DNA of 64,000 nt, from sequence record PQ306573.1; one strand, given 5' to 3'. A program made the position numbers and the translations under genes. Below are positions 1 through 64,000 of this stretch, piece after piece. The notes beneath the pieces were generated by a model. The model worked only from the letters and a program-made list of their open reading frames with translations, was not told the DNA's origin and ran no database searches. The stretch's first letter is position 1. Each line of letters begins with the position of its first letter. This stretch comes from Escherichia phage vB_EcoM_PTE-Eco05.

Positions 1-31
1 CCAAGGTTCTTGGAATGCATTCAAAAATCAA

Positions 32-865
32 ATGATGGGTGTATATGTCCACCAAGATAACCCTGATGTCCAAATTTTCAAATGCTTCCATAATGGACGC
101 GAAACTCATTTTGAAGCATATATTGTTCCGGCAATCACTAATGTCCGTGAATTAGTCGGTGAACTCACTCCTGAAGATTTCACGTCTTCTTATGACCTTT
201 TAAAATACGCCAAGAAAAATTTGACTAAAGACCGTTTGAACGGGTTTTACTGGGCAACTCCTGAGATATGTCTTGCAATTAAGATGTCTCATCGTTTCAA
301 GAAAAATAATCCATTCTTTTTAAAGACTATGAACCATATTCAGTATCTTCGTGGTAAAGGTGTTACACTGAACGATGAACTTACTGAAATTATGCTGAAA
401 CGCCAGAAAGAAACCTTGAACTATGCTCACCCAGTTCTTGACACTTCTAAAAGTGCGTTCTTTAAAGATGACATCTATACATATGACCATGATACTATTC
501 ATGAAGCCATTGCACTAACAGACCGTCCAGCGTATACATTTTATATGAAAGATGGTTCTGAAGTCATGACCTCACGCGAGAAGTTCGAATCGTTACCGGA
601 AATGATTAAACTGGCCGGTGTATACGAAGAATCATGTGTACTAGCATTAGAACGTTCTCAGATTCCTAATGACTTTAAAATTAACCCTGAAGCCAGTTTC
701 ATGATGGCATTGGAAAAAGTCTGTACAAGCATCACCTCCGGTTGGTTCCGTGAGTATGCCTGGGAAAACTACAGCAAAGTAGTAAGTATGTACCAAAGCT
801 TAGGACATGATGATTACGTCAAACGTTTCAAACAAAATTTCCATATTGTAAAACCTTTCAAATAA
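32..865 (+). CDS. hypothetical protein; reading frame is open to the window edge, so possibly 5'-truncated
   Basis: 277-aa ORF in track; no stop between position 2 and the first ATG; sits upstream of nudE where T4 has e.x genes. Confidence 0.5.
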   Translation: MMGVYVHQDNPDVQIFKCFHNGRETHFEAYIVPAITNVRELVGELTPEDFTSSYDLLKYAKKNLTKDRLNGFYWATPEICLAIKMSHRFKKNNPFFLKTMNHIQYLRGKGVTLNDELTEIMLKRQKETLNYAHPVLDTSKSAFFKDDIYTYDHDTIHEAIALTDRPAYTFYMKDGSEVMTSREKFESLPEMIKLAGVYEESCVLALERSQIPNDFKINPEASFMMALEKVCTSITSGWFREYAWENYSKVVSMYQSLGHDDYVKRFKQNFHIVKPFK

Positions 866-936
866 TTTCGCAAAACTGTTTACACAATTATAGGATTATG
901 TTATAGTAAGTCCTATTAAAACATGAGGAGAATATT

Positions 937-1242
937 ATGAAATTAGGCGAAACCAACCGAATTGGTCTTTTAACAATATTTGCATCACCATTTTACGCAG
1001 CTCTTTCTGTTGCAGTATTACAAAAGGCTTACAGTATGGATGGTGTTCCTGGTTTTGTATTCTTATCACCGTTTTTATTATTCGTCGGAGCTTTGTTATT
1101 ATATGCCACGACTAGTTTCGACCATAATGTCTGGGTCAATTATAAATGTAAATTGACCGAAGAAGAACACGCAGAAGCTCGTAAAAAAGCTATTGAATCT
1201 ACCAATCTAGAAAATTTCATTAAAGAATGTCGAGGAAAATAA
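937..1242 (+). CDS. small membrane protein
   Basis: 101-aa ORF with two hydrophobic segments; GAGGAG RBS upstream. Confidence 0.55.
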   Translation: MKLGETNRIGLLTIFASPFYAALSVAVLQKAYSMDGVPGFVFLSPFLLFVGALLLYATTSFDHNVWVNYKCKLTEEEHAEARKKAIESTNLENFIKECRGK

Positions 1243-1243
1243 T

Positions 1244-1930
1244 ATGAATAGTTCTAAAGTGTTTAATAGTCAAGCTCGTGCAGTAGGTGGTTTTGCTCAT
1301 GCGATTAAAAACGACCAGATTAAAAACGAGCCTATGTTCTTTAACTGCGATTTAAATTTTGCTTTTGATAATGGCGGCCCAATTACTCGTAGCTTTATCC
1401 AAAATCTTCCTGACGATTGGAAAGACTCGGATGTAGTATTTGATTCACGAGTCCACATGCTGATGCCTGGTTGGTACCCTGCTATTCCTGGATATCACCA
1501 TGATGATATTCCTCGCCCTGATATTCCAGTTGGTCAACACTTTATTACTGCAGGACAACCTGACTATGACAATCCTCGCTATTTGTCTGAACATATTCTT
1601 GGTCTTGTTAACGCTGATGTGTGTCCTACTCATTTTGCAACAGGAACTGCAGAGTTCAGTCAGATTCCTGATGGCGAACTTATCTATCGTCAGTGGCACA
1701 AAGAAGTCCTCGAAAAAATTGAAAAAGGTGAACTAGAGAAATGGGAAGCTCCAGATCGTACTCTTCTTCAGTTTGATTGGCAAACATGGCACACTGGTTC
1801 TCGTGCAATTAGTAACGGATGGCGTTGGTTCGGACGTGTATCTCGTAGTACAGACCGAGTTAAAAAGATTACCAATGAAATTCGTGTCAACGCCCAAGTT
1901 TATCTGGAATTCCCTATGGAAGGCTGGTAA
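1244..1930 (+). CDS. hypothetical protein
   Basis: 228-aa ORF abutting the previous stop. Confidence 0.55.
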   Translation: MNSSKVFNSQARAVGGFAHAIKNDQIKNEPMFFNCDLNFAFDNGGPITRSFIQNLPDDWKDSDVVFDSRVHMLMPGWYPAIPGYHHDDIPRPDIPVGQHFITAGQPDYDNPRYLSEHILGLVNADVCPTHFATGTAEFSQIPDGELIYRQWHKEVLEKIEKGELEKWEAPDRTLLQFDWQTWHTGSRAISNGWRWFGRVSRSTDRVKKITNEIRVNAQVYLEFPMEGW

Positions 1931-2421
1931 TGATACAGAAAATTCACTGGTCAAACATGGACGATGGCGACGAAGGTATTTCATACTATTCAGTAGGATG
2001 GACAGGATGTCCATCCTACTTAGTGAAACACCATTGTCAAGCATTTAAAATCGACAAACCAGCAGGTATTATCGTGAACAGATACATTAATGGATATCAA
2101 CCTATCGATGAAGTAATACGAACAACTCAAGCTGAGCTTGAAAAGTTTTTCAATAAGTGCCAATGGATAACAGGATGGATTATATTTGTACCGTCGGTAT
2201 GGTTTTTCGGTACTAAGGTGAGTTCTTTCGGTTTTGTTGATATTATCGCTATCTTATTAGCATCTACTATCGTAAGTATTATTGGTGGTATTATTGGTGG
2301 AGGTACTGTAGGCATCATTATTAATCTTGTTAAAAGTAGTTTACAGGAACGTAAAGACAAGATAAAGGCCAAGAATAATGAAGTTGAACGTTTTATTACC
2401 GAATGCAGGAATTTGAGATGA
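1930..2421 (+). CDS. hypothetical protein with C-terminal Gly-rich hydrophobic segment
   Basis: 163-aa ORF; IIGGIIGGGTVGIII segment. Confidence 0.5.
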   Translation: MIQKIHWSNMDDGDEGISYYSVGWTGCPSYLVKHHCQAFKIDKPAGIIVNRYINGYQPIDEVIRTTQAELEKFFNKCQWITGWIIFVPSVWFFGTKVSSFGFVDIIAILLASTIVSIIGGIIGGGTVGIIINLVKSSLQERKDKIKAKNNEVERFITECRNLR

Positions 2422-2654
2422 GTATAGCAATTTACATTAAATCAGAATCATGTGATAGTTACCTGTACACATACGATAAAGATGTGTCAGAAGAAAAAAT
2501 CAAAGACGACCTTAATATGGACCTTGATATGTTCTGTCCTATTGCAGATTACAAACTTGCGGTCTCTAATAGTGAAAGTCCATCTAAAGAAACGCGCATT
2601 GAAGAATTTATGTCCGAATTAATGGCCAAATCATGGGACCGAGATGATGAGTAA
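2403..2654 (+). CDS. hypothetical acidic protein
   Basis: 83-aa ORF; start uncertain (alternative ATG at 2418). Confidence 0.45.
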   Translation: MQEFEMSIAIYIKSESCDSYLYTYDKDVSEEKIKDDLNMDLDMFCPIADYKLAVSNSESPSKETRIEEFMSELMAKSWDRDDE

Positions 2655-3102
2655 GAAAAATAAAGCGAAAGAACTATCAGCCGGTATTATTTTCCTTACC
2701 GAAGATAAAGAATTATTCATGGGGCGTGTAACTGGTTCTCGTCCTAAAGGTGCATTAGCTCATCGGTGGGATATTCCTAAAGGACGTGTCGAGCCCGGTG
2801 AATCTCCTATTGAAGCCGCTATTCGCGAATGCGAAGAAGAAACTGGGTTTACACAATATGACCCTGCCTTCCTGAAAGACCTAGGTGAACATCATTACTC
2901 AGACAATAAGAATATACATCTGTTCCTATATACCATCCCTGTAGAGCACGAGCAATTCAGAAACAGTATTTGTAATTCATATCATACATTCCCAGACGGA
3001 CGTCAGATTCCTGAATTTGATGCATTCGCTTTAATTAAACCTTCTCAATGGGAATATGTGATGGGCAAATCATTATATAAGGTGCTCACTACCCTACTAT
3101 AA
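2644..3102 (+). CDS. nudE: Nudix hydrolase
   Basis: 152 aa; Nudix box GRVEPGESPIEAAIRECEEETGF; directly upstream of lysozyme as in T4. Confidence 0.85.
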   Translation: MMSKKNKAKELSAGIIFLTEDKELFMGRVTGSRPKGALAHRWDIPKGRVEPGESPIEAAIRECEEETGFTQYDPAFLKDLGEHHYSDNKNIHLFLYTIPVEHEQFRNSICNSYHTFPDGRQIPEFDAFALIKPSQWEYVMGKSLYKVLTTLL

Positions 3103-3108
3103 GTAATA

Positions 3109-3136
3109 AATACCTCCTATAAACATGGGAGGTATT
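3109..3136 (+). promoter_or_regulatory. RBS-sequestering hairpin (9-bp inverted repeat AATACCTCC / GGAGGTATT) with late-promoter-like TATAAACA in the loop
   Basis: perfect inverted repeat read from sequence; SD GGAGG lies in the 3' arm; matches the known T4 gene e arrangement. Confidence 0.6.
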
Positions 3137-3625
3137 ATGAATATATTTGAAATGCTTCGTAATGACGAAGGTCTTAGACTGACTTTATACAAAGACACTG
3201 AAGGCTTTTGGACGATTGGCATAGGCCATTTGGTAACAAAGAACCCGTCTTTAGCCGTAGCTAAAGCTGAACTTGACAGAATGATCGGTCGTAAATGCAA
3301 CGGTACAATTACCCTTGATGAGGCTGAAAAGCTATTTAACGAAGACGTTGATAAAGCCGTTCGCGGAATCTTGGGTAATGCTAAACTTAAACCGGTATAT
3401 GATTCTTTAGATGCGGTTCGTCGATGTGCATTGGTCAATATGGTCTTCCAAATGGGTGTAGCAGGCGTCGCTGGTTTTACTAATTCTCTTCGTATGCTTC
3501 AACAGAAACGTTGGGATGAAGCGGCAGTAAATCTAGCCCAATCTAAATGGTATCGTCAGACACCTAATCGCGCGAAACGCGTAATCTCAACATTTAAAAC
3601 AGGAACTTGGAAAGCGTATATATGA
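3137..3625 (+). CDS. e: lysozyme (T4 endolysin)
   Basis: [23 protein letters not shown]... near-identical to T4 lysozyme over full length. Confidence 0.97.
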
Positions 3626-3903
3626 AAACATATAGTGAATTTTTATCAGAATCTATTCTTAGCGAAGCTACCGACACATTTGCAACTAAGCTAGGTGCAG
3701 CTTTGGTTGAAGCCGAAAGTCTATTAGCACGTATTTCTGAACTTGCTAGTAAGATAGATACTCGCAAATTTGAACGTACCAGCGATATCGCTAAGCTTGA
3801 AGCCTTGTTACGTATGTGCGATAAACCGGAAGAAATCGCTAAGAACGGCTCGCTGATGAAACAACGTCTTGAAAAATATATTTCAGGCGCTTCAGAAAAA
3901 TAG
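3622..3903 (+). CDS. internal-protein-like with capsid targeting sequence
   Basis: N-terminus [10 protein letters not shown] resembles T4 CTS MKTYQEFIAE; ATGA overlap with e stop. Confidence 0.55.
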
Positions 3904-3904
3904 T

Positions 3905-3934
3905 GTTTACTTCCTCCAAGGACTTTGATACTAT
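3905..3934 (+). promoter_or_regulatory. T4-type early promoter (GTTTAC, 18-nt spacer, TACTAT)
   Basis: GTTTAC at 3905-3910, TACTAT at 3929-3934; 10-bp inverted repeat TTCCTCCAAG / CTTGGAGGAA (3911-3920 / 3950-3959) pairs spacer with the denV SD. Confidence 0.5.
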
Positions 3935-3961
3935 ACATTCATCAACTACTTGGAGGAAATT

Positions 3962-4375
3962 ATGACTCGTATCAATTTAACACTTGTTTCTGAACTGACC
4001 GACCAACATCTTATGGCTGAGTATCGTGAATTACCACGCGTATTTGGTGCAGTCCGTAAACATGTTCAAAACGGTAAACGTGTAAAGGATTTTAAAATCT
4101 CTCCAACATTTATCTTAGGCGCAGGTCATGTAACATTCTTTTACGACAAACTCGAATTTTTACGTTTACGTCAAATCGAGCTAATCGCCGAATGTTTGAA
4201 ACGTGGTTTCAAAATCAAGGACACGACTGTCCAGGATATTTCCGACATCCCTGCCGAATTTCGTAATAATTATGTCCCGTCCGAAGCGTCCATTGCGATA
4301 AGTCAAGCACGCTTAGATGAAAAAATTGCTCAACGTCCGACTTGGTACAAATACTATGGTAAATCAATTTACTAA
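3962..4375 (+). CDS. denV: endonuclease V, pyrimidine-dimer DNA glycosylase
   Basis: [34 protein letters not shown]... near-identical to T4 endo V. Confidence 0.95.
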
Positions 4376-4381
4376 GGAAAA

Positions 4382-4642
4382 ATGAAAATGTATCAAGAAT
4401 TTATCATTGAAGCAGATGCCAAAGGTCCTAAATTTAAAGTTAAAGCTTTCATTGGTGATGCGGAAGATTTTGGCTCATTAAAACGTAATGGGTACTTTTT
4501 CTTAGGTGGCGATGGTAAAGAAATCAACACCTATGCAAAACGTAGTGAAATTGCTTATGTTGTAGCAAGTCCTAAAGTAGATGTTGACGATATTGGATAC
4601 GATTTTAACAACTTCGGAATTATTTCTGGCGGTAAAGCTTAA
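4382..4642 (+). CDS. internal protein with CTS
   Basis: N-terminus MKMYQEFIIEA. Confidence 0.65.
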   Translation: MKMYQEFIIEADAKGPKFKVKAFIGDAEDFGSLKRNGYFFLGGDGKEINTYAKRSEIAYVVASPKVDVDDIGYDFNNFGIISGGKA

Positions 4643-4705
4643 ATTGTTTACGCTTAAGTATTAATATGGTATAATTACTCTATCAAAACAAACAAGGAAA
4701 CAAAA

Positions 4706-5284
4706 ATGAAAACATATAAAGAATTTATCGCCGAGGCCTTTGCAGGAAAAGCTCAAGGCATTAATAAGGACGAGTGGACTTATCGTGGCGGAAACGGCTT
4801 TGACCCTAAAACAGCTCCTATTGAACGGTACTTAGCTACAAAGGCTTCCGACTTTAAAGCCTTCGCTTGGGAAGGACTTCGCTGGCGTAACGATCTAAAT
4901 ATTGAAGTTGACGGTCTTAAATTTGCTCATATTGAAGATGTTGTTGCTAGTAACTTAGACGCAGCTTTTGTTAAAGCCGACAGTGACCTTCGTCGTTGGA
5001 ATTTAAAACTGTTCTCTAAACAAAAAGGCCCGAAGTTTGTGCCTAAAGCCGGTAAATGGGTTATTGATAATAAATTAGCTAAGGCTGTCAACTACGCTGG
5101 TCTTGAATTCGCCAAACACAAATCATCATGGAGAAGTCTTGATGCAATGGCTTTCCGTAAAGAATTTGCCGATGTTATGACTAAAGGCGGCTTTAAGGCA
5201 GAAATAGATACCTCTAAAGGTACGTTTAAAGACGCTAATGTTCAGTACGCTTACGCCGTTGCCAATGCAGCCCGTAATTCCTAA
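4706..5284 (+). CDS. internal protein, IPIII-like
   Basis: N-terminus MKTYKEFIAEA; 192 aa, similar in size to T4 IPIII. Confidence 0.7.
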   Translation: MKTYKEFIAEAFAGKAQGINKDEWTYRGGNGFDPKTAPIERYLATKASDFKAFAWEGLRWRNDLNIEVDGLKFAHIEDVVASNLDAAFVKADSDLRRWNLKLFSKQKGPKFVPKAGKWVIDNKLAKAVNYAGLEFAKHKSSWRSLDAMAFRKEFADVMTKGGFKAEIDTSKGTFKDANVQYAYAVANAARNS

Positions 5285-5325
5285 TAAAGCTAATACTCAG
5301 ACCTATTTACATTTAAAGGAAACAT

Positions 5326-5628
5326 ATGAAAACATATCAAGAATTTATTACTGAAGCGCGAGTGAGTGCAGGTAAATTAGAAGCCGCTATAAATAAAAAG
5401 GCCCATTCATTTCATGATTTGTCCGATAAAGACCGTAAGAAACTTGTAAGCCTTTATATTGACAAAGAGCGTATTCTCGCTCTTCCTGGCGCTAATGAAG
5501 GTAAACAGGCCAAGCCTTTGAATGCTGTCGAAAAGAAAATTGATAACTTTGCTTCTAAATTCGGTATGTCTATGGATGACCTTCAGCAAGCGGCTATCGA
5601 AGCAGCTAAAGTAATTAAAGGTAAATAA
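5326..5628 (+). CDS. internal protein, IPII-like
   Basis: N-terminus MKTYQEFITEA; 100 aa, same size as T4 IPII. Confidence 0.7.
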   Translation: MKTYQEFITEARVSAGKLEAAINKKAHSFHDLSDKDRKKLVSLYIDKERILALPGANEGKQAKPLNAVEKKIDNFASKFGMSMDDLQQAAIEAAKVIKGK

Positions 5629-5741
5629 CAGTTTACTTTCTCCTAGAATTGTGATAGTATATTCATAATTACTTGGAGTGGTAAATACAGAAATGGACAA
5701 TTCATGCGCCACGGAATGGCCCAACCTAAAAGAGAAACTAA

Positions 5742-6281
5742 ATGAGAACATTTTTAACTGGACCTTATCTATCCCTGATGAATGCTTTTACACACCATTC
5801 TGATGCTAGAGTAGAAGAAATTTGTAAGAACGGTTATGTCCCACCATTTGAAGACGTACTCAAGCAGTACTGTACACTTCGACTAGACGGTGGACGTCAA
5901 TCAGGTAAATCGACCGCAGTAACTAATTTTGCTGTTAATTGGCTATATGATGGTGGAACAGTTATTGTTCTTTCTAATACTTCAGCTTATGCTAAAATTT
6001 CTGCTGGCAACATTAAAAAAGAATTTTCTCGTTATTCTAGCGATGATATTCGATTCCGTTTATTTACTGATTCTGTTCGTAGTTTTATTGGCAATGAAGG
6101 TTCTAAATTCCGTGGATTAACGCTTTCTCGTATTCTGTACATAATTGACGAGCCTATTAAAGCTCCTGATATGGATAAGATTTACAATGTCCATATTAAA
6201 ACAGTCCAACACTGTTGCAAAAGCAAATATTGCATCGGCGGTATTGCTCGTCCTCAATTTTTTGTGATTGGAATGCAATGA
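5742..6281 (+). CDS. hypothetical protein with P-loop-like GRQSGKST
   Basis: 179-aa ORF; Walker A-like motif. Confidence 0.5.
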   Translation: MRTFLTGPYLSLMNAFTHHSDARVEEICKNGYVPPFEDVLKQYCTLRLDGGRQSGKSTAVTNFAVNWLYDGGTVIVLSNTSAYAKISAGNIKKEFSRYSSDDIRFRLFTDSVRSFIGNEGSKFRGLTLSRILYIIDEPIKAPDMDKIYNVHIKTVQHCCKSKYCIGGIARPQFFVIGMQ

Positions 6282-6586
6282 TGACCACTATTGAAGTTTT
6301 TGAGTATTGTTATAACAGCCCAGTATGCAATAAAAGGGCTCTTGTAGAAAATTATGAGATTTACCATTTTAAACCTAAACGATATCGTTTGACTAAAGGT
6401 CCGTTCGCAGGGCAGCAGGTTCTTTGTACTGCTCCTAATGCACGGTTGATGACTAGTATTCCGCATTTCAAAATGGAATTTATTGATGGGCCATTTAAGG
6501 GATTAATCACTCAAAGTTTAATGGCGTTTAATTCCGTCCCATTTTTGATTAAAGAAAAAACTTGGATAAATTTATTTTCTAATTGA
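6278..6586 (+). CDS. hypothetical protein
   Basis: ATGA overlap with previous stop; 102 aa. Confidence 0.45.
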   Translation: MMTTIEVFEYCYNSPVCNKRALVENYEIYHFKPKRYRLTKGPFAGQQVLCTAPNARLMTSIPHFKMEFIDGPFKGLITQSLMAFNSVPFLIKEKTWINLFSN

Positions 6587-6592
6587 GGTTAT

Positions 6593-6955
6593 ATGAAAGC
6601 ATATCAAATTCTTGAAGGTGCACATAAAGGCACTATTTATTTTGAAGACGGTACTCAAGCCCGGATTATTGTCTCTAAGACTTTTAAAGAAGACGCTATT
6701 GTAGACCCGGAAATTTTCTACGGTTTGCATGCCCGTGAAATTGAAATTGAACATCAACCTAAAGTTAAAATTGAAGGTGGTCAACATCTGAACGTTAACG
6801 TTCTGCGTCGTGAAACTCTGGAAGATGCAGTTAAGCATCCGGAAAAATATCCGCAGCTGACCATTCGTGTATCCGGTTATGCAGTTCGCTTTAACTCTCT
6901 GACTCCGGAACAGCAGCGCGACGTTATCGCTCGTACCTTTACTGAGAGTCTATAA
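6593..6955 (+). CDS. autonomous glycyl-radical cofactor GrcA/YfiD-like protein
   Basis: C-terminal ~57 aa [59 protein letters not shown] matches E. coli GrcA including the RVSGY glycyl-radical motif. Confidence 0.85.
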
Positions 6956-7179
6956 TGGCTAAATTGATTATAGAAGGGTCTGAAGATGTTTTAAAATGTT
7001 TTGCCGCCTGGTTTAGTTGCTCAGGCGAGCAATCATTCATTGAAGCATTTAGAATGGGTGATATTACTGGAAACTATCCGACAACTGATATCACTGTACG
7101 TGGATATGGTATTAATGAGCCTATCCAATTGGTCGAATATGACCTTGCCACCGATGAGGAAATTCCTTATGTCGATTGA
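6955..7179 (+). CDS. hypothetical protein
   Basis: 74-aa ORF. Confidence 0.45.
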   Translation: MAKLIIEGSEDVLKCFAAWFSCSGEQSFIEAFRMGDITGNYPTTDITVRGYGINEPIQLVEYDLATDEEIPYVD

Positions 7180-7435
7180 AGACATCAAAGGCTACAAGCC
7201 GCATACCGATGATAAAATCGGTAAAGTGAACGCTATTAAAGATGCCGAAGTCCGTCTTGGATTGATGTTTGATGCTCTGATTGAAGAAGCATATATCTTG
7301 AAAGAAAATGAAACAGAGCAACAAACCAAAGAAGATATGGATGCAGTGCAGGCTCTTAAGTATGCTAAGCAACATCTAAAAGAAGCCAGCATGTGGGCAT
7401 GTCGTGCGGTATTTCGACCTGAGGAAAAATACTAA
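7170..7435 (+). CDS. hypothetical small helical protein
   Basis: 88 aa from ATG 7170; the track's longer ORF starts further upstream. Confidence 0.45.
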
Positions 7436-7650
7436 TGGCTTCTACTATTACTGGGTTATTGGACTTCCAAGAAAAGGTCAACAAAATTTGTAGTGAATAC
7501 TTAAAGTATCTTGAAGAAGACCTTGAAGACTGTAAGGAAGAAGGCGAAGAAGACTATGCTGACCAGCGTCGTCGCCAAATCGAAGAGATGAGGCATTTCG
7601 CCAATATAGTATCTAAAGAATCCTGGGCTTTAACTCCATTTTATCAATAA
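7435..7650 (+). CDS. hypothetical acidic protein
   Basis: 71-aa ORF. Confidence 0.5.
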   Translation: MASTITGLLDFQEKVNKICSEYLKYLEEDLEDCKEEGEEDYADQRRRQIEEMRHFANIVSKESWALTPFYQ

Positions 7651-7654
7651 AGTA

Positions 7655-7704
7655 GTTTACTTCTCCTCTAGTTGTGTTACTATAGACCTGTCAACTAGAG
7701 GAGA
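7655..7704 (+). promoter_or_regulatory. early promoter (GTTTAC, 17 nt, TG-extended TACTAT) inside a perfect 13-bp inverted repeat that contains the regB SD
   Basis: TCTCCTCTAGTTG (7662-7674) / CAACTAGAGGAGA (7692-7704); -10 lies in the 17-nt loop. Confidence 0.6.
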
Positions 7705-7711
7705 AATCAAA

Positions 7712-8170
7712 ATGACTATCAATTCGGATGTTTTTATCCGCCGTAATAAACTCCGTCGAATCTTTGAAACGGAGTTCCGCAAAATAAATGCCGGTATAAA
7801 AGATGCTGCAAAGTCTCTTGGACTACCAGGCTTTCATATCAAGTATTCTCAACATCTCTTAGATCGTGCCATCCAGAGAGAAATAGATGAGAATTACGTT
7901 TTTGAATTATTTCATAAAGTAAAAAATCACGTTAAAGAAGTTGCAGAATTTTTATCAATGCCGGCACGTCCGGATGTTGATGAAGATTTTGTCGAAGGTG
8001 TCGAATATCGCCCAGGCCGTTTAGAAATAACTGACGGAAATCTTTGGTTAGGACTTACAGTTTGTCGCGAAAATCCGGCATTCAAAATGAAGACTCTTCA
8101 ATGTAGAATGGCTATTATTAACAGTAAACGACTACCAGGAAAAGCTTCTAAAGCAGTGATTAAAATCTAG
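7712..8170 (+). CDS. regB: RegB endoribonuclease
   Basis: MTINSDVFIRRNKLRR...HLLDRAIQREIDE...LQCRMAIINSKRLPGKASKAVIK close to T4 RegB. Confidence 0.93.
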   Translation: MTINSDVFIRRNKLRRIFETEFRKINAGIKDAAKSLGLPGFHIKYSQHLLDRAIQREIDENYVFELFHKVKNHVKEVAEFLSMPARPDVDEDFVEGVEYRPGRLEITDGNLWLGLTVCRENPAFKMKTLQCRMAIINSKRLPGKASKAVIKI

Positions 8171-8178
8171 AGGTAAAC

Positions 8179-8721
8179 ATGAGAAAAGCACTACTCGCTG
8201 GTCTATTTGCTCTTTCGTTATCAGCACATAGCTCCGAGCATACTTTTAGTAATGTCCAACTCGATAACTTGAATTATGCTTATCAGTTTGGGGAACAGTT
8301 TTCTAAGGACGGAAAATTTAAAACGCATGAAAATATGCATAAGAAAGGACTTGGATACATAATGGCCGCAATACTATGGCAGGAATCATCTGCCGGTATT
8401 AATCTTAAAGATAAGAAAGGTCACCATGCGTATGGAATGTTCCAAAATTATCTACCAACAATGAGGGCAAGAATTAACCAGCTTGGTTATAATATGTCTG
8501 ATGCCCAAATTAAGAAAATGCTATCTAAGCGGTCTAATTCAGCCAGATGGGCTTATATCGAATTTTCTTATTGGTTAAATATACATAATGGGGATATAAG
8601 AAAAGCTATATCCTCATATAATGCAGGATGGAAGACAAGTGCTGGAAGTAAATATGCTTCTGAAGTCCTAGAAAAGGCTAATTACCTTAAATCAAATAAA
8701 CTACTGGAAATAAAAGAATGA
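8179..8721 (+). CDS. secreted lytic-transglycosylase-like protein
   Basis: signal peptide MRKALLAGLFALSLSAHS; WQESS...YGMFQ resembles SLT-domain motifs. Confidence 0.55.
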   Translation: MRKALLAGLFALSLSAHSSEHTFSNVQLDNLNYAYQFGEQFSKDGKFKTHENMHKKGLGYIMAAILWQESSAGINLKDKKGHHAYGMFQNYLPTMRARINQLGYNMSDAQIKKMLSKRSNSARWAYIEFSYWLNIHNGDIRKAISSYNAGWKTSAGSKYASEVLEKANYLKSNKLLEIKE

Positions 8722-9065
8722 CCAAAATGTTGGCTTTAATAGTTGGCTTGGTTTCATTTAACGCTCTTGCTAATACTACATATACTGATGTAACGGAGTA
8801 TACAAACAGAACGGCGTCTGATTATTGTGGTAAAAGTCGAGAGTGTAAAGTAGATTTTTCACAAAAATTGTTATATGCGTATAAAGACGGAGAAAAAGAT
8901 GGGGTGTCTAGTAGGTTCAAGGCGTCTACCTTAATTAAAAGATACTATAAAAAATGGCAAATATTAGAATGCTCGGTGGCGGAACCTAAAGATAAGGCAG
9001 CATGCAATTCTATGGTGGACCGTCTAGTTGACTCTTATACTAGAGGACTTGCAGCAAGTGATTAA
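8718..9065 (+). CDS. small secreted protein
   Basis: N-terminal signal-like MTKMLALIVGLVSFNALA; 115 aa. Confidence 0.5.
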   Translation: MTKMLALIVGLVSFNALANTTYTDVTEYTNRTASDYCGKSRECKVDFSQKLLYAYKDGEKDGVSSRFKASTLIKRYYKKWQILECSVAEPKDKAACNSMVDRLVDSYTRGLAASD

Positions 9066-9522
9066 AAACTATATCAAGGGCGATATTGTCGCCCTGTTTT
9101 CTAAAGGTAATAATATTGCTCACGGGTGTAATTGTTTTCATACAATGGGCGCTGGTGTGGCAGGACAATTAGCAAAGGCTTATCCAAAAATTCTGGAAGC
9201 CGATAAACTTCAAACCGAATTCGGAGACAAGTCTAAACTCGGGACTTATTCGGTTTATGAAAAATATTTTAAGACCCATAAAGCTTATTGCTTTAATCTT
9301 TATACACAGTTTGAGCCGGGACCTAATTTTGAGTACTCTGCTTTAATGAATTGTATAATAGAATTAAATGAATTCGGAAAGAATAAGATAACAAAGCCTG
9401 TAATTTATATGCCAAGAATTGGTGCAGGTATTGGTGGTGGAAACTGGGATGTCATCGAAGAGATTTTAGATACGTATTCCACTAAACTAGAAATTGTGAT
9501 TGTTGATTGGGAACCTAAATGA
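9028..9522 (+). CDS. macro-domain (ADP-ribose-binding/processing) protein
   Basis: GCNCFHTMGAGVAGQ and PRIGAGIGGGNW resemble macro-domain Gly-rich loops; track start is TTG and true start is uncertain. Confidence 0.7.
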   Translation: MTLILEDLQQVIKNYIKGDIVALFSKGNNIAHGCNCFHTMGAGVAGQLAKAYPKILEADKLQTEFGDKSKLGTYSVYEKYFKTHKAYCFNLYTQFEPGPNFEYSALMNCIIELNEFGKNKITKPVIYMPRIGAGIGGGNWDVIEEILDTYSTKLEIVIVDWEPK

Positions 9523-9701
9523 AATTAACTAAAGAAGAGAAAGCTAAACTGTTCGAACTTATCCATGACCTATTGGATGAACAAGCAGCCACCAATGCGT
9601 ACGATGAATATGCTCCTTTAACAGATGAAGAATATCACGCATTGATGGAATCATTTGACAGGAAAGAACAAGAACTCATTGACTACGTGAATTCACTATA
9701 A
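9519..9701 (+). CDS. hypothetical acidic protein
   Basis: 60-aa ORF. Confidence 0.45.
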   Translation: MKLTKEEKAKLFELIHDLLDEQAATNAYDEYAPLTDEEYHALMESFDRKEQELIDYVNSL

Positions 9702-9710
9702 GGGACTCTT

Positions 9711-10292
9711 ATGGCTAGTTTAATTTTTACATATGCCGCTATGAACGCTGGTAAGTCTGCTTCATTACTTACCGCCGCACATAACTATAAAGAACGTGGC
9801 ATGGGTGTATTAGTTCTTAAACCGGCTATTGATACTCGCGATTCAAAAGGTGAAATAGTCTCTCGTATTGGTATTCGTCAGGACGCCAATATAATTACAA
9901 AAGACATGGATATCTTTGAATTCTATAAATGGGCTGCAGCACAAAAGGATATTCACTGCGTATTTGTTGACGAAGCTCAGTTCTTAACTACTGAAAAGGT
10001 GTATCAACTTAGTCGTATTGTTGACGTATACAATGTGCCGGTAATGGCATACGGACTACGAACAGATTTTAAAGGTAATCTATTTGAAGGTTCTCAAGCA
10101 TTAATGGCTATTGCCGATAAGCTTGTTGAACTTAAAGGTGTCTGTCATTGTGGTAAAAAGGCCACAATGGTAGCTAGAGTCACGGAAGACGGACTTCCAA
10201 TTACGGATGGCAGTCAAATTGAAATTGGTGATACCGATAGATATGTGTCATTATGCCGGAAGCATTGGAATGATTTGACAGGGTTGTTATAA
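9711..10292 (+). CDS. tk: thymidine kinase
   Basis: 193 aa; P-loop NAGKSASLL, VDEAQF and Zn-ribbon CHCGKKAT...LCRKH. Confidence 0.95.
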   Translation: MASLIFTYAAMNAGKSASLLTAAHNYKERGMGVLVLKPAIDTRDSKGEIVSRIGIRQDANIITKDMDIFEFYKWAAAQKDIHCVFVDEAQFLTTEKVYQLSRIVDVYNVPVMAYGLRTDFKGNLFEGSQALMAIADKLVELKGVCHCGKKATMVARVTEDGLPITDGSQIEIGDTDRYVSLCRKHWNDLTGLL

Positions 10293-10319
10293 ATACTAAT
10301 ATCTAACCAAGAGGTATAT

Positions 10320-10532
10320 ATGCAGCAATTAAACGAAAGACAACTTCGTAATCTTACTGTAACCCAATTGGATGAAATCCGAAGAGAATTAGGACATTCT
10401 ATTTCTCATTTAAACGAGGATATCCGTCAAACTGGTTCTAAAGCTGATTATACACGCAAGCGCAAGCTGGAAAAATACCTCACAGATGTTAAGGCCGTCC
10501 AAAGGCGAAAAATAAATACTGGCCAAAATTAA
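10320..10532 (+). CDS. hypothetical basic protein
   Basis: 70-aa ORF. Confidence 0.45.
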
Positions 10533-10544
10533 CAGGAGGCCTAT

Positions 10545-10847
10545 ATGGCCTTAAGAGCGATAGCTGTCATGGCGATGCTGGGGTTTTTTGCAGCAACAAC
10601 TCCTATCGTTGGTACTGCATATATCGACCCATATTTTGATAACTTTATGGAATCAGGGATTAAAAACGTATATACTTTGTTTGAAATTCAAAATGTCGAG
10701 AATTCTGAAAAATTCTATAAGTATATGGCAAAGCATTACAAAAATAGCCCCTGTGATGATGCATTTGAATGTCATGAACAAGGCATAAAAACTGCCAGAC
10801 AATTTGCTGAGTTCATGAAAATAAAATTAGAGCCTACATCTATCTAA
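10545..10847 (+). CDS. small secreted Cys-containing protein
   Basis: signal-like N-terminus MALRAIAVMAMLGFFAA. Confidence 0.5.
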   Translation: MALRAIAVMAMLGFFAATTPIVGTAYIDPYFDNFMESGIKNVYTLFEIQNVENSEKFYKYMAKHYKNSPCDDAFECHEQGIKTARQFAEFMKIKLEPTSI

Positions 10848-10854
10848 TTTACTA

Positions 10855-10881
10855 GCCCCTTCCTTATGGTTGGGGCTTTTT
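10855..10881 (+). terminator. rho-independent terminator
   Basis: GCCCC...GGGGC stem followed by a T-run. Confidence 0.5.
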
Positions 10882-10882
10882 G

Positions 10883-10890
10883 TATAAATA
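10883..10890 (+). promoter_or_regulatory. T4 late promoter motif TATAAATA
   Basis: exact TATAAATA 25 nt upstream of the ATG at 10915. Confidence 0.4.
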
Positions 10891-10914
10891 TCCTTGTAAA
10901 CTAAGAGAGGATAT

Positions 10915-11472
10915 ATGAAATTTTTAAAATATGTAAGTTGGGTTGTTCTTGTTCCTATAGATTGGATCGCAGCGATTTTAGCAATTATTCTAGCACCATT
11001 TGTAGTTCCATTCCATAGTGAAAAAACCGGTAAACTACCTTATGGCTTTGACTGGATGATGACTTACGATAATCCTATCGATGGTGACCGCGGCCATGTT
11101 GAACGTTGGTCTAAAATACGTAAAATTCCTGTTATAGGTAAATATGCTCAACGCGTAGCTTGGCTATGGCGCAACAAAGCATATAATTTTTCGTATCATG
11201 TTTTAGGTCGCGAAGCTTCATCAGAATGGCACTATAAAGGCAACGCCGAAACTAAATCTGGATCTCCTGATCCGGCACATCATGGATATCTTTTAGTTTG
11301 GAACGAGTCGGCATGGGGATTATTCGCTGCTATACCTTATCTTAAGGTTGGTGGTATTACATTTTATCTGCGTGTTTACTGTGGTTGGAAACTTAAGAGT
11401 CTTTTGAGTCGTCCTATTCCACGCGCAATGCTTTCATTCCATATCAACCCTTTACGATATTACAAAAACTAA
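10915..11472 (+). CDS. membrane protein
   Basis: 185 aa; hydrophobic N-terminus. Confidence 0.55.
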   Translation: MKFLKYVSWVVLVPIDWIAAILAIILAPFVVPFHSEKTGKLPYGFDWMMTYDNPIDGDRGHVERWSKIRKIPVIGKYAQRVAWLWRNKAYNFSYHVLGREASSEWHYKGNAETKSGSPDPAHHGYLLVWNESAWGLFAAIPYLKVGGITFYLRVYCGWKLKSLLSRPIPRAMLSFHINPLRYYKN

Positions 11473-11474
11473 TC

Positions 11475-11507
11475 AAAGCCCCTTCCGAAAGGTTGGGGCT
11501 TTTTTGC
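11475..11507 (+). terminator. rho-independent terminator (GNRA-loop hairpin plus T-run)
   Basis: AAAGCCCCTTCCGAAAGGTTGGGGCTTTTTTG. Confidence 0.55.
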
Positions 11508-11571
11508 ATTTAGCAGTTTACTTCTCCTCAGGTTGTGTTATAGTAGACCTTACTTACTAGAGGAGAACGTT

Positions 11572-11751
11572 ATGTCACGTAAAGAAAAAATTTCTAAGTT
11601 AATGTTTTTGATTGAAGAGTACGCTAACGCTGTATCCGATTGGGAAAATGCTCATGGTTGCGAAGATGGAGACATCGACATTAACAGAGCTATGAAAAAG
11701 ATGGCTGATACGCACACCGAATTACAAATGTATGTTAACGAGATTATGTGA
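11572..11751 (+). CDS. hypothetical protein
   Basis: ATG 11572 with GAGGAG RBS; early-promoter-like GTTTAC at 11516. Confidence 0.45.
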   Translation: MSRKEKISKLMFLIEEYANAVSDWENAHGCEDGDIDINRAMKKMADTHTELQMYVNEIM

Positions 11752-11758
11752 GGATATT

Positions 11759-11965
11759 ATGCTTTACGATTATACTGGAAAATCCGAAGATGGTGTACTT
11801 GAACTTTTACCTGAAAGCGTTGAAGATGATGATACGGTGGTGATGTTTTGTAAAAATGGTCCTGGGGATAAGGGATGGATTTATCTTCGCCAAGAAAATG
11901 ACCTAATTGTTTTGGACCCTAAACAAGTTGAAGAACTTTATCAACATTTAAAACACAATCGGTAG
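11759..11965 (+). CDS. hypothetical protein
   Basis: ATG 11759 after GAGGA; the track's longer ORF starts at 11732. Confidence 0.45.
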   Translation: MLYDYTGKSEDGVLELLPESVEDDDTVVMFCKNGPGDKGWIYLRQENDLIVLDPKQVEELYQHLKHNR

Positions 11966-12244
11966 TTTACATCTTGATAGGACTATGGTATAGTAGTCCT
12001 ACCAAAACAAATGGAGAACAAAATGAAACTTTTGCTTATCGCTTATGTTGTAGTACAATATAATTATCCGATGTTTACTTATAACATGGTAAACGGCATA
12101 GTGAATCTTATTGAAACGAGTATGGTAAAATGACCTGTGAACAAGCTAATAAATTGATGGATATTATTTAATTTTATAGAAATCAGGTTGATGCGTGCCA
12201 GAATGCTTTGGTGAATTTTGTTGAAACTTTAATTGGTGAATAAT

Positions 12245-12778
12245 ATGAAAACTGTAATTGAAACAACCGAGTTGTTTGGTGATTTATGTATCGAAAAACG
12301 TGGTTATGTGTATGTTCTGACACAAGAAGATGATGCTGCTACTATTCTTCCTATGGAACTGGATAAGATTTTAAAACTCAATCCGTCTGGACGTCGTCGA
12401 GAGGTAATTAACATTGGTGAAGACCTCCAAGTTCGTTTTTATCCTGGTCTTTACAACGCGGCCAATATCGAAACTGAAGACGAATGTTTTTCTATTAATA
12501 ATTGGAAAACATTCGTCACTAAGGTGAAAGAATTAATGGAATCTGAAACAGCCAAAAAGGCCAAACTTCAATGGGCTAAATGCCGTAATGCTTTTATTAC
12601 AAATCAGGACCGCCCTGACTATACAACAGTCCTGGGAGTTAATCCTTCTTATGAAGACGGTGATGTCGTAGTTATTCGCCAAATTGATGACCTTCGTCAA
12701 CATATCATTACATTAGACAAAGATGAAGCAGTTGCTCTTAAAGCTTATCTCGATTCTATTATCCCAACTTTGAAATAA
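12245..12778 (+). CDS. hypothetical protein
   Basis: in-frame ATG 12245; track ORF begins at a TTG at 12233. Confidence 0.55.
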   Translation: MKTVIETTELFGDLCIEKRGYVYVLTQEDDAATILPMELDKILKLNPSGRRREVINIGEDLQVRFYPGLYNAANIETEDECFSINNWKTFVTKVKELMESETAKKAKLQWAKCRNAFITNQDRPDYTTVLGVNPSYEDGDVVVIRQIDDLRQHIITLDKDEAVALKAYLDSIIPTLK

Positions 12779-12787
12779 GGAATTATT

Positions 12788-13261
12788 ATGATTATCAATG
12801 AAAACTCTTGGCATTTTAAAATTTATGCCGCGTTCAATAGTACACGGAATCGCCCGAAAACGTTGTGTGCTTATTTTTGGAAAACGTTAATCCCGGTATT
12901 GTCTGTTTCAATTATTGGATTTGCGATTTTAGCAGCAGTCATAATCATTGGCCAGGAAATTTTAACTAAATTCTTTGTTTTTAGCAGTCTATGGACATTA
13001 GTTCCAGCCTCAATTGGTGTAGGCATTTTAATGGTAGCAGTCATGGCTTTTATTGCTGCTGGGTTGGTAATTGGTCCGTCTTGGTTGTTAGACAAATATA
13101 ACGACAGAAAATATTATAAAGAAATTGAGCTCATTGCACAAAACCAAGAACGAATTAAAAATGGACTGGAGCCTATTGAACGTAAGAAATCATTAATAGG
13201 CGAATACCTTAAAGCTCGTAAAGAAAAAGTCTGTCCTACTCTTGAATATAAGGCTAAATGA
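12788..13261 (+). CDS. membrane protein
   Basis: 157 aa with long hydrophobic segments. Confidence 0.55.
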   Translation: MIINENSWHFKIYAAFNSTRNRPKTLCAYFWKTLIPVLSVSIIGFAILAAVIIIGQEILTKFFVFSSLWTLVPASIGVGILMVAVMAFIAAGLVIGPSWLLDKYNDRKYYKEIELIAQNQERIKNGLEPIERKKSLIGEYLKARKEKVCPTLEYKAK

Positions 13262-14247
13262 TGAAAACGATTGTTAAGGCTTACTTTGGTAGCCACCTTT
13301 ATGGAACGTCTACTCCTGAATCTGACATCGATTTTAAAGAAATTTATGTCCCTCATGCTCGTGATATCTTGACCGGTAACGTTAAAGAACACATGAGCAA
13401 GAACACGAATAACACATCTTCTAAGAACACAAAAGACGACGTGGACCATGAGTTGTATAGTCTCAAATATTTCTTTAAACTATCTGCGGATGGTGAAACC
13501 GTCGCATTAGATATGCTTCACACTCCACAAAGTCTAGTAGTTAAATCTGATTTGCCTGATGTATGGAAGTATATTCAAGATAACAGGTCTCGTTTCTATA
13601 CCACTAACATGAAATCTTATTTAGGGTATGTCCGTAAACAAGCTTCTAAATACGGTGTCAAGGGTTCTCGACTGGCTGTTCTTCGTCAAGCCCTTAAACG
13701 TTCTAATGAATGGGGACAATACTTTGATAATGGTGCAGTAATTCGTTTATCACATATGAAGAATGTTCTGCCTGTAGGTGAATTTGCTTCGTGGGTTGAA
13801 ACCGAAAACGAGAAAACAGGTAAGCAAACATTCTATAATCTGTTAGACCGTAAATTCCAAGACACGTTAACCAATAAAGAGTTCAATGCCATCCTGGTTA
13901 AACTGGAAGAGAACTATGGTGAACGTGCTCGTAAGGCGGAAGCCAACGAAGGTATTGACTGGAAAGCATTGAGTCATGCATGTCGTGGTGGACTTCAACT
14001 ATTGGAAATTTACAAAACCGGCGACCTGGTTTACCCACTTCAGGATGCTCCATTTATTCTCGATGTTAAGCTTGGTAAACATACGTTTAAAACTGTACAA
14101 GAATTCCTAGAAGATATCGTTGAACAAGTTGAACAAGCATCAGAACAAGCCGCTAAGAACGGTATGCAACAAAAAGTAGATATGAGTTTCTGGGATGACT
14201 TCCTTGAACAAGTCTACTTAGAAAACCACAATTCGTACTATAAATGA
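13258..14247 (+). CDS. Pol-beta-superfamily nucleotidyltransferase-like protein
   Basis: GSHLYGTSTPESDIDF fits the G[SG]x9-13DxD nucleotidyltransferase signature. Confidence 0.6.
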   Translation: MMKTIVKAYFGSHLYGTSTPESDIDFKEIYVPHARDILTGNVKEHMSKNTNNTSSKNTKDDVDHELYSLKYFFKLSADGETVALDMLHTPQSLVVKSDLPDVWKYIQDNRSRFYTTNMKSYLGYVRKQASKYGVKGSRLAVLRQALKRSNEWGQYFDNGAVIRLSHMKNVLPVGEFASWVETENEKTGKQTFYNLLDRKFQDTLTNKEFNAILVKLEENYGERARKAEANEGIDWKALSHACRGGLQLLEIYKTGDLVYPLQDAPFILDVKLGKHTFKTVQEFLEDIVEQVEQASEQAAKNGMQQKVDMSFWDDFLEQVYLENHNSYYK

Positions 14248-14249
14248 TA

Positions 14250-14267
14250 AGGGCCTTCGGGCCCTTT
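14250..14267 (+). terminator. rho-independent terminator (UUCG tetraloop)
   Basis: GGGCCTTCGGGCCCTTT. Confidence 0.55.
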
Positions 14268-14353
14268 AGGGGGTGAAAATATTTTTAAAAAGTAGTGTAC
14301 ATGCTTTTAGGATATGTTATTATAGACCTATCAAAACAAGAGGAGAAAACAAA

Positions 14354-14572
14354 ATGAAAACCAAAATGTTAGAAATGATTCGTGAAGCTGGTGATAAAGG
14401 TCTTATGGTTAACACTCGTGATGCAGACCAACGTCAAGCATTCGGTGAACTGAAATCTAAAGGTCTTGTTAAAGCATCCTTGGGAATCGGTAATGCATTA
14501 CGAGTCACTTTGACTCCTGCTGGTAAAGCAGTGTTCTTTCAACCTCTTACCAAAAAATCTCGTCGCAAATAA
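14354..14572 (+). CDS. hypothetical small basic protein
   Basis: ATG 14354 after AGGAG; promoter-like GTGTAC-17nt-TATTAT at 14295-14323. Confidence 0.5.
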   Translation: MKTKMLEMIREAGDKGLMVNTRDADQRQAFGELKSKGLVKASLGIGNALRVTLTPAGKAVFFQPLTKKSRRK

Positions 14573-14642
14573 TTGTTTACTTTTGCTTTAAACATGTTAT
14601 TATAGACCTATCGAAACGAAATGAGTAAATTTGGAGAATAAA

Positions 14643-15623
14643 ATGTTCAACGTTCAAATCAAAAAAGGTATCTATCGTAATAACGAAATCTCTGGTTCTT
14701 ATGTCGCCACAAAGACATGGTTCCCGGCAAAGCTTAATCCTGAATGTTCCCACTTAGGTGACGGTAAAATTTTCGTTATGATTGATGGTTCTGAACGTGG
14801 AGTATGGGTCTTCAAATCAGACATCATAATGGAAGGAGTTGAGACATCACCAGTTGCAGTTGCTGAAAGCACTGAAGATATGAAAACTCGTATCAACAAA
14901 CGCTTTAAAGTAATGAACATGATGACGAATGGCATTATTGATGGCAAAATTCGTTCACTCATTATTTCAGGTGCAGCCGGTATTGGTAAGACGTATTCTC
15001 TGGATAAAGCACTTAATAGTGCTAATGATAACGGTTTCATCAAATACAAAAGCATTAATGGTAAAATCTCTGGTATTGGCCTTTACGAACAACTTTGGCT
15101 CAACCGTGATGCAGACAGCGTTCTCTTAATCGACGACGTTGATGTATTCTCAGATATGGACATCTTGAACCTTCTTAAAGCAGCATTAGATACCGGAGAT
15201 AAACGCAAAGTTTGTTGGAGCACTGCGTCATCTTATCTCGATGATAAGGGTATTGATAAAGAATTCGAGTTTGAAGGTACTATCGTTTTCATTACAAACG
15301 TTGATATCGATAAAGAGTTAGAACGCGGTTCTAAACTTGCTCCACACCTTCAAGCTTTAGTATCTCGTTCAGTGTATCTCGATCTTGGAGTACACTCTAA
15401 TGAAGAGATTATGGTTCGAGTTGAAGATGTAATATTATCTACTGACATGATGCAGAAACGTGGTCTGACGGATGCAGAAACGTATAAAGCATTGTCCTGG
15501 ATGAAGGCTAACGTATCTCGTCTTCGCAATGTATCATTACGTACGGCTCTTTATGTAGCAGATTTTATTTCAACTGATAAAGATGGTTGGGAGGAAATCT
15601 CTGAAGTAACTTTACTGAAATAA
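14643..15623 (+). CDS. AAA-type ATPase
   Basis: Walker A GAAGIGKT and Walker B VLLIDDVD. Confidence 0.65.
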   Translation: MFNVQIKKGIYRNNEISGSYVATKTWFPAKLNPECSHLGDGKIFVMIDGSERGVWVFKSDIIMEGVETSPVAVAESTEDMKTRINKRFKVMNMMTNGIIDGKIRSLIISGAAGIGKTYSLDKALNSANDNGFIKYKSINGKISGIGLYEQLWLNRDADSVLLIDDVDVFSDMDILNLLKAALDTGDKRKVCWSTASSYLDDKGIDKEFEFEGTIVFITNVDIDKELERGSKLAPHLQALVSRSVYLDLGVHSNEEIMVRVEDVILSTDMMQKRGLTDAETYKALSWMKANVSRLRNVSLRTALYVADFISTDKDGWEEISEVTLLK

Positions 15624-15761
15624 GCTTATAGGAAGTTCTGAGGTGACAAAAGCCATAAAGATGAATAATCATACGGCTTACCTCAAAGAAGGACACCAGG
15701 AACCTACTGAGGGCATAGGAATATTTAAAAATAATGATGTACAAATCAAAGAGGATATGTT

Positions 15762-16049
15762 ATGGATTTTATGCAAAAAATTAAAGCCGCAGTCGAACTC
15801 TATGCTCATCGTATGGTTAGTTCTACAATGCAATATAGCGAGGAGGTTCGCCAGGTCTCTTCCTTGAAAGGAAAAACTAAAGCCTTAATTACCTTAGATC
15901 GTTTGCAAAAGAATGCTATAGAGATGCTCCAGTACGACAAGGGTGTATATAAGAAAGAGCAGGAAGAGAAACTTAAATCTGAAAAATTACAAAAAATCCC
16001 GAAGTCTGTTTGGTTCAGTGGAAAAAATACCGAAAAAAGTTTCTTTTAG
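15762..16049 (+). CDS. hypothetical protein
   Basis: 95-aa ORF. Confidence 0.45.
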   Translation: MDFMQKIKAAVELYAHRMVSSTMQYSEEVRQVSSLKGKTKALITLDRLQKNAIEMLQYDKGVYKKEQEEKLKSEKLQKIPKSVWFSGKNTEKSFF

Positions 16050-16051
16050 TT

Positions 16052-16080
16052 GTTTACAAGGTCTATGGTTATGTTATTAT
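16052..16080 (+). promoter_or_regulatory. early promoter (GTTTAC, 17 nt, TG-extended TATTAT)
   Basis: flanked by inverted copies AGGTCTAT / ATAGACCT. Confidence 0.5.
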
Positions 16081-16107
16081 AGACCTATCAACTACTGGAG
16101 GTAAAAC

Positions 16108-16635
16108 ATGAACGCTAAAGATATTTTCAACCTGGTAAATTATAACGACGGTAAATTTAAATCTGAAGCACAAAGCAAGTTCTTTAATGACATTGCTTAT
16201 GGTAACGAGATTACCGTGGACGGAGGTCAGATTTTCAAATCTCGCTGGAATTGGATTGTTATCATCGATTCAGTTGGAATTGTGGAAGTCTACAAAAACA
16301 CTAACAAAAAACGTACATTATTCTGGTCTCGTGAAACTAACGAGCAGTACAAAAAGGATAAAGCATCTCGTTTATCCAAAGTAACCCAGGAAGATATCGA
16401 GTTTATCAAGAAAGATATCGAGATGTACGAAAATTTAATCGCTGAAGACCAGGCAGTACTCGATAAGTTTGATGAAATTAAAGCTTCTCGTGAAATCCCT
16501 GACTTCATGAAAGAAGCAGTAAACGAACGATACGCTCTCACTTCAGAACGTATTGCAAACTATACAAAACAGAAAGCAGAACGTATTAGTACTCTTCGGA
16601 AATTTGAAGAACGTTTAAAGACGGTTCACGCATAA
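16108..16635 (+). CDS. hypothetical protein
   Basis: 175-aa ORF. Confidence 0.55.
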   Translation: MNAKDIFNLVNYNDGKFKSEAQSKFFNDIAYGNEITVDGGQIFKSRWNWIVIIDSVGIVEVYKNTNKKRTLFWSRETNEQYKKDKASRLSKVTQEDIEFIKKDIEMYENLIAEDQAVLDKFDEIKASREIPDFMKEAVNERYALTSERIANYTKQKAERISTLRKFEERLKTVHA

Positions 16636-16697
16636 ACGCTTTACCCAAGGACGGGTTATAATGGTTTTGAGTTCCAATTCAATCTGAGGAAATAGTT

Positions 16698-17693
16698 ATG
16701 AGCATTACATCTGATGCGGTAAAACATGAAATTAACGGTTTATGTGCTTCACAGATTAAAGTATGGTTTAAAGACCATAACGATCGCAGAGCACTTAATT
16801 ATGAGCAAATTGCTATCCAAGTTCATCAATTACTGACTAGTAAATTTGATTTTCATATGCCGTCTGAAATCTATACTAATCTGCCGCGAGCACTTATTAA
16901 AGCGTGTAAAGGTTATGGAAAATCAATGGCTGATGGAATCTTCAGCGCGCTGAATAAACTTAACGTTCTGTCGATGATTAACTCTAACAACATCCTGCGT
17001 AATCTAGGACGTACTGATTTGTTCGGCCGTGAACAGGGTAAAATGCCTTTGAAATGGATTGTTGCTCATCTTAACGAGAACCAAACACGTTTTATGGCCG
17101 TAACAGCACGTTTACAAATGGGCCTAGATCGTCAGATGAACTTTAAAACTCATCAGCGTTATTCAGGTTCAACAGACTTTTATAAATGCGAGCTTCAAAA
17201 GGTTGCAGGTAAAACCGTTTTAGTGGTTCGTGTAACGTTTGAAGGACGACGTCAAGGATATTTTGACCTAATCGGCTCCGGTCTTAAACATTGTGGATTT
17301 ATCGACGAAGTTGATATCAAGCGAGACGGCGTTGGATACCGTATTGGGTATGTTTGTACTCTTAAAGAAGAGATTTCAGGACCAGCTCCAGGACTAAAAG
17401 ACGTTAGATATAAAGACGAGCTCGTTGAAGAAATAAAAGAAGTTGAATATGATATCAACCAAGAAGATGCTCTTAAAGACCTTATTGATGAACTGAACCA
17501 AGACGTTATTCCGGTTCAGAAATTTGAATCAAAACATGCTGAGCAAATCAAATACTTTGAAGCTTTGATTAACGAACTTAATGTAACTATTCAACAGACT
17601 GACGATGAAATCTCACGATTAGCAGGCTTAAACGGTAAAAATAAAACAGAACGAGCTAATCTTATTCAGGTAGTAAAACTTCTTAAGGAATGA
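16698..17693 (+). CDS. hypothetical protein with C-terminal coiled coil
   Basis: 331-aa ORF; middle-promoter-like CGCTTTA-13nt-TATAAT at 16634-16662. Confidence 0.55.
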   Translation: MSITSDAVKHEINGLCASQIKVWFKDHNDRRALNYEQIAIQVHQLLTSKFDFHMPSEIYTNLPRALIKACKGYGKSMADGIFSALNKLNVLSMINSNNILRNLGRTDLFGREQGKMPLKWIVAHLNENQTRFMAVTARLQMGLDRQMNFKTHQRYSGSTDFYKCELQKVAGKTVLVVRVTFEGRRQGYFDLIGSGLKHCGFIDEVDIKRDGVGYRIGYVCTLKEEISGPAPGLKDVRYKDELVEEIKEVEYDINQEDALKDLIDELNQDVIPVQKFESKHAEQIKYFEALINELNVTIQQTDDEISRLAGLNGKNKTERANLIQVVKLLKE

Positions 17694-17750
17694 TGTACAA
17701 CCAAGGATGGTTGGAGTATAATGAACCTATCTTAACGAGAGGAAAATATT

Positions 17751-18701
17751 ATGACACGTTCACATTACATTGAATACTTTGCCGGTCTTATCGCTAACGT
17801 TCATGCTCAGCGCGCTTCTGGTGCACTAGGATTTGATGTTCCACACCGAGATGTAGTAAGTGGTATTCTTCGCGATTTTGGTACATACACAGGCCAAGAA
17901 AATCATATCTGTAAAGATACTCAAAATGCATATTCTCATTCATTAGGGACACTGCTTCAATGGTTCAAACGTTCTCGTTTATTATCTTCTACTGTAGCTC
18001 GTGATAACATCAAAAACTTTATGAAGCCGAGCTTTATTAAATCTGTGACATCTAAAACCGATTTGGTTGAATTCACTATTGTTAATGATGTTAAAAAGAC
18101 TCATTTGGCTGATTGGTTATCTACCATTCCTGAAACTAAATTTGCTGATAAATTTGCTTGTGAATTCAATAACCAAGTGAATATGCTTTTTAAACATTCT
18201 CGTAAATTATTCACAGGTGGCGATGGTCGTACAAATAAAGTTCATGTTAAAGATTGGGTTACTGCAGTATTCAAACCAACTGGTAATGGTAACGCATCAT
18301 TGTCAATTGATATCCAGGTTCCTTATTACTACTCACGTAATCTCGGTACCATGAAAGCTGAAGAAATTAATAAGCATAACAAAACCGTTCGTTCGTTGTC
18401 TTATAAACTTATTACATTGTTAGAGACTATGGATGTTGTTGAAACGTTCGACGAATCCGAAGATAACGGTTCAATGTTATACAGTTCTCGTACCCGAATT
18501 AAGCTGAAGTCCCCTAACGAGTATAAGCCTAAGCCTATTAAAGAGCCTAAAGCAGAAAAAGTTGATAACTTAAGAGAAGAACGCGAATATCTCAAATCTC
18601 GTCTGAAAGAAGTCGAAGCCCAGATTGCAGAACAAACTAAATCGTTAAAAGCTCTGAATGCGAAAGCGGATGGTTTACGAAATGCCATTGAGGTTTTATA
18701 A
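17751..18701 (+). CDS. hypothetical protein with C-terminal coiled coil
   Basis: 316-aa ORF. Confidence 0.55.
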   Translation: MTRSHYIEYFAGLIANVHAQRASGALGFDVPHRDVVSGILRDFGTYTGQENHICKDTQNAYSHSLGTLLQWFKRSRLLSSTVARDNIKNFMKPSFIKSVTSKTDLVEFTIVNDVKKTHLADWLSTIPETKFADKFACEFNNQVNMLFKHSRKLFTGGDGRTNKVHVKDWVTAVFKPTGNGNASLSIDIQVPYYYSRNLGTMKAEEINKHNKTVRSLSYKLITLLETMDVVETFDESEDNGSMLYSSRTRIKLKSPNEYKPKPIKEPKAEKVDNLREEREYLKSRLKEVEAQIAEQTKSLKALNAKADGLRNAIEVL

Positions 18702-19006
18702 TGAAACTACGTCTTTTAGAGGATATTGATATGAACACTAATCACAGCTTGGTTAAGTTTATTGACGATAGTTCAAAGATTGAATTTGTTCAGCGAGATA
18801 AAATCCACGGTGAAGAGGAGTTCGTTCCTCCAGCATGGAACGAAATCATGAAAATGGTTGAACGACGTGAAAATGCTGCCAAATCGGCAGCAAAACATCC
18901 ATGTCCGGAATGTGGAACTATCCAAGTCCAACTGGTTAACTGGACCACTGATAACTTGAAATTGAAATGCCGTAAATGCTTCCACAAATTTGAGAGAACA
19001 TTATAA
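18701..19006 (+). CDS. small zinc-ribbon protein
   Basis: CPECG...CRKC. Confidence 0.5.
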   Translation: MKLRLLEDIDMNTNHSLVKFIDDSSKIEFVQRDKIHGEEEFVPPAWNEIMKMVERRENAAKSAAKHPCPECGTIQVQLVNWTTDNLKLKCRKCFHKFERTL

Positions 19007-19419
19007 TGAGATATAGCCTTCGTTGTTTTATTGCAGCTTTAGTTTTTGCCATCATTCCATTTATTTGGAACAACCAGAATACTTACATGGAAACTAAAGT
19101 AATTCCTGTGGAGGTAGTGGAATTAATTTCAGGTCAATCTACAGGAAAATATTCTAAATTAGAATTTATTGCCGTCTATAAAGATGAGCAAGGACGAGTT
19201 TTTGACAGGCGTGTATCACCTTCGTTTTATACGCTTCTGAATAAAGGTGATACGATAGCTATAGAAATTCGTGAGATGGATATCAAACAAACTACTAAAG
19301 ATAACCTGATTTGGTTCTTTGGTACGGTGTTGATGTTCTCTATCTGTATCACAGGTTTTATTACATGTATTGTATTTGGTGTTGCATATTTAATCGATGA
19401 AAGGAAAAATAATGTTTAA
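19006..19419 (+). CDS. membrane protein
   Basis: hydrophobic N- and C-terminal segments. Confidence 0.5.
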   Translation: MRYSLRCFIAALVFAIIPFIWNNQNTYMETKVIPVEVVELISGQSTGKYSKLEFIAVYKDEQGRVFDRRVSPSFYTLLNKGDTIAIEIREMDIKQTTKDNLIWFFGTVLMFSICITGFITCIVFGVAYLIDERKNNV

Positions 19420-19675
19420 AGTGTACGGGTATGACTCTACTATTCATAAATGCATTTATTGTGATAATGCGAAACGATTGCTGACTGTTAAGAAACAGCC
19501 ATTCGAATTCATTAATGTTATGCCAGAAAAAGGTGTGTTCGATGATGAGAAAATTGCTGAGCTTCTGGTTAAGCTTGGACGTGAATCACAAGTCGGATTG
19601 ACTATGCCTCAAGTGTTTGCTCCTGACGGAAGTCATATTGGTGGTTTTAATGAATTGCGAGAATATTTTAAATGA
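19412..19675 (+). CDS. nrdC: thioredoxin/glutaredoxin
   Basis: MFKVYGYDSTIHKCIYCDNAKRLL... near-identical to T4 NrdC; CxxC. Confidence 0.93.
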   Translation: MFKVYGYDSTIHKCIYCDNAKRLLTVKKQPFEFINVMPEKGVFDDEKIAELLVKLGRESQVGLTMPQVFAPDGSHIGGFNELREYFK

Positions 19676-20007
19676 ACGATATTGATTTCGCCAAAGCATA
19701 TAAATTTGTAGCAACTCTTCTCGGCCCTGACGCTCCTACTAAGCTTGAAGTTTTAAATTCTATTCCGACTTCATTGGTTCGAGATGCTGAAATATGGACA
19801 TGGGACGACCCGGCTGTTTGTGAAGACCTGTACATTCTGATGAATGACATGATGGTTAAAAAGCCTGAAACAATGGTTACCATTACCGTTGAAGAATATA
19901 ATCGCCTGCAAGCCATTGAAGAGCTTCTGTGGAACATTGAATCGGCTTTGCCATCCGGACTAGAATCCTGGATTGATTATGAAGAGCTCAATAAGCTCCG
20001 CGGTTAA
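19672..20007 (+). CDS. hypothetical acidic protein
   Basis: 111-aa ORF. Confidence 0.5.
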   Translation: MNDIDFAKAYKFVATLLGPDAPTKLEVLNSIPTSLVRDAEIWTWDDPAVCEDLYILMNDMMVKKPETMVTITVEEYNRLQAIEELLWNIESALPSGLESWIDYEELNKLRG

Positions 20008-20308
20008 ACCGTGGTATTCGGCTCGATGGGAGACTGTCGAGCCAGACGTCGAAACGGTTTACAACGACGAAGAACCATGTTATGATGAACCTTCAATAAA
20101 TGAATTAATTGATATGGAAATGGGAAGAGATTATTATGCAAGTTAAATTACTGTACCGTTTATTAAAAAATGGCAAACATGATTGGTATTTGCTTATTAA
20201 AACCGATCCGAATTTTTTCTCTGGACAACCATTTACAGTTCGTCCTACTAAACGTCAGCTTCGCAAAGCTAAACGTTCTCATCGTAACTTTTATAACGTT
20301 TACTAAAT

Positions 20309-20340
20309 TATAAATACCCTTATCTATTTAAGGTAAGGGT
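20309..20340 (+). promoter_or_regulatory. late promoter TATAAATA plus 7-bp hairpin occluding the gene 49 RBS
   Basis: TATAAATA at 20309-20316; ACCCTTA (20316-20322) pairs TAAGGGT (20334-20340). Confidence 0.55.
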
Positions 20341-20345
20341 TTATC

Positions 20346-20819
20346 ATGCTATTATCAGGCGCAAAATATAAAGAAGAAAAACAAAAATTTTATGATGCAC
20401 AGAATGGTAAGTGTCCTATTTGCCGCCGTGAATTAGACCCTGATGTTCAAGGTAACCATCTTGACCACGACCACGAATTAAACGGGCCAAAAGCCGGTAG
20501 AGTTCGTGGATTACTCTGTAATCTGTGCAATGCAGCAGAAGGCCAAATGAAGCATAAGTTTAATCGTTCCGGACTTAAAGGACGTGATGTCGACTACCTC
20601 GAATGGCTTGAAGCTCTTCTTGCTTATTTGAAACAAGATTATTCTGATAATAATATCCATCCTAATTTTGTTCCAGACAAAACTAAAGAGTTCTCAAGAC
20701 TAGGTAAAGAGGAAATGATGGCTGAGATGCTTCAAAGAGGATTTGAATATAATGAATCTGATACTAAAACACAATTAATAGCTTCATTCAAAAAGCAGCT
20801 TAGAAAGAGTTTAAAATGA
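20346..20819 (+). CDS. 49: endonuclease VII (Holliday junction resolvase)
   Basis: 157 aa near-identical to T4 gp49 (CPICRRELDP...HDHELNGPKAG). Confidence 0.95.
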   Translation: MLLSGAKYKEEKQKFYDAQNGKCPICRRELDPDVQGNHLDHDHELNGPKAGRVRGLLCNLCNAAEGQMKHKFNRSGLKGRDVDYLEWLEALLAYLKQDYSDNNIHPNFVPDKTKEFSRLGKEEMMAEMLQRGFEYNESDTKTQLIASFKKQLRKSLK

Positions 20820-22633
20820 AAATTGAAAAAGAAATTGAAGGACTGATTCATAAAACTAATAAAGACCTTTTAAACGAGAATGCTAATAAAGATTCTCGTG
20901 TTTTTCCAACTCAACGGGACCTTATGGCTGGTATTGTGTCTAAGCACATTGCCAAAAATATGGTCCCGTCTTTTATTATGAATGCGCATGAAAGCGGAAT
21001 CATTCACATGCATGATATTGATTATTCTCCTGCTCTTCCATTTACTAATTGTTGTTTAGTAGATTTAAAAGGAATGCTTGAGAATGGATTTAAATTAGGC
21101 AATGCTCAAATTGAAACGCCTAAATCGATTGGTGTTGCTACTGCAATTATGGCACAAATTACTGCACAAGTTGCTTCACACCAGTATGGCGGAACTACAT
21201 TTGCGAATGTAGATAAAGTACTTTCTCCTTATGTTAAACGCACCTATGCAAAACATATTGAGGATGCAGAAAAATGGCAAATCGCTGATGCGTTGAATTA
21301 TGCTCAATCTAAAACAGAAAAAGACGTATACGATGCATTCCAAGCTTACGAATATGAAGTAAATACTCTCTTTAGTTCAAACGGGCAAACACCTTTTGTA
21401 ACAATTACATTTGGTACAGGAACTGACTGGACTGAACGAATGATTCAGAAAGCAATTCTGAAAAATCGTATTAAAGGTCTTGGTCGTGATGGGATAACTC
21501 CTATTTTTCCTAAACTTGTTATGTTTGTTGAAGAAGGTGTTAATCTTTATAAAGATGATCCGAACTATGATATTAAACAACTTGCGTTAGAATGTGCAAG
21601 CAAAAGAATGTATCCTGACATTATTTCGGTTAAGAATAATAAAGCTATTACCGGTTCTTCAGTTCCTGTTTCTCCGATGGGTTGTCGTAGTTTCTTGAGC
21701 GTATGGAAAGATTCGACTGGTAATGAAATTCTTGATGGACGTAATAATCTTGGTGTTGTAACACTGAATCTTCCTCGCATCGCGTTAGATTCTTATATTG
21801 GAACACAGTTCAATGAACAGAAATTTGTTGAGCTATTTAACGAACGAATGGACCTGTGTTTTGAAGCCTTGATGTGTAGAATTAGTTCTTTAAAGGGTGT
21901 TAAAGCTACTGTTGCTCCTATTCTTTACCAAGAAGGTGCATTCGGTGTTCGTCTTAAACCCGATGACGATATAATTGAGTTATTTAAAAACGGTAGAAGT
22001 TCAGTTTCCCTAGGATACATTGGTATTCACGAATTGAATATTCTTGTCGGTCGTGATATTGGACGAGAAATTTTGACTAAAATGAATGCTCATCTTAAAC
22101 AGTGGACTGAAAGAACTGGATTTGCTTTTAGTTTATATTCTACTCCTGCTGAAAACCTTTGTTATCGCTTCTGTAAACTTGATACAGAAAAATATGGAAG
22201 CGTAAAAGATGTTACCGATAAAGGTTGGTACACTAATAGTTTCCATGTTTCAGTAGAAGAAAATATTACTCCGTTTGAAAAGATTTCTCGTGAAGCACCA
22301 TATCATTTCATTGCGACCGGCGGTCACATTTCTTATGTTGAACTTCCTGATATGAAAAATAACTTAAAGGGCCTTGAGGCTGTATGGGATTATGCTGCAC
22401 AACATTTAGATTATTTTGGTGTTAACATGCCGGTAGATAAATGTTTTACATGTGGAAGTACCCATGAAATGTCTCCTACCGAAAACGGATTTGTTTGTTC
22501 AGTTTGTGGAGAAAGTGATCCTAAAAAGATGAACACAATAAGAAGAACATGCGGATATCTTGGAACTCCTAGCGTTGTTCCATGGAATTTAGGTAAAATG
22601 AAAGAAATGGTAAAACGAGTAAAACATGCATAG
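20816..22633 (+). CDS. nrdD: anaerobic ribonucleoside-triphosphate reductase
   Basis: 605 aa; C-terminal Zn-ribbon and glycyl-radical motif RRTCGYLG; contiguous ORF, no intron. Confidence 0.95.
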   Translation: MKIEKEIEGLIHKTNKDLLNENANKDSRVFPTQRDLMAGIVSKHIAKNMVPSFIMNAHESGIIHMHDIDYSPALPFTNCCLVDLKGMLENGFKLGNAQIETPKSIGVATAIMAQITAQVASHQYGGTTFANVDKVLSPYVKRTYAKHIEDAEKWQIADALNYAQSKTEKDVYDAFQAYEYEVNTLFSSNGQTPFVTITFGTGTDWTERMIQKAILKNRIKGLGRDGITPIFPKLVMFVEEGVNLYKDDPNYDIKQLALECASKRMYPDIISVKNNKAITGSSVPVSPMGCRSFLSVWKDSTGNEILDGRNNLGVVTLNLPRIALDSYIGTQFNEQKFVELFNERMDLCFEALMCRISSLKGVKATVAPILYQEGAFGVRLKPDDDIIELFKNGRSSVSLGYIGIHELNILVGRDIGREILTKMNAHLKQWTERTGFAFSLYSTPAENLCYRFCKLDTEKYGSVKDVTDKGWYTNSFHVSVEENITPFEKISREAPYHFIATGGHISYVELPDMKNNLKGLEAVWDYAAQHLDYFGVNMPVDKCFTCGSTHEMSPTENGFVCSVCGESDPKKMNTIRRTCGYLGTPSVVPWNLGKMKEMVKRVKHA

Positions 22634-23456
22634 GTATTATATAATTTATAAAATAACAAATATAATTAATTCAAAGGAATATATCGGTGCTATGCGCACC
22701 GATAACATAAATGATGGTTATATGGGGTCAGGAACATTGATTCGTGCCGCTTTATTAAAATATGGTAGAAAAAATTTTAATAAAGAAATTTTACATGTTT
22801 TTGATAATGAAAAACAAATGTATGATAAAGAAGCTGAACTTGTAACCGAAGAGTATTGTCTAAAAGAAAATACATATAATATTAAACCTGGTGGAAAAGG
22901 TGGAACTGCCTATGAACAGACACTTGAACATCGCCGTAAAAATAGTTTAGCAAATAAAGGTAAAAAGAGAACAGAAGAAACTAAAATAGCTATTTCACGT
23001 GCTTTAAAGAAATATAAACGTACGCCAGAGCATCAAGCAAATTTAAATAAAGCCGTAAGCATAGCTATGAAGCGAAAAGATGTTAGAAGTAAATTAGCTG
23101 GAGAGCGGTCTGAGAAAGATAAATTATCTATATCAAACGGTGTTAAAAAATATTACAATTCTTTGAGTGAAGAAGAACGCGAACTTCATCGCAAGCGAAT
23201 TATTGAAGGTAAAAAGAATTCTCCCATGTCATTGGAATCTAGACAAAAGCTTTCAAAAGCTTTAAAAGGGCTTCAAGTTGGTTCAAAAAATCCAATGTAT
23301 GGAAAAATTTCTCCAACTAGCAAAACCGTTTCAGTTGACGGTATTAAATATGATTCAATTAAAAAGTGCTCAAATGCCATAAAAGTTTCTAGACATCTTA
23401 TACTAAAACGCTGTAATTCTACTGATGAAGCTTGGAAAAATTGGATATTATTATGA
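22626..23456 (+). mobile_element. free-standing GIY-YIG homing endonuclease gene (seg/mob-like)
   Basis: YIIYKITNIINSKEYIG GIY-YIG motif; basic C-terminal repeats; overlaps nrdD stop and nrdG start. Confidence 0.85.
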
Positions 23457-23923
23457 ATTATGACAGAATATACCCGTGCTGCTTTGTTAATGGTCCTGGA
23501 TGCAGGACAGTTCTTTTCGTTACAGGTTGTTTGCATAAATGCGAAGGGTGTTATAATAAATCAACATGGAATGCTAGAAATGGTGTTCCATTCACTAGTG
23601 AAACACTAGAACAATTGATTGAATGTTTGAATAATGATTATATAGAAGGATTAACTATAACCGGAGGAGACCCTCTCTATCCTGATAACCGAGATGTTAT
23701 TCATCGCATTGCTCAAACAGTAAAAAATCTTTATCCCAATAAAAGCATTTGGATGTGGACAGGATATAAGTTTGAAGATATTAAACAACTAGAAATGCTT
23801 AAATATGTTGATGTTATTATTGATGGGAAGTATGAGAAAAATCTTCCGACTAAAAAGCTGTGGCGAGGATCAGATAATCAGCGACTTTGGTCAAATACCG
23901 ATGGGGTGTGGAAACATGATTAA
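23453..23923 (+). CDS. nrdG: anaerobic RNR activating enzyme (radical SAM)
   Basis: MNYDRIYP...GCLHKCEGCYN close to T4 NrdG. Confidence 0.92.
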   Translation: MNYDRIYPCCFVNGPGCRTVLFVTGCLHKCEGCYNKSTWNARNGVPFTSETLEQLIECLNNDYIEGLTITGGDPLYPDNRDVIHRIAQTVKNLYPNKSIWMWTGYKFEDIKQLEMLKYVDVIIDGKYEKNLPTKKLWRGSDNQRLWSNTDGVWKHD

Positions 23924-24033
23924 ATTGAATTACATTATGGATACTATAAATGATATGATTTTTCGTTTTGGTCCAGAATTTTATTCGCAATATAGTTTAG
24001 TGCTTATCAATGCTTAGTTAATTAAGGGCAAAT

Positions 24034-24246
24034 ATGTATAAATTTCGTAAAGGTTTAGCTGATTTTCTTACAACTGTAACGTTCTTTTTGTTTATGGCAG
24101 TTGGAGCTATTTTTCTTATTCCTTTTACTGGTGTATTTTTCGTGATTAGTTTAATTTCTCCGGAAAAGGGTTTATCCTCCAGCGAATTCAATGAACGTTT
24201 GGACAAAATTACTAATAAACTGAATTCTGTTCTTGGCAAGGAATAA
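24034..24246 (+). CDS. small membrane protein
   Basis: 70 aa, two hydrophobic helices. Confidence 0.45.
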   Translation: MYKFRKGLADFLTTVTFFLFMAVGAIFLIPFTGVFFVISLISPEKGLSSSEFNERLDKITNKLNSVLGKE

Positions 24247-24248
24247 TT

Positions 24249-24557
24249 GTGGAACACAACAAGATTGAAATTTATGGCATCCCTGAAGAAGTTGGACGTT
24301 GTCCAGGATGTTATACTGTTACAAAACTTTTAAAGGAGCTCAATGCTCCTTATACATTTTATAAAGTCCTCACTAATAATGGTAAGATTGAATACGACCG
24401 TCCTTTAATCGTATCTCTTGCTAAACGTGCAGGATTCACTTCACTTAATATTCGTTATCCTGTCATATTTTTAAATGATAAGAAACAAAAGAATATTGCA
24501 GAGTTTAAAAAGTCCTTGATTTCATTAGGATATGACTCTGATATCATAGAAGATTGA
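24249..24557 (+). CDS. nrdH: glutaredoxin-like protein (NrdH-like)
   Basis: GTG start; CPGC redox motif near N-terminus; position downstream of nrdG as in T4. Confidence 0.55.
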   Translation: MEHNKIEIYGIPEEVGRCPGCYTVTKLLKELNAPYTFYKVLTNNGKIEYDRPLIVSLAKRAGFTSLNIRYPVIFLNDKKQKNIAEFKKSLISLGYDSDIIED

Positions 24558-24580
24558 CCAGGTGCCGCCTGGTCTTCTTT
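24556..24580 (+). terminator. rho-independent terminator
   Basis: GACCAGG-TGCCG-CCTGGTC followed by TTCTTT. Confidence 0.5.
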
Positions 24581-24724
24581 ATCTCATTTCTAATATAATC
24601 CATTGGAATCTTCACTTCACTATCTCCTTGGGCCCCTCTCAAATAAAAAATATTTTCATAAAACAGTTTTACATCCTCAATAGATGTGTTAAGATTAACA
24701 CCATCTACCGCAGAGGAAAACAAA

Positions 24725-24973
24725 ATGATTAGTCTGAATTCGAAGAAAGTTGTTCTATCTCTTAATGTAAATAACGAACGTCCGATATTCATTACCATTT
24801 CCGATTTGAACGTTGAAATTGCTAATGGCATCCGTACTTATCAAACGTCTAAAACACATTGGGACTATATCCCGATGTTGACGCTTACTCAGCGTTTAGA
24901 AGCAATTGGCCTTAAAGACCTTTCAGTAAGTGAAGTGAATTTTATCAAACGCGTTGTATCAATCAACCTCTGA
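24725..24973 (+). CDS. hypothetical protein
   Basis: 82 aa from ATG 24725. Confidence 0.4.
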   Translation: MISLNSKKVVLSLNVNNERPIFITISDLNVEIANGIRTYQTSKTHWDYIPMLTLTQRLEAIGLKDLSVSEVNFIKRVVSINL

Positions 24974-24980
24974 GGTAGCT

Positions 24981-25274
24981 ATGGGTAAAACATATCGTCG
25001 TAAAGATTTGAAAGTTCGCGATTATGACTATTTTGGTAAGCGTAAAGCTCCTGACGGTGTTAGCCACAAAGACATGGTTGAAAACATTTTCCGCTCAGAT
25101 AAATGGAAACGTATGAAAGGCGTTGATTCTGAAGTCAAGAATGAAATGAATCGACAACTCCGCAAAGAAGTTCGTAAGTTGAAAAAAGATGTTTACAGTA
25201 AAGAAGAGTATGATTATAATACTTCTCATACTGAAGCCAAACGTAAAGCTAACGAATGTTATCGTTACAGTTGA
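24981..25274 (+). CDS. hypothetical basic protein
   Basis: ATG 24981 after GAGG. Confidence 0.45.
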   Translation: MGKTYRRKDLKVRDYDYFGKRKAPDGVSHKDMVENIFRSDKWKRMKGVDSEVKNEMNRQLRKEVRKLKKDVYSKEEYDYNTSHTEAKRKANECYRYS

Positions 25275-25412
25275 GGAAATTATGAATATCAAACGAATGC
25301 TTTTTAAGAAGGGATTATACACTTTAAATGTTAATCCAAAGGGTGATACAACTAAATGGTCTGTAAATGACTGAATTAAGTTCATCGATGAAAATGGGGC
25401 CTGGGACACAAA

Positions 25413-25613
25413 ATGAATCCTGAATCTATGTTATCGCAAAAGCTTCGTGAAGAACGTGCCGAATTCTTTGCCAATATGAAACTCAACGGCGTTGAGGATG
25501 AAGACTTCTTACGCTGGTTCTGGATTTACAAATACAAAGAATGCCAGCACGCTGTACTACTGACTTGTGCAGTTATGTACGAAGGCTGGAAAGGCGCTAA
25601 AAAGTTCGGATAA
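25413..25613 (+). CDS. hypothetical protein
   Basis: 66-aa ORF. Confidence 0.45.
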   Translation: MNPESMLSQKLREERAEFFANMKLNGVEDEDFLRWFWIYKYKECQHAVLLTCAVMYEGWKGAKKFG

Positions 25614-25682
25614 CGATTTACAAACTCTTGAGAGCAGAGTATAATGCTCTCATTGGATAATAAAATAACCGAGGAAAATAAT

Positions 25683-26015
25683 ATGTCTACTAAAATCAAA
25701 AACGTAGTTAATTCTTTCGCTTTCGATAAAGTTGTTGCTCTTCTGGAATCCGGCAATATTGTTACTCCTCAAGTTCTTGACGCATGGGAATTCCGTCTTT
25801 ATGAAATCATGCAAAAACACGACCAGAAAATTGGACGTAATTCTATTCGCGAAATTCTAGTACAATATATTCTTTCTGAATTTGACGTTGCTGCATTTGG
25901 TGTTGAATCTAAAGCTTATCAGAAACATGAAATCTCTGAAAAGACTATCCGTCGTATGAAAAATCAGCGTAAGAAAAAATTCGTTGACCTGAAAATTGTT
26001 AAGGCGGCAAAATGA
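25683..26015 (+). CDS. hypothetical protein
   Basis: ATG 25683 after GAGGA. Confidence 0.5.
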   Translation: MSTKIKNVVNSFAFDKVVALLESGNIVTPQVLDAWEFRLYEIMQKHDQKIGRNSIREILVQYILSEFDVAAFGVESKAYQKHEISEKTIRRMKNQRKKKFVDLKIVKAAK

Positions 26016-26239
26016 GCGTATTAACAGAAACTTTGATTAATGACCTGCGTCTAGCTGGTTACGAAGTTGGTACAAATAGCCTAGGTCTTCCTCAGATTGA
26101 AGGTCCTGGATTTATTCTTGAATATGAATTCAAACAATGGTGGTTATATGCTACGGTTGACGATGCGTTAAATATTGATTTTGTTGACCAATTTGATTCG
26201 TTGGATGCTGCCTTATTTGCAGCAAAGGAAATAGAATGA
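26012..26239 (+). CDS. hypothetical acidic protein
   Basis: 75-aa ORF. Confidence 0.5.
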   Translation: MSVLTETLINDLRLAGYEVGTNSLGLPQIEGPGFILEYEFKQWWLYATVDDALNIDFVDQFDSLDAALFAAKEIE

Positions 26240-26394
26240 AACTATCTTGAATCGCTATAACCGAAGAAAAGTTTGGTGAATTTTAAGTCGACAACTTTAT
26301 GAAAGTTACGTATCTTTGATAGTATCTCGTGCTTTAAGATAGGTCTCTAAATATTATGATATAATAGACCTATGAATTGAGCCAAGAGGTACTT

Positions 26395-26952
26395 ATGACT
26401 GAACAAAAACCTAAAAATAACTATGTGAATAATAAAGAGCTTCTCGCCGCTATAATCGAGTGGAAAAAGGAGCTCTTAAATAATAAAGACCCAAACAAAA
26501 TTATTCGTCAGAATGATACCATCGGTTTAGCAATTATGCTTATCGCCGAAGGCCTGTCCAAACGTTTCAACTTTTCAGGATATACCCAGTCTTGGAAGCA
26601 GGAGATGATTGCAGATGGGATTGAAGCCTCTATTAAGGGACTTCATAATTTCGACGAAACTAAGTATAATAACCCACATGCATACATAACTCGAGCTTGT
26701 TTTAATGCTTTTGTCCAACGTATCAAAAAAGAACGTAAGGAAGTTGCAAAGAAATATAGTTACTTCGTTCATAATGTCTACGACAGTCATGACGATGATA
26801 TGGTAGCGTTAGTAGATGAAACGTTTATTCAAGACATCTACGATAAAATGACGCATTATGAAGAATCCGCTTATAAAGCTCCTGGGGCTGAAAAGAAGGA
26901 AGTTGTTAGCGATTCGCCTAGTTTGGATTTTTTATATGAGGATGACAATTGA
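26395..26952 (+). CDS. 55: late-transcription sigma factor gp55
   Basis: [29 protein letters not shown]...[28 protein letters not shown] close to T4 gp55. Confidence 0.93.
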
Positions 26953-27151
26953 CATCTCTAACTACTTAGAAGAACCTTTTGACGAAGCAATCCCTTATTT
27001 GGTAAAACTGTTGGGTCGTGAATTTAAAATTAATTTTGACATCGACCCTTTGAACCCACATGACGTGTCATTTTCGATAAATGGGACTCCGGTTGAGTAT
27101 GAGTTCTGTATTGAAGAGGATGGACGTTTTTATTTTAATTTAATGAGATAA
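26942..27151 (+). CDS. hypothetical protein
   Basis: 69 aa; start uncertain. Confidence 0.4.
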
Positions 27152-27152
27152 T

Positions 27153-27476
27153 ATGACTACCGAGATTATTGAAAATAAAGAAGCAGAAGATGCAGTAGCT
27201 AAAATGCTACAAGAAATCCAAAAGAAAAATGAAGCTGAAGCACGTAAAAAATCCGAAAAGATTCTTAAAAAGAATCGTTTTGAACTAAACCGTCTTTATG
27301 CTCATGCTCAAGAAGCAGCAATTCAAAACAACTTCGAAGCTTACGAATATGCTATTAAGAAATCTCGGGATATTCTACGACAACCATACAATGACAAGTT
27401 AATTAAAATCCAATGGGTTACTACTCGTCAGGCTATTGAGGACATCATTAATGGCGCTAGTTCAAACAAAGTTTAA
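27153..27476 (+). CDS. hypothetical protein
   Basis: 107-aa ORF between 55 and 47. Confidence 0.5.
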   Translation: MTTEIIENKEAEDAVAKMLQEIQKKNEAEARKKSEKILKKNRFELNRLYAHAQEAAIQNNFEAYEYAIKKSRDILRQPYNDKLIKIQWVTTRQAIEDIINGASSNKV

Positions 27477-27696
27477 ACGTCTGAAGCTGAACGCAGGGTT
27501 CACCCTTAAATTGGGAGGTCCTCTTTGTGTTAAAATTTCTGAAAAGGAATATCACGACGGTTCTATTACAGAAATTTGTCCGCCTATTGTAAAGGCAGAC
27601 CCAAAACAACTCGTGTGGGTCGATTCATTTCAAGTTAAGAAATGGTGGAAACGATGAGAGAAATTGATTTAGGCATTTTCTGAGAGGTGCTTATGC

Positions 27697-27869
27697 ATGA
27701 CGAACATCCCGACTTCTGAAAATTTCGATAAAATCCGTAAAGGCAAAGCAGAAAGAATGAGACGTTTTAAAGAGTCTTATGATAAAGCTAAAGCCGAAGG
27801 AACTATTACATACAAGCCCATTCGATTTAAAAGTTCAAATGAGCCTCTGTACGGTGTACTATGTGGATA
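27697..27869 (+). CDS. small basic protein (57 aa, below ORF-track cutoff)
   Basis: ATG 27697, stop 27867-27869, immediately followed by a terminator hairpin. Confidence 0.35.
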
Positions 27870-27893
27870 GGAACTCTTCGGAGTTCCTTTTTT
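27870..27893 (+). terminator. rho-independent terminator (UUCG tetraloop)
   Basis: GGAACTC-TTCG-GAGTTCC-TTTTTT. Confidence 0.6.
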
Positions 27894-27916
27894 GCTTTAT
27901 AAACGGATGATAGAAT
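27890..27916 (+). promoter_or_regulatory. MotA-box middle promoter
   Basis: TTTGCTTTA, 11 nt, TAGAAT. Confidence 0.5.
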
Positions 27917-27939
27917 GAATTAACTAATGAGGAAATAAT

Positions 27940-28959
27940 ATGAAAATTTTGCACTTAGGCGACTTCCATATCGGAGTCAAACAAGACGACCCATGGGTTC
28001 AAGATATTCAACGTGATGGTATTCGTCAAGCAATTGAATACTCTAAGAAACACGGGATTAAAACTTGGATTCAGTATGGTGATTGGTTTGACGTCCGTAA
28101 AGCAATAACACATCGTACAATGGAATTCAATCGTGAAATCGTTGATATGATTTCTAAAGCAGGCATTCACGTTCATGTCACGATAGGAAACCATGACATG
28201 GCGTTTAAGAATACAATAACACCTAACACTGTTTCTGAATTGTTAACTCAATTTGAAAACTTTACTATTTACGAGCATCCGACTACTGTAGATTTTGACG
28301 GATGTCTGATTGATATCGTTCCATGGATGTGTGAAGAAAATACAGGTGAAATCTTAGAGCACATCAAGACTTCTTCCGCAGCGTATTGTGTTGGGCACTG
28401 GGAACTGAATGGCTTTTATTTCTATAAAGGAATGAAGTCTCATGGGCTTGAACCTGATTTCTTAAAGACCTATAAACAAGTCTGGTCCGGCCACTTCCAC
28501 ACAATCTCTGAAGCTGCTAACGTCAAATATATTGGGACACCATGGACCCTTACTGCAGGCGATGAGAACGACCCGCGCGGATTCTGGGTATTTGACACTG
28601 ATGTTGAACGTATGGAATTTATTCCTAATGAAACAACATGGCATCGACGAATCACTTATCCGTTTAAAGGCAAAATCAATTATTCTGATTATACTAATCT
28701 AGCCGTACGTGTTATAGTATCAGAAATTGATTCAGAGTTGACTAAGTTTGAATCTGAACTTGAAAAAGTAGTTCACTCTCTTCGTATGGTTTCTAAAGTT
28801 GATAACAGTGTTGAATCTGATGATGACCAGGAAATCGAGATTAAATCACTTAAAGATATCATTAAAGAATATATTGACGCGATTCCAGATATCTCAGACG
28901 AAGACAGAGAAGCGCTGGTCAAATATTCCAACGAACTTTATATTGAGGCAACACAATGA
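27940..28959 (+). CDS. 47: recombination endonuclease subunit (Mre11-like)
   Basis: 339 aa; phosphoesterase motifs LGDFHIG, GNHD. Confidence 0.93.
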   Translation: MKILHLGDFHIGVKQDDPWVQDIQRDGIRQAIEYSKKHGIKTWIQYGDWFDVRKAITHRTMEFNREIVDMISKAGIHVHVTIGNHDMAFKNTITPNTVSELLTQFENFTIYEHPTTVDFDGCLIDIVPWMCEENTGEILEHIKTSSAAYCVGHWELNGFYFYKGMKSHGLEPDFLKTYKQVWSGHFHTISEAANVKYIGTPWTLTAGDENDPRGFWVFDTDVERMEFIPNETTWHRRITYPFKGKINYSDYTNLAVRVIVSEIDSELTKFESELEKVVHSLRMVSKVDNSVESDDDQEIEIKSLKDIIKEYIDAIPDISDEDREALVKYSNELYIEATQ

Positions 28960-29213
28960 CTTTAGATGAATTTAACAATGCTGGGCTCGGGCTTGAAGTT
29001 GAAATAGACGTTAAAGATGATGATGGATTCGAGAACACCATCAAGTATTGGATTGAGCCATTACGCGTTGAAGGCAATGAAGTTAAAGCAGTTCATGTCT
29101 GCACCGACTGGGCTATTGAATTTAGCTTTAATATAATGGACAACGATACTCCCGGCTCTATTCTTAAAATGGCTGAAGCGTGTATTGAGGATGCGTATAA
29201 TGACGAAGACTGA
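28956..29213 (+). CDS. hypothetical acidic protein
   Basis: 85-aa ORF. Confidence 0.5.
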   Translation: MTLDEFNNAGLGLEVEIDVKDDDGFENTIKYWIEPLRVEGNEVKAVHVCTDWAIEFSFNIMDNDTPGSILKMAEACIEDAYNDED

Positions 29214-29439
29214 TTATGAAATCCATCGTCATGAATTTAGTATTGGTGACGGTTATATTGGTATCGTTGAATGGACTGAGAATTACGAGGAGACAACTCC
29301 TCGTTTCTTTGGAACAATGTATGTTACCTGTGAGTATGCACCAGGTGTTGTTATGTATGCAGAACTAGATGAATATTTTGCTGATAGAGATGACATGTTA
29401 AAATATGTAGAGGACTTCATTCGAAGAGAATACATATGA
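29200..29439 (+). CDS. hypothetical protein
   Basis: in-frame ATG 29200. Confidence 0.45.
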   Translation: MTKTDYEIHRHEFSIGDGYIGIVEWTENYEETTPRFFGTMYVTCEYAPGVVMYAELDEYFADRDDMLKYVEDFIRREYI

Positions 29440-31124
29440 AATCATTTAAATTAAATCGTGTTCGTTATAAAAATATAATGTCTGTTGGGCAAAATTTTAT
29501 CGATATCCAATTAGATAAAGTCCAAAAGACCTTAATCACAGGTAAAAATGGCGGTGGTAAATCTACGATGTTAGAAGCCATTACTTTCGGACTTTTCGGT
29601 AAACCATTTCGTGATGTTAAGAAAGGACAAATCATTAATAGCACGAACAAGAAAGAGCTCTTAGTTGAGCTTTGGATGGAATTCGATGATAAAAAATACT
29701 TCATTAGACGTGGCCAAAAGCCCAATATTTTCGAAATCTCCGTTGACGGTGTTCGTCTCGATGAATCTGCCAGCAGTCGTGACTTCCAAGAAGAATTTGA
29801 ACGTAGCATCGGAATGTCATATGCGTCTTTTAAACAAATCGTTGTGCTTGGGACGGCAGGGTATACCCCTTTCATGGCTCTTAGCACCCCTGCTCGTAGA
29901 AAACTTGTCGAAGACCTTTTAGAAGTCGGCACACTCGCTGAAATGGATAAAATCAATAAGTCTCAAGTTCGCGAACTTAATTCTCAGGGACAAGTTCTTG
30001 ATGCCAAGAAAGATGGTATTATCCAACAAATTAAGATTTATAACGAGAATATCGAACGTCAAAAGAAATTATCTGGTGATAATGTAGCGCGTCTACAGAA
30101 TATGTATGACGACCTAGCCAAAGAAGCTCGTTCATTAAAAGCAGAAATCGAAGAAGCTAATGAGCGACTACTTAATATCGTTCTTGATGAAGACCCTACT
30201 GAGGCATTCAACAAGATAGGACAAGAAGCATTCTTGATTAAATCTAAAATTGACTCATATAACAAAGTTATTAAGATGTATCATGATGGCGGTACATGTC
30301 CTACTTGTGCATCACAGTTGCACCAGGGTGATCCTATTGTCTCTAAGATTACCGATAAGCTTCATGAATGTAATCACTCATTCGAGCAACTTACATGTCA
30401 CAGAGATAATCTGAGTGTCCTAGTGGACGAATATAGAGCTAATGTTAAGACTAAACAGGACCTTGCATCTGATATTCGTACCAAGAAACAAGCAATGATT
30501 GCCACTATTGATAAAGCTAAGAAAGTTAAAGCTGCAATAGAACAAGCCTCGGCGGAATTTATCGACCATGCCGATGAGATAGCTTTGCTTCAAAAAGAAC
30601 TTGATAAAATCATTAAAACAAAATCGGATATCGTTCTTGAAAAATACCATCGTGGTATTATCACAGATATGTTAAAAGATTCTGGTATTAAAGGTGCTAT
30701 CATTAAAAAATATGTGCCTCTGTTCAACAAGCAGATTAACCATTATCTTAAAATCATGGAAGCTGATTACGTGTTTTCTATTGACGAAGAATTCAATGAA
30801 TCTATAAAATCACGTGGTCGTGAAGAGTTCAGTTATGCTTCATTTAGTCAAGGCGAAAAAGCACGCATTGATATCGCGTTGTTGTTTACATGGCGAGATA
30901 TTGCTGAAAAGGTCTCTGGTGTTAAAATCAACACTCTGATTCTTGATGAGGTTTTTGATGGGGCAGTTGATTCTGAAGCTGTTAAGGCTATAGATACCAT
31001 TCTTGGAAGTTTACAAAATACTAACGTGTTCATTATTTCTCATAGGGACCATGACCCTCAACGTTATGGACAACATTTGCAAATGAGCAAAGTTGGACGA
31101 TTTACTGTAATGACTGTTTCATAA
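29436..31124 (+). CDS. 46: recombination ATPase (Rad50/SbcC-like)
   Basis: 562 aa; Walker A GKNGGGKST; coiled-coil middle with CxxC hook; C-terminal LILDEVFDG. Confidence 0.93.
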   Translation: MKSFKLNRVRYKNIMSVGQNFIDIQLDKVQKTLITGKNGGGKSTMLEAITFGLFGKPFRDVKKGQIINSTNKKELLVELWMEFDDKKYFIRRGQKPNIFEISVDGVRLDESASSRDFQEEFERSIGMSYASFKQIVVLGTAGYTPFMALSTPARRKLVEDLLEVGTLAEMDKINKSQVRELNSQGQVLDAKKDGIIQQIKIYNENIERQKKLSGDNVARLQNMYDDLAKEARSLKAEIEEANERLLNIVLDEDPTEAFNKIGQEAFLIKSKIDSYNKVIKMYHDGGTCPTCASQLHQGDPIVSKITDKLHECNHSFEQLTCHRDNLSVLVDEYRANVKTKQDLASDIRTKKQAMIATIDKAKKVKAAIEQASAEFIDHADEIALLQKELDKIIKTKSDIVLEKYHRGIITDMLKDSGIKGAIIKKYVPLFNKQINHYLKIMEADYVFSIDEEFNESIKSRGREEFSYASFSQGEKARIDIALLFTWRDIAEKVSGVKINTLILDEVFDGAVDSEAVKAIDTILGSLQNTNVFIISHRDHDPQRYGQHLQMSKVGRFTVMTVS

Positions 31125-31159
31125 ACGCTTTAACACGATGTGGTTATAATGACCACATC
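31124..31159 (+). promoter_or_regulatory. MotA-box-like middle promoter with a perfect 8-bp palindrome flanking the -10
   Basis: AACGCTTTA, 12 nt, TATAAT; GATGTGGT / ACCACATC (31137-31144 / 31152-31159). Confidence 0.45.
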
Positions 31160-31178
31160 AAATTAAATGGAGAACAAC

Positions 31179-31367
31179 ATGGAGTATTCAACTGGACAAC
31201 ATCTTCTCGTTGTCCCTGAAATTAAAAAATATGTTTTGACCAATACGTTTTCAGGTGAAGAACATATTGTCACTGAACAAATGCTCAAATCTGCTTTTAA
31301 AGATGAGTATAATAAAATAATGTCTAATCGCAATTCCGCATGGACAGTTACCGACTTCTACGAATAA
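31179..31367 (+). CDS. hypothetical protein
   Basis: ATG 31179 after GGAG. Confidence 0.45.
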   Translation: MEYSTGQHLLVVPEIKKYVLTNTFSGEEHIVTEQMLKSAFKDEYNKIMSNRNSAWTVTDFYE

Positions 31368-31379
31368 GAGAGAAATAAT

Positions 31380-31796
31380 ATGTTTACTACTGCTAAAGGT
31401 TTTACCGCTGCTGATCTGAAAGTTACTTCTATCCGTACTGACGCTAACCCGCATAACCATAATCGTGTTCGTAAAGCATGGGTCCTGCATTGTGATGACG
31501 CAAGTGCTAAAAAACTCCAATCTTTGCCACAAGAAACTCGTTTTATGATTTATGGTTTTATTGATAACGATGTGTCGGATATGTGGATTCATTTGATGCG
31601 TAAGCACTATAAAGATTCTATTGAAGCTGGCGGAAAAATCGTTCTTGATAAAGACGGTTCTGAACGCCTTGAAGATTTTTACTGTGTTGATGCCGACGAA
31701 CAACTAATTGCAGCTGGCGAAATTGTTGCTTCTAAAATTCCAGAATATATTGAATCACTGCCTGAAGCTATTAAAAAGCAGATGGTTGCTGCATAA
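31380..31796 (+). CDS. rpbA: RNA-polymerase-binding protein RpbA-like (call by position)
   Basis: 138-aa ORF between 46 and 45, where T4 has rpbA. Confidence 0.45.
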   Translation: MFTTAKGFTAADLKVTSIRTDANPHNHNRVRKAWVLHCDDASAKKLQSLPQETRFMIYGFIDNDVSDMWIHLMRKHYKDSIEAGGKIVLDKDGSERLEDFYCVDADEQLIAAGEIVASKIPEYIESLPEAIKKQMVAA

Positions 31797-31838
31797 TAAA
31801 TTTGTTATAAACTTTGAATTGTCTTGAAAGGAAATAAA

Positions 31839-32525
31839 ATGAAACTGTCTAAAGATACTATCGCTATTCTGAAAAACTTCGCTTCTATTAACTCTGGCAT
31901 TCTGCTGAGTCAAGGTAAATTTATTATGACTCGTGCAGTTAATGGCACCACTTATGCGGAAGCAAATATCTCTGATGAAATTGATTTTGACGTAGCACTT
32001 TATGATTTGAATAGCTTCTTAAGCATTTTGAGTCTAGTGTCTGATGATGCCGAAATTTCAATGCATACTGATGGCAATATTAAAATTGCAGATACACGTT
32101 CCACAGTTTATTGGCCTGCCGCTGACAAGAGCACCATTGTTTTTCCTAATAAGCCAATTCAATTCCCAGTGGCTTCTGTGATTACTGAAATTAAAGCTGA
32201 AGACCTTCAACAATTGCTTCGAGTTTCACGTGGTCTTCAGATTGATACAATTGCTATTACAAATAAAGATGGTAAAATTGTTATCAATGGCTACAATAAA
32301 GTTGAAGATTCTGGACTAACTCGTCCTAAGTATTCTTTGACTCTTACCGATTATGATGGTTCTAACAACTTTAACTTCGTAATCAATATGGCTAATATGA
32401 AAATCCAGCCAGGTAACTATAAAGTAATGTTGTGGGGAGCTGGTGATAAAGTTGCAGCCAAGTTTGAAAGCTCTCAAGTAAGTTATGTTATTGCGATGGA
32501 AGCCGATTCTACTCACGACTTCTAA
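31839..32525 (+). CDS. 45: sliding clamp
   Basis: MKLSKDTIAILKNFASINSG... near-identical to T4 gp45. Confidence 0.95.
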   Translation: MKLSKDTIAILKNFASINSGILLSQGKFIMTRAVNGTTYAEANISDEIDFDVALYDLNSFLSILSLVSDDAEISMHTDGNIKIADTRSTVYWPAADKSTIVFPNKPIQFPVASVITEIKAEDLQQLLRVSRGLQIDTIAITNKDGKIVINGYNKVEDSGLTRPKYSLTLTDYDGSNNFNFVINMANMKIQPGNYKVMLWGAGDKVAAKFESSQVSYVIAMEADSTHDF

Positions 32526-32600
32526 GTCAAAGCTTTACGTTTATTGTGATACGATTATGGAGGAGAAATCCTCCAGTTTAATGATAATGAGGAAAATTAC

Positions 32601-33563
32601 ATGATTACTATCAATTCCAAAGAACACATTCTAGAACAGAAATATCGTCCTTCTTCCATTGACGAATGTATTCTGCCTGCGTATGACCATGAAACATTCA
32701 AGTCTTTAGTATCTAAAGGAAAACTTCCTCATATTATTTTGCACTCTCCATCTCCTGGTACTGGTAAAACAACCGTGGCAAAAGCATTATGTAACGATAT
32801 CAACGCTGAAATGATGTTCGTCAACGGTTCTGATTGTAAAATTGATTTTGTACGTGGTCCGTTAACTGCATTCGCTCGTTCAGTCTCAATGGAAGGCAAG
32901 CCGAAAGTTATCGTTATCGATGAATTTGACCGTAGTGGCCTCGCCGAATCACAACGTCACCTTCGTACGTTTATGGAAGAATTCTCTAGTAACTGTTCTA
33001 TTATTATTACTGCTAACAACATCGATGGAATTATCGAACCGTTACGTAGTCGTTGTCGAGTTATCGAATTCGGACGTCCAACCGAAGAAGATAAAATCTC
33101 GATGATGAAGAAAATGATTCATCGTATGGTTGAAATCTGTAAGAATGAAAATATCGAAATCGCTGATATGAAAGTTGTTGCAGCTCTGGTTAAAAAGAAC
33201 TTCCCGGACTTTCGTCGTACAATTGGACAATTAGATCAGTACTCGTCTAAAGGTGTTCTTGATGCAGGTATTCTGTCTATCGTAACTAATGACCGTGGCA
33301 CAGTCTCTGATGTTATTGAAGCAATGAAGAACAAAGATATCAAACAACTTCGTGCATTAGCTCCAAAATATGCTGCAGATTATTCATGGTTCATCGATAA
33401 ATTAGTTTCAGAATGTTATGACCAAGTTGCACCTGGTAAAAGTATTATTTCGCTTTACGAAATTGCAGGCGAAAATAATAAGTTTCATGGATTAGCTAGT
33501 AATATTGAATTACATGTTATGTATATGCTTCTTCAATTGACTTGTGAATTGACTTGGAAATAA
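32601..33563 (+). CDS. 44: clamp loader large subunit
   Basis: [17 protein letters not shown]...[10 protein letters not shown]...VIVIDEFDR close to T4 gp44. Confidence 0.95.
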
Positions 33564-33564
33564 T

Positions 33565-34128
33565 ATGAACTTATTCGATGATGACGTCCGGCTTAACGAG
33601 CACCAAATTGCATGGAAGTCTAATGACGCTGATGCGATTCAAAAATGTGCTGATATGTTTAAAGAAAAACCTGAGAATGAATTCTTTAAAATCATTAATG
33701 CTATTAATGAAAAGAAATCTATGTCAATTGCTCAGGTCGACTACTCAAAATTTATGGTTGAGAACTCATTATCCCAGTTCCCAGAATGTATGCCAGCTGT
33801 TTACATGATGAACTTAGTCGGTTCTGAATTAAGTGATGAAGCGCACTTCAACTATATGATGGCGGCAATTCCGCGTGGTCGTCGATTCTCTAAATGGGCT
33901 AAACTAGTCGAAGACACTTCAGAGTTACTAGTTATCAAACTGTTGATGAAACGTTACACAATCAACATGAATGATGCTACCGAGTATAAGCGGCTCCTTG
34001 AAAAAAATAACAAGTTGCCAATAGTCCTTAAAGAACTGAAGGCCATGGTCACTGATGAGTTTCTCAAAGAAGTTACAAAAAATGTGAAAGAACAAAAACA
34101 ATTTAAAAAATTAGCATTGGAATGGTAA
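33565..34128 (+). CDS. 62: clamp loader small subunit
   Basis: 187 aa directly downstream of 44. Confidence 0.85.
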
Positions 34129-34130
34129 AA

Positions 34131-34499
34131 ATGATTGAAATTAAATTGAAGAACCCTGAAGATTTTCTGAAAGTCAAAGAGACTTTGACCCGTATGGGCA
34201 TCGCTAATAACAAGGATAAAGTTCTTTATCAGTCCTGTCATATCCTCCAAAAGCAAGGTAAATACTACATCGTCCACTTTAAAGAAATGTTGCGTATGGA
34301 CGGACGTCAAGTTGATATCGATGGTGAAGACTATCAGCGACGTGATTCGATTGCCCAGTTGCTTGAAGACTGGGGATTGATTGTTATTGAAGACTCTGCT
34401 CGTGAAGATCTGTTTGGCCTTACTAATAACTTCCGTGTTATCTCTTTTAAACAGAAAGATGACTGGACTTTGAAAGCAAAATATACAATTGGTAATTAA
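34131..34499 (+). CDS. regA: translational repressor RegA
   Basis: MIEIKLKNPEDFLKVKETLTRMGIANNKDKVLYQSCHILQK... close to T4 RegA. Confidence 0.93.
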   Translation: MIEIKLKNPEDFLKVKETLTRMGIANNKDKVLYQSCHILQKQGKYYIVHFKEMLRMDGRQVDIDGEDYQRRDSIAQLLEDWGLIVIEDSAREDLFGLTNNFRVISFKQKDDWTLKAKYTIGN

Positions 34500-34504
34500 A
34501 GCAA

Positions 34505-34523
34505 TGGGACTTCGGTCCCATTT
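34505..34523 (+). terminator. rho-independent terminator (UUCG tetraloop)
   Basis: TGGGAC-TTCG-GTCCCA-TTT. Confidence 0.6.
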
Positions 34524-34580
34524 GGAGTATAATAAGTTCATCAACAAACAAAAGACAATAACTCGTCTAAAGGAAATTAA

Positions 34581-37292
34581 ATGAAAGAATTTTACTTAAC
34601 GGTTGAACAGATTGGTGATTCAATTTTTGAACGTTACATCGATTCTAATGGCCGTGAACGTACTCGTGAAGTAGAATATAAACCATCACTGTTTGCTCAT
34701 TGTCCAGAAAGTCAGGCTACGAAATATTTCGATATCTACGGTAAGCCGTGTACTCGTAAGTTGTTCGCTAATATGCGTGCTGCCTCCCAATGGATTAAAC
34801 GCATGGAAGATATCGGACTTGAAGCACTTGGCATGGACGATTTCAAATTGGCGTATTTGACTGACACTTATAACTATGAAATCAAATACGACCATACAAA
34901 AATTCGTGTGGCTAACTTCGACATCGAAGTAACATCTCCGGACGGGTTCCCTGAGCCGTCACAAGCAAAACATCCGATTGATGCTATCACCCATTATGAC
35001 TCAATTGACGACAGGTTCTACGTATTTGATCTATTGAATTCTCCATATGGTAATGTAGAAGAATGGTCTATTGAAATCGCTGCTAAGCTTCAAGAACAAG
35101 GCGGTGATGAAGTTCCATCCGAAATTATCGATAAAATCATTTATATGCCGTTCGATAACGAAAAAGAATTGTTGATGGAATATCTCAACTTCTGGCAACA
35201 GAAAACTCCTGTCATTTTGACTGGATGGAACGTTGAGTCATTTGATATTCCATATGTGTATAACCGAATCAAGAATATTTTTGGCGAATCTACTGCGAAA
35301 CGTTTATCACCACATCGTAAAACTCGTGTTAAAGTTATCGAAAACATGTATGGTTCTCGTGAAATCATTACATTGTTCGGTATCTCTGTTCTTGATTACA
35401 TTGACCTTTACAAAAAATTCTCTTTTACCAATCAACCGTCGTATTCTCTGGATTACATTTCAGAATTTGAATTGAACGTCGGTAAACTGAAATACGACGG
35501 CCCTATTTCTAAGCTTCGTGAAAGCAATCACCAACGATATATTTCTTATAACATTATCGACGTGTATCGTGTATTGCAAATTGATGCTAAGCGTCAGTTC
35601 ATCAACTTGAGTTTGGACATGGGTTATTATGCTAAGATACAGATTCAATCTGTGTTTAGCCCAATTAAAACATGGGATGCTATTATCTTTAATAGCCTTA
35701 AAGAGCAGAACAAGGTGATTCCACAAGGTCGTTCTCACCCGGTTCAACCTTATCCTGGCGCTTTTGTTAAGGAACCTATTCCAAATCGATACAAATATGT
35801 AATGAGTTTCGACCTTACATCTCTGTATCCAAGTATTATTCGCCAAGTGAATATTAGCCCGGAAACAATAGCAGGAACGTTTAAAGTAGCTCCACTGCAT
35901 GATTATATTAACGCAATCGCTGAACGTCCTTCAGATGTGTACAGTTGTTCTCCTAACGGCATGATGTATTATAAAGACCGTGATGGTGTAGTTCCAACTG
36001 AAATCACTAAGGTCTTTAATCAACGTAAAGAACATAAAGGTTACATGCTTGCAGCTCAACGTAATGGTGAAATAATTAAAGAGGCCTTACATAATCCTAA
36101 TCTTTCTGTTGACGAACCATTAGATGTTGATTATCGTTTCGACTTCAGTGATGAGATTAAAGAAAAGATTAAAAAGTTGTCTGCTAAATCTCTTAATGAA
36201 ATGTTGTTTAGAGCTCAACGTACTGAAGTTGCAGGTATGACTGCACAGATTAACCGTAAATTGCTCATCAACTCACTTTATGGTGCACTCGGCAACGTTT
36301 GGTTCCGTTATTACGATTTGCGTAATGCTACTGCAATCACAACATTTGGTCAAATGGCTTTACAGTGGATTGAACGTAAAGTTAATGAATATCTGAATGA
36401 AGTTTGTGGTACAGAAGGTGAAGCTTTCGTTCTTTATGGTGATACAGACTCTATTTACGTATCTGCTGATAAAATTATCGATAAGGTTGGTGAATCTAAA
36501 TTCCGTGATACCAACCATTGGGTAGACTTCTTAGATAAGTTTGCACGTGAACGTATGGAACCAGCTATTGATAGAGGTTTCCGTGAAATGTGTGAATACA
36601 TGAACAATAAACAACACTTAATGTTCATGGACCGAGAAGCTATCGCTGGGCCTCCGCTTGGTTCTAAAGGTATTGGCGGATTTTGGACTGGTAAGAAACG
36701 TTATGCATTAAACGTGTGGGATATGGAAGGTACTCGTTACGCTGAGCCTAAACTCAAAATCATGGGTCTAGAGACTCAGAAATCTTCGACTCCTAAAGCA
36801 GTACAGAAAGCTCTTAAAGAATGTATTCGTCGTATGCTTCAAGAAGGTGAAGAATCATTACAAGAATATTTTAAAGAGTTTGAAAAAGAATTCCGTCAAT
36901 TGAATTATATTAGCATCGCGTCGGTATCTTCTGCGAATAACATTGCTAAATACGACGTAGGTGGATTCCCGGGTCCTAAATGCCCGTTCCATATTCGTGG
37001 AATTCTGACGTATAACCGAGCTATCAAAGGTAATATTGATGCACCACAAGTTGTAGAAGGTGAAAAAGTATATGTTCTGCCTTTACGTGAAGGAAACCCA
37101 TTCGGTGATAAATGTATCGCATGGCCTTCTGGTACTGAAATCACAGATTTAATTAAAGACGATGTACTTCATTGGATGGACTACACTGTTCTCCTTGAGA
37201 AGACATTTATTAAACCGCTTGAAGGATTCACATCAGCAGCTAAACTCGATTACGAGAAGAAAGCATCTCTGTTCGATATGTTTGATTTTTGA
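34581..37292 (+). CDS. 43: DNA polymerase (family B)
   Basis: 903 aa; exonuclease and polymerase motifs (FDIE, YGDTDS, KILINSLYG) close to T4 gp43. Confidence 0.97.
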   Translation: MKEFYLTVEQIGDSIFERYIDSNGRERTREVEYKPSLFAHCPESQATKYFDIYGKPCTRKLFANMRAASQWIKRMEDIGLEALGMDDFKLAYLTDTYNYEIKYDHTKIRVANFDIEVTSPDGFPEPSQAKHPIDAITHYDSIDDRFYVFDLLNSPYGNVEEWSIEIAAKLQEQGGDEVPSEIIDKIIYMPFDNEKELLMEYLNFWQQKTPVILTGWNVESFDIPYVYNRIKNIFGESTAKRLSPHRKTRVKVIENMYGSREIITLFGISVLDYIDLYKKFSFTNQPSYSLDYISEFELNVGKLKYDGPISKLRESNHQRYISYNIIDVYRVLQIDAKRQFINLSLDMGYYAKIQIQSVFSPIKTWDAIIFNSLKEQNKVIPQGRSHPVQPYPGAFVKEPIPNRYKYVMSFDLTSLYPSIIRQVNISPETIAGTFKVAPLHDYINAIAERPSDVYSCSPNGMMYYKDRDGVVPTEITKVFNQRKEHKGYMLAAQRNGEIIKEALHNPNLSVDEPLDVDYRFDFSDEIKEKIKKLSAKSLNEMLFRAQRTEVAGMTAQINRKLLINSLYGALGNVWFRYYDLRNATAITTFGQMALQWIERKVNEYLNEVCGTEGEAFVLYGDTDSIYVSADKIIDKVGESKFRDTNHWVDFLDKFARERMEPAIDRGFREMCEYMNNKQHLMFMDREAIAGPPLGSKGIGGFWTGKKRYALNVWDMEGTRYAEPKLKIMGLETQKSSTPKAVQKALKECIRRMLQEGEESLQEYFKEFEKEFRQLNYISIASVSSANNIAKYDVGGFPGPKCPFHIRGILTYNRAIKGNIDAPQVVEGEKVYVLPLREGNPFGDKCIAWPSGTEITDLIKDDVLHWMDYTVLLEKTFIKPLEGFTSAAKLDYEKKASLFDMFDF

Positions 37293-37332
37293 TATAATGC
37301 CAAGGACGGCCAACTAATTAAATGAGAGAAAT

Positions 37333-37968
37333 ATGAAAACTACACCAATCACTATCGCTATTGACGCAATCGTAAAACAAGCTTCATCTCTTGCCACTAT
37401 GGCTAAAGTAATTAGTCAAAACCCTGCTCGGTATAATGCTATTCTTGAAACTCTTCGTCGCCCTGGACTGAGTAATTATGAAAGTCGTGTAATTATTACA
37501 GGTGTTGGTAAGAACGCTAATATCGCAACTAAAGCTTCCGAGACTTTTGCTTCACTAGGTATTCCTAGCATGTATTTGAACACTGGGCATTATTCTCATG
37601 GTGACGCAGGATTTATTGCACCTAATGATGTATTAGTTCACATCAGCCGTTCTGGTAAGACTGAAGAAATGATAGGTGTTGCTAAACATCTTCGTATGAT
37701 TCGTCCTCAGGTTAAACAGATTCTGTTACATTGTAACCCTGACATTCCACAAGAATACGAAGCTCTTTTTGATTATACGTTCTGTACTGGTATCGCGGTA
37801 GAAGTTGACGAGAACTCTTTAGCTCCGACAATGTCTACTACATTGTTGTTAGCGCTTATCGATACGTTCGCTATCAACCTTTCGTCTGAACGTGGATTTA
37901 CCTCTAATGATTTCCTTAAGTTCCATCCAGGCGGTGCACTAGGTGCCATGTTACGAGGCGAACAATGA
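37333..37968 (+). CDS. SIS-domain sugar-phosphate isomerase, KdsD/GutQ-like arabinose-5-phosphate isomerase
   Basis: ITGVGKNANIATKASETFASLGIPS...HGDAGFIAPNDVLVHISRSGKTEE...LAPTMSTTLLLALID...HPGGALG matches API SIS motifs; no CBS domains. Confidence 0.8.
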   Translation: MKTTPITIAIDAIVKQASSLATMAKVISQNPARYNAILETLRRPGLSNYESRVIITGVGKNANIATKASETFASLGIPSMYLNTGHYSHGDAGFIAPNDVLVHISRSGKTEEMIGVAKHLRMIRPQVKQILLHCNPDIPQEYEALFDYTFCTGIAVEVDENSLAPTMSTTLLLALIDTFAINLSSERGFTSNDFLKFHPGGALGAMLRGEQ

Positions 37969-38107
37969 AAGCAATATCAATAGGACTTTTACTATTGATG
38001 CTTGTCATGACTATCTACTGGAGCTTAACGGCTCCAGTAATGATTCCAACACTTGTAATTGGATGGATTATGATTGGACTACAAGCAAAGTATGAATGCT
38101 TTAACTA
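37965..38107 (+). CDS. small hydrophobic membrane peptide (47 aa)
   Basis: ATGA overlap with upstream stop; MKAISIGLLLLMLVMTIYW... Confidence 0.35.
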
Positions 38108-38149
38108 GAATAGTGTACAATACTCCTACTTACCAATGAGGACTTCAAC

Positions 38150-39835
38150 ATGAAAAAAGCTGTTATTCTTGGTGCTGGACTGGCAACTCGTTTGTATCCA
38201 ATAACGCATCATATTCCTAAGGTGCTTGTTAACTATAAACAAGACACTATTCTGAGCAATTTGTATACAATTTATTCTGACCTTGGCGCAGATGAAATTA
38301 TTGTAGTAGTTCATTCAAAATTTGCTGAAACTGTTCGAGCTTATTGTGAGCAAGAAGGGTTCAATGTGACTATTCGTACAGTTGATGAAGCGTATGGTTC
38401 TGCTTATGCTCTTGCTAAATTACACAAAGATTTAGACGGCCATAATGTAATTGTTAACTGGTGTGATATTATTCCCGATTTTGGTTCATGGTCTTGGAAT
38501 GTTAACGCAATCTATGTTAAGGGTGATGAATGTCGGTATAATTTCGATGGTGAAAATATCACTAATGTAGGTGAAACAGGCGGTAATGTTGTAGGAATTT
38601 ATCAGTTCAAAGACTGGGAATTCTATATGGGTTCTACCGATGAGGAAATTCATGAATACTGCAAAGGACGTGATTTCGTAGAATTCCTTTACGGCAGCAC
38701 ATTCAATAAATCAGAGCTTATGAATCTAATTGATTTAGGTGATATGCCTAAACTTGAAAAGGCCCATGAAGTTCGTGAACTGAACCGTAGTTTTAATGCA
38801 GTTGAAATTGGCGAAGAAACTGTAACTAAATTCGCATTAACCGAACAGGGTCGAGCTCTTCAGAAAGATGAGATTTCGTGGTATTTGAAAGTGAAATCAG
38901 ATTCAGTTCCTCAGTTAGTTTCTGTTAATGAAAATAACTTTGAAATGGAACGCATTAAAGGTAAGCCGGCATTTGAATATATTAAATCAAAATCAAGTCT
39001 TGCTCGTCCACAAATTATTGATGCAATTTTAGATGCACTGAAATTCAGCACAGACACTTATTTTGTAAGTCCTGAAACTGTTCGTCGTGATTTCACTAAA
39101 GAATTCTATACGAAAGTTATTGATCGTTGTGAAAGCATTCAACCATTGATTGATTCATTTGGTAAAATCACACATGTGAACTACACTAAGATTGGACGTC
39201 TGAAGCCAATGCTGAAACAAGCTTTAGAACACCTTATTCGTTATCATAACCGTTCTCAGGGACAGTACTCTGTTATTCATGGTGACCCGAACTTCAGTAA
39301 TACTATGATTACTGATAACGGCGAAGTCAAGTTTATCGACCCTCGTGGATATTTTGGCGAAACCAAGATTTACGGGCCAAAATTGTATGATGAAGCTAAA
39401 GTGCTTTACGCTGTTTCAGGTTATGATGAATTCAATGCTAATCCGACCTGGGGACAGTTTACTATTGATGAAACAACTTGTAATGTGACTATTAACATCA
39501 ATCCATTAGTTTACAAATATGGAAAGATGAGTTCGTTTAACGAGTATCATCATTTGGCAGTGGCAATTATCTGGATTGCATTAGGTGGTTATTTCAAGAA
39601 TAATCCACTTAAAGCGGTAGCCGCATATTATAAAGGTATGGAACTTCTGACTAAGCAATTACGTAATATGGGCCGTGTACTTCAAGACGGCTCTATTAGT
39701 TATGACGTAGCAGAACCTGTAACGGCTACTCTGATTACAAAAAATCCTGGTAAATGGGTACTAACTGATAAAGAAACTGGTGTTTCCTATCGTCCAATCG
39801 GTGGCGATATCACTCATCAATGGGAACGAATCTAA
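38150..39835 (+). CDS. bifunctional NDP-sugar pyrophosphorylase / sugar kinase fusion
   Basis: N-terminal AVILGAGLATRLYPITHHIPKVLV nucleotidyltransferase motif; C-terminal IHGDPNFSNTMI and FIDPRGYFG resemble APH/choline-kinase-fold motifs. Confidence 0.75.
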   Translation: MKKAVILGAGLATRLYPITHHIPKVLVNYKQDTILSNLYTIYSDLGADEIIVVVHSKFAETVRAYCEQEGFNVTIRTVDEAYGSAYALAKLHKDLDGHNVIVNWCDIIPDFGSWSWNVNAIYVKGDECRYNFDGENITNVGETGGNVVGIYQFKDWEFYMGSTDEEIHEYCKGRDFVEFLYGSTFNKSELMNLIDLGDMPKLEKAHEVRELNRSFNAVEIGEETVTKFALTEQGRALQKDEISWYLKVKSDSVPQLVSVNENNFEMERIKGKPAFEYIKSKSSLARPQIIDAILDALKFSTDTYFVSPETVRRDFTKEFYTKVIDRCESIQPLIDSFGKITHVNYTKIGRLKPMLKQALEHLIRYHNRSQGQYSVIHGDPNFSNTMITDNGEVKFIDPRGYFGETKIYGPKLYDEAKVLYAVSGYDEFNANPTWGQFTIDETTCNVTININPLVYKYGKMSSFNEYHHLAVAIIWIALGGYFKNNPLKAVAAYYKGMELLTKQLRNMGRVLQDGSISYDVAEPVTATLITKNPGKWVLTDKETGVSYRPIGGDITHQWERI

Positions 39836-40221
39836 TGCACCGTGTAGAAAACATGCTTAATCTTTGTTTTGATGTCGATGATTGTATAACAGAGTGGAAT
39901 AACAATCGTGATTACGTGAACTTCAAACCAGACGTCGAAATGGTGTCTGCCATTAATGCTCTGTATGATGCAGGGCATACCATAACGCTTTACACTGCTC
40001 GCGGTATGAAGTCAGTAGGTCCTGGTCGTATAGCAATTGACATTCTCCCAAGTCTGATTCAGAACTTGGCAAACATTGGCTTGAAGTACCATAATTTGCT
40101 AACACATAAACCAGTATATGATTGGATTATCGACGACAAAGCTATGCGTCCTGACGAATTCAAAGCTCTTATGAATAAAGGCGAATTCGAAACATTTAAA
40201 TCGTATAAACCGAATCTATAA
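39835..40221 (+). CDS. HAD-superfamily phosphatase-like protein
   Basis: FDVDDCIT near N-terminus (HAD motif I-like), later TARG and WIIDD. Confidence 0.55.
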   Translation: MHRVENMLNLCFDVDDCITEWNNNRDYVNFKPDVEMVSAINALYDAGHTITLYTARGMKSVGPGRIAIDILPSLIQNLANIGLKYHNLLTHKPVYDWIIDDKAMRPDEFKALMNKGEFETFKSYKPNL

Positions 40222-40269
40222 TAATTTAAGTAAGACCTGCAAAAAAACCATCGCATCAATTAACGCGAG

Positions 40270-41439
40270 ATGCAAAAAATGAATACTTTTAAAATCGGAA
40301 CGAATTTTGATTTAGCTCTTCTTGATAAAATCGTAGAGCTCAATAAAACTTATCCTAATAGCTTGATAAATGAAGTATACGGCTCTACAAGAGAAATGGC
40401 TTTTGTAGCAGCCAGACCTGATTTTAGGCTTCCTGACGTTGACAAAAAGATGTTAGAAGATTACGTTAAACGTTGTAACGAATTAGGTATTTGCTTTAAC
40501 TATACACTCAACACGATAAATCCTGGTTCAAAAAGAGAACTAGTTGAGTGGAAGAAGAAAGCTATTCAGGATTATGTTCAGTATCTTTGGTCAATAGGCG
40601 TATGGCGTATTACTATCGCTAACCCTGTTGTTATGGAAATTGTTCGTGAAGTCAATAAAGACATTGAGATTGAAGTTTCAACAATTCTACATGTCGATGC
40701 TGTAACTCAAATCAAATACTTGCATGACCAGTATAATATCAAAAAGGTCTGCTGTGGAATTCATAAGAACCGTTCAGTTTCTTTCCTGAAGCGTGCAGCA
40801 GAGTTTTGCAATAAGAACAATATAATATTTGAAGTTCTTGTAAATGAGTTCTGTTCTAATGCTGGTAAAGGGTATACAACACATTGTAGCTATCGTGACT
40901 CTTGCTATATTTTCCATAGTACTGATGTTACAGCTGATGATGCTAAATCCTTAAACGGATATCCTATGCAGCACTGTATTAAAGCTCGTGATACAGACCC
41001 ATTTAACTGGTTGAGAACTCGTTTTGTTCGTCCTCAAGATTTGAAACTTTATAATGATATTGGTATCACTCAATTCAAAGTTTCAGGACGTACAGGTAGC
41101 ACAGACTACATTTTGAAAGTTCTTGAAGCATACGCTTCTGAAAAGTTTGAAGGTAATTTGTTAGAACTGTGGAAGCCTTTAGAGACTATTTTCACTCTTG
41201 AAAACGAAACTGAGTTTTCACATACAGTAAATATTGAAACCTCTTTGTTAGATGGCTTTTTAGAAAAAAGGTGGTTCAGACATCCAGATTTCGATTGTGC
41301 TAATGAAATCTGCGGGACGACGTGTACATATTGTGAAAGATATTATAAACGTCAATTATCTAAAAACGGGTTAGCAGAAAACTCTATATCTATTATTGAT
41401 ATAACTAACTCTGATGACGCTTTGAGGTACCCGGAATGA
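40270..41439 (+). CDS. Cys-rich hypothetical protein of the sugar/modification cluster
   Basis: 389 aa; NEFCSNAGKGYTTHCSYRDSCY and C-terminal CANEICGTTCTYCERYY. Confidence 0.55.
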   Translation: MQKMNTFKIGTNFDLALLDKIVELNKTYPNSLINEVYGSTREMAFVAARPDFRLPDVDKKMLEDYVKRCNELGICFNYTLNTINPGSKRELVEWKKKAIQDYVQYLWSIGVWRITIANPVVMEIVREVNKDIEIEVSTILHVDAVTQIKYLHDQYNIKKVCCGIHKNRSVSFLKRAAEFCNKNNIIFEVLVNEFCSNAGKGYTTHCSYRDSCYIFHSTDVTADDAKSLNGYPMQHCIKARDTDPFNWLRTRFVRPQDLKLYNDIGITQFKVSGRTGSTDYILKVLEAYASEKFEGNLLELWKPLETIFTLENETEFSHTVNIETSLLDGFLEKRWFRHPDFDCANEICGTTCTYCERYYKRQLSKNGLAENSISIIDITNSDDALRYPE

Positions 41440-41675
41440 TTTCTAGAAAAACTTTTAACCACCAACTTAATGAAGAGATTTTGACTATGAAACTGAACAC
41501 TAACGAACAAATTCTTAAAAGGGCCCTGATGGGCCTGTTTGAAACTAAAGCGGCTAAAGTGATTAAAGAACCTGTTCAATTGGAATACTACGCTGATGCA
41601 TTTCTTCATAGTGTTCTTGGAAGTATCGGTGCTGAAGCTTTACGTTATATCAACATTGTCAAGAAATTCAAATAA
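41436..41675 (+). CDS. hypothetical protein
   Basis: 79-aa ORF. Confidence 0.45.
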   Translation: MISRKTFNHQLNEEILTMKLNTNEQILKRALMGLFETKAAKVIKEPVQLEYYADAFLHSVLGSIGAEALRYINIVKKFK

Positions 41676-41717
41676 GCTTTACGAATTGAGTATATAATAA
41701 ATTGTATTGAGGTAAAC

Positions 41718-42434
41718 ATGGGAAAACATAACACAATGAAATATATCAAAGCCGCAGATTTTCAAGCCGCATTTAAAGCAGTCAATCGTGAAATTTTAGA
41801 AAACCCGGAATTCGTAACTGATTCTCGTATTGGACGTTGTAATGAAATTGGGTCTATGACAGTAGTTGTTGACACTCCATCATCATTCAAAATGACCGAC
41901 CCACGTATTAACCGCATCTCTTATGAATATGCCGAAGACTTCTGGAAGTTTATGATTTCTGGTGGTACCAACGCAGAAGAAGCGTTTAAGGCATATCCTA
42001 ATGTCGCTAAATTTATTTCTAAACCAAAATCAGATGTTTTGCCGGCGAACTTCAACACTTTCTATGGTCCTCGCATTGCGGCCCAATTACCAGCTCTTCT
42101 AAAAGAACTTAAAGAGAAGCCTAACTCTCGAAGAGTTGTGTTCCAAATTCTAGAAAGTTCTGATCAGGCTTTGCTTGATTCAGACGAAACGCTTGAATAT
42201 CCATGTACTGACTCAGTGACTTATTATATCCGTGATGGTAAGCTTTATACCCACTGTCATATGCGTTCTCAGAACTGCGCTGTTGTTATGCAGTTGGATT
42301 TTTATCTCCAAGGAAAATTACTTCATTATATCGCTAACGAATGCGGTGTAGAAGTTGGTGATTATACTCATACCATGGTAAGTGCCCATGTGTTTGAACG
42401 TGATTTTGATTATGTTAAAGGATTCCTTGACTAA
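41718..42434 (+). CDS. thymidylate-synthase-fold pyrimidine hydroxymethylase (divergent dCMP hydroxymethylase-like)
   Basis: NSRRVVFQIL and YPCTDSVTYYIRDGKL...MRSQNCAVVMQLDFY align with TS/CH core motifs incl. catalytic Cys; same position as T4 gene 42. Confidence 0.65.
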   Translation: MGKHNTMKYIKAADFQAAFKAVNREILENPEFVTDSRIGRCNEIGSMTVVVDTPSSFKMTDPRINRISYEYAEDFWKFMISGGTNAEEAFKAYPNVAKFISKPKSDVLPANFNTFYGPRIAAQLPALLKELKEKPNSRRVVFQILESSDQALLDSDETLEYPCTDSVTYYIRDGKLYTHCHMRSQNCAVVMQLDFYLQGKLLHYIANECGVEVGDYTHTMVSAHVFERDFDYVKGFLD

Positions 42435-43333
42435 TGGCTATTTTCCGCGTACCAATCTTGAGTATGCGGTCTTATGAAACTGGACAGTATGCTATCCTTA
42501 AGGATGGCAACTTCCAACTTCATTTGCACCGTGCTAATCCGGGTGATGTGATTACATATCCACGTAATGCATCTGATATTAAAGAATGCGAACGTCTTTT
42601 TCCAGAATTTAAGTTTGTTCCATTATGGTATAAAGATAACGCGTATAACACTCGTAAATATTTCTGGTCTGAAAATGAATTTGTGGTTGATTCATTAATT
42701 GCTTATTATGATTGTGATTTTCTAATCACAGATATCACTGGATATGACGGCGCTTTTGATGTGGAATTCAATTTCAATATCACTGCAGACCCTAATAAAC
42801 CACGTTTTTATATTGACGAATTCTTAAAAACTGATATGTTGTCGGTTAATCGTTCACTTCAAACTACTGTGTTGAATGAACGTCAAAAAGAAGTGCTGGT
42901 TAACGCAGGTGCAGATGGTAATAAGATTATCGTAACGCAGAAAGTTATACGTCCTTCCATCATGCAGCGTCTTGTAGGTGATTTGGCTCCTATTTATCTA
43001 GATGGTATTTTTCATCCATTTCGAATTAGTGACCCGTGCTATCGTTTTGAACAAGTGGTTGAATGTGCAATTCAATTAGGCCAACCGCTTTATATAACCG
43101 ATCCAAATAATAGCTTCGACAGAAATAAGTATCCTGAAGAAGCGCTGATTCGAATTTTTAAACCAACTAAAACAGAGTACTATCAAATTCTTAAAGGGCG
43201 TCCTAAAATTCAATATTTCGAAAATCCTGAAGAAGTATTCCATCCAGGTCTTGGTGAGTTCATCTACTTTAATGCTTTAATTTCTTCGCCGTATAATATA
43301 CCTAAATATGAAGATGTCGTAATCGAGGAATAA
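42434..43333 (+). CDS. hypothetical protein (candidate DNA sugar transferase by context only)
   Basis: 299-aa ORF between hydroxymethylase and kinase; no motif recognised. Confidence 0.5.
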   Translation: MAIFRVPILSMRSYETGQYAILKDGNFQLHLHRANPGDVITYPRNASDIKECERLFPEFKFVPLWYKDNAYNTRKYFWSENEFVVDSLIAYYDCDFLITDITGYDGAFDVEFNFNITADPNKPRFYIDEFLKTDMLSVNRSLQTTVLNERQKEVLVNAGADGNKIIVTQKVIRPSIMQRLVGDLAPIYLDGIFHPFRISDPCYRFEQVVECAIQLGQPLYITDPNNSFDRNKYPEEALIRIFKPTKTEYYQILKGRPKIQYFENPEEVFHPGLGEFIYFNALISSPYNIPKYEDVVIEE

Positions 43334-43334
43334 A

Positions 43335-43883
43335 ATGGCTAAAATTATTTTAGTAGATGGCCCAGATAATGCTGGTAAAACAACTTTCATTAATGACATA
43401 ATGGAAATTAGTGAAAGATATGTAAAGATTGATTTCCCTAAACGAACAGTTGATGGGCGTTTCGATGTTAAGTCTCGAAATGAAGTTGGCTGCTTCGAAA
43501 CGATGTTGAATTATTTAGACCCTACTAAGATTTATCTGTTAGACCGTGGATATATTAGTAACTGGGTTTATGGACGTATTCGACAAGATGCGGACTCGGT
43601 TCTTGACGTTTATGAACAGGATTATGTTCGTCTTTGCCAAAACCATGATGTGTTCACAATTATTTTAACACGTAACGAAATGACTGAAAGTTTTGAAGAC
43701 GACCTTATTACTTTGTCCTCATTCGGTTTTAATACAGTCATTTCACATTTTGAAGAGTTTGCAATTCATAACAAAATCCAAACGTATCAATTACTTAATC
43801 ATGATGGTGCTAACAAAGTTATAGGATTTAATGCAAGCGAACGTAATTATTTGATTACAGAAATTATCAAATGGGCTCGTTAA
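43335..43883 (+). CDS. P-loop nucleoside-monophosphate kinase-like protein
   Basis: ILVDGPDNAGKTT Walker A and LLDRGYIS (thymidylate-kinase DR-like). Confidence 0.6.
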   Translation: MAKIILVDGPDNAGKTTFINDIMEISERYVKIDFPKRTVDGRFDVKSRNEVGCFETMLNYLDPTKIYLLDRGYISNWVYGRIRQDADSVLDVYEQDYVRLCQNHDVFTIILTRNEMTESFEDDLITLSSFGFNTVISHFEEFAIHNKIQTYQLLNHDGANKVIGFNASERNYLITEIIKWAR

Positions 43884-43981
43884 GAGCCATTTAAAGTTTT
43901 AAATGCTGTATAACCCTTAGTATATAATCATCTTATCTTTTAAACATGAGTAAAATATAATGATGCCTATGGAAAAATACA

Positions 43982-45154
43982 ATGTCTGATTTAAAATCTC
44001 GTCTGATTAAAGCTTCTACTTCTAAAATGACTGCAGACTTGACTAAGTCTAAGCTGTTTAATAATCGTGATGAAGTCCCTACTCGTATTCCGATGTTGAA
44101 TATTGCACTAGGTGGTGCACTGAATGCCGGGTTGCAATCAGGCTTAACTATTTTTGCTGCTCCTTCTAAACACTTTAAAACATTGTTTGGGCTGACCATG
44201 GTTGCAGCATATATGAAGAAATATAAAGATGCAATCTGTTTGTTTTATGACTCAGAATTCGGTGCTTCAGAATCTTATTTTCGTTCAATGGGTGTTGATT
44301 TAGACCGTGTAGTTCATACTCCGATTCAATCTGTCGAACAACTTAAAGTTGATATGACTAATCAGCTTGACGCGATTGAACGCGGTGATAAAGTTATTAT
44401 CTTTATCGATTCAATCGGTAATACTGCATCTAAGAAAGAAACCGAAGATGCGTTGAACGAGAAAGTTGTAGGTGATATGTCTCGTGCTAAGGCACTTAAA
44501 TCTCTGTTCCGCATTGTGACTCCTTATCTGACTATTAAAGATATTCCATGTGTTGCAATCAACCATACAGCAATGGAAATCGGCGGATTGTATCCTAAAG
44601 AGATTATGGGCGGTGGTACCGGTATTCTTTATTCTGCCAACACGGTATTTTTTATCTCTAAACGTCAGGTTAAAGAAGGTACAGAATTGACCGGTTATGA
44701 CTTCACGTTGAAAGCAGAAAAATCTCGTACAGTTAAAGAGAAATCTACTTTCCCAATCACGGTTAATTTTGATGGCGGTATTGACCCATTCAGTGGCTTG
44801 TTAGAAATGGCAACTGAAATTGGATTTGTTGTTAAGCCTAAAGCCGGTTGGTATGCTCGCGAATTCCTTGACGAAGAAACAGGTGAAATGATTCGTGAAG
44901 AAAAATCATGGCGTGCTAAAGCTACTGATTGTGTAGAATTCTGGGGACCTTTGTTTAAACACAAACCTTTCCGAGATGCAATTGAAACTAAATATAAACT
45001 AGGTGCTATCTCTTCTATTAAAGAAGTTGATGACGCTGTTAACGACCTTATTAATTGCAAAGCAACAACTAAAGTTCCGGTTAAAACTTCTGATGCTCCG
45101 TCTGCAGCAGATATAGAAAACGACCTTGACGAAATGGAAGATTTCGATGAATAA
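43982..45154 (+). CDS. uvsX: RecA-like recombinase
   Basis: 390 aa close to T4 UvsX (Walker A region, acidic C-terminus). Confidence 0.95.
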   Translation: MSDLKSRLIKASTSKMTADLTKSKLFNNRDEVPTRIPMLNIALGGALNAGLQSGLTIFAAPSKHFKTLFGLTMVAAYMKKYKDAICLFYDSEFGASESYFRSMGVDLDRVVHTPIQSVEQLKVDMTNQLDAIERGDKVIIFIDSIGNTASKKETEDALNEKVVGDMSRAKALKSLFRIVTPYLTIKDIPCVAINHTAMEIGGLYPKEIMGGGTGILYSANTVFFISKRQVKEGTELTGYDFTLKAEKSRTVKEKSTFPITVNFDGGIDPFSGLLEMATEIGFVVKPKAGWYAREFLDEETGEMIREEKSWRAKATDCVEFWGPLFKHKPFRDAIETKYKLGAISSIKEVDDAVNDLINCKATTKVPVKTSDAPSAADIENDLDEMEDFDE

Positions 45155-45488
45155 TCTCGATGATTTGAATCTAGAAATCGTTGATGAATCCCCTTCTTCG
45201 GAAGGGGAGGACATTCGCAAAGAACGAGTGTTTAATGAATCTCTTAAAATTATCCGTTCAGCAATGGAAAATGTCATTCAAGAGATTCTGATTACACTTG
45301 AAGACGGTTCCCATCATATAGTCTATATTACAAAACTAGACTGGGTCGATGGTAAAATCGTAATGGACTTTGCAGTTCTTGACCAGGACAGAAAAGCAGA
45401 ACTTGCACCACATGTTGAAAAATGTGTTACAATGCAAGTACAACAAGCTTTTAATGAACGAACCAAGAAAAAATTTAAATTCTTTTAA
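45147..45488 (+). CDS. hypothetical protein at the T4 gene 40 position
   Basis: ORF between uvsX and 41; sequence not independently recognised. Confidence 0.45.
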   Translation: MNNLDDLNLEIVDESPSSEGEDIRKERVFNESLKIIRSAMENVIQEILITLEDGSHHIVYITKLDWVDGKIVMDFAVLDQDRKAELAPHVEKCVTMQVQQAFNERTKKKFKFF

Positions 45489-45497
45489 GGAGTTATC

Positions 45498-46940
45498 GTG
45501 GTAGAAATTATTTTGTCTCATCTAGTATACGACCAGGCTTATTTTTCTAAGGTCTGGCCTTATATGGATTCTGAGTATTTTGAGCGTGGACCGGCAAAAA
45601 ACGTCTTTAAAATTATAAAGAGCCACGTTAACGAATATAATGCAATGCCATCTATCAATGCATTAAAGGTGGCTTTAGATAACAGTTCTTTAACTGAAGC
45701 CGAATATAAAGGAACTTCAGACCTAATTGAAAAATTGGCTGATACTCCTGAAGACCACGAATGGTTGGTTAAAGAAACTGAGAAATATGTCCAGCAAAAA
45801 GCGATGTATAATGCTACGTCCAAAATCATTGAGATTCAGTCTAATGCTGAACTACCTCCAGAACAACGTAACAAGAAAATGCCTGACGTAGGAGCTATTC
45901 CTGATATTATGCGTCAAGCACTTTCAATTTCGTTTGATAGTTATGTTGGACATGACTGGATGGAAGACTACGAAGCACGCTGGCTTTCTTATCTAAATAA
46001 AGCACGTAAGGTCCCGTTCAAATTAAACATTCTGAATAAAATCACTAAAGGTGGTGCTGAAACCGGTACACTAAACGTTTTAATGGCAGGTGTTAACGTC
46101 GGTAAATCTTTAGGCCTTTGTTCACTTGCTGCAGATTATCTTCAAACAGGTCATAATGTTCTTTATATTTCCATGGAAATGGCTGAAGAAGTTTGTGCTA
46201 AGCGTATAGATGCAAACATGCTTGACGTATCACTCGATGATATCGATGATGGTAACGTATCTTATGCTGAATATAAAGCCAAGATGGAAAAATGGCGTTC
46301 AAAATCCACATTAGGACGTTTAGTAGTTAAACAGTATCCTACTGGTGGAGCTAATGCTAATACATTTCGTGCATTGCTTAATGAGTTAAAACTTAAGAAG
46401 AACTTTGTGCCATCTGTAATCATGGTTGATTACTTAGGTATTTGTGGGTCTTGTCGTATCAGAGTTTACACTGAAAATAGCTACACATTAGTTAAAGCTA
46501 TCGCAGAAGAACTTCGTGCATTAGCAGTAGAATCTGAAACAGTTCTATGGACTGCAGCTCAAGTAGGACGTGCAGCATGGGATGCTTCAGACATGAACAT
46601 GAGTGATATTGCAGAATCAGCAGGTTTACCAGCAACGGCAGATTTCATGTTGGCCGTAATTGAAACCGAAGAACTTGCACAAGCTGAACAACAACTTATC
46701 AAACAAATCAAATCACGATACGGTGATAAGAATAAGTGGAATAAATTCCTGATGGGTGTACGTAAAGGCAACCAGAAATGGATTGAGATTGAGCAAGAAG
46801 GCATGAACACACCTAACACAGTAAATGAAAACGCAGGTGCTCAGATGCGTCAGGCAGAGGTGAATCGTACGGAACGCGTAGGTAAAGCCAAAGCAACACG
46901 TGCTGACCTAGATAGCTTAGCCAATGAGTTAAAATTTTAA
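45498..46940 (+). CDS. 41: replicative DNA helicase
   Basis: GTG start; MVEIILSHLVYDQAYFSKVWPYMDSEYFE...GVNVGKS close to T4 gp41. Confidence 0.95.
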   Translation: MVEIILSHLVYDQAYFSKVWPYMDSEYFERGPAKNVFKIIKSHVNEYNAMPSINALKVALDNSSLTEAEYKGTSDLIEKLADTPEDHEWLVKETEKYVQQKAMYNATSKIIEIQSNAELPPEQRNKKMPDVGAIPDIMRQALSISFDSYVGHDWMEDYEARWLSYLNKARKVPFKLNILNKITKGGAETGTLNVLMAGVNVGKSLGLCSLAADYLQTGHNVLYISMEMAEEVCAKRIDANMLDVSLDDIDDGNVSYAEYKAKMEKWRSKSTLGRLVVKQYPTGGANANTFRALLNELKLKKNFVPSVIMVDYLGICGSCRIRVYTENSYTLVKAIAEELRALAVESETVLWTAAQVGRAAWDASDMNMSDIAESAGLPATADFMLAVIETEELAQAEQQLIKQIKSRYGDKNKWNKFLMGVRKGNQKWIEIEQEGMNTPNTVNENAGAQMRQAEVNRTERVGKAKATRADLDSLANELKF

Positions 46941-46946
46941 TAAAAA

Positions 46947-46966
46947 GGAGACTTCGGTCTCCTTTC
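46947..46966 (+). terminator. rho-independent terminator (UUCG tetraloop)
   Basis: GGAGAC-TTCG-GTCTCC-TTTC. Confidence 0.6.
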
Positions 46967-47028
46967 GGGGTTTACATCTTCCTCTAGGCATGATATGATG
47001 TACTTACACCAACCAAGAGGAAAACATT

Positions 47029-47403
47029 ATGAATATGTCTCAAGCAATTTTTACTGCAATCACCGAAAACACAACTGTTGAAGTAGTTTCTCCGCTGGCA
47101 ACCTACGTTATTCTTGCTCCTAAAACTATTGTATCTCGTATGGAAAACATGGGCAAACGTATCGTACAAATTGTTGGAGCCGGAAATCAAAAACTTGATT
47201 ATCTGCGAACCATCAAAGCTTATGAACATTTCCAGCTCGAAAAAGGTTCTCCTATCCAGGTAGAACTCGTAAATGGTGATATCGTTCGAGCAATGTTCCA
47301 TCATTTCTATGCATTGAATGACCCATCTAAAGCGGTTCGTTTGATTGCATATGACGCAAACCAAAACGAAATCAACGCAGATATATCTAAATTACGTTTT
47401 TAA
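47029..47403 (+). CDS. hypothetical protein
   Basis: 124-aa ORF. Confidence 0.5.
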   Translation: MNMSQAIFTAITENTTVEVVSPLATYVILAPKTIVSRMENMGKRIVQIVGAGNQKLDYLRTIKAYEHFQLEKGSPIQVELVNGDIVRAMFHHFYALNDPSKAVRLIAYDANQNEINADISKLRF

Positions 47404-47453
47404 GTTTACTTCTCCAGTAGTTGTGTTATTATAGACCTATCAACTACTGGAGA
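47404..47453 (+). promoter_or_regulatory. early promoter (GTTTAC, 17 nt, TG-extended TATTAT) inside a perfect 13-bp inverted repeat containing the downstream SD
   Basis: TCTCCAGTAGTTG (47411-47423) / CAACTACTGGAGA (47441-47453). Confidence 0.6.
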
Positions 47454-47458
47454 ACAAA

Positions 47459-47776
47459 ATGAAAACCATCGATTGTAAAGCAGAATTTAAGATTTTTTAT
47501 CACGGTTCAAGTAGTTCAGCTAACATCGAAAACATGCTTTGTCCTCCTGAAGAAACAGGAGTTCTGTCTGAAACTGGACGTAAGAAAAACTTGGATCGTG
47601 TATTCTTTACTGAAGATATCGGTTTAGCAAAGATTTATGCAGGACGAGCAGCACGCTCTTATGGAGGTGAACCACGTCTCTATCGAGTAATTTCTCCGGT
47701 AGATGTAGTTCAAATGAATGATACTAAAGGTGCTACAGTTTATCACGCTGAATGGGCATTTTGCGAGGAAATATGA
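47459..47776 (+). CDS. hypothetical protein
   Basis: 105-aa ORF. Confidence 0.5.
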   Translation: MKTIDCKAEFKIFYHGSSSSANIENMLCPPEETGVLSETGRKKNLDRVFFTEDIGLAKIYAGRAARSYGGEPRLYRVISPVDVVQMNDTKGATVYHAEWAFCEEI

Positions 47777-47961
47777 GCAAATTAACTAAAGTTACTTTTA
47801 TTGGCTGGTTTAAAAGCGGTGAGATGTTCACTAAAGATATCATGTTATCAGGTGATCGTGAAGAAATCGAGTGGGTTGCGGTACAACTTGCTGAAGTGAA
47901 CAACGCATTAGTTAAAGCATTTGTTAATGACGAGAAAGTTTTCGAAGCAGATTTTCGATAA
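47773..47961 (+). CDS. small protein, possible Dmd-like antitoxin
   Basis: 62 aa; FIGWFKSGEMFTKDI...AEVNNALVKAF resembles my recollection of T4 Dmd; lies between 41 and 61. Confidence 0.4.
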   Translation: MSKLTKVTFIGWFKSGEMFTKDIMLSGDREEIEWVAVQLAEVNNALVKAFVNDEKVFEADFR

Positions 47962-48032
47962 TTTTAAAATAACTGTTTACAAGCCCCACATACTGTGTTA
48001 CTATCTTTCTATCAACTACAGAGGAAATTGAA

Positions 48033-48401
48033 ATGAAAAAATTAATCGCTTTAGCAATGGTATTTGGATTAACCGGATGTGGTGCTCATGGCTTTATCCC
48101 TAATAACGTTGGCCAACTGATTTACAATCCGAATGTTAAACAATATGAACAACCTAAAGTTGAAGTGGAAGACCCGGTTACTGTAGGTAATCGAATGATT
48201 CAAGCTGATGCTCATGCTCAACGTTATCGTGATTCTGATACTGTAGCATTGTCAAAAGAACAACGCGTTAAAGAACATTGTCTACAGGCTACTGAAATCG
48301 CATTCATTCGCTATGTTGAAACAACTGGTAAAGAGCCTACCCAGAAACAAATCGCGAATAACTACGTCCAGTGTATTGAACGTTTAAACAAATTTAATTA
48401 A
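48033..48401 (+). CDS. lipoprotein
   Basis: signal peptide with lipobox LTGC. Confidence 0.6.
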   Translation: MKKLIALAMVFGLTGCGAHGFIPNNVGQLIYNPNVKQYEQPKVEVEDPVTVGNRMIQADAHAQRYRDSDTVALSKEQRVKEHCLQATEIAFIRYVETTGKEPTQKQIANNYVQCIERLNKFN

Positions 48402-48462
48402 TTGGTTTACACCAAAGTTAAAATAAGATACTATAAACATAACAAATCAAGAGGAAATTAAC

Positions 48463-48711
48463 ATGGAATTATTCGTAGCTAGTTCAGTAGCAGTTTTAAT
48501 CGCAGGTATTGGTTCAATCATCATTTACATGTTGCCTTGGGTAATCGCACTTATTCGTGGCACAAAAAGCACAACAGCAATCTTCTTTGTATCTTTGCTC
48601 TTTAACTGGACGATGATTGGTTGGATTGGAACTTTAATTTGGTCTATCGTTGCCGAAAAGAAATCTGCTCAGCAGCCTCAACAAGTAATTATTATTCGCG
48701 AAAAAGAATAA
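48463..48711 (+). CDS. small two-helix membrane protein
   Basis: 82 aa, two hydrophobic segments. Confidence 0.5.
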   Translation: MELFVASSVAVLIAGIGSIIIYMLPWVIALIRGTKSTTAIFFVSLLFNWTMIGWIGTLIWSIVAEKKSAQQPQQVIIIREKE

Positions 48712-48774
48712 ACTTGTTTACATTATAGATGGACTATAGTATAGTAGTCCTATCAAATCAACTAAGGAGTTAAA

Positions 48775-49068
48775 ATGAAAAAGTTATCATTGGCAGCAAT
48801 CTTACTTGCAGTATCATGTGCACCGGCTCCAGTTACGGCAGGTTATGATAAAGACCTCTGTGAGTGGTCAATGACTGCAAATCAAGAAGATGTTGAACAA
48901 CAAATCTTCTCTGATATCATGAACATCACTAAACGAGACCGTCCTAATATGGTTAATAAAGTTGTTGAACAACTTAAGTCTGGCGGTATCATGCAGTACA
49001 ACTATGTTTTGTATTGTGACCCTAATTTCGATAACAAAGATATCGTAACCGAAATCACAGGTGAATAA
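48775..49068 (+). CDS. periplasmic small protein, Spackle-like (by size and position)
   Basis: 97 aa with signal peptide MKKLSLAAILLAVSCAPA; T4 sp is in the 41-61 interval. Confidence 0.4.
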   Translation: MKKLSLAAILLAVSCAPAPVTAGYDKDLCEWSMTANQEDVEQQIFSDIMNITKRDRPNMVNKVVEQLKSGGIMQYNYVLYCDPNFDNKDIVTEITGE

Positions 49069-49069
49069 T

Positions 49070-49720
49070 ATGATTTATTACATGCACAAAAACGCACCAT
49101 TTAAATATGGTAAATTTCCTAATGCACAATGTTATAATATAACGCCGAATGAAAATAATAACGGATACCATATTGGTGTAATTTTTGTAATTGTTAAAGA
49201 TAACGAAATTGTTGCCTGGGCAGATTTTAAAGGTACAACATATGATGTTAATCCTGTGCCTTTCACATATTACAATATAATGGATTTGGCATATGATTAT
49301 AATTGGTTTAATCATGACACGTTGGCTCATATTGAAGGTGTAGGATTTGACATCTCTTATTCTAGCTATTCATTATGTCCTATGAGCCGAGCTCACGGTA
49401 AAGATGTATCATATCTTTCAATTCGGAAACGTGTAAACTTCAAACGCAGTACAGAGTATGTTGGTGGACTCTTTGTTAAAGATAATAAAATAACCCGTAT
49501 TAGTTATCCTTTAAGTGTAGGTCAAAAAGATGTTGATGTTGATTTAGACTTAACTGAAAGTAACATTAATCGTATTGCTTCTGTATATTTTGATATCGAT
49601 GAAAAAATTGTAGTGTGTGGATACGAATTACCACCTGAAGAAAAGGCTGAAACAATTGAAGTCGAATTAGAAATTTCTGTTGATGACCAAATATTTAATG
49701 CATTTATGAATCGAGGTTAA
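49070..49720 (+). CDS. hypothetical protein
   Basis: ATG 49070. Confidence 0.5.
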   Translation: MIYYMHKNAPFKYGKFPNAQCYNITPNENNNGYHIGVIFVIVKDNEIVAWADFKGTTYDVNPVPFTYYNIMDLAYDYNWFNHDTLAHIEGVGFDISYSSYSLCPMSRAHGKDVSYLSIRKRVNFKRSTEYVGGLFVKDNKITRISYPLSVGQKDVDVDLDLTESNINRIASVYFDIDEKIVVCGYELPPEEKAETIEVELEISVDDQIFNAFMNRG

Positions 49721-49721
49721 A

Positions 49722-49919
49722 ATGACTACTGCAATTTGCACTGGTTCTAAAATTAGTGTTTTTACAAGTTTTGAAGATTATGAAGTTGTTTCAAAACACC
49801 AATGCCATATTAGCGTAAAAGCTAATGATGGTGTAATTTGGAATATTCCACATTATGAAGACACTACATATGAAGTCACAGATGCGAACGGTGATAAAGC
49901 GATCTTTGTGATTGATTAA
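49722..49919 (+). CDS. hypothetical protein
   Basis: 65-aa ORF. Confidence 0.45.
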   Translation: MTTAICTGSKISVFTSFEDYEVVSKHQCHISVKANDGVIWNIPHYEDTTYEVTDANGDKAIFVID

Positions 49920-49938
49920 ATATACTCAGGAGGTACCT

Positions 49939-50406
49939 ATGGGTATTATTAACACTGCAATAGATTCAGTTTATGCATATAAGTTTATTCGACTAATGCA
50001 AAAACCTTTTACAGAATGGAAAGCGTACGAAGCCAAAATAATCGACGAACGTGGAAGTGTTCTTAAACGTCCTTCTACTCCTGAAGAGAAAGCGGCTTAT
50101 ACACCTTTTCATGCTTCAGTTCGTTCAATGAAGCGAATGATGAGCACTGTTCCGGGTCTTAATGGAATGGCCTCAATGATGTCTGCTTGGAGTGCTGTAG
50201 CTTCACGCTATAACATTACTGAAGAACAACAGAAAGAAATATTTAAAGAACTCCCTTTATTTGAGGATATGGTTGCTGGTGATTCAGGCGGCAGTCCTCA
50301 AGTTATTGCATCAGGAACAACTACAGGTGCAGTCGTAAATAAAGGTCCAGAACAAATTCCTTCCAAGAAAAGAAAGCGAATTAAAGTAAATATTAATAAG
50401 TTGTGA
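49939..50406 (+). CDS. hypothetical protein
   Basis: ATG 49939 after AGGAGG. Confidence 0.5.
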   Translation: MGIINTAIDSVYAYKFIRLMQKPFTEWKAYEAKIIDERGSVLKRPSTPEEKAAYTPFHASVRSMKRMMSTVPGLNGMASMMSAWSAVASRYNITEEQQKEIFKELPLFEDMVAGDSGGSPQVIASGTTTGAVVNKGPEQIPSKKRKRIKVNINKL

Positions 50407-50445
50407 TAAGATGGCCTTATTAATTTAAGGCCTCTGGAGAATACT

Positions 50446-51468
50446 ATGGCTGAATGGATAGATAATGAATTTGCTTATCGTGCGTTTTCTCACCTACCTC
50501 GTTTTAGACAAATCAATAATTCAAGCACATTTAAATTAACATTTCGTTGTCCAGTTTGTGGCGACTCCCAGACAGATGCAATGAAAGCTCGCGGTTGGTA
50601 TTATGGCGGTACTCCTGGTAATGTACATTGCTATAACTGTCAATACCACAATACAATTTCCGGATACTTAAAGGAGTATGATGAAGAGCTTTATCGCGAA
50701 TATCTAATGGAAGTTCGTAAAGAAAAAGCTAGAATGGAACCAAAGATTGAAAAGGTTCCTGAACATAAACCAGAACCGGAGAAAAAGACTATAAATTCTT
50801 TGCCGTCTTGTTCTCGTCTGGACAAGTTGCCTGAAGAGCATCCTATTGTGAAATATGTTAAGTCTCGGTGTATTCCTAAAGAATCATGGAACAGATTATG
50901 GTTCACATTAGAATGGCCTAAATTGGTCAACAAGATTCAACCTGGTACGTATAAGAAAGAGATTCCCGAACCACGTTTAGTGATTCCTATTTTTAATAAA
51001 GATGGGAAGGCCGAGTCATTCCAAGGACGTGCACTTCGTAAAGATGCTCCTCAGAAATATATCACTATTAAAGCGTTTGAGTCTGCAACAAAAATTTATG
51101 GTGTTGAACGTGTTAAGGAAGGGGACGTCTGGGTAATGGAAGGCCCTATTGATAGTTTATTCATACCAAATGCAATCGCTATTACAGGCGGCTCGATAGA
51201 TTTAGATGTGGTACCATTTAAAGAACGTCGGGTATGGGTAATGGATAACGAACCTAGGCATCCGGATACTATAGCTCGCATGAAGCGATTAGTTGATGCA
51301 GGCGAACGTGTCATGTTCTGGGACCGAGCTCCATGGAGATCAAAGGATGTGAACGATATGGTAATGAAAGAAAATGCAACACCACAAGAAATTTTAGAAT
51401 ATATGAAACAGAATATTTCAAGTGGGTTGCATGCTAAAATGAGATTATCTCGTTATTCGAAGATTTAA
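50446..51468 (+). CDS. 61: DNA primase
   Basis: Zn-ribbon CPVCGDS...CYNCQYH and TOPRIM region close to T4 gp61. Confidence 0.93.
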   Translation: MAEWIDNEFAYRAFSHLPRFRQINNSSTFKLTFRCPVCGDSQTDAMKARGWYYGGTPGNVHCYNCQYHNTISGYLKEYDEELYREYLMEVRKEKARMEPKIEKVPEHKPEPEKKTINSLPSCSRLDKLPEEHPIVKYVKSRCIPKESWNRLWFTLEWPKLVNKIQPGTYKKEIPEPRLVIPIFNKDGKAESFQGRALRKDAPQKYITIKAFESATKIYGVERVKEGDVWVMEGPIDSLFIPNAIAITGGSIDLDVVPFKERRVWVMDNEPRHPDTIARMKRLVDAGERVMFWDRAPWRSKDVNDMVMKENATPQEILEYMKQNISSGLHAKMRLSRYSKI

Positions 51469-51662
51469 ACAAGCCCTATAATAGCAAAGGCTAAATCAAC
51501 TACAGTATCCAATGGAACAGAAGGAACTATAATACCATGGGCAACTAACAATGGTGCAATCCCGAAGTTCCATGAAATAATGCCACCTACAACTATTGCA
51601 GCGATAGCAGTTTTCTTTTTATTGCCTTTAATAGCGTTGATTAACGATGGAAGTTTAAACAT
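51465..51662 (-). CDS. small membrane protein (only minus-strand gene called)
   Basis: 65 aa, two hydrophobic helices; AAGGAG RBS 7 nt upstream of the minus-strand ATG. Confidence 0.5.
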   Translation of the reverse strand: MFKLPSLINAIKGNKKKTAIAAIVVGGIISWNFGIAPLLVAHGIIVPSVPLDTVVDLAFAIIGLV

Positions 51663-51751
51663 AATATCTCCTTAGTTACCTATTATTTATTACGCTTTAT
51701 AAAATTAATGTTAGAATTAAACTCTCTTATACTGAATTGAAAGGAAAAATA

Positions 51752-52273
51752 ATGGCGCACTTTAACGAATGTTCACAACTTATTTCTGGTGTTGATAAAG
51801 CAGAAGAAGCTTATTTTAATGCTCTGATTCACGAAGATAAAGACCCACTGCAGGTAATGCTTGATATGCAGAAATCTTTACAGGTTCGTCTGGCAAATGA
51901 CAAGCCTGAACATAACAAACATCCTGATGAATTAGCTACCGCCGGTGATGTTGTTGATTGGCTGCGTAATCAGAAAGATTATATTGATGATGAATTCCGT
52001 GAACTGCTGACTTCACTTGGCGGTATGAGCAATGGTGAAAAAGCTGCCAGCAGTGTATGGAAGCCATGGAAAGCACAACATGCTGAATATCGTAATCGTC
52101 GTATCGATGAACTGTCTCCTGAAGACCAGCTCGAAATTAAATTCGAAATGATTGATATTCTGCACTTCGTTCTGAACATGTTCCAAGGTCTGGGTCTTTC
52201 TGCTGAAGAAATCTTTAAACTGTATTACCTGAAAAACCAACACAACTTTGAACGCCAGGATAATGGTTACTGA
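51752..52273 (+). CDS. 56: dCTP pyrophosphatase (MazG-like)
   Basis: MAHFNEC...LQVMLDMQ...LEIKFEMIDILHFVLNMF close to T4 gp56. Confidence 0.9.
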   Translation: MAHFNECSQLISGVDKAEEAYFNALIHEDKDPLQVMLDMQKSLQVRLANDKPEHNKHPDELATAGDVVDWLRNQKDYIDDEFRELLTSLGGMSNGEKAASSVWKPWKAQHAEYRNRRIDELSPEDQLEIKFEMIDILHFVLNMFQGLGLSAEEIFKLYYLKNQHNFERQDNGY

Positions 52274-52279
52274 TTAAGT

Positions 52280-52287
52280 TATAAATA
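52280..52287 (+). promoter_or_regulatory. late promoter TATAAATA upstream of soc
   Basis: exact TATAAATA about 32 nt upstream of the soc ATG. Confidence 0.5.
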
Positions 52288-52318
52288 CACCTGTAATTAA
52301 ACAACAAAGGAGTTAATT

Positions 52319-52555
52319 ATGGGTGGTTATGTAAACATCAAAACCTTTACGCGTCCTGCTGGTGAAGGTAAAGAAGTTAAAGGTATGGAAGTTTCTGTGC
52401 CGTTTGAGATTTATTCAAACGAACATCGGATTGCAGATTCTCATTACCAAATCTTTCCGTCAGAAAAGGCAGCTTATTCTGATGTCGTTTCTGATGCAGC
52501 AACTTGGAAAACTAAGAACGCTGCAATGTTTACCCCTACGCCAGTAAGTGGTTAA
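52319..52555 (+). CDS. soc: small outer capsid protein
   Basis: GYVNIKTF...HYQIFPSEKAAYS matches T4 Soc. Confidence 0.85.
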   Translation: MGGYVNIKTFTRPAGEGKEVKGMEVSVPFEIYSNEHRIADSHYQIFPSEKAAYSDVVSDAATWKTKNAAMFTPTPVSG

Positions 52556-52570
52556 ATAATTTAAGGAATC

Positions 52571-52598
52571 CTTCGGGATTCCTTTTTTTTTGTTTCCA
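52571..52598 (+). terminator. rho-independent terminator (UUCG tetraloop, 8-bp stem, T9)
   Basis: AGGAATCC-TTCG-GGATTCCT-TTTTTTTT. Confidence 0.65.
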
Positions 52599-52659
52599 CA
52601 GTTTACAACCACTAAAAACTGTGTTAAGATATTTTTACTTACTCAAGAGGAGAACAATA

Positions 52660-52886
52660 TGTTAAATCGTTGGATTAAACCTAATAACACATTAGGTGCT
52701 TTGATTGCTCAAGAAGTTTCATTAAAGTACGGTCTTGGATACTATGATGATGTAGTCGTACACTCATTCATGATGGATGGTGAAGACGTCAAATTTAATG
52801 CCGAAATCCGTTGGGATGATGGTGGTGTTCGTTTTGTTCGAGGAACAATTAATGCTTACGATGCTGAAGAAATTGTTTGCTGTTAA
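52660..52886 (+). CDS. hypothetical protein
   Basis: ATG 52660 after GAGGAG. Confidence 0.5.
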
Positions 52887-53100
52887 ACCAGGCGAAGGTA
52901 TGATGCCTATTCCTGATACACACGAAAAAAGTTGGGAATATATCGGTGACGGAATGATGGAAGAAGTTATTCGTCCAAAAACAAAACAGGTTAACGCTTC
53001 AAGCTCTTCAAGTTATAATCATTCATACGTATCGTCTTGGCCTGGTGATTCTGGGTCAAGTTATTCTGATTGTGGTTCAAGCTCAGGGAGCTGCGAATGA
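52851..53100 (+). CDS. hypothetical protein with Ser-rich low-complexity C-terminus
   Basis: NASSSSSYNHSYVSSWPGDSGSSYSDCGSSSGSCE; start uncertain. Confidence 0.4.
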
Positions 53101-53276
53101 ACAAGATAGTTAAATGGTTTAAAAGCTGGAATGATGGAGTCGGACCAGAAGATTGGTTAGATGTTCTTGAAGAGAATATGGCTAAAGAATTCCAGAAACA
53201 TGAAGAAAAACTCGTCGAAGATGAAGGCGAACGTATTGTAAAACTTTATATGGGTGAACCATCGAGGAAATTATAA
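53097..53276 (+). CDS. hypothetical acidic protein
   Basis: ATGA overlap. Confidence 0.4.
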   Translation: MNKIVKWFKSWNDGVGPEDWLDVLEENMAKEFQKHEEKLVEDEGERIVKLYMGEPSRKL

Positions 53277-53740
53277 TGGATGCTATGTTATTTAAAATGT
53301 ATTTGCTTGAAGCCAAGTCGTTTAAACATATACCAGTAGAAGATAAGACTCCACTAGAAATAGCTATTCTCATTAACAAAAGTCTAAATAATCCGCAATA
53401 TATCGTAGAAGAATTCTGCAAATTGCAGATTCCTAAAGGTTACAAAATTCGTGTAGAGCGAGTTGGAGCTATTACTCGTTCTAAAAATTCTCCGTTTAGT
53501 CTTGAAGAAGGCATAAAGGACTTAGGTTATGAATCTACGGAAAATGCCGTTTATGTGAATCCTGAAAAGCGTTTAGACTTGTTTGAAAAGCGAGACCACA
53601 AGTATTTTGCCAAAAAATACTTTATTACATCATTAGCAGATTTAATCCATTTGCAACGAGCTATTTGGAAATTTTTTAAGACAAAAGGTGTAGCGATAGA
53701 AACATTCTCCGAGCAGCCTAGTTTTTATTTAGGTGAATAA
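53276..53740 (+). CDS. hypothetical protein
   Basis: 154-aa ORF. Confidence 0.5.
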   Translation: MDAMLFKMYLLEAKSFKHIPVEDKTPLEIAILINKSLNNPQYIVEEFCKLQIPKGYKIRVERVGAITRSKNSPFSLEEGIKDLGYESTENAVYVNPEKRLDLFEKRDHKYFAKKYFITSLADLIHLQRAIWKFFKTKGVAIETFSEQPSFYLGE

Positions 53741-53921
53741 TATGGACCTTATGAGTATGTTTGACGAGCCTGAAGTTGAGGCTCCTAAAGTTCATCGTAG
53801 TGAACTTGTTGATGAACTAGATAGTATTATACAACGACACGGCTTTAGTTTACCTGTTGAAGCCCTGAAAGACCTTGCCTCTTATTATGACGACCCTCCA
53901 CCATGGAGTCCTTGGAAATGA
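53733..53921 (+). CDS. hypothetical acidic protein
   Basis: 62-aa ORF. Confidence 0.4.
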   Translation: MNNMDLMSMFDEPEVEAPKVHRSELVDELDSIIQRHGFSLPVEALKDLASYYDDPPPWSPWK

Positions 53922-54137
53922 AAGAGAAATTTAAAGAGAAATTCTTACTAGAAATCAAGGAAAAAGACTTTGAGACATGGTATCGAATGGTGAAAGGGTT
54001 GACATTGCTTTTTAAAGCATCGTTATTCATGTTAGAACAACCTGGCCCTGATGGTCCTTTAGTAGGAAAGCTTAAAAAGTAGTTTACATTCCCTCCTCTC
54101 GTGTTATGATAGGCTTATCTTTAAATGGAGGTCTATC

Positions 54138-54719
54138 ATGATATGTCAATCTGAACTTCAAGAACGCGAATATCTCGCAGCACTAATTGATGATAAATTC
54201 ACTAAACAAGAACAAAACATTCTCTGGGCTTGCACCGATTCTAAGGAAGACCCGGATTTCCACTATGAATTAGACCATCTTGTTCGTAAGCATATGACTT
54301 CTACAGTACCAGTAGAACTCTACCGCGGTGTAACTCCAGAAGAAGTAGAACGTCTTTCACTTCTTTCTGTTGGATGCCATTGGTCTCCTGGACGAGTAAC
54401 ATCGTTCACAACTGATTTCAGTACAGCTCGTCAATTCTCTGGGAGTTGGGAATATCAGACGTATACTATTCTTAGTCTCAGGAATGCTCCATTCATTTTT
54501 GATTACTACCAAAACATGGTTAACATTGTACTCGCCGGAAAGAACCCTAAGCATGTTATAGAAGAAAAGCGTGTTGACGTCCTAGATATGATTGAATCTG
54601 AACAAGAGTACATGGTCTCAGGTATCTCTAGATTTGAGATTGTGGAAATTGAAGACTTAGAATATGACCCTTTATCTCGATTATACAAAATCATTCATTT
54701 GAAAATGTTGAATTTTTAG
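54138..54719 (+). CDS. ADP-ribosyltransferase, ModA/ModB family (paralogue 1)
   Basis: R-S-E type motifs: LYRG, SFTTDFSTA, EQEYMV; tandem paralogue follows. Confidence 0.75.
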   Translation: MICQSELQEREYLAALIDDKFTKQEQNILWACTDSKEDPDFHYELDHLVRKHMTSTVPVELYRGVTPEEVERLSLLSVGCHWSPGRVTSFTTDFSTARQFSGSWEYQTYTILSLRNAPFIFDYYQNMVNIVLAGKNPKHVIEEKRVDVLDMIESEQEYMVSGISRFEIVEIEDLEYDPLSRLYKIIHLKMLNF

Positions 54720-54776
54720 TGTACAAACTCTTCCGATGATGATACTATAGACCTATCAACCAGAGGAGAAACCAAA

Positions 54777-55385
54777 ATGTTTATGCCGTATAACGAGTGT
54801 GAAATTGAAGAAATGGTTCGTCGTGCTCAAAACCCCGAATATCAAGATGTATTGCAGTACGAAATTGATAGTCAATTCAACGATAATGAACAAAGCATCC
54901 TTTGGCAGTGTATGGAAAACAAGCCAGACTGTATTCAACAGGAGTTAAGTTCAATCGTTCGTAGAAATTGGACGTCTTCTGTTCCTGAGACAATGTATCG
55001 TGGAATCTCTAAGAAAACTATGGCCACACTCGATGATAAAGGCATTGGTAGTATTATTAAATTTGACAGAGTAATGAGCTTCAGCCCAGTGTTCGGTGTA
55101 GCACGTAACTTTGCTTCATATAATTTTTACGGAACATTTAATATGTTCTGCATCAAAGATGCGCCATTTGCTTTCAACTTCCGTGAACATATGCTTAACA
55201 TGATTCTGGCTGCGCCATCTTGTGAGTTCAATGGAGCTTTCCCTGAAGCGACAAGACGGTCTAATGCTAGACTTATATCTGACGAATGTGAATTTATGCT
55301 CCCTATAGGGACTACACTGCGTGTAGATTCTATTATTCAAGATGGACGTTATACAATCTGGAATCTGTCTATTGTCAGTTACTGA
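54777..55385 (+). CDS. ADP-ribosyltransferase, ModA/ModB family (paralogue 2)
   Basis: MYRG, SFSPVFGVA, ECEFM. Confidence 0.75.
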   Translation: MFMPYNECEIEEMVRRAQNPEYQDVLQYEIDSQFNDNEQSILWQCMENKPDCIQQELSSIVRRNWTSSVPETMYRGISKKTMATLDDKGIGSIIKFDRVMSFSPVFGVARNFASYNFYGTFNMFCIKDAPFAFNFREHMLNMILAAPSCEFNGAFPEATRRSNARLISDECEFMLPIGTTLRVDSIIQDGRYTIWNLSIVSY

Positions 55386-55537
55386 CTGAATTGGAATAAC
55401 CGGATGGAACTCAGAACCATTATAACACATAAAAAATTAAAGCATTTTACGAAAAAAGAGTGTACACTACCTGAGGGCATGATATTATAAGCTTATCAAC
55501 TAAATGACCTAACGTCCGTAAGACAGAGGAAAATATT

Positions 55538-56284
55538 ATGTTATCAAATAATAAAATTAACAAAATCAATCGTCGTCTTGACCACACCAGAGCTTCTGCG
55601 AAGAGACGCTCTAAGGATTTTAACTTAGACTTTAATTACCTTAAAAACATTCTTGATCAAAAGGTCTGCGCTTACTCAGGTGAATCTTTTAATAACTCTG
55701 TTGAAGGTGAGAAATTATCCTTAGAACGTTTTAATAATGATATAGGCTACATTAAAGGTAATGTTATCCCGGTTAAGAAAAAATATAACACGGCTCGTTC
55801 TGATTTAACATTAGAAGAACTTATTGAGAAACGTGATGCCATTGCAAGACGTATCGCTAATCCTTCTGCCCGTAAAGTAGAGAAACTTAATCTCGATGAG
55901 AAGAAATGGGCCCAAATTAAAAAGGTTTATGGTACTATTTTAAAAATCCGAGCAAAACGTGAAAATCGTGTTAAGCATATGGCGAACATGATGAAAAATC
56001 AACCTTTATCTAACGAATCTAAACTTAGAATTGTTGCTTTGAAAGCACGCATTAATGGCTCGCATCAAGCAGAAGGCCATGAACTTACTAAACTCAACGT
56101 TCTTCTTAAAGGTTCTGACTGGAAAACTAAAACTAAATTAACTGACGCTGAATCGCTTTTCGATACATATGATAAAGTTATCCAAGGTCTGCAACGTTTT
56201 GAAAAGATTGGTTTCATTGGTAAATTAAAATTGAAACGCGGCTTACCACTTAGCGCATCATTATTCCAACTGATTAAAGGTTAA
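55538..56284 (+). CDS. hypothetical basic protein (T4 srd position)
   Basis: 248-aa ORF between mod genes and dda. Confidence 0.4.
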   Translation: MLSNNKINKINRRLDHTRASAKRRSKDFNLDFNYLKNILDQKVCAYSGESFNNSVEGEKLSLERFNNDIGYIKGNVIPVKKKYNTARSDLTLEELIEKRDAIARRIANPSARKVEKLNLDEKKWAQIKKVYGTILKIRAKRENRVKHMANMMKNQPLSNESKLRIVALKARINGSHQAEGHELTKLNVLLKGSDWKTKTKLTDAESLFDTYDKVIQGLQRFEKIGFIGKLKLKRGLPLSASLFQLIKG

Positions 56285-56286
56285 TT

Positions 56287-56598
56287 ATGGTTTATGTATA
56301 TGCAATAGTTTATCGAGATATGGAAGGATTTACTGTCCCGGTTCCACTTGATGAGCATCGTCCTGCAGTATTTTTTAGAAAGGATATTGCAGATAAAGTT
56401 TTCGATACTTTGAAAACACAGTATAAAACAGATTTAAAAATGGGAGTTCTAAGAATGGTCGAAACTCCGCGTAAGTTCTGGTTTAATAAGCTTGAAATGA
56501 AACACGTTAAACTAGATGCGGAGACGCAAAGATTGTATCAACGAATCCTGGACACAGGCCGTATTGTTAGTATTCCAATTGCAGGGACTTTACGATGA
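56287..56598 (+). CDS. hypothetical protein
   Basis: 103-aa ORF. Confidence 0.45.
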   Translation: MVYVYAIVYRDMEGFTVPVPLDEHRPAVFFRKDIADKVFDTLKTQYKTDLKMGVLRMVETPRKFWFNKLEMKHVKLDAETQRLYQRILDTGRIVSIPIAGTLR

Positions 56599-57908
56599 CA
56601 TTTGATGATTTGACTGAAGGCCAGAAAAACGCCTTCAACGTTGTTATGAACGCTATTAAAGAAAAGAAACATCATGTAACTATTAACGGGCCCGCTGGTA
56701 CAGGTAAAACAACCCTTACTAGATTCATCGTTGAAGCCCTTATTTCTTCTGGAGAATCAGGTATTATTTTAGCAGCCCCTACACATGCTGCTAAAAAGGT
56801 TCTAAGCAAACTTGCAGGTCAAGAAGCATCGACTATTCATAGCATTCTTAAAATCAACCCAACTACATACGAAGAAAACGTATTGTTTGAACAGAAAAAG
56901 GTTCCCGACTTAGCCTTGTGTCGTGTACTGTTATTTGATGAAGCGTCAATGTGCGACCGTCCTCTGTTTAAAATAATGTTAGCTAGTATCCCTAAATGGT
57001 GCACAGTAATTGGAATTGGTGACCGATGCCAGATTCGACCGGTAGACCCAGGCGAATCAACTGCGTATCTAAGTCCTTTCTTCACTCACAAAGACTTCGT
57101 GCAATGCAACCTTACAGATGTTAAACGTAGCAATGCACCAATTATTGATGTTGCGACTGATATTCGTAATGGCAAATGGATTTACGATAAAGTAGTTGAC
57201 GGCCACGGTGTTCATGGATATACAGACCTTAAATCGTATATGACGAACTATTTTAATGTCGTTAAAACTCCTGAAGACCTTTTCGAAAATCGAATGATGG
57301 CATTCACAAATAAGTCAGTGGACAAGTTAAATTCAATTATTCGCCGAAAACTTCTTGAAACAGAAAAACCATTTATTAAAGACGAAGTCATTGTTCTACA
57401 AGAGCCATTTACTAAGACATATAAGCTAGACGGTAAAAATATGACCGAAATGCTTTTCAATAATGGGCAATTCGTTCGTATTAGAGATGCTGTAGAAACG
57501 TCTACATTCGTTAAAGCACGTGGTGTTTCAGGCGAATATATGATACGATACTGGAATCTTACAGTAGAAACATATGGGGATGATGAAGAATACATCCGCG
57601 AAGATATAAAGGTTATTTCTTCTGAAGAAGAGCTTTATAAATTCAATTTGTTTTTGGCTAAGACCGCAGAAACATACAAATTCTGGAATAAAGGTGGTAA
57701 AGCTCCATGGAGCGAATTCTGGGATGCTAAACGTATGTTCACTAAGGTGAAGGCACTACCAGTATCAACCTTCCATAAGGCCCAGGGTATGTCTGTTGAC
57801 ACGGCCTTTGTTTATACACCGTGTATCCATTATGCCGATTCAGAACTAGCTAAACAGCTATTGTATGTCGGCACAACTCGTGGTCGTTTTGACGTCCATT
57901 TTATTTGA
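56595..57908 (+). CDS. dda: SF1 DNA helicase Dda
   Basis: MTFDDLTEGQKNAF...GPAGTGKTT close to T4 Dda. Confidence 0.93.
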   Translation: MTFDDLTEGQKNAFNVVMNAIKEKKHHVTINGPAGTGKTTLTRFIVEALISSGESGIILAAPTHAAKKVLSKLAGQEASTIHSILKINPTTYEENVLFEQKKVPDLALCRVLLFDEASMCDRPLFKIMLASIPKWCTVIGIGDRCQIRPVDPGESTAYLSPFFTHKDFVQCNLTDVKRSNAPIIDVATDIRNGKWIYDKVVDGHGVHGYTDLKSYMTNYFNVVKTPEDLFENRMMAFTNKSVDKLNSIIRRKLLETEKPFIKDEVIVLQEPFTKTYKLDGKNMTEMLFNNGQFVRIRDAVETSTFVKARGVSGEYMIRYWNLTVETYGDDEEYIREDIKVISSEEELYKFNLFLAKTAETYKFWNKGGKAPWSEFWDAKRMFTKVKALPVSTFHKAQGMSVDTAFVYTPCIHYADSELAKQLLYVGTTRGRFDVHFI

Positions 57909-57917
57909 GAGAAAATT

Positions 57918-58595
57918 ATGAGCACTGATGTTATTATAGATTTTGAAACATTCGGCAATACATCAAAAGCGGCTGTTATTGACCTTGCGGTTATTGCATA
58001 TAATTCCGACCCTGAAGTTGTTGAATCATTTGAAGAACTTGTTCAACGAGGTAAGCGAATTAAATTTAATTTAGCTTCTCAAAAAGGGAAGCGAGTTTTC
58101 GCTAAATCCACTATGAAATGGTGGAAAGAACAATCGGCTGAAGCGCGTAAAAACTTGGCTCCGTCTGAAGACGATGTCACTACGCTTGAAGGCATTAAAA
58201 TCTTTTTAGATTATTGTCGAGCTAATAAAGTTGACCAATGGAAATCACAGATGTGGTGCCGTGGTATGAGCTTTGACTTCCCAATCTTGGTCGATTTGAT
58301 TCGTGACCTCTATCGTGATGAAGGTGTTCTTGAACCAGAGATTGATACTGATAAATTAGAACCGGTTAAATTCTGGGCTCAACGCGATATTCGTACGGCA
58401 ATCGAAGCTTACTCGTTGACACGAGGATTAAGTATGTGTCCATTACCAATGGGTACGCTAAAAGGATTCGTTGCCCATGATAGTATTCACGATTGTGCTA
58501 AAGATATTTTGATGTTAAAATATGCTCAGCGTTATGCGCTTGGCCTTGAAGATGTCCCTGAGAATCCTGACCCGTTAAGTGTAAAACAGCGATAA
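57918..58595 (+). CDS. dexA: exonuclease A (DEDD 3'-5' exonuclease)
   Basis: IIDFETFG...WCRGMSFDFPILVDLIRD...GFVAHDSIHDCAKD close to T4 DexA. Confidence 0.93.
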   Translation: MSTDVIIDFETFGNTSKAAVIDLAVIAYNSDPEVVESFEELVQRGKRIKFNLASQKGKRVFAKSTMKWWKEQSAEARKNLAPSEDDVTTLEGIKIFLDYCRANKVDQWKSQMWCRGMSFDFPILVDLIRDLYRDEGVLEPEIDTDKLEPVKFWAQRDIRTAIEAYSLTRGLSMCPLPMGTLKGFVAHDSIHDCAKDILMLKYAQRYALGLEDVPENPDPLSVKQR

Positions 58596-58660
58596 AATCA
58601 GTTTACAACCAAGGATGGTTGGAGTATAATGAATTCAACTTAAACAAAGAGAGAAAAAAT

Positions 58661-59125
58661 ATGATTAATATTGGTGAAATTAAACGTGTATCGACAGCGT
58701 CTCGTTCTAAAGCTGCAGGAAAGCTGGTTGAAGTAGTAGGACTTCGTACTAATGGCATGGGCCGTATTAAAGAAGTTAAAGTTCGAATCATTCCTAGTTC
58801 TGGAAAAACTGAAACTCAGTTCGCCTATGTAAGTCCTAAATTCTTTGAAACTCGTGTAAGTGCCCACTTTGCTTCAAGCGATATCGTTGAGCCTACTACA
58901 CAGTTCAAATGGGCCCTTTGCAAAGGCGTTGAATTTATAACCGATAAAGAATTTGATTACATCGACGAATACGGCTATCCAAGCACAACTGATACCATGT
59001 GTGGCTTCATTAGTGACCAATGGGTTGAAGATGGTGAAAAGTTATACAATATCGTATTCTTAGGTGACTTCCGAGTTGTTAAAGAATCTGAAATCACTCG
59101 CTATGTGTCTCCTCGTAAAGCTTAA
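58661..59125 (+). CDS. hypothetical protein, tandem paralogue A
   Basis: shares VASRSK(A/V)AGKLVEV and GFISDQWVEDG(E/V)KLYNIVF with the next ORF. Confidence 0.55.
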   Translation: MINIGEIKRVSTASRSKAAGKLVEVVGLRTNGMGRIKEVKVRIIPSSGKTETQFAYVSPKFFETRVSAHFASSDIVEPTTQFKWALCKGVEFITDKEFDYIDEYGYPSTTDTMCGFISDQWVEDGEKLYNIVFLGDFRVVKESEITRYVSPRKA

Positions 59126-59134
59126 GGAATTATT

Positions 59135-59554
59135 ATGAATATTGTAAATCTCTCTACAGGTAATTACGTATATGTATCTGTTGCTTCTCGCTCTAAAGTT
59201 GCCGGGAAGTTGGTTGAAGTTCTTTCTGTGAGTGATCCGGTTTTTGGACGTAACGAAGTTAAAGTTCGTGATGCTAATGGTAATATTGGCTACGTCTCAA
59301 GCCAGTTCATTGAGCCAGAAGAACGTGCGTTCAAATGGAAACTGTGCAGGTCTGTTTTAGTTGTAAAAGACCATGAATTTACTATTGCTGCTGCAACTGA
59401 CGGGTCTCCATGGACAACGAATCAAGTTGCTGGTTTTATTTCGGACCAATGGGTAGAAGATGGTGTTAAGCTTTATAACATCGTTTTCGCTGGACAGTTC
59501 ATGGTAGTTCCTGAGTTCCAAATCAAAAAATATTGTCCAGCATCTTTTGCATAA
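59135..59554 (+). CDS. hypothetical protein, tandem paralogue B
   Basis: see paralogue A. Confidence 0.55.
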   Translation: MNIVNLSTGNYVYVSVASRSKVAGKLVEVLSVSDPVFGRNEVKVRDANGNIGYVSSQFIEPEERAFKWKLCRSVLVVKDHEFTIAAATDGSPWTTNQVAGFISDQWVEDGVKLYNIVFAGQFMVVPEFQIKKYCPASFA

Positions 59555-59613
59555 AGTTGTTTACTTCTCCTCCGGTTTTGATATTATAACCATATCAACC
59601 AGAGGAGAATAAT

Positions 59614-60081
59614 ATGTTAGTTTACCGCGTAGAACGTAGTTTTTGTACTCAACGTGAATCATTACCAGGAATTGCTATCGAAGATGGTAAAGCCGTCAGA
59701 ATTTGGGAAACCTCTTGGAATAAAGAACCTCGTTCGCCATACGGTTGGTCGGGCACCGACAACTCTGAAGAAACATGGGAGTTCCTTGATAAGCATGGAA
59801 TACTCTCAGGTAACTTCTACCATCACGGCGACAACTATAATGTCCCTAATCGTCCTACAGTAAATGAAGACAAACTCCTTGAACAAAATATCTTAAGATA
59901 CTATAGAATTGAGCACACATTTGAATTGAGTGAAGATTGGGCTCAAGGGTTCTATTTTGGATTTGAAAGTGTTGACGCGGTTTATGCATGGTTTGATGAC
60001 CAGGTGGATGTTGAACTCTTGAAAGCTAAAGGATACTACATCGCGGTCTATGAAGCACCTGATTTCATCCTCGGAAGTTGA
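59614..60081 (+). CDS. hypothetical protein
   Basis: 155-aa ORF; early promoter/hairpin at 59558-59609. Confidence 0.5.
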   Translation: MLVYRVERSFCTQRESLPGIAIEDGKAVRIWETSWNKEPRSPYGWSGTDNSEETWEFLDKHGILSGNFYHHGDNYNVPNRPTVNEDKLLEQNILRYYRIEHTFELSEDWAQGFYFGFESVDAVYAWFDDQVDVELLKAKGYYIAVYEAPDFILGS

Positions 60082-60195
60082 CAATTAATGTTTAGACGTT
60101 CATTGGCAGAACAAGTTGATTTTATTTTGCTAAAATGATGTACAACAACTATGGTCTATGATACTATAGACCTATCAAAACAAGAGGAGAATATT

Positions 60196-60423
60196 ATGAA
60201 ACGTCAAATCATTAAAAACGTAACTACTGATTCAAACATCGATGAGTTTGAAGATGTTCTGTTTAATCCTGATTTAGTTGTTGTACAGAAAAACTGGACT
60301 GAATTTTTATGCTACACTGAAGTGGTTTACGTTTACGAAAAACTCGGCGATGAAATGCCTATCTATGGTATCTTCCGTGAAATCACTGAAAACGGTACAA
60401 CTTATTGGAAGGAAACTTACTAA
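60196..60423 (+). CDS. hypothetical protein
   Basis: ATG 60196 after AGGAG. Confidence 0.5.
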
Positions 60424-60833
60424 TGGCTAATAAATTCCGCGTTAACTCATGGTACCAATTTAAAGATAAACGTGCCCAAGAAGAGTTTATTAAAGACCAC
60501 ACTGATAATGGGATTTATGCACGACGTCTTGGCATGGAACCATTTAAAGTATTAGATGTTGACCATCTTGGTCGTCCTACTAAAATTGTGACATCTACTG
60601 GCATGGTTGGATACGCAACAGGCGGTGATATCCTTGATGAAAACTTTATCTGGCTCTCCACGAATGAAGCAGAGTTCTTTGACGAAGTTGGAAATCCATA
60701 TCAAGAGTCTGAAGAGCAAGATTCTAGTGAACTTGACGAATTGTCTGAATTTCCGGTGATGACGATTACTATCGAAAATAACGTCCAGGCATGGTCTTTG
60801 TATCAAATGTTGAAAGCACATTTTAAGGAATAA
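60423..60833 (+). CDS. hypothetical acidic protein
   Basis: TAATG overlap; 136 aa. Confidence 0.5.
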
Positions 60834-60836
60834 TAA

Positions 60837-61016
60837 TGCCGTTATACGACTATAAATGTCAATCTGAAGATTGTGGCCATGAATATGAAAAAATTAAAAG
60901 GATTTCTGAACGAGAAAACGATGTTTGCCCTGAATGTCATCGTCTGTCTACTCGTCGGGTTTCTGCTCCTAAACATGTGAACGGTGGTTTTTACGACTTA
61001 CTTAAGAAGGGTTAAT
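60837..61016 (+). CDS. small zinc-ribbon protein (59 aa)
   Basis: CQSEDC...CPEC four-Cys ribbon. Confidence 0.4.
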
Positions 61017-61017
61017 T

Positions 61018-61443
61018 ATGGCTTTTAAAGGTTTTGAAGTTGGTAAGAAATATCGTATTATCAAAGGTCAAGAAGATAATTTCTTGAGAATTCTTAATAC
61101 GACTGGTAAACGTCTTAATACTAATCTGCATACTACTTTATTGTCCAAAGATTTTATTGTGGAAGAGATGATTGGTTACGGTGTTTCGGTTATTGCTGTA
61201 GAAGCCGTAGGCGATTATGGCCGAACTATTCATAGTATGCAAGGTGATATTCTGCTTTATGGTGCAGAATTTAAATTCTTTGAAGAAGTTCAGGAACCAG
61301 ATACAGCTGTCGATTTCAAAAAAGGCTCTATAGAATTTGTTGATGGTTCGGTGATCGTATCAGGCGATGTGGTCATTACAGTTAAAAGTGAACAAGGGCG
61401 TTTGGCTGCAATTGATGCACTTCAGAAAATTAAATTTAAATAA
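61018..61443 (+). CDS. hypothetical protein
   Basis: 141-aa ORF. Confidence 0.5.
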   Translation: MAFKGFEVGKKYRIIKGQEDNFLRILNTTGKRLNTNLHTTLLSKDFIVEEMIGYGVSVIAVEAVGDYGRTIHSMQGDILLYGAEFKFFEEVQEPDTAVDFKKGSIEFVDGSVIVSGDVVITVKSEQGRLAAIDALQKIKFK

Positions 61444-61460
61444 GGGCTTCGGCCCTTTTT
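61443..61460 (+). terminator. rho-independent terminator (UUCG tetraloop)
   Basis: AGGGC-TTCG-GCCCT-TTTT. Confidence 0.6.
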
Positions 61461-61484
61461 GCTTTAGATTTCGGATGATAGAAT
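61457..61484 (+). promoter_or_regulatory. MotA-box middle promoter
   Basis: TTTTGCTTTA, 12 nt, TAGAAT. Confidence 0.5.
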
Positions 61485-61506
61485 ACCTTCATAACGAGGA
61501 GACAAC

Positions 61507-63324
61507 ATGATTAAAAATGAAATTAAGGTATTGTCAGATGTAGAACATATTAAGAAACGTAGTGGTATGTATATTGGTTCTTCTGCTAAAGAAGCACATG
61601 AGCGTTTTTTGTTTGGTAAATATCAACAAGTTGAATATGTTCCTGGTCTGGTTAAATTAATCGATGAGATTATTGACAACTCGGTTGATGAAGCTATTCG
61701 TACATCATTTAAGTTTGCAAATAAAATTGATGTGCAAATTAAAAATAATCAAGTTTCGGTGGAAGATAACGGACGTGGTATTCCTCAAGGTTTAGTTACC
61801 GACCAAACAGGTGAACAAATTCCTGGGCCTGTAGCAGCCTGGACTATTCCAAAGGCTGGTGGTAACTTTGGTGATGATTCTGAACGCAAGACTGGTGGTA
61901 TGAACGGCGTCGGGAGTAGTTTAACTAATATCTTCTCTACGTTGTTTACAGGCATCACGTCAGATGGCGAAAATGAAATCACTGTTAACTGTTCAAACGG
62001 AATGGAAAACAAATCATGGTCTTCTAAGAAATCTAAAGGTAAAGGCACTAAAGTAATCTTCACTCCTGATTTCACTTCATTTGAAGAGCATAATTTATCT
62101 CAAATTTATTTAGATATTACTTTAGACCGACTTCAAACATTGGCAGTCGTTTATCCTGATATCAAGTTCACATTTAATGGTAAAAAGGTTGATGGTAATT
62201 TTAAACGATTTGCTAAACAATTTGGTGAAGATAACATCATTCAAGAAAATGATAAAGTCTCTATAGCATTCACAACATCACCCGATGGCTTCCGTCATTT
62301 AACTTATGTGAATAACATCCATACTAAAAATGGTGGTCATCATGTTGAATGTGTAATGGATGATATCTGCGAACATCTTTTACCGGGTATTAAAAAGAAA
62401 TATAAGGGTATTGAAGTCACTAAAGCTCGTGTTAAAGAATGCCTCACAATGTTGATGTTTATTAGAGACATGAGCAACATGCGTTTTGATTCTCAGACTA
62501 AAGAACGTTTAACGTCAACGTATGGTGATATTCGTAATCATATCCAATTAGATGCTAAAAAAATTGCTCAGGCACTTCTTAAAAACGAAGCCTTGATTAT
62601 GCCTATTGTTGAAGCAGCATTAGCTCGTAAATTGGCAGCAGAAAAGGCTGCAGAAACTAAAGCAGCTAAAAAGGCAACTAAAGCTAAGGTTCATAAGCAT
62701 ATTAAAGCTAACCAATGTGGTAAAGATGCAGATACGACATTGTTCTTAACAGAAGGTGATTCTGCAATTGGTTATCTCATTGATGTTCGTGACCGTGAAC
62801 TACACGGTGGATTCCCATTACGTGGTAAGGTGATGAATAGCTGGGGTATGTCATATGCTGATATGATGAAGAACAAAGAGCTCTTCGATATCTGTGCTAT
62901 CACAGGTCTTATTCTTGGTGAAAAGGCAGAGAATACGAACTATCGTAATATTGCAATTATGACCGATGCCGATCACGACGGTCTTGGAAGTATTTATCCT
63001 GCTTTGCTTGCTTTCTTTAGTAATTGGCCCGAATTGTTTGAACAAGGACGTATTCGCTTTGTTAAAACACCTGTAATTATTGCACAAATTGGCAAAACTC
63101 AAAAATGGTTTTATACTGTAGCTGAGTATGAAGAAGTTAAAGATACACTGCCTAAGCATAGTATTCGATACATCAAGGGATTAGGCTCCCTTGAAAAGTC
63201 AGAGTATCGTGAAATGATTCAGAACCCTGTGTACGACGTAGTTAAACTTCCTGAAAATTGGAAAGAACTCTTTGAAATGTTGTTGGGTGATGATTCAGAA
63301 CTTCGTAAAGAATGGATGTCCTAA
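61507..63324 (+). CDS. 39: DNA topoisomerase II large (ATPase) subunit, uninterrupted
   Basis: 605 aa colinear with T4 gp39 plus gp60 region. Confidence 0.93.
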   Translation: MIKNEIKVLSDVEHIKKRSGMYIGSSAKEAHERFLFGKYQQVEYVPGLVKLIDEIIDNSVDEAIRTSFKFANKIDVQIKNNQVSVEDNGRGIPQGLVTDQTGEQIPGPVAAWTIPKAGGNFGDDSERKTGGMNGVGSSLTNIFSTLFTGITSDGENEITVNCSNGMENKSWSSKKSKGKGTKVIFTPDFTSFEEHNLSQIYLDITLDRLQTLAVVYPDIKFTFNGKKVDGNFKRFAKQFGEDNIIQENDKVSIAFTTSPDGFRHLTYVNNIHTKNGGHHVECVMDDICEHLLPGIKKKYKGIEVTKARVKECLTMLMFIRDMSNMRFDSQTKERLTSTYGDIRNHIQLDAKKIAQALLKNEALIMPIVEAALARKLAAEKAAETKAAKKATKAKVHKHIKANQCGKDADTTLFLTEGDSAIGYLIDVRDRELHGGFPLRGKVMNSWGMSYADMMKNKELFDICAITGLILGEKAENTNYRNIAIMTDADHDGLGSIYPALLAFFSNWPELFEQGRIRFVKTPVIIAQIGKTQKWFYTVAEYEEVKDTLPKHSIRYIKGLGSLEKSEYREMIQNPVYDVVKLPENWKELFEMLLGDDSELRKEWMS

Positions 63325-63345
63325 GCTCCTTCGGGAGCTTCATTT
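63323..63345 (+). terminator. rho-independent terminator (UUCG tetraloop)
   Basis: AAGCTCC-TTCG-GGAGCTT then T-rich. Confidence 0.55.
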
Positions 63346-63366
63346 TAATTTTAATAAGGCTTAATT

Positions 63367-64000
63367 ATGAAAGTTATGTTTATCCCATCTCGCGCAGTCC
63401 CATTTAACCCAGAACGTGTACAAGGTGGTCTTGAAGCAGTACATTTAAATGTGTTGAAATATTTAGTTTCTATCGGTGCCGATATTGATTATATTGGTTT
63501 TGATAATGACACGTTTGGTGACTGGAAAGTTAATCATCATCCTGTTGGTCATCTGACTAAATTCAGTCTAGGTATGAGTTATACTATGGCTCGTAAGATT
63601 GTTGAACTAGCCGGCATTAATGAGTACGATTTCGTTGTTACAATGGAACCGACCAAACTAACCGTTCAGGCAATTAAAGACGCAGGTCTCTCTAAAGTTC
63701 ATAAGAATTTTATGGCAACACCATTTGAACCAGTATCTCGTGGCATTGTTCAAATTTGGGACCAGACTATTCAAATTCGTAAGAACGGTGGTAAGAGTTA
63801 TGCTCCTACTAAAGCCTTCCGTGAATTTGAACGCAAATATTGTTATATGACTTCAGGTCTGACTGACAAAATTGATTATGATTATTGGCGAGCAAATCCG
63901 TTGTTTGAAACCGAAGATTATCCGGTTATTTGTTTGAATGAGAAACCTGAAGTTCTTCCGGCGACTGATCTGATTATTAGTGCACAACGTTATGACACTA
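63367..64000 (+). CDS. 3'-truncated ORF, possibly glycosyltransferase-like (tentative)
   Basis: open frame to window end; N-terminus MKVMFIPSRAVPFNPERVQGGLEAVHLNVLKYL loosely resembles GT-B N-terminal domain; not rIIA-like. Confidence 0.4.
   Translation, partial: MKVMFIPSRAVPFNPERVQGGLEAVHLNVLKYLVSIGADIDYIGFDNDTFGDWKVNHHPVGHLTKFSLGMSYTMARKIVELAGINEYDFVVTMEPTKLTVQAIKDAGLSKVHKNFMATPFEPVSRGIVQIWDQTIQIRKNGGKSYAPTKAFREFERKYCYMTSGLTDKIDYDYWRANPLFETEDYPVICLNEKPEVLPATDLIISAQRYDT

Follow-up and report, generated by a model that had tools for sequence, protein, structure and literature searches.

A thymidylate-synthase-fold protein at the gene 42 place of an RB69-like coliphage is very probably a flavin- and O2-dependent dCMP 5-hydroxylase

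Which reaction is catalyzed by the protein that an RB69-like phage encodes at the place where T4 carries gene 42? The question is raised by the gene at 41718..42434 (+ strand) of the window, the whole stretch of 64,000 nucleotides of Escherichia phage vB_EcoM_PTE-Eco05 (PQ306573.1) that was analyzed, which megablast assigned to the RB69-like T-even phages of the genus Mosigvirus. The open reading frame runs from ATG to TAA and codes for 238 amino acids, with exactly the bounds given in a preliminary description of this DNA, and direct reading of the sequence locates a Shine-Dalgarno motif, GAGGT (41709..41713, + strand), 4 nt 5' of the ATG at 41718. Its DNA is 99.7% identical to that of Shigella phage JK45, and at least 80% of the frame is covered in 170 of the 171 phage records matched by megablast. 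Public records label the relatives of this protein as thymidylate synthase, dCMP hydroxymethylase or hypothetical protein. The preliminary description had taken it for a hydroxymethylase with a thymidylate synthase (TS)/dCMP-hydroxymethylase core, strongly diverged from T4 gp42, and had seen in this divergence the sign of an altered substrate specificity or of a co-evolution with the adjacent sugar pathway.

The core proposed there was borne out. All the motifs cited are present, namely NSRR at residues 136-139, YPCTDS with the catalytic cysteine at 161-166, MRSQN at 182-186 and MQLDFY at 191-196, and the Pfam family PF00303 matches with 56.9 bits (2.3e-15; gathering cut-off 24.3), over residues 122-235 only. 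The AlphaFold2 model (pLDDT 88.5) was matched by Foldseek to structures of the TS superfamily, with a TM score of 0.94 and an rmsd of 1.6 Å against 9iqc, a structure of the phage HY126 protein AfhB. After the AfhB structures, the next-best structural match was the CMP hydroxymethylase MilA (PDB 5JNH, 5B6D; TMq 0.84-0.85, 23% identity), whose alignment spans almost the whole protein, and then came the ThyA enzymes. A sequence search of the PDB gave the same picture, with near-identical full-length chains in 9iqc/9ir2 and 9iqu and with bacterial ThyA and MilA far behind them. The T4 dCMP hydroxymethylase was absent from the best 60 sequence matches in the PDB and from the best 50 structural matches.

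To place the divergence from T4 gp42 on a scale, 14 T4 genes from the 61-45 region were translated and compared by BLASTP with all the ORFs of the window. T4 gp42 matched only ORF 41718..42434, with 24.8% identity and 53 bits, whereas 12 neighbours were 53-86% identical to their T4 counterparts (gp41 86, gp40 82, gp45 79, RegA 79, gp44 78, gp62 74, gp61 74, UvsX 68, Sp 66, Imm 65, gp43 61 and Dmd 53%). The excess divergence is therefore confirmed, and the alignment with T4 gp42 gives no ordinary, high-identity orthologue on a par with the neighbouring core genes. For the T4 beta-glucosyltransferase (beta-gt), no counterpart was found by BLASTP among the ORFs of the window. The position claimed for the gene also stands. 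The order in T4 is uvsX-(segA)-beta-gt-42-imm-43, and that in the window is gp43, isomerase, nucleotidyltransferase/kinase, HAD phosphatase, U32-family protein, a small ORF, ORF 41718..42434, glycosyltransferase, kinase, UvsX, gp40 and gp41; comparing the two puts ORF 41718..42434 at the T4 gene 42 place, beside the glycosyltransferase slot.

The reaction itself can be read from much closer relatives. The protein shares 235 of its 238 residues with RB69 gp48 (98.7%) and 233 of 238 with HY126 AfhB (XAN60475.1; 97.9%), and the product of XAN60475.1 is exactly the sequence crystallized in 9iqc and 9ir2. The titles of the PDB entries released on 2025-07-16 are explicit: 'Monooxygenase dependent on riboflavin with dCMP and FAD' for 9iqc and 'phage HY126 dCMP hydroxylase-AfhB with substrate dCMP' for 9iqu. 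In E. coli, RB69 gp48 together with a phage dNMP kinase led to 5-hydroxy-dC (5hodC) in DNA (Lee et al., NAR 2026, PMC13326640). The same work traced the oxygen of 5hodC to 18O2, found purified gp48 to be yellow with FMN that co-purified and could be released, and distinguished 5hodC by retention time and mass from the 5hmdC obtained in the same assay with T4 gp42. It also described an Asn at the position of E. coli ThyA Asp169 as the mark of the hydroxylating branch, with nine further Asn-bearing homologues yielding 5hodC, and showed that in the DNA of RB69 and of Acinetobacter phage DLP3 arabinose is ether-linked straight to the C5 of cytosine (PMC13326640). The flavin-bound HY126 structure and the in vitro reconstitution are credited by that article to He et al. 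(Nat Chem Biol 2026). The sources differ on the flavin: the RB69 preparation contained FMN, and the title of 9iqc names FAD. For Mosigviruses in general, the cytidines were described as arabinosylated 5-hydroxy-dC, and the attribution, made in 2018, of arabosyl-hydroxymethyl-cytosine to RB69 DNA was declared erroneous (PMC13390438).

On these grounds, gene 41718..42434 very probably encodes a dCMP 5-hydroxylase (5-hydroxy-dCMP synthase), the counterpart of HY126 AfhB and RB69 gp48; the activity, the flavin binding and the DNA composition that we ascribe to it are those reported for relatives at 98-99% identity. The name hydroxymethylase and the altered substrate specificity put forward in the preliminary description are not supported, since RB69 gp48 and HY126 AfhB turn dCMP into 5-hydroxy-dCMP with flavin and O2; reaction and cofactor have changed, and the nucleotide substrate has stayed the same. 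The enzyme family itself is already known, having been solved and published in 2025-2026. The value of the present assignment is thus mainly corrective with respect to the labels found in databases, and it concerns a TS-fold enzyme that exchanged folate for flavin as cofactor and installs a hydroxyl group.

The residues of the active site were followed in an alignment of the protein with E. coli ThyA, T4 gp42, RB69 gp48 and 120 homologues from databases, the most distant of them 53% identical. Four positions carry the signature of the family, each kept in 120 of the 120 homologues: Cys163 (codon 42204-42206), the catalytic cysteine equivalent to ThyA C146; Glu160 (42195-42197), at ThyA L143; Asn186 (42273-42275), at ThyA D169, where both ThyA and T4 gp42 have Asp; and Asp194 (42297-42299), at ThyA N177 and T4 D179, a choice that corresponds to cytosine rather than uracil (all codons on the + strand). 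The preliminary description had argued that an Asp at the cytosine-specificity position would point to dCMP as substrate, and this holds, the near-identical relatives using dCMP. With E. coli ThyA, to which it is 22% identical, the protein further shares the fold and the phosphate clamp (Arg126, Arg127 and Arg166, here arginines 138, 139 and 183) as well as Ser167 and His207 (here Ser184 and His224). It differs by N177D, D169N and L143E, by three changes in the pocket (Trp80 to Ala97, Gly173 to Val190 and Phe176 to Leu193, ThyA numbering to that of the protein) and by the absence from the alignment of the ThyA C-terminal tail of about 45 residues. We take ThyA positions 80, 173 and 176 to line the former folate pocket, and Asp169 and Trp80 to be folate-site residues; T4 gp42 keeps both of the latter, and the protein has lost both.

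Compared with HY126 AfhB (PDB 9IQC, 9IR2, 9IQU) and RB69 gp48, the protein has the same C163, E160, N186 and D194 with the same neighbourhood, and differs from them only by 3-5 surface-type substitutions (A17, E31, N85, E87 and V107 in the window protein). One of these, Asn85, stands where at least 90% of the family members, RB69 and HY126 included, have Asp. Copies of the protein that are identical or 99.6% identical occur in many viable phage isolates. By its fold, its residues and its relationships the protein therefore falls within the hydroxylase family at every sequence-level test; judged in the same manner, it is neither a ThyA nor a T4-type gp42. Because the Cys/Glu/Asn/Asp signature (ThyA 146/143/169/177) is present in every homologue of the alignment, it provides a practical annotation rule.

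Both of the names in use for this gene nevertheless have arguments behind them. A strongly diverged, folate-dependent dCMP hydroxymethylase with 5hm-dCMP as product would have the TS fold, the catalytic Cys, the acid at the L143 position and the Asp at the N177 position that are common to T4 gp42 and MilA, it would sit in the gene 42 slot, and it would agree with the several records that annotate 'dCMP hydroxymethylase' and with the 2018 report of arabinosyl-hmC in RB69 DNA (PMC6024577). T4 gp42 resembles the protein down to the Thr that follows the catalytic Cys, and it has in common with the AfhB family the dCMP substrate and with the window gene the map position beside a DNA glycosyltransferase. 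The chemistries differ: T4 gp42 uses methylene-THF and water to make 5hm-dCMP, and the AfhB family uses flavin and O2 to make 5-hydroxy-dCMP. MilA, a protein of about 320 aa, is likewise unlike the AfhB family in being folate-dependent, in acting on a ribonucleotide and in giving a hydroxymethyl product. What makes the hydroxymethylase very improbable is that the 98.7%-identical RB69 gp48 gives 5hodC and not 5hmdC, the 2018 assignment being stated to be erroneous (PMC13326640, PMC13390438), that Asp169 and Trp80, retained by T4 gp42, have become Asn and Ala, and that the crystal structure contains FAD, not folate, according to the title of 9iqc. A true thymidylate synthase converting dUMP to dTMP, the annotation given in most related phage genomes, is supported by the Pfam Thymidylat_synt match above threshold and by the bacterial ThyA enzymes being the best non-self sequence matches in the PDB. 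We regard it as next to impossible: all the NCBIfam thymidylate-synthase equivalogs stay far under their cut-offs (the best at 68 bits against 174.55), the uracil-selecting Asn177 is an Asp, the residues contacting folate are changed and the C-terminal residues are missing.

Support of another kind for the flavin-dependent hydroxylase comes from gene neighbourhoods. On two distant T4-like metagenomic contigs, an AfhB homologue (53-59% identical) is directly preceded by a gene resembling Flavodoxin_2/FMN reductases (51.5 and 70.6 bits), and after it come homologues of the window's glycosyltransferase and kinase. This adjacency constitutes an independent, though indirect, comparative support for the use of flavin by the AfhB family.

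From the conserved residues, a reaction can be proposed in which Cys163 would attack C6 of dCMP, as in all the TS-family enzymes, and Asp194 would read the N3/N4 face of the cytosine. The activated C5, a carbanion equivalent, would then take an oxygen atom from O2 by means of reduced flavin, the origin of the oxygen and the bound flavin being known for the orthologues; the oxygen donor would most likely be a flavin hydroperoxide lodged in the remodelled former folate pocket. Elimination of the Cys thiol would free 5-hydroxy-dCMP. Kinases would raise the latter to the triphosphate, a gp56-type dCTPase would clear dCTP, and the gp43 polymerase would put 5-hydroxy-dC into DNA, where the glycosyltransferase encoded downstream would add arabinofuranose from UDP-Araf. 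Three enzymes encoded upstream would supply the UDP-Araf, namely the isomerase, the bifunctional kinase/uridylyltransferase and the HAD phosphatase. The expected end product is a DNA containing arabinosyl-5-hydroxycytosine, resistant to many restriction enzymes. The hydroxyl on the cytosine is the attachment point of the arabinose, and it depends on the modification which of the restriction, CRISPR and type IV systems are able to act on these coliphages, which are therapeutic candidates.

The genes for such a pathway are all around the hydroxylase. The segment 37333-43883 matches RB69 gp45-gp55 gene for gene, and the arabinosylation cluster, complete and syntenic, shows 96.9% nucleotide identity to HY126 over 11 kb; the co-evolution with the adjacent sugar pathway evoked in the preliminary description was in this respect a sound idea. 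All the genes lie on the + strand. The cluster opens with an arabinose-5-phosphate isomerase (37333..37968; RB69 gp55 orthologue), the equivalent gene being so annotated in NRG-P0074, RB69 and HY126. It is followed by a bifunctional protein of 561 aa (38150..39835; RB69 gp52:53/HY126 AfhE orthologue) combining an N-terminal sugar-1-phosphate nucleotidyltransferase (Pfam NTP_transferase, 8.8e-10) with a C-terminal kinase (weak kinase-family matches at residues 308-409), whose relatives make UDP-arabinofuranose (PMC13326640). The HAD-type sugar phosphatase (39820..40221; RB69 gp51/HY126 AfhF orthologue) matches the NCBIfam capsule biosynthesis phosphatase TIGR01689 (4.3e-13), and its relatives convert arabinose-1,5-bisphosphate to arabinose-1-phosphate (PMC13326640).

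Downstream of the hydroxylase, the DNA glycosyltransferase gene (42434..43333) occupies the beta-gt slot, its ATG overlapping the stop codon of the AfhB gene. Its RB69 orthologue, gp46:47, is the putative first arabinosyltransferase acting on DNA 5-hydroxycytosine (PMC13326640); the protein has no Pfam match, and its homologues adjoin AfhB or U32 in distant phages. The P-loop nucleotide kinase-like protein (43335..43883) is the orthologue of RB69 gp45, listed as 'nucleotide kinase' in Table 1 of PMC13326640. Farther away, the ORF 51752..52273 (+ strand) is a probable gp56-type dCTP pyrophosphatase, its location and the label given at the same place in a close relative (NRG-P0074, 'nucleoside triphosphate pyrophosphohydrolase') being the sole grounds for this assignment; its product would probably keep unmodified dCTP out of the phage DNA. 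In a scan of 37200-44100 for promoters and terminators, the sites were no more numerous than in shuffled sequence, and a preprint on transposon mutagenesis of Bas46 contains no gene-level essentiality data on the arabinosylation cluster.

One gene of the cluster calls for separate attention. At 40270..41439 (+ strand) lies the orthologue of RB69 gp50, a U32-family protein (Pfam PF01136, 7.4e-11). Eight of its cysteines, arranged as C195-x10-C206-x5-C212...C236 plus C343-x4-C348-x3-C352-x2-C355, are conserved or nearly so in a subfamily that has no name of its own and counts about 1,200 representatives, and by this pattern they would probably form two Fe-S sites. No NCBIfam name applies to the phage protein. 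RB69 gp50 is listed in PMC13326640 as a 'sugar or heterocycle reductase', with no mention of U32, prephenate or chorismate, and the literature searched gave nothing tying a U32 protein to the arabinosyl-hydroxycytosine pathway, although He et al. 2026 may already cover it. In E. coli, the U32 proteins RlhA, TrhP and UbiU/V are needed for O2-independent, prephenate-dependent hydroxylations, RlhA being required for 5-hydroxycytidine in rRNA, with direct hydroxylase activity not yet demonstrated for these proteins (PMC5727448, PMC6599085, PMC10990095). The phage protein has in common with them the Pfam U32 domain, clusters of conserved cysteines and a linkage to chorismate mutase or prephenate, and it differs in the pattern of the cysteines. 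BLASTP found no significant similarity between the phage protein and RlhA, TrhP, UbiU or UbiV, the multiple alignment was unreliable and a PDB sequence search gave no match; what links it to the E. coli proteins is therefore no more than the shared Pfam family and the gene context.

This context was explored in other phages. By tblastn, the U32 gene is present in 221 phage records, with identities of 80% or more throughout, and every one of these records is from a phage of Enterobacterales or Shewanella. The AfhB family extends over 373 records, including 57 from Acinetobacter and 20 from Rhizobium phages, and the U32 gene is absent from all of these 57 and 20. A rule by which every AfhB phage of facultative anaerobes would have U32 fails, because U32 is missing from the E. 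coli Dhakavirus IME341, where AfhB, glycosyltransferase, kinase and sugar genes are all present. In Klebsiella phage PWKp16, the gene between U32 and AfhB codes for a chorismate mutase (39.5 bits with Pfam CM_2). This mutase is present in 51 phage records that represent about 12 genera, and in many of the rows listed it falls under or beside 'peptidase' annotations. Prephenate is the product of chorismate mutase. The mutase gene came directly after the U32 gene at all five loci inspected, and the order AfhB-GT-kinase-U32-CM of Shewanella phage Thanatos-2 shows that the two are therefore still adjacent after a rearrangement relative to AfhB. U32 was also the more conserved protein in five of five cross-genus comparisons, with 81-86% identity versus 68-83% for AfhB, the margin being slight for Edwardsiella phage PEi26 (83.8% versus 83.2%).

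More distant U32 homologues (50-58% identical) were read in nine contexts of 15-18 kb each, all on DnaE-type phage contigs outside the Straboviridae. Examples of such contigs are SRR33454321_1371, SRR33674992_2970, SRR13394437_29825 and ERR11534892_15272 (logan) and ERZ27257207 k141_7013580 and ERZ28614484 scaffold_1146 (ena). Six of the nine have the order kinase-like protein, window-type glycosyltransferase and U32, one of them with the isomerase and the bifunctional kinase/uridylyltransferase in addition; on the other three, U32 stands beside dCMP deaminase, thymidylate kinase and polymerase. No TS or AfhB homologue was found within the 15-18 kb read around U32 on any of the nine. In these modules U32 therefore holds the place that AfhB has in the Straboviridae, which suggests that it can fill the role of AfhB.

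It is thus conceivable, although we would not wager on it, that U32 constitutes a second, O2-independent and probably prephenate-dependent route to hydroxylated cytosine, allowing hypermodification of the DNA in the anoxic gut. For the hydroxylase this would imply, with the same tentative standing, that it is idle in anoxic hosts and that its U32 neighbour then supplies the 5-hydroxy-cytosine nucleotides, the phage having two redundant routes. The coupling of U32 with chorismate mutase, the kinase-glycosyltransferase-U32 modules that are devoid of a TS homologue in the stretch read and the limitation of the U32 gene to phages of facultative anaerobes all speak in this sense. The E. coli Dhakaviruses and all the Acinetobacter phages manage without U32, however, and U32 could instead be the electron-transfer partner of AfhB, because its place is the one taken by Flavodoxin_2 in other phages. 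If the two-route proposal were true, a DNA-precursor substrate would be added to those of prephenate-dependent anaerobic hydroxylation, and it would explain how an oxygen-requiring modification pathway of gut phages works without oxygen. What may be new in the present analysis is confined to this side lead.

Between the U32 gene and the hydroxylase gene, at 41436..41675 (+ strand), an ORF of 79 aa occupies the slot that the chorismate mutase has in sister genera. It was considered as a diverged form of the mutase of Klebsiella, Serratia and Yersinia phages and rejected, having no Pfam or NCBIfam match and no BLASTP similarity; an HMM derived from five chorismate mutases of phages scored under 1 bit on this ORF and on the three forward frames of 41300-41760. 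The ORF is found in Mosigviruses only, where it is often truncated, and HY126 has at its place an ORF of only 40 aa.

All 13 cysteines of the phage U32 protein (window 40270-41439, plus strand) are kept across six host genera, and eight of them (C195, C206, C212, which is Cys or His, C236 and the C343-x4-C348-x3-C352-x2-C355 cluster) are conserved or nearly so in 121 distant homologues. In the alignment, this pattern differs from the cysteine motif of the E. coli RlhA and TrhP proteins. A Pfam-positive chorismate mutase gene lies directly 3' of the gene for this U32 Fe-S protein in 51 records from phages of about 12 genera (e.g., L003:5620-7022 and the loci L011, from Edwardsiella phage PEi26, to L014). 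The two genes are still adjacent in Shewanella phage Thanatos-2, where the pair is shifted relative to AfhB. The phages bearing U32 infect Enterobacterales and Shewanella only, and no U32 gene was found in the Acinetobacter or Rhizobium phages which carry AfhB. In the window, the corresponding slot is taken by an ORF of 79 amino acids (41436-41675), which has no family assignment and is restricted to Mosigviruses. Because its database variants are 47 to 58 amino acids long and HY126 has an ORF of only 40 at this place, the slot that elsewhere holds chorismate mutase seems to contain a filler here, one that is decaying or evolving fast.

Homologues of the U32 protein are also present in unrelated phage contigs of the DnaE type, where they occur in two types of context. 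In the first, a kinase-like gene and a homologue of the window glycosyltransferase are directly followed by a U32 homologue with 50-58% identity (L017:3903-8083, L018:5465-8098, L019:5531-8086, L021:7441-11083, L022:7375-11098 and L023:2185-4817), and no TS or AfhB homologue was found in these contigs within the 15-18 kb read. L017 additionally carries an arabinose-5-P isomerase gene, an AfhE-like gene and a gene of the DAHP_synth_1 family; L018 carries TAGT and UDP-galactopyranose mutase genes. In the second (L015:6447-8939, L016:6504-8826 and L020:7001-8832; one example is a contig of 466 kb), the U32 homologue is flanked by a dCMP deaminase or a UDG-DnaE polymerase and by a conserved protein of about 250 amino acids with a weak epimerase-like match.

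Turning to the hydroxylase itself, codon 85 of the window AfhB (41970-41972) encodes Asn within the GGT[D]A motif. Both RB69 gp48 and HY126 AfhB have Asp at this position, a residue with at least 90% conservation in the family. This substitution is presumably tolerated, since many phage isolates have proteins identical or 99.6% identical to that of the window. In distant T4-like metagenomic phages (L024:8162-11312 and L025:8475-11253), a Flavodoxin_2/FMN-reductase-like gene lies immediately 5' of the AfhB homologue, and the glycosyltransferase and kinase genes come after the latter. The Flavodoxin_2/FMN-reductase-like gene looks like one for a phage-encoded flavin reductase serving the hydroxylase.

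The bifunctional nucleotidyltransferase/kinase (38150-39835, 561 amino acids) and the glycosyltransferase (42434-43333, 299 amino acids) are each a single intact ORF in the window. In the RB69 reference record they are divided, respectively, as p052/p053 (L004:8095-9781) and p046/p047 (L004:4598-5498), splits which Lee et al. (PMC13326640) ascribed to sequencing errors. Some relatives carry homing endonuclease genes within the modification cluster, as in NRG-P0074 (L001:9403-10164) and in PEi26 (segC, L011:1695-2333); the window has none at these insertion sites. Public records annotate the cluster (41718-42434 and neighbors) inconsistently and in many cases incorrectly: AfhB goes under the names thymidylate synthase, dCMP hydroxymethylase, deoxycytidylate 5-hydroxymethyltransferase or hypothetical protein, the HAD phosphatase appears as "phosphoheptose isomerase", the nucleotidyltransferase/kinase of NRG-P0074 as "dCMP deaminase" and the glycosyltransferase of IME341 as "RNA polymerase binding protein".

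Follow-up and report, generated by a model that had tools for sequence, protein, structure and literature searches.

A GT-B glycosyltransferase and a thymidylate-kinase-like protein as probable members of an arabinosyl-5-hydroxycytosine DNA modification module in an RB69-like phage

Two adjacent genes of Escherichia phage vB_EcoM_PTE-Eco05 (PQ306573.1; the 64,000 nucleotides analysed here are called the window) encode proteins of 299 and 182 aa, which are probably a glycosyltransferase, GT1, and a nucleotide kinase from the module by which RB69-like (Mosigvirus) phages hypermodify their DNA with arabinosyl-5-hydroxycytosine. Both genes are already known, being near-identical to RB69 gp46:47 and gp45, and the pathway was described in 2025-2026. 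New here are the contiguity of the synthase, transferase and kinase genes, the placement of a gene of Rhizobium phage RL38J1 in the GT1 family and the occurrence of transferase-kinase fusions in both domain orders. A preliminary description of the region had proposed a DNA sugar transferase and an NMP kinase beside a hydroxymethylase, an interpretation that is partly supported by the present analysis.

The source genome belongs to a Mosigvirus; across the region it shares about 98% identity with RB69 and 99.5% with Shigella phage JK45, and its gene order matches that of RB69 from gp55 to gp45 (Table 1). The equivalents of RB69 gp46:47 and gp45 are gp79 and gp78 in DLP3 and lie in the Afh cluster in HY126. 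Judged by their conservation, the 299-aa and 182-aa ORFs are real genes and not chance ORFs, because tblastn found them in 348 and 343 phage records, respectively, in the same host genera, and both have PHROG matches (phrog_3891, E=1e-155, and phrog_761, thymidylate kinases, E=2e-45). The synthase stop and the GT1 start share one nucleotide at 42434 (TAATG), and a single base separates the GT1 stop from the ATG of the kinase (TAAAATG). The GT1 gene is intact in the window, whereas in the RB69 reference an additional T breaks it into ORF047c and ORF046c; this split, the sole material difference between the RB69 genes and their orthologues in the window, is a 1-nt error in the reference. A scan of positions 37000-44300 for promoters and terminators gave no excess over shuffled sequence, and a scan of the whole window at Rfam gathering thresholds gave zero matches.

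Table 1. Genes of the arabinosyl-5-hydroxycytosine cluster and related genes in the window.
Feature	Coordinates	Strand	Remarks
211-aa arabinose-5-phosphate isomerase homologue, RB69 gp55 orthologue	37333..37968	+	JK45 and RB69 annotations
561-aa bifunctional sugar-1-phosphate nucleotidyltransferase and kinase, RB69 gp52:53 / HY126 AfhE equivalent	38150..39835	+	
HAD-like phosphatase, RB69 gp51 / HY126 AfhF equivalent	39820..40221	+	phrog_1238; JK45 annotation
389-aa peptidase-U32-family protein, RB69 gp50 orthologue	40270..41439	+	Pfam Peptidase_U32, E=7e-11
79-aa ORF, RB69ORF049c orthologue	41436..41675	+	phrog_8601
238-aa thymidylate-synthase homologue, 5-hydroxy-dCMP synthase	41718..42434	+	RB69 gp48 orthologue
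299-aa predicted GT-B glycosyltransferase (GT1)	42434..43333	+	ATG start; intact RB69 gp46:47 orthologue
182-aa thymidylate-kinase-like P-loop nucleotide kinase	43335..43883	+	ATG start; RB69 gp45 orthologue
Second glycosyltransferase (GT2), RB69 gp3 orthologue	63367..64000	+	N-terminal 211 of 366 aa; cut by the window end

The chemistry of the module is set by the synthase that precedes GT1, a protein with a Pfam Thymidylat_synt match that had been taken for a hydroxymethylase. In the alignment with E. coli ThyA, whose reference sequence was checked against the PDB, it reads E-Y-P-C and R-S-Q-N....D, which corresponds to L143E, C146, D169N and N177D in ThyA numbering and reproduces the published signature of 5-hydroxy-dCMP synthases, namely Cys146, N177D, L143D/E and the diagnostic D169N (PMC13326640). 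Methylating and hydroxymethylating homologues keep Asp at the ThyA-169 position (PMC13326640); the Asn found here sets the protein apart from the T4 gp42 type, and the T4 gp42 structure is absent among its best 60 PDB sequence matches. It is near-identical to the solved 238-aa PDB entry 9iqc (E=7.9e-161), with 9ir2 and 9iqu also matched (about 8e-161), and the RSxN motif recurs in the synthases of Thanatos, RL38J1, L001, L006, L007 and L008. The RB69 orthologue, gp48, has been shown to make 5hodCMP in a flavin- and O2-dependent reaction, and NMR and MS have established that in RB69 DNA arabinose is joined directly to C5 through oxygen, with no methylene (PMC13326640). Since the neighbour is a 5-hydroxy-dCMP synthase, the relevant nucleotide is 5-hydroxy-dCMP, in place of the hm-dCMP named in the preliminary description, and the sugar is D-arabinofuranose in an ether bond to C5.

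At the sequence level the 299-aa protein has, as first remarked, no recognisable motif: searches of Pfam and NCBIfam were blank, PDB sequences gave no match either with the single sequence or with the family profile, and the profile of 57 family sequences retrieved no glycosyltransferase from the PDB at E<=10. It does not belong to the CAZy GT4 / Pfam Glycos_transf_1 sequence family, and hhalign of the GT1 family against the gp3-type GT4-like family, whose profile is thin (5 proteins), returned a probability of 0.1%. As far as sequence can tell, the GT1 family has no similarity to any curated GT family. Because the sequence-level searches were all blank, the protein was assigned by fold alone, and modelling predicts with high confidence a GT-B fold, in which a cleft separates two Rossmann-like beta/alpha/beta domains. 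The nearest structural matches of the model are retaining, GT4-type enzymes; PimA, BshA, MshA, sucrose-phosphate synthase and WaaG share 7-12% identity with GT1, which is 60-100 residues shorter than retaining GT4-type enzymes and matches neither Pfam Glycos_transf_1 nor Glyco_transf_4. The BFVD models of RB69ORF047c and ORF046c fit the two halves of the 299-aa model (TMt 0.98), and both the nucleotide identity (about 98%) and the conserved location, flanked by the genes for the 5hodCMP synthase and the kinase, place the gene in the orthologous group of RB69 gp46:47, proposed as arabinosyltransferase 1 (Lee et al., 2026, PMC13326640). The predicted fold and this orthology bear out the earlier suggestion, made from position, that the protein is a sugar transferase. 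The segment H270-P271-G272..E275 is a candidate equivalent of the donor-binding EX7E-type motif. An attempt to read the acceptor type from charge failed, as a pI of 5.06 (family median 5.2) does not discriminate between DNA and a small molecule.

The 182-aa protein carries, as the preliminary description had noted, a Walker A motif (GPDNAGKTT, residues 9-17) and a DRGYIS motif (residues 70-75), both read from the translation. The best fold matches of its model are thymidylate kinases, and the predicted Tmk fold, with the P-loop and the DR(Y/H) motif conserved, agrees with the PHROG family and with orthology to RB69 gp45, which is labelled a 'nucleotide kinase' (PMC13326640), in identifying a thymidylate-kinase-like P-loop kinase. 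It is, however, shorter than Tmk (PF02223, TIGR00041) and far under the curated cut-offs, with no PF02223 match at E<=0.1 and a TIGR00041 score of 16 bits where the cut-off is 83. The lid segment, acidic and with F120, D122 and D123 invariant, is modelled with low confidence. Unlike Tmk, it is found only inside 5-hydroxycytosine modification modules, and because of this strict tie a modified deoxycytidylate, instead of dTMP, is favoured as its predicted substrate. T4 gp1 (an hm-dCMP/dTMP/dGMP kinase) and RB69 gp159 are likewise phage-encoded P-loop kinases of a modified-dCMP pathway, and no homology of the 182-aa protein to them was detected. RB69 gp159, a separate dNMP kinase of the T4 gp1 type, converts 5hodCMP to 5hodCDP (PMC13326640), so that a second 5hodCMP kinase looks redundant.

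Upstream, the 561-aa protein has an N-terminal Pfam NTP_transferase domain and weak C-terminal matches to APH-type kinases, and its role in making UDP-arabinofuranose is taken from the literature, as is that of the HAD-like phosphatase (PMC13326640); its HY126 equivalent, AfhE, has been shown to be a UDP-arabinose pyrophosphorylase, according to work cited in PMC13326640. The annotated start of the phosphatase in JK45 corresponds to about 39835. The U32-family protein, an accessory cluster member with a weak UbiU match, occurs in 221 phage records, each with at least 80% identity, and is absent from the Acinetobacter phage records listed. The position of the 79-aa ORF is held by a chorismate mutase in related phages, the LC53 and KLB31 counterparts passing Pfam CM_2, but the ORF itself gave no Pfam match even at E<=10 and shares only 17-23% identity with the true chorismate mutases found there, and this assignment was rejected. 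GT2, found in 211 phage records, is 98% identical to RB69ORF003c by tblastn.

In the proposed pathway, the synthase would hydroxylate dCMP to 5-hydroxy-dCMP, as shown for its RB69 orthologue, and the 182-aa kinase may phosphorylate 5hodCMP to 5hodCDP, a step whose chances we judge about even; the modified nucleotide would then reach the triphosphate pool and be polymerised in place of dCTP. The isomerase, the bifunctional kinase/uridylyltransferase and the phosphatase encoded upstream would supply UDP-Araf, which these genes and the reaction of DLP3 gp76 and gp77, where UDP-Araf is the donor (PMC13326640), point to as the predicted donor of GT1. GT1 would use UDP-Araf to place D-arabinofuranose on the 5-OH of 5-hydroxycytosine. 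This alpha-linked residue would be the first sugar, the one nearest the base, with newly replicated DNA as the most likely acceptor, and the gp3-type transferase would then attach a second arabinose. Within this scheme, the literature establishes how 5hodCMP and UDP-Araf are made as well as the chemistry of the DNA (PMC13326640); the donor and acceptor of the transferase and the substrate of the kinase are what we infer. The first-sugar role agrees with the wider occurrence of GT1 (348 phage records, against 211 for GT2); the mono-arabinosylated phage Thanatos encodes a single ara-transferase, and gp215 of RL38J1 has been proposed, without assay, as the base-proximal galactosyltransferase (PMC13326640). 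Both phages have a GT1 relative in this place: TH1_063 of Thanatos, encoded beside its thymidylate-synthase homologue, is 48.5% identical to GT1, and gp215 is a member of the GT1 family. A partial literature search found no assay demonstrating arabinosyl transfer by the 299-aa protein or any orthologue, and none of the kinase with dTMP.

The synthase, transferase and kinase genes are contiguous in every lineage examined (Mosigvirus, Thanatos, Dhakavirus WG01, RL38J1 and four metagenomic phage contigs), so that the arrangement spans Straboviridae, Pootjesviridae and uncultured phage contigs, one of them of 356 kb. The GT1 family itself is small, with only about 230 clusters. At every locus examined the GT1 and kinase genes overlap or abut; the two are fused in at least eight cluster representatives, in both domain orders, and fusions of a HAD phosphatase with the transferase also occur. 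RL38J1 (Pootjesviridae), whose DNA carries galactosyl/glucosyl-5-hydroxycytosine, has the same order of synthase, transferase and kinase in gp216, gp215 and gp214. Its gp215 falls in the 299-aa family (profile E=9e-27), sharing the motifs MRSYETG..Y....DGN and FPYRLTD..Y, although its proposed base-proximal sugar is galactose and not arabinose. The profile built from close homologues of the 182-aa kinase misses both the fused kinase domains and gp214, which is too diverged for it; hhalign links the 182-aa family to a profile of the fused kinase domains (95.6%, E=1.3e-8), and gp214 matches the HMM of this fused subfamily at E=1e-11 among about 30 test sequences, which is only moderate evidence. 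For the GT1-family proteins of RL38J1, L006 and L007, the donor is probably not UDP-Araf.

The tightness of this pairing bears on a different order of events, in which GT1 would act before replication and arabinosylate the free nucleotide, as 5hodCMP, 5hodCDP or 5hodCTP, the kinase would be dedicated to the bulky arabinosyl-5-O-dCMP that a gp1-type kinase cannot take, the polymerase would use the glycosylated dCTP analogue and later sugars would be added on DNA. We consider this unlikely as a whole, even though the strict GT1-kinase pairing, fusions included, can be read as a sign that the first sugar is placed on the free nucleotide, which would make the kinase a dedicated glycosyl-dNMP kinase. 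The two genes accompany each other almost one to one, adjoin or overlap at all loci and are joined in fusions of either order, and the kinase is kept wherever GT1 is, even beside the gp1-type kinase gp219 of RL38J1. Once in DNA, 5-hydroxycytosine causes mutations and is attacked by host base-excision glycosylases, and a phage would gain from never leaving it exposed, another point for glycosylation of the nucleotide. Against it, the characterised phage DNA glycosylations, such as T-even glucosylation, act after replication, and we know of no phage for which pre-replicative base glycosylation has been described. The HAD phosphatase and the transferase do not catalyse consecutive steps, and their fusion therefore proves only a common pathway. 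T4 beta-gt acts on DNA yet adjoins gene 42, and the gene order is not fixed, being kinase-synthase-transferase in Dhakavirus and synthase-kinase-transferase in L008. From published work, the pairing also persists beside RB69 gp159 and DLP3 gp169, no unglycosylated 5hodC has been reported in virion DNA, the three DLP3 transferases, tried one at a time, showed no activity towards 5hoC DNA with either UDP-Araf or UDP-Arap, and Lee et al. cannot tell whether the first sugar goes on the nucleotide or on DNA, all of which suits an early first step; co-expression of gp48 and gp159, on the other hand, puts 5hodC into E. coli DNA, and 5hodCTP is therefore made and polymerisable (PMC13326640).

It is quite improbable that the kinase instead serves the donor side, re-phosphorylating UDP (or UMP) left over from sugar transfer, easing product inhibition and remaking UTP for the UDP-arabinose pyrophosphorylase: its fold matches and PHROG family are thymidylate kinases, that is, enzymes that phosphorylate NMPs, it adjoins the 5hodCMP synthase as often as the transferase, and host Ndk and Pyr kinases already handle uridine nucleotides.

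Still less probable is a reading of the 299-aa protein as a UDP-pentose pyrophosphorylase that activates the sugar. It stems from Thanatos TH1_063, a protein encoded next to the thymidylate synthase homologue and 48.5% identical to the 299-aa protein, which after purification is reported to have formed UDP-xylose from UTP and xylose-1-phosphate, as judged by LC-MS/MS (PMC12838424). The product may reflect a host UDP-sugar pyrophosphorylase carried along in the purification, or GT-B chemistry running backwards between sugar-1-phosphate and UDP; the predicted fold is GT-B and not that of a nucleotidyltransferase, a domain already supplied by the 561-aa protein, whose equivalent AfhE is the pyrophosphorylase cited above, and the GT1 family also occurs in cassettes without nearby sugar-activation genes.

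A T4-style pathway would have a dCMP hydroxymethylase producing hm-dCMP, the kinase acting on that nucleotide and the 299-aa protein adding sugar to hmC in DNA. Such a scheme recalls the T4 gene order (42, beta-gt, uvsX) and the first report of RB69 DNA as arabinosyl-hmC (PMC6024577), an assignment since called erroneous (PMC13390438), and is already refuted by the published RB69 chemistry together with the synthase residues and the 9iqc match described above. Nor does GT1 resemble the T4 alpha- and beta-glucosyltransferases, to which it has no sequence similarity and which are 351-400 aa long against 299 aa. The T4 enzymes use host UDP-glucose and the hydroxymethyl group of hmC in DNA, whereas GT1 is predicted to use phage-made UDP-Araf and a ring-attached 5-OH, with DNA as its putative acceptor; a thymidylate-kinase-like kinase goes with GT1 in every case, at times within one polypeptide, which is not so for the T4 transferases.

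The arabinosyl-hydroxycytosine pathway protects phage DNA against many restriction enzymes and DNA-targeting CRISPR systems, and it is relevant to the choice of therapeutic phages. The contiguity of the three genes, the orphan GT-B family and the natural fusions sharpen the question of what GT1 takes as its acceptor and why a second kinase is kept. If the first glycosylation did precede replication, the accepted order of phage DNA hypermodification would change, and the pair would provide enzymes for making glycosylated dNTPs.

The 299-aa protein and the 182-aa kinase, both present in the ORF listing exactly where the preliminary description had placed them, form a pair that is already known, since they are the orthologues of gp46:47 and gp45 of phage RB69. 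The upstream TS homologue overlaps the 299-aa ORF by 1 base (TAATG) and the kinase ATG follows the 299-aa stop after a single base, a packing that suits coupled translation of the three genes. The gene order matches the RB69 annotation (gp55, gp53/52, gp51, gp50, gp49, gp48, gp47, gp46, gp45, uvsX), in which gp55 is labelled arabinose-5-P isomerase, gp50 U32, gp48 TS homologue and gp45 'thymidylate kinase', and RB69 is ~98% identical to the window over 42400-43900. In the RB69 reference NC_004928, an additional T following window position 42977 (42977/42978) breaks up the transferase gene, leaving ORF047c (182 aa) and ORF046c (116 aa), and a sequencing error has been given as the cause of this split (Lee et al., PMC13326640). 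The gene is intact in the window and in many related genomes (e.g., the full-length tblastn matches listed), and the BFVD models of ORF047c and ORF046c each fit one half of the 299-aa model (TMt 0.98).

Megablast with 38000-44000 matched 234 phage records, 151 of them with at least 80% of the query covered, the top match being Shigella phage JK45 (99.5% across the entire query). The taxonomy line of the JK45 record (NC_054940.1) reads Tequatrovirus, a placement that seems at odds with this identity to the window and with the full Mosigvirus-type arabinosylation cluster that the region carries. In JK45, an I-TevII-type homing endonuclease is annotated as breaking up the gene for the anaerobic ribonucleotide reductase; by position, a single 605-aa ORF of the window roughly corresponds to this gene and, being uninterrupted, suggests that the window phage is without the insertion. 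No Rfam family, group I introns included, reached threshold anywhere in the window. A 47-aa hydrophobic ORF between the arabinose-5-P isomerase and bifunctional uridylyltransferase genes keeps its position in RB69 (ORF054c), LC53 and KLB31 and is recorded there as having transmembrane segment(s).

Coordinates of the features discussed, in the window and in compared sequences
Feature	Sequence	Coordinates	Strand	Remark
605-aa ORF	window	20816-22633
47-aa hydrophobic ORF	window	37965-38108
U32-family protein	window	40270-41439	+	most conserved protein of cluster
79-aa ORF	window	41436-41675	+	downstream of U32
TS homologue, 238 aa	window	41718-42434		upstream of 299-aa ORF
299-aa ORF	window	42434-43333	+	ORF listing
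182-aa kinase ORF	window	43335-43883	+	ORF listing
gp3-type second transferase (RB69 gp3 orthologue, 366 aa)	window	63367-64000		cut off by window end
TH1_063	L003 (Thanatos)	17460-18362		TS-adjacent
Gene downstream of U32	L012; L013; L003	6158-6499; 6155-6391; 20060-20317		relatives
Fusion + U32 region	L015; L016; L017	7001-10276; 503-3778; 5412-11153		metagenomic, either domain order
Four-gene cassette	L006; L007; L001	5739-8594; 5715-8555; 1-523

The preliminary description had taken the TS homologue for a hydroxymethylase and the modified nucleotide for hm-dCMP, and both labels are wrong. The 238-aa protein matches PDB entries 9iqc, 9ir2 and 9iqu (238 aa) with E=7.9e-161, which are probably the HY126 enzyme, with the structure by He et al., and no T4 gp42 structure appears in its best 60 PDB matches. 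When aligned to an E. coli ThyA sequence verified beforehand, the protein shows C146, L143E, N177D and D169N in ThyA numbering, D169N being diagnostic of 5-hydroxy-dCMP synthesis (PMC13326640 sections 24, 28). Its RB69 orthologue, gp48, converts dCMP to 5-hydroxy-dCMP (5hodCMP) with O2 and flavin (PMC13326640 section 24), and RB69 DNA carries beta-D-Araf-(1-3)-alpha-D-Araf (Araf, arabinofuranose) as an ether to C5 of 5-hydroxy-dC, without a methylene (PMC13326640 section 23). The D169N signature, the 9iqc match, the gp48 chemistry and the methylene-free DNA thus dispose of the earlier labels; the older hmC assignment has itself been termed erroneous (PMC13390438).

The U32 protein of the cluster has counterparts in 221 phage records, none of them below 80% identity, and its Thanatos orthologue is 79% identical, compared with 49% for the transferase. 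Among the records listed, the hosts are all Enterobacterales plus Shewanella, and none of the 57 transferase-carrying Acinetobacter phages appears. The U32 proteins RlhA, TrhP and UbiU/V are O2-independent, prephenate-dependent hydroxylases, and the product of RlhA in rRNA is 5-hydroxycytidine. From this chemistry, the phage U32 could represent an anaerobic route to 5-hydroxycytosine beside the O2-dependent synthase. A chorismate mutase gene lies directly downstream of U32 in LC53, KLB31 and Thanatos (Pfam CM_2, 44.6 bits in LC53 and 38.5 bits in KLB31, cut-off 27); the 79-aa ORF of the window is not recognisably one. On two metagenomic phage contigs a transferase-kinase fusion adjoins a protein closely related to the window U32 (E=8e-117 and 1e-110), and no TS homologue is found in the 12-15 kb around them (part of each contig), a hint that U32 could take the place of the TS-type hydroxylase there. 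Against the anaerobic route stand the cluster of Dhakavirus WG01, which is without U32, and the description of gp50 as a 'sugar or heterocycle reductase' by Lee et al. (PMC13326640); no paper linking U32 to such a route was found within the searchable literature.

The 299-aa protein, proposed from its position as the DNA sugar transferase, has no Pfam and no NCBIfam match, as its reported lack of a recognisable motif would have it, and it matches phrog_3891 (E=1e-155), whose function is not given in PHROG. The suggested fold prediction gave a GT-B glycosyltransferase fold, with structural matches to glycosyltransferases: sucrose-phosphate synthase (6kih, score 17.6), BshA (6n1x, 16.7), PimA (2gej, 16.0), the phage HY126 transferase (9iqz, 14.5) and T4 alpha-glucosyltransferase (1y6f, 13.1). 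This agrees with the fold assigned to RB69 gp46:47 by Lee et al., who named it a putative 'arabinosyltransferase 1' (PMC13326640). Judged by sequence, the family is an orphan: an exhaustive HMMER search of 1.84 billion representatives returned only 230 clusters at E<=1e-3, the family profile found no transferase among PDB sequences, and hhalign against the GT4-like gp3 family of the window phage gave nothing. Its fold is that of the retaining GT4 enzymes; every sequence membership test, however, failed to place it among them. Like the T4 glucosyltransferases, it is predicted to decorate a C5-oxygenated cytosine; it belongs to another sequence family, however, is of a different size and sets itself apart by acceptor chemistry, by donor and by its kinase partner.

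By tblastn the family is found in 348 phage records, with hosts including Escherichia, Acinetobacter, Klebsiella, Shigella, Serratia, Enterobacter, Proteus and Yersinia. The gp3-type family, represented in the window by a protein 98% identical to RB69 gp3 across its first 211 aa, is found in only 211, limited to phages of Escherichia, Shigella and Acinetobacter; the listed records of Acinetobacter phages have it in two copies. [quoted passage not shown] For Rhizobium phage RL38J1, gp215 has been proposed as the base-proximal galactosyltransferase (Lee et al., PMC13326640); it matches the 299-aa family profile (E=9e-27) and shares its invariant N-terminal motif MRSYETG..Y....DGN. The wider distribution, Thanatos and RL38J1 together suggest that the 299-aa protein is the first, base-proximal transferase.

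The kinase carries the motifs reported earlier, GPDNAGKTT at residues 9-17 and DRGYIS at residues 70-75 of the translation, and matches phrog_761 'thymidylate kinase' (E=2e-45). It has the fold and motifs of Tmk but does not reach the curated thresholds, and the genomic context argues against dTMP as its substrate. The explanation we consider probable has five steps. The TS homologue would form 5hodCMP, as shown for its orthologue; the Tmk-like kinase would phosphorylate this C5-substituted deoxycytidylate; the modified base would enter DNA; the 299-aa enzyme would draw on phage-made UDP-Araf and attach Araf, the first sugar, to the 5-OH by an alpha linkage, as fold, distribution and published chemistry suggest; and the gp3-type enzyme would lengthen the chain. 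Its weak point is kinase redundancy: the gp1-type kinase of RB69, gp159, converts 5hodCMP to 5hodCDP and is enough to place 5hodC in E. coli DNA (PMC13326640 section 24), and the Tmk-like kinase is retained wherever the transferase occurs, including RB69, DLP3 and RL38J1, each of which also has a gp1-type kinase. This redundancy is accounted for if the first sugar is added to the nucleotide and the kinase is specific for the glycosylated dNMP, a less likely course and the chief alternative to the five steps. The DLP3 transferases singly were inactive on 5hoC DNA (PMC13326640 section 26), and the data of Lee et al., by their own account, do not distinguish the nucleotide from the DNA level (PMC13326640). 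It is improbable that the kinase recycles UDP. Less credible still is that the 299-aa protein is a UDP-xylose pyrophosphorylase, the in-vitro result claimed for TH1_063 (PMC12838424 section 10); in our judgement neither the GT-B fold nor the presence of a separate nucleotidyltransferase in the cluster is compatible with it. A host enzyme carried along in the purification is a possible source of that result, as is GT-B chemistry run in reverse on sugar-1-phosphate.

Synthase (TS, with an RSxN motif), transferase (GT) and Tmk-like kinase (K) form a contiguous set in every lineage examined, as TS, GT, K in Mosigvirus (the window), Thanatos and RL38J1, as TS, one inserted ORF, GT, K on the 356-kb metagenomic contig L001 (GT/K overlap 22 nt), as TS, K, GT on contig L008, as K, TS, GT in Dhakavirus WG01, and as Flavodoxin_2, TS, GT, K on contigs L006 and L007. 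The minimal cassette comprises Flavodoxin_2 (FMN-reductase-like), a 5hodCMP-type synthase, the transferase and the kinase. No sugar-nucleotide genes lie within 7 kb of it on L006 and L007; such phages presumably use host UDP-sugar, and the Flavodoxin-like protein may be the source of reduced flavin for the flavin-dependent hydroxylase. Transferase-kinase fusions account for seven of the 150 top-ranking family members from the exhaustive search (P0247, P0256, P0266, P0270, P0274, P0283, P0291), and in one more, P0268, found on two independent contigs, the two domains stand in the reverse order. The fused kinase domain (P-loop EGFDRIGKD) gives weak Pfam Thymidylate_kin matches and, on sequence comparison, is homologous to the 182-aa family (hhalign, 95.6%, E=1.3e-8, 134 columns). 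Run against a small test set, its HMM picks up RL38J1 gp214 (1e-11) as well as the kinase of the window (1e-5). Seven other members (P0172, P0181, P0183, P0196, P0201, P0233, P0259) carry an N-terminal KdsC-like HAD domain (~185 aa) in place of the kinase, a second kind of fusion that ties the transferase to sugar-phosphate processing; because these also exist, a fusion is proof that two enzymes serve one pathway but not that they catalyse successive reactions. What the pair still offers is the question of which acceptor receives the first sugar, together with the evidence from transferase-kinase fusions. With members in arabinose phages and a proposed galactosyltransferase in RL38J1, the family goes beyond arabinose, and its common feature is therefore the 5-hydroxycytosine acceptor rather than the sugar.

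Follow-up and report, generated by a model that had tools for sequence, protein, structure and literature searches.

Two adjacent plus-strand open reading frames (ORFs) at positions 54138-55385 of the window (the whole stretch of DNA that was analysed, 64,000 nucleotides from Escherichia phage vB_EcoM_PTE-Eco05, record PQ306573.1) are, by analogy with phage T4, very probably the modB and modA genes of a Mosigvirus, encoding NAD+-dependent, arginine-specific mono-ADP-ribosyltransferases of the R-S-ExE type that would alter host transcription and translation. A preliminary description had proposed that the pair represents tandem ModA/ModB-like mono-ADP-ribosyltransferases of the R-S-E class, and this proposal is supported by homology to T4 ModB and ModA, by synteny, by conservation of the catalytic residues and by the predicted fold. 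The region extends exactly from the ATG of the 193-aa ORF1 to the stop codon of the 202-aa ORF2. ORF1 (54138-54719), the predicted ModB orthologue, has an ATG start preceded by GGAGG 6 nt upstream, while ORF2 (54777-55385), a putative ModA-clade paralogue in the modA position, has an ATG start preceded by GGAG 8 nt upstream; in both cases the Shine-Dalgarno spacing is normal. The two genes are separated by an intergenic gap of 57 nt, whereas modB and modA of T4 overlap, with no gap.

In BLASTP comparisons ORF1 exhibited 37% identity to T4 ModB (E=7e-28) and 26% identity to T4 ModA (E=6e-10), and ORF2 exhibited 30% identity to ModB (E=1e-32, 103 bits) and 31% identity to ModA (E=3e-21, 74 bits). 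The two proteins are also paralogues of each other, with 33% identity over 159 aa (E=1e-26), and both match PHROG 832, 'RNA polymerase ADP-ribosylase' (1.1e-37 for ORF1 and 1e-37 for ORF2), a similarity well above what chance would produce. Searched with a profile, a collection of 5.8 billion proteins yielded 33 clusters, all of them with the Pfam family PF26816 and many named ADP-ribosylase or ModB; the source names of the homologues include 'NAD--protein ADP-ribosyltransferase modB'. Neither ORF1 nor ORF2 was matched in NCBIfam or in Pfam-A, of which the copy searched did not contain PF26816. When the family profile was run against the six-frame translation of the window, ORF1 and ORF2 scored 264 and 284 bits, values that are not independent of the profile, as both sequences are in its alignment. 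The same family HMM, applied to the six-frame pieces, found no third Mod/Alt-like gene in the window and nothing else below E=0.18. The significant full-length similarity to ModA and ModB thus places ORF1 and ORF2, as judged from sequence, in the T4 Mod family.

The pair as such is nothing unusual in a T4-like E. coli phage, being both known and annotated already. The window is a segment of a T4-like Mosigvirus genome, with about 98% DNA identity to phages AV111 and moskry, and the Mod locus itself is 97-98% identical to the DNA of over 100 Mosigvirus phages (Straboviridae, Tevenvirinae) that infect Escherichia and Shigella, AV111 and moskry among them. A relative of ORF1 is carried by about 990 GenBank phage records, with identity up to 98.4% in tblastn searches of other phage records, and the closest database proteins are 95% identical to ORF1 (P0004, a 'ribosyltransferase' in phage AV112) and 96% identical to ORF2 (P0001). 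Over 100 phages in GenBank have near-identical proteins that already bear an ADP-ribosylase annotation, and the labels used for relatives comprise 'ADP-ribosylase', 'ribosyltransferase', 'NAD--protein ADP-ribosyltransferase' and 'ModA or ModB ribosyltransferase'. The ADP-ribosylases of other Mosigvirus phages (moskry_38/moskry_37, AV111, AV112, JK45) are the same genes, with only strain-level substitutions.

The genomic context agrees with the family assignment. On the plus strand the gene order is gp56, soc, mrh.2-like, mrh, modA.2-like, modA.4-like, ORF1, ORF2, srd, dda.1, dda and dexA, which, in a comparison that also included moskry, is the same as the transcription order in T4 (NC_000866), with modB before modA. 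ORF1 and ORF2 thus occupy the T4 modB-modA site between mrh and srd/dda, as is expected of members of the Mod family. A Rfam search of the whole window gave no RNA family match, and therefore no hidden structured RNA at the Mod locus. Other details of this neighbourhood deserve mention in their own right. At 52273-52319, soc begins only 45 nt after gene 56, and the soc.2 and soc.1 genes of moskry (L002 1041-1428) are absent. The ORF at 53733-53921 (+ strand, 62 aa) encodes a homolog of T4 ModA.2 with 36% identity; in many GenBank records its relatives are described as 'molybdenum ABC transporter, periplasmic molybdenum-binding protein', which is evidently an annotation error propagated from the gene name modA. 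Similar name-driven labels are found in the T4 RefSeq record, where dexA.2 is called a 'dextranase' and mobD.4 a molybdopterin biosynthesis protein.

ORF1 and ORF2 would probably be expressed early in infection, from early promoters of the sigma-70 type. A site resembling sigma-70 or T4 early promoters (TTTACA, a 16-nt spacer and TATGAT, with 10 of 12 matches and an extended -10 TG) is located at 54083-54110 on the plus strand, and a weak promoter-like element (TGTACA, 17 nt, TACTAT; 8 of 12 matches, below the scan threshold and recognized by eye) lies on the same strand in the gap between the two ORFs, at 54720-54748. The consensus scan identified a promoter-like site upstream of srd as well. 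These sites are consensus matches only, and such matches are no more common in the region than in shuffled controls; because of this lack of enrichment, the promoter assignments are tentative.

According to the literature, T4 ModA and ModB bear the R-S-EXE motif of arginine-specific ADP-ribosyltransferases, and the R73A/G74A substitution in ModB abolishes both ADP-ribosylation and RNAylation (PMC10468400, from which the numbering of catalytic residues was taken); R63 and G64 of ORF1 align with R73 and G74 of ModB. All motif strings quoted in the preliminary description are present in the translations, namely ELYRGVT, TSFTTDFSTAR and SEQEYMV in ORF1 and TMYRGIS, MSFSPVFGVAR and DECEFML in ORF2. 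The constellation Arg / Ser-x-Ser / Glu-x-Glu that it ascribed to both proteins needs one correction: the Arg and the Glu-x-Glu are found in both and the middle motif of ORF2 is indeed Ser-Phe-Ser, but that of ORF1 is Ser-Phe-Thr, as in T4 ModB. The predicted catalytic codons of ORF1 are those of R63 (54324-54326), S89 (54402-54404), E155 (54600-54602) and E157 (54606-54608), and those of ORF2 are the codons of R75 (54999-55001), S101 (55077-55079), E170 (55284-55286) and E172 (55290-55292), all on the plus strand.

An alignment with T4 ModA and ModB and the 33 homologues was inspected for substitution or absence of the catalytic Arg and Glu, which would have spoken against the proposed activity, and the residues were found to be retained. 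Among the 35 aligned sequences, R63-G64 and S89 in ORF1 numbering (R75-G76 and S101 in ORF2) are invariant, and E155/E157 (E170/E172 in ORF2) are missing from only one entry, a truncated protein of 157 aa. No full-length member deviates at the R, G, S and ExE positions, even though identity over the whole proteins drops to 21-30%; the family is otherwise 21-47% identical, and R, S and ExE form its most conserved columns. With Arg, Ser-x-Ser/Thr and Glu-x-Glu at the aligned positions, ORF1 and ORF2 have the residues that define the R-S-E class (cholera-toxin-like or C3-VIP2-like), as far as the alignment indicates.

The predicted structures lead to the same class. AlphaFold2 models were built from the 35-sequence alignments, with pLDDT of 88.8 and pTM of 0.84 for ORF1 and pLDDT of 94.2 and pTM of 0.88 for ORF2. 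Both models comprise a helical bundle at the N-terminus followed by a β-rich core, in which the Arg terminates one strand, the Ser is carried by the following core strand, ahead of a helix, and the ExE stands at the opening of a later strand, positions consistent with those in the R-S-E class. Foldseek comparison with the PDB yielded 87 matches for ORF1 and 94 for ORF2 at E<=0.001, and the best 50 of the 87, like the best 50 of the 94, are all R-S-E ADP-ribosyltransferases. The enzymes among the matches listed include CDTa, iota toxin Ia, Certhrax, HopU1, C3 exoenzymes, C3larvin, Tre1, XopAI, Vis, VIP2, SpvB and ExoT; the matches listed have a Foldseek probability of 1.00 and E-values around 1e-5, with moderate TM-scores of 0.35-0.57. 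An ADP-ribosyltransferase fold is thus predicted by the models for both proteins. Sequence-based searches of the PDB detected no solved structure of the Mod family: single-sequence searches returned nothing or non-significant, unrelated matches (nucleophosmin, Cas9; E>=0.012), and with the family profile the ExE/β5 segment was aligned to those of XopAI and Vis at a sub-threshold level only (E 0.05-0.8). With the R-S-E toxins (C3, iota Ia/CDTa/VIP2, Certhrax, HopU1, XopAI, Vis and Tre1) the phage proteins share the predicted fold and the arrangement of R, S-x-S/T and E-x-E, but only 8-18% sequence identity. In contrast to these toxins, which are exported, the phage Mod proteins have no domain for secretion or translocation and work within the cell that the phage has infected.

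The retention of both the residues and the fold bears on the idea that one of the paralogues is an inactive pseudo-enzyme that merely binds a host protein. A degenerate copy is frequent among tandem paralogues, and ModA-type genes are dispensable in T4, which may be counted in favour of this idea. Nonetheless, R, S and ExE are all kept by ORF1 as well as by ORF2, and both models are confident ADP-ribosyltransferase folds, so that we regard a pseudo-enzyme as extremely improbable and continue to treat both proteins as predicted enzymes.

The assignment of the individual genes to modB and modA is not equally straightforward for the two. In a neighbour-joining (NJ) tree of the homologues with T4 ModA and ModB, the family splits into two clades, ORF1 grouping with T4 ModB and ORF2 with T4 ModA. 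Together with its identity of 37% to ModB vs 26% to ModA, this placement makes ORF1 clearly the ModB orthologue by sequence comparison. It resembles T4 ModB (NP_049636, 207 aa), whose targets for ADP-ribosylation and RNAylation include ribosomal protein S1 and L2, in genomic position, in size, in the R-G, S-F-T and E-Q-E motifs and in its clade, and differs in length, lacking 14 aa that fall mostly in the N-terminus and in the loop preceding ExE. ORF2 resembles T4 ModA (NP_049635, 200 aa), which ADP-ribosylates Arg265 of both RNA polymerase α subunits, in its site beside srd, in its similar size, in the R-S-ExE motif and in its clade; the ORF2 group was joined with T4 ModA in 155 of 200 bootstraps (78%) of this simple NJ tree, in which a long branch leads to the T4 ModA group. 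The motifs of the two proteins differ, with YRGIS, SFS and ECE in ORF2 vs WRGVP, SAS and EQE in T4 ModA.

This leaves room for an alternative in which the ModA orthology of ORF2 is only apparent and the protein is a second enzyme of the ModB type, which arose by an independent duplication or retained an ancestral ModB-like state while T4 ModA diverged separately. Its targets would then be like the translation proteins of ModB, possibly with RNAylation, rather than RNA polymerase α. In agreement with this alternative, the BLASTP score of ORF2 is higher to T4 ModB than to T4 ModA (103 vs 74 bits), its motifs YRGIS and RVMSFS are nearer to those of ModB (YRGIS, RVDSFT) than to those of T4 ModA (WRGVP, KVVSAS), and the T4 ModA group has the long branch. 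However, ORF2 adjoins srd, which is the modA position, its group was united with T4 ModA in 155 of 200 bootstraps, and a faster evolution of T4 ModA alone would also leave ORF2 more similar to ModB. We consider a second ModB-type enzyme rather unlikely, and take ORF2 as the putative positional and, with moderate support (155/200), also phylogenetic counterpart of ModA, which is more ModB-like than T4 ModA is.

If ORF1 and ORF2 are the modB and modA products, their mode of action may be outlined from the T4 enzymes. NAD+ would be bound by the Arg of strand β1 and the Ser of β2, and the Glu-x-Glu before β5 would catalyse the attachment of ADP-ribose to the side chains of arginines in host proteins. 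As judged from orthology, the predicted substrate of ORF2 is Arg265 in the two α subunits of RNA polymerase, and the predicted substrates of ORF1 are the translation proteins S1, L2, EF-Tu and trigger factor. ORF1 might also use NAD-capped RNA and attach RNA chains to its targets ('RNAylation'), as T4 ModB does; why only ModB RNAylates is not understood (Nature 2023, PMC10468400). The two enzymes would jointly help to turn host transcription and translation to the phage, with a contribution to the evasion of host defence as a further possibility.

The preliminary description also pointed to a macro-domain gene and suggested that the phage encodes both the writers and a potential reader or eraser of ADP-ribosylation. 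The macro-domain gene is real: the ORF at 9028-9522 (+ strand), with a probable GTG start at 9058 that overlaps the stop codon of the vs-like gene, matches Pfam Macro with 28.2 bits vs a cut-off of 22. Its pairing with the Mod genes is not backed by the data, as it lies 45 kb away from them and encodes the orthologue of T4 Tk.4 (84% identity), with vs and tk as neighbours, as in T4, which thus already carries the same combination of Mod and macro-domain genes. Tk.4 has been equated with AdfM, an anti-DarTG2 factor for which the removal of ADP-ribose from DNA is proposed (2025 preprint, 10.1101/2025.11.20.689424). Homologues of the macro-domain protein are present in about 2800 phage records vs about 990 with Mod relatives, and they include Pseudomonas, Cellulophaga and coliphage/Salmonella-phage groups of ~90-150 kb that are absent from the organism tally for Mod, a comparison made only at the level of such tallies. 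The best NCBIfam match of the protein is the DNA ADP-ribosyl glycohydrolase DarG, at 31.6 bits, far under the curated cut-off of 250.

That this protein (~9058-9522) serves as a dedicated eraser or reader of the marks made by ORF1 and ORF2 appears very improbable to us. A macro domain is present in the window, and the solved relatives of the protein include ADP-ribose-1''-phosphatases and hydrolases of the OARD1/TARG1 type, but the distance of 45 kb, the wider spread of the homologues, the DarG match and the report on the T4 orthologue as AdfM all stand against such a role. In the known solved examples, ADP-ribose is removed from arginine by enzymes of the ARH/DraG type and not by macro domains. 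A Mod and macro-domain writer/eraser module was therefore rejected as the leading reading, because of the distance, the orthology to Tk.4, the AdfM report and the spread of homologues, and on the same grounds (45 kb, 84% identity to Tk.4, ~2800 records, AdfM) the macro-domain protein is better read, by analogy with T4, as a predicted counter-defence against host DNA ADP-ribosylation. Since AdfA, anti-DarT factor A, also appears to be encoded in the window (49070-49720, + strand; 216 aa, a full-length match to PF23813 with E=5e-119), the phage has, with the AdfM-like macro-domain protein, two predicted counter-measures against DNA ADP-ribosylation of the DarT type.

Several other plus-strand features were recorded in the window. 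The product of the ORF at 2644-3102 matches Pfam NUDIX (E=2.5e-16) and is a NUDIX hydrolase that may be an NAD- or ADP-ribose-related enzyme; T4 has a comparable NUDIX gene, nudE. At 22626-23456 a 276-aa homing-endonuclease ORF (PHROG 314, E=8e-58), with a GIY-YIG-like N-terminus, is located between the nrdD-like (20816-22633) and nrdG-like (23453-23923) genes for anaerobic ribonucleotide reductase; these two genes abut directly in moskry, here the GC content dips to 0.333 at the insert, and the insert looks like a presence/absence polymorphism of a mobile element. The cluster at 37333-41439 adjoins the DNA polymerase gene, where T4 is without comparable genes; the moskry labels for its members are arabinose-5-phosphate isomerase, GlmU-like bifunctional protein, 'capsule biosynthesis protein' and peptidase, and the cluster may represent a sugar-nucleotide pathway for DNA hypermodification. 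Arabinosyl-hydroxymethylcytosine has been reported for RB69-like phages. Finally, a conserved 105-aa protein encoded at 47459-47776 (PHROG 2110, E=3e-60), which contains the string 'FYHGSS' and gave no match in Pfam and NCBIfam, adjoins a dmd antitoxin-like gene.

The Mod proteins diverge much faster than the products of the neighbouring genes: ORF1 and ORF2 are 30-37% identical to their T4 counterparts, vs 68-79% for Dda, Dda.1, Srd and gp56. Because of this difference, the targets of the enzymes may have shifted, and since, in addition, ORF2 is nearer to ModB than to ModA, an altered division of labour is conceivable, for instance with both enzymes directed at translation proteins or capable of RNAylation, or with one of them specialised for the neutralisation of a host defence system such as Mokosh, instead of a modification of RNA polymerase α. 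We put forward such a division of labour, unlike that of T4, as a tentative suggestion that is on the whole unlikely.

The fast divergence is also compatible with a role in an arms race, which for this phage is speculation. It is common in arms-race genes for divergence to be so far above that of the neighbours, and this would fit an alternative in which one or both enzymes have been selected mainly for counter-defence, i.e. the inactivation or evasion of host immune or toxin-antitoxin proteins such as Mokosh type I or MazF. In T4, Alt has been found to be required for evasion of Mokosh type I, and in the Mokosh screen of the same report a figure legend marks out the phage Bas37 orthologue of ModA (2025 preprint, 10.1101/2025.11.20.689424). 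This evidence, however, is at the preprint level and comes from phages of the genus Tequatrovirus, not from the genus of the phage studied here; no defence target can be read from the sequence, and counter-defence and the classical role are not mutually exclusive. As the principal role, counter-defence is therefore possible but doubtful, and we retain the reading of ORF1 and ORF2 as ModB and ModA enzymes that would act on host transcription and translation.

As the expected modB and modA orthologues of a T4-like phage, the two genes have little significance beyond their correct annotation. With a fixed catalytic core and about one-third identity in the rest of the sequence, ORF1 and ORF2 could nevertheless be used as natural variants for the study of target choice and RNAylation by the Mod enzymes.

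Follow-up and report, generated by a model that had tools for sequence, protein, structure and literature searches.

A Mosigvirus gene cut at the edge of the window encodes a GT-B-type protein that probably adds the second arabinose to phage DNA

Arabinose was found in the DNA of phage RB69 by Thomas et al. (2018), who named ORF003c as the arabinosyltransferase via its HMM/HHpred similarity to GT-B enzymes of phages and bacteria (PMC6024577). Lee et al. (2026) revised the chemistry to beta-D-Araf-(1-3)-alpha-D-Araf-5-hydroxy-2′-deoxycytidine and showed that 5-hydroxy-dCMP is the product of a ThyA homolog; in the scheme that they proposed, the first transferase is gp46:47, with gp3 as ‘beta-arabinosyltransferase 2’. 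When purified gp76 and gp77 of phage DLP3 were combined, RB69 DNA was extended by a third arabinofuranose with UDP-Araf as donor, each protein being inactive singly (PMC13326640). A second-arabinose role for the gene between topoisomerase and rIIA has been put forward (PMC13326640, PMC13390438), and the Durham collection paper reports a 1:4 ratio of mono- to di-arabinosylated dC in NicPhage, the closest relative of the DNA studied here (PMC13390438). According to a preprint, LC53 carries a single-arabinose modification and Bas46 a double one; the DNA of LC53 and Thanatos, which have the first transferase and lack the family described below, is still arabinosylated, with one sugar. A further paper, citing Mahler et al. 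2025, reports that Bas46 became more sensitive to a defence system once ‘Aat’ was deleted. Two structures of the glycosyltransferase of phage HY126 have been deposited, one apo (PDB 9IQZ) and one in complex with UDP (9IR0), UDP binding being given by the depositor's entry title; their probable source is He et al. 2026 (Nat Chem Biol). The gene, the crystal structure and the proposed role are already published; in the literature excluding He et al. 2026 and Mahler et al. 2025 we found no direct assay of the protein or a close ortholog.

The window analysed here, a stretch of 64,000 nucleotides from Escherichia phage vB_EcoM_PTE-Eco05 (PQ306573.1), was assigned by megablast to the genus Mosigvirus (RB69-like Tevenvirinae): 80% or more of its length is covered by each of 153 records, and the best match is Escherichia phage vB_Eco_NicPhage with 98.9% nucleotide identity. 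At its end, downstream of gene 39, lies an open reading frame (ORF) whose translation starts with MKVMFIPSRAVPFNPERVQGGLEAVHLNVLKYLVSIGADIDYIGF, identical to the quotation in a preliminary description of this DNA. The gene and its surrounding signals are:

61507-63324, plus strand: gene 39, large subunit of topoisomerase II, 605 aa in one ORF; as upstream neighbour it anchors the synteny
63323-63340, plus strand: terminator-like hairpin AAGCTCC-TTCG-GGAGCTT, reaching 63349 with its T-rich tail and overlapping the gene 39 stop codon
63356-63359, plus strand: Shine-Dalgarno-like AAGG, 7 nt 5′ of the ATG (sequence read directly)
63367-64000, plus strand: the ORF, with its ATG at 63367-63369 and no stop up to base 63999 (211 codons)

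The gap between the end of gene 39 and the ATG measures 42 nt. The hairpin in it is labelled ‘terminator’ in several related records, and a search between hairpin or gene 39 and the ATG yielded no promoter-like site that stood out, the counts lying within the shuffle expectation; expression of the ORF therefore probably depends on read-through or on promoters further upstream. Gene 39 itself is one continuous frame of 605 aa; its counterpart in T4 is split into genes 39 and 60, and a translational bypass of the gene 60 type is not expected here since the gene is unsplit. Upstream of it we noticed two adjacent ORFs 3′ of dexA (58619-59125 and 59135-59554, plus strand; 168 and 139 aa), tandem paralogs as both carry ASRSK.AGKLVEV and GFISDQWVEDG.KLYNIVF, which are labelled as transcriptional regulators in some relatives. 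A small zinc-ribbon protein of 59 aa with two CxxC pairs (MPLYDYKCQSEDCGHEY...CPECH) is encoded at 60836-61015 (plus strand), between the goF-like ORFs and gene 39.

The truncation at the window end hides the stop codon in this genome, and this is the sole point that speaks for a chance frame or a decaying pseudogene remnant 3′ of gene 39. Against it stands the probability of ∼1.5e-7 that a run of 211 codons stays open by chance at the base composition of the window (GC 0.371); the remaining five frames contain 6-31 stops over the same stretch. The GC content at codon positions 1/2/3 (0.52/0.36/0.27) and the codon usage, which correlates with that of gene 39 (r = 0.81), are gene-like. Furthermore, full-length orthologs at ≥95% identity occur in ∼155 phage records, and every family-invariant residue visible in the fragment is intact: M1, G20, G21, L22, P59, E94, T118, P119, R125 and G142 as well as F151, V196, Q207, R208 and D210. 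The chance or pseudogene reading is effectively refuted, and the ORF is confirmed as a real, conserved gene cut at the window edge.

On sequence grounds, the ORF is the ortholog of RB69 ORF003c/gp3 and the same gene as Bas46_0103, NICP_027 and Shf125875 gp003. The fragment is identical to NicPhage NICP_027 at 210 of 211 residues, and a full-length ortholog (P0001) shares 98.9% identity with RB69 ORF003c (gp3, NP_861693). The gene spans 1101 nt (366 aa) in annotated relatives, of which the window holds 211 codons, that is the 5′ 58%; the missing 3′ 42% amounts to 465 nt. Upstream, gene 39 is seen in the window itself; downstream, rIIA.1 and rIIA come next in relatives at 98-99% nucleotide identity, followed by rIIB. 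The preliminary description had reported a truncated ORF 3′ of gene 39 starting at 63367, at the position of rIIA.1 and rIIA in T4: this gene order bears out the position, and the frame itself is borne out by its 211 open codons and by matches to PHROG 8302 (E = 3.5e-121, profile positions 1-211 of 366) and PDB 9IQZ (E = 7e-140). PHROG 8302 is listed as unknown function. Only seven residues of the 211 differ from the HY126 protein, all of them conservative or surface substitutions and none at an invariant position. Most of the ∼155 Mosigvirus records annotate the gene as ‘hypothetical protein’, and a few as hmC-arabinosyltransferase or DNA alpha-glucosyltransferase.

Searches of Pfam (E ≤ 10) and NCBIfam gave zero matches for the fragment and two full-length orthologs, so that the family was assigned via structure and profile comparison. 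An exhaustive search among 1.84 billion clusters found 16 family representatives, 10 of them at E ≤ 1e-10; the family is therefore small and phage-restricted. A word-indexed homolog search returned the protein's own cluster alone, and the family profile matched no PDB sequence besides 9IQZ. In one record, Shigella phage JK45 (MK962757, 1498-3101), which is classed as Tequatrovirus despite its Mosigvirus-type gene, an ORF of 136 aa begins 92 nt after the end of the full-length ortholog (1498-2598), and its residues 7-136 repeat residues 237-366 of the ortholog with 99% identity. Either part of the 3′ end has been duplicated in tandem or the assembly is at fault here.

The fold of the full-length ortholog was modelled with AlphaFold using a 10-row alignment (pLDDT 91.9; 39 from the single sequence). 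It is predicted to be a two-domain GT-B fold: two Rossmann-like beta/alpha/beta domains are present, and the C-terminal helices cross back to the N-domain. Superposition of the model on the crystal structure deposited as ‘phage HY126 glycosyltransferase with UDP’ gives a TM score of 0.96 (98% identity), and the next structural neighbours are GT4-type glycosyltransferases. Within this model the fragment covers the whole N-terminal, acceptor-side domain and the first strand of the C-terminal, UDP-binding domain, which includes the invariant Q207, R208 and D210. A GT-B-like N-terminal Rossmann domain had been suspected from the first ∼45 residues, and the suspicion holds: the GG of ‘GGLEAV’ is invariant across the family, and the full-length protein gave no match to a family of non-glycosyltransferases.

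The pairs G20/G21, R208/R214 and E276/E281 are invariant across sequences that are only 35-44% identical, and this speaks for conservation of the active site. The EX7E motif in the C-terminal domain of GT4 enzymes, a pair of Glu spaced by eight residues, is altered: its second Glu is kept (E281, invariant), its first position aligns to T272/G273, and the remodelled motif, at residues 272-281 of the full-length protein and outside the window, reads E-X4-E with E276 and E281 both invariant. Neither the fragment nor the two full-length orthologs reach the gathering score of Pfam Glycos_transf_1/Glyco_transf_4; a distant relative (P0014) alone passes Glycos_transf_1 (34.6 bits versus a cutoff of 26.4), and the family profile matches this relative with 95.4% probability over the nucleotide-binding helix. 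The protein is a GT-B with GT4-like architecture and is not filed as a GT4 member, the sequence link to GT4 being remote. Its mechanism cannot simply be transferred from GT4, because the first EX7E Glu is missing and the relatives are retaining enzymes, whereas the reported second linkage is beta. The family could in principle form a mechanistically distinct subfamily, either inverting on a GT4-like frame or active solely in complex with the first transferase. The latter option is hinted at by the mutual need of DLP3 gp76 and gp77; we regard such a subfamily as unlikely, and if it existed the enzyme would not be a routine GT4 member.

A complete arabinosylation cluster is found at 37333-43883, between DNA polymerase and uvsX and ∼20 kb from the ORF:

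37333-37968, plus strand: SIS-domain sugar-phosphate isomerase of the arabinose-5-phosphate isomerase type, RB69 gp55 (PMC13326640)
38150-39835, plus strand: bifunctional NTP-transferase/kinase of the RB69 ORF53_52c type, maker of UDP-arabinofuranose (PMC6024577, PMC13326640)
39820-40221, plus strand: ORF of 133 aa at the slot of a HAD-like phosphatase (RB69 gp51, HY126 AfhF type); by position, without Pfam match
40270-41439, plus strand: Peptidase_U32-family ORF (E = 7e-11)
41718-42434, plus strand: thymidylate-synthase (ThyA) homolog, positional ortholog of RB69 gp48, the 5-hydroxy-dCMP synthase (PMC13326640)
42434-43333, plus strand: candidate first (base-proximal) arabinosyltransferase, 299 aa, ortholog of RB69 gp46:47 (PMC13326640)
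43335-43883, plus strand: ORF of 182 aa at the slot of a nucleotide-kinase-like protein (RB69 gp45, DLP3 gp78); without Pfam match

The candidate first transferase is also orthologous to DLP3 gp79 (46% identity). A paralogous relationship between it and the ORF was rejected, as the two show no detectable sequence similarity (E = 17). The Peptidase_U32-family ORF is missing from the otherwise colinear clusters of the Acinetobacter phages Maestro and DLP3. Among the members of the U32 family are factors that serve to hydroxylate pyrimidines of rRNA and tRNA at C5, which makes this ORF suggestive within a 5-hydroxycytosine pathway; the ThyA homolog and the kinase, however, are reported to be sufficient.

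Among 50,697 phage records, 348 contain the first transferase, including phages of Escherichia, Acinetobacter, Klebsiella, Serratia, Enterobacter, Proteus and Yersinia. The ORF family occurs in only 211: Mosigvirus genomes carry one copy and Acinetobacter phages two, and a single record with an organism name beginning ‘Tegunavirus’ was found as well. In ∼137 records the first transferase is present and the ORF family absent; Yersinia phages with the first transferase, for example phiR1-RT, are not among the ORF-family matches. This distribution bears on the original proposal for RB69 ORF003c, that the protein is the primary DNA arabinosyltransferase which places the first sugar directly on the modified base. 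The proposal goes back to the choice of ORF003c via HMM/HHpred (PMC6024577) and is echoed by the annotation of Bas46_0103 (BASEL phage Bas46) as ‘putative hmC-arabinosyltransferase’ and by the label ‘putative DNA alpha-glucosyltransferase’ on some Acinetobacter homologs. However, the ∼137 records have the other transferase of the cluster without the ORF family, phages of the LC53 and Thanatos type without this family still carry one arabinose, and the base is 5-hydroxy-C and not hmC. The copy number of the ORF family moreover climbs with chain length: zero, one and two copies match one, two and three arabinoses per chain. We hence consider a primary transferase quite improbable.

Maestro and DLP3 contain two ORF paralogs (40-43% identical to the ORF protein) inside the cluster, directly after the first transferase and the kinase. 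These paralogs are 56% identical to each other and 42-44% to the Mosigvirus protein; a 1:1 orthology of the ORF with DLP3 gp77 (or gp76) was therefore rejected, and the duplication is lineage-specific. That the Mosigvirus protein has no 1:1 ortholog in either Acinetobacter paralog is a point against the second-arabinose role. A GT-fold protein could also serve a purpose other than catalysis of the second transfer, as a partner or scaffold that the first transferase cannot do without, or on a different acceptor, which could be a nucleotide precursor, a protein or a component of the host envelope. Such a role would suit the joint but never single activity of DLP3 gp76 and gp77, the absent first Glu of EX7E and the distance of 20 kb between the Mosigvirus gene and the pathway cluster. 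On the other hand, an ortholog was crystallised with UDP bound, the three invariant residue pairs are retained at 35-44% identity, the Acinetobacter homologs directly adjoin the pathway genes, and the homologous DLP3 pair acts on DNA with UDP-Araf. A non-catalytic or otherwise directed protein appears improbable to us, if slightly less so than a primary transferase.

Taking these findings together, we estimate a probability of about 80% that the ORF product is a chain-extending DNA arabinosyltransferase, which transfers a second arabinose onto arabinosyl-5-hydroxycytosine. The preliminary description had suggested a second sugar transferase for the modification system; this suggestion gains from the separate, unrelated first transferase in the window and from the role proposed in the papers cited above. 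The modified base was taken there to be hydroxymethylcytosine and is 5-hydroxycytosine instead (PMC13326640). Since the acceptor is likely the first arabinose already on the DNA, a transfer assay on plain hmC DNA would probably come out negative.

The pathway could proceed as follows. Replication would incorporate 5-hydroxycytosine first, and the unrelated first transferase (42434-43333) would then put an alpha-D-arabinofuranose on its 5-oxygen, with UDP-Araf supplied by the cluster at 37333-43883. The ORF enzyme, presumably a soluble two-domain GT-B protein, would bind the UDP-sugar in its C-terminal domain (outside the window) and the acceptor between the two domains, in a cleft to which the N-terminal domain (inside the window) contributes, and would move a second D-arabinofuranose from UDP-Araf onto the first sugar in duplex DNA. 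The expected product is beta-Araf-(1-3)-alpha-Araf-5-hydroxy-dC, the dominant form in Mosigvirus DNA, which would shield the phage from restriction and CRISPR nucleases. From the gene identity, the predicted fold, the intact invariant residues, the presence of the pathway in the same genome and the rise of copy number with chain length observed here, together with the UDP binding given in the PDB title, the DNA chemistry reported by others for RB69, NicPhage and Bas46 and the UDP-Araf-dependent extension by DLP3 gp76 and gp77, we infer that the ORF protein alone makes the second linkage; how the reported beta configuration would come about on a frame related to retaining enzymes is likewise a matter of inference. 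A single-enzyme, single-step picture may nevertheless be too simple, because the DLP3 enzymes are inactive alone (PMC13326640).

For annotation, the gain is that a gene mostly listed as hypothetical can be described as a DNA arabinosyltransferase of the GT-B type, probably responsible for the second arabinose on 5-hydroxycytosine. The length of the sugar chain affects the restriction, glycosylase and CRISPR defences that a therapeutic phage evades, so that presence and copy number of this gene are of use for predicting from a genome whether its DNA carries one, two or three arabinoses per chain.

Compared with RB69 ORF003c/gp3 and its Mosigvirus orthologs, which share the slot between gene 39 and rIIA.1-rIIA, the length of 366 aa (in the relatives) and the arabinose cluster, nothing substantive differs, the 3′ 42% of the ORF lying outside the window; the HY126 glycosyltransferase (9IQZ/9IR0) is an ortholog from a different isolate. 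DLP3 gp77 and gp76 (likewise Maestro_078 and Maestro_077) belong to the same family and pathway, with 43% and 40% identity over the full length and the same invariant residues; they are two tandem copies within the cluster and a third sugar is made too, whereas Mosigvirus has one copy 20 kb away. Retaining GT-B enzymes of CAZy family GT4, such as BshA, PimA, MshA, WaaG and sucrose-phosphate synthase, match Pfam Glycos_transf_1 and have the full EX7E motif; in contrast, the ORF family is without its first Glu, would have a DNA-borne sugar as acceptor and has a reported product with the beta anomer. These bacterial enzymes are still structurally nearer to the ORF family than the T4 alpha-glucosyltransferase (GT72) and beta-glucosyltransferase (GT63), which show no specific sequence or closest-fold relationship to it. 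The beta-glucosyl-HMC-alpha-glucosyltransferase of T2 and T6 is likewise a second-sugar enzyme and forms a gentiobiosyl unit, but the T2/T6 and T4 enzymes transfer glucose on 5-hydroxymethyl-C, whereas the ORF family, which has no sequence similarity to them, would build arabinofuranose chains on 5-hydroxy-C.
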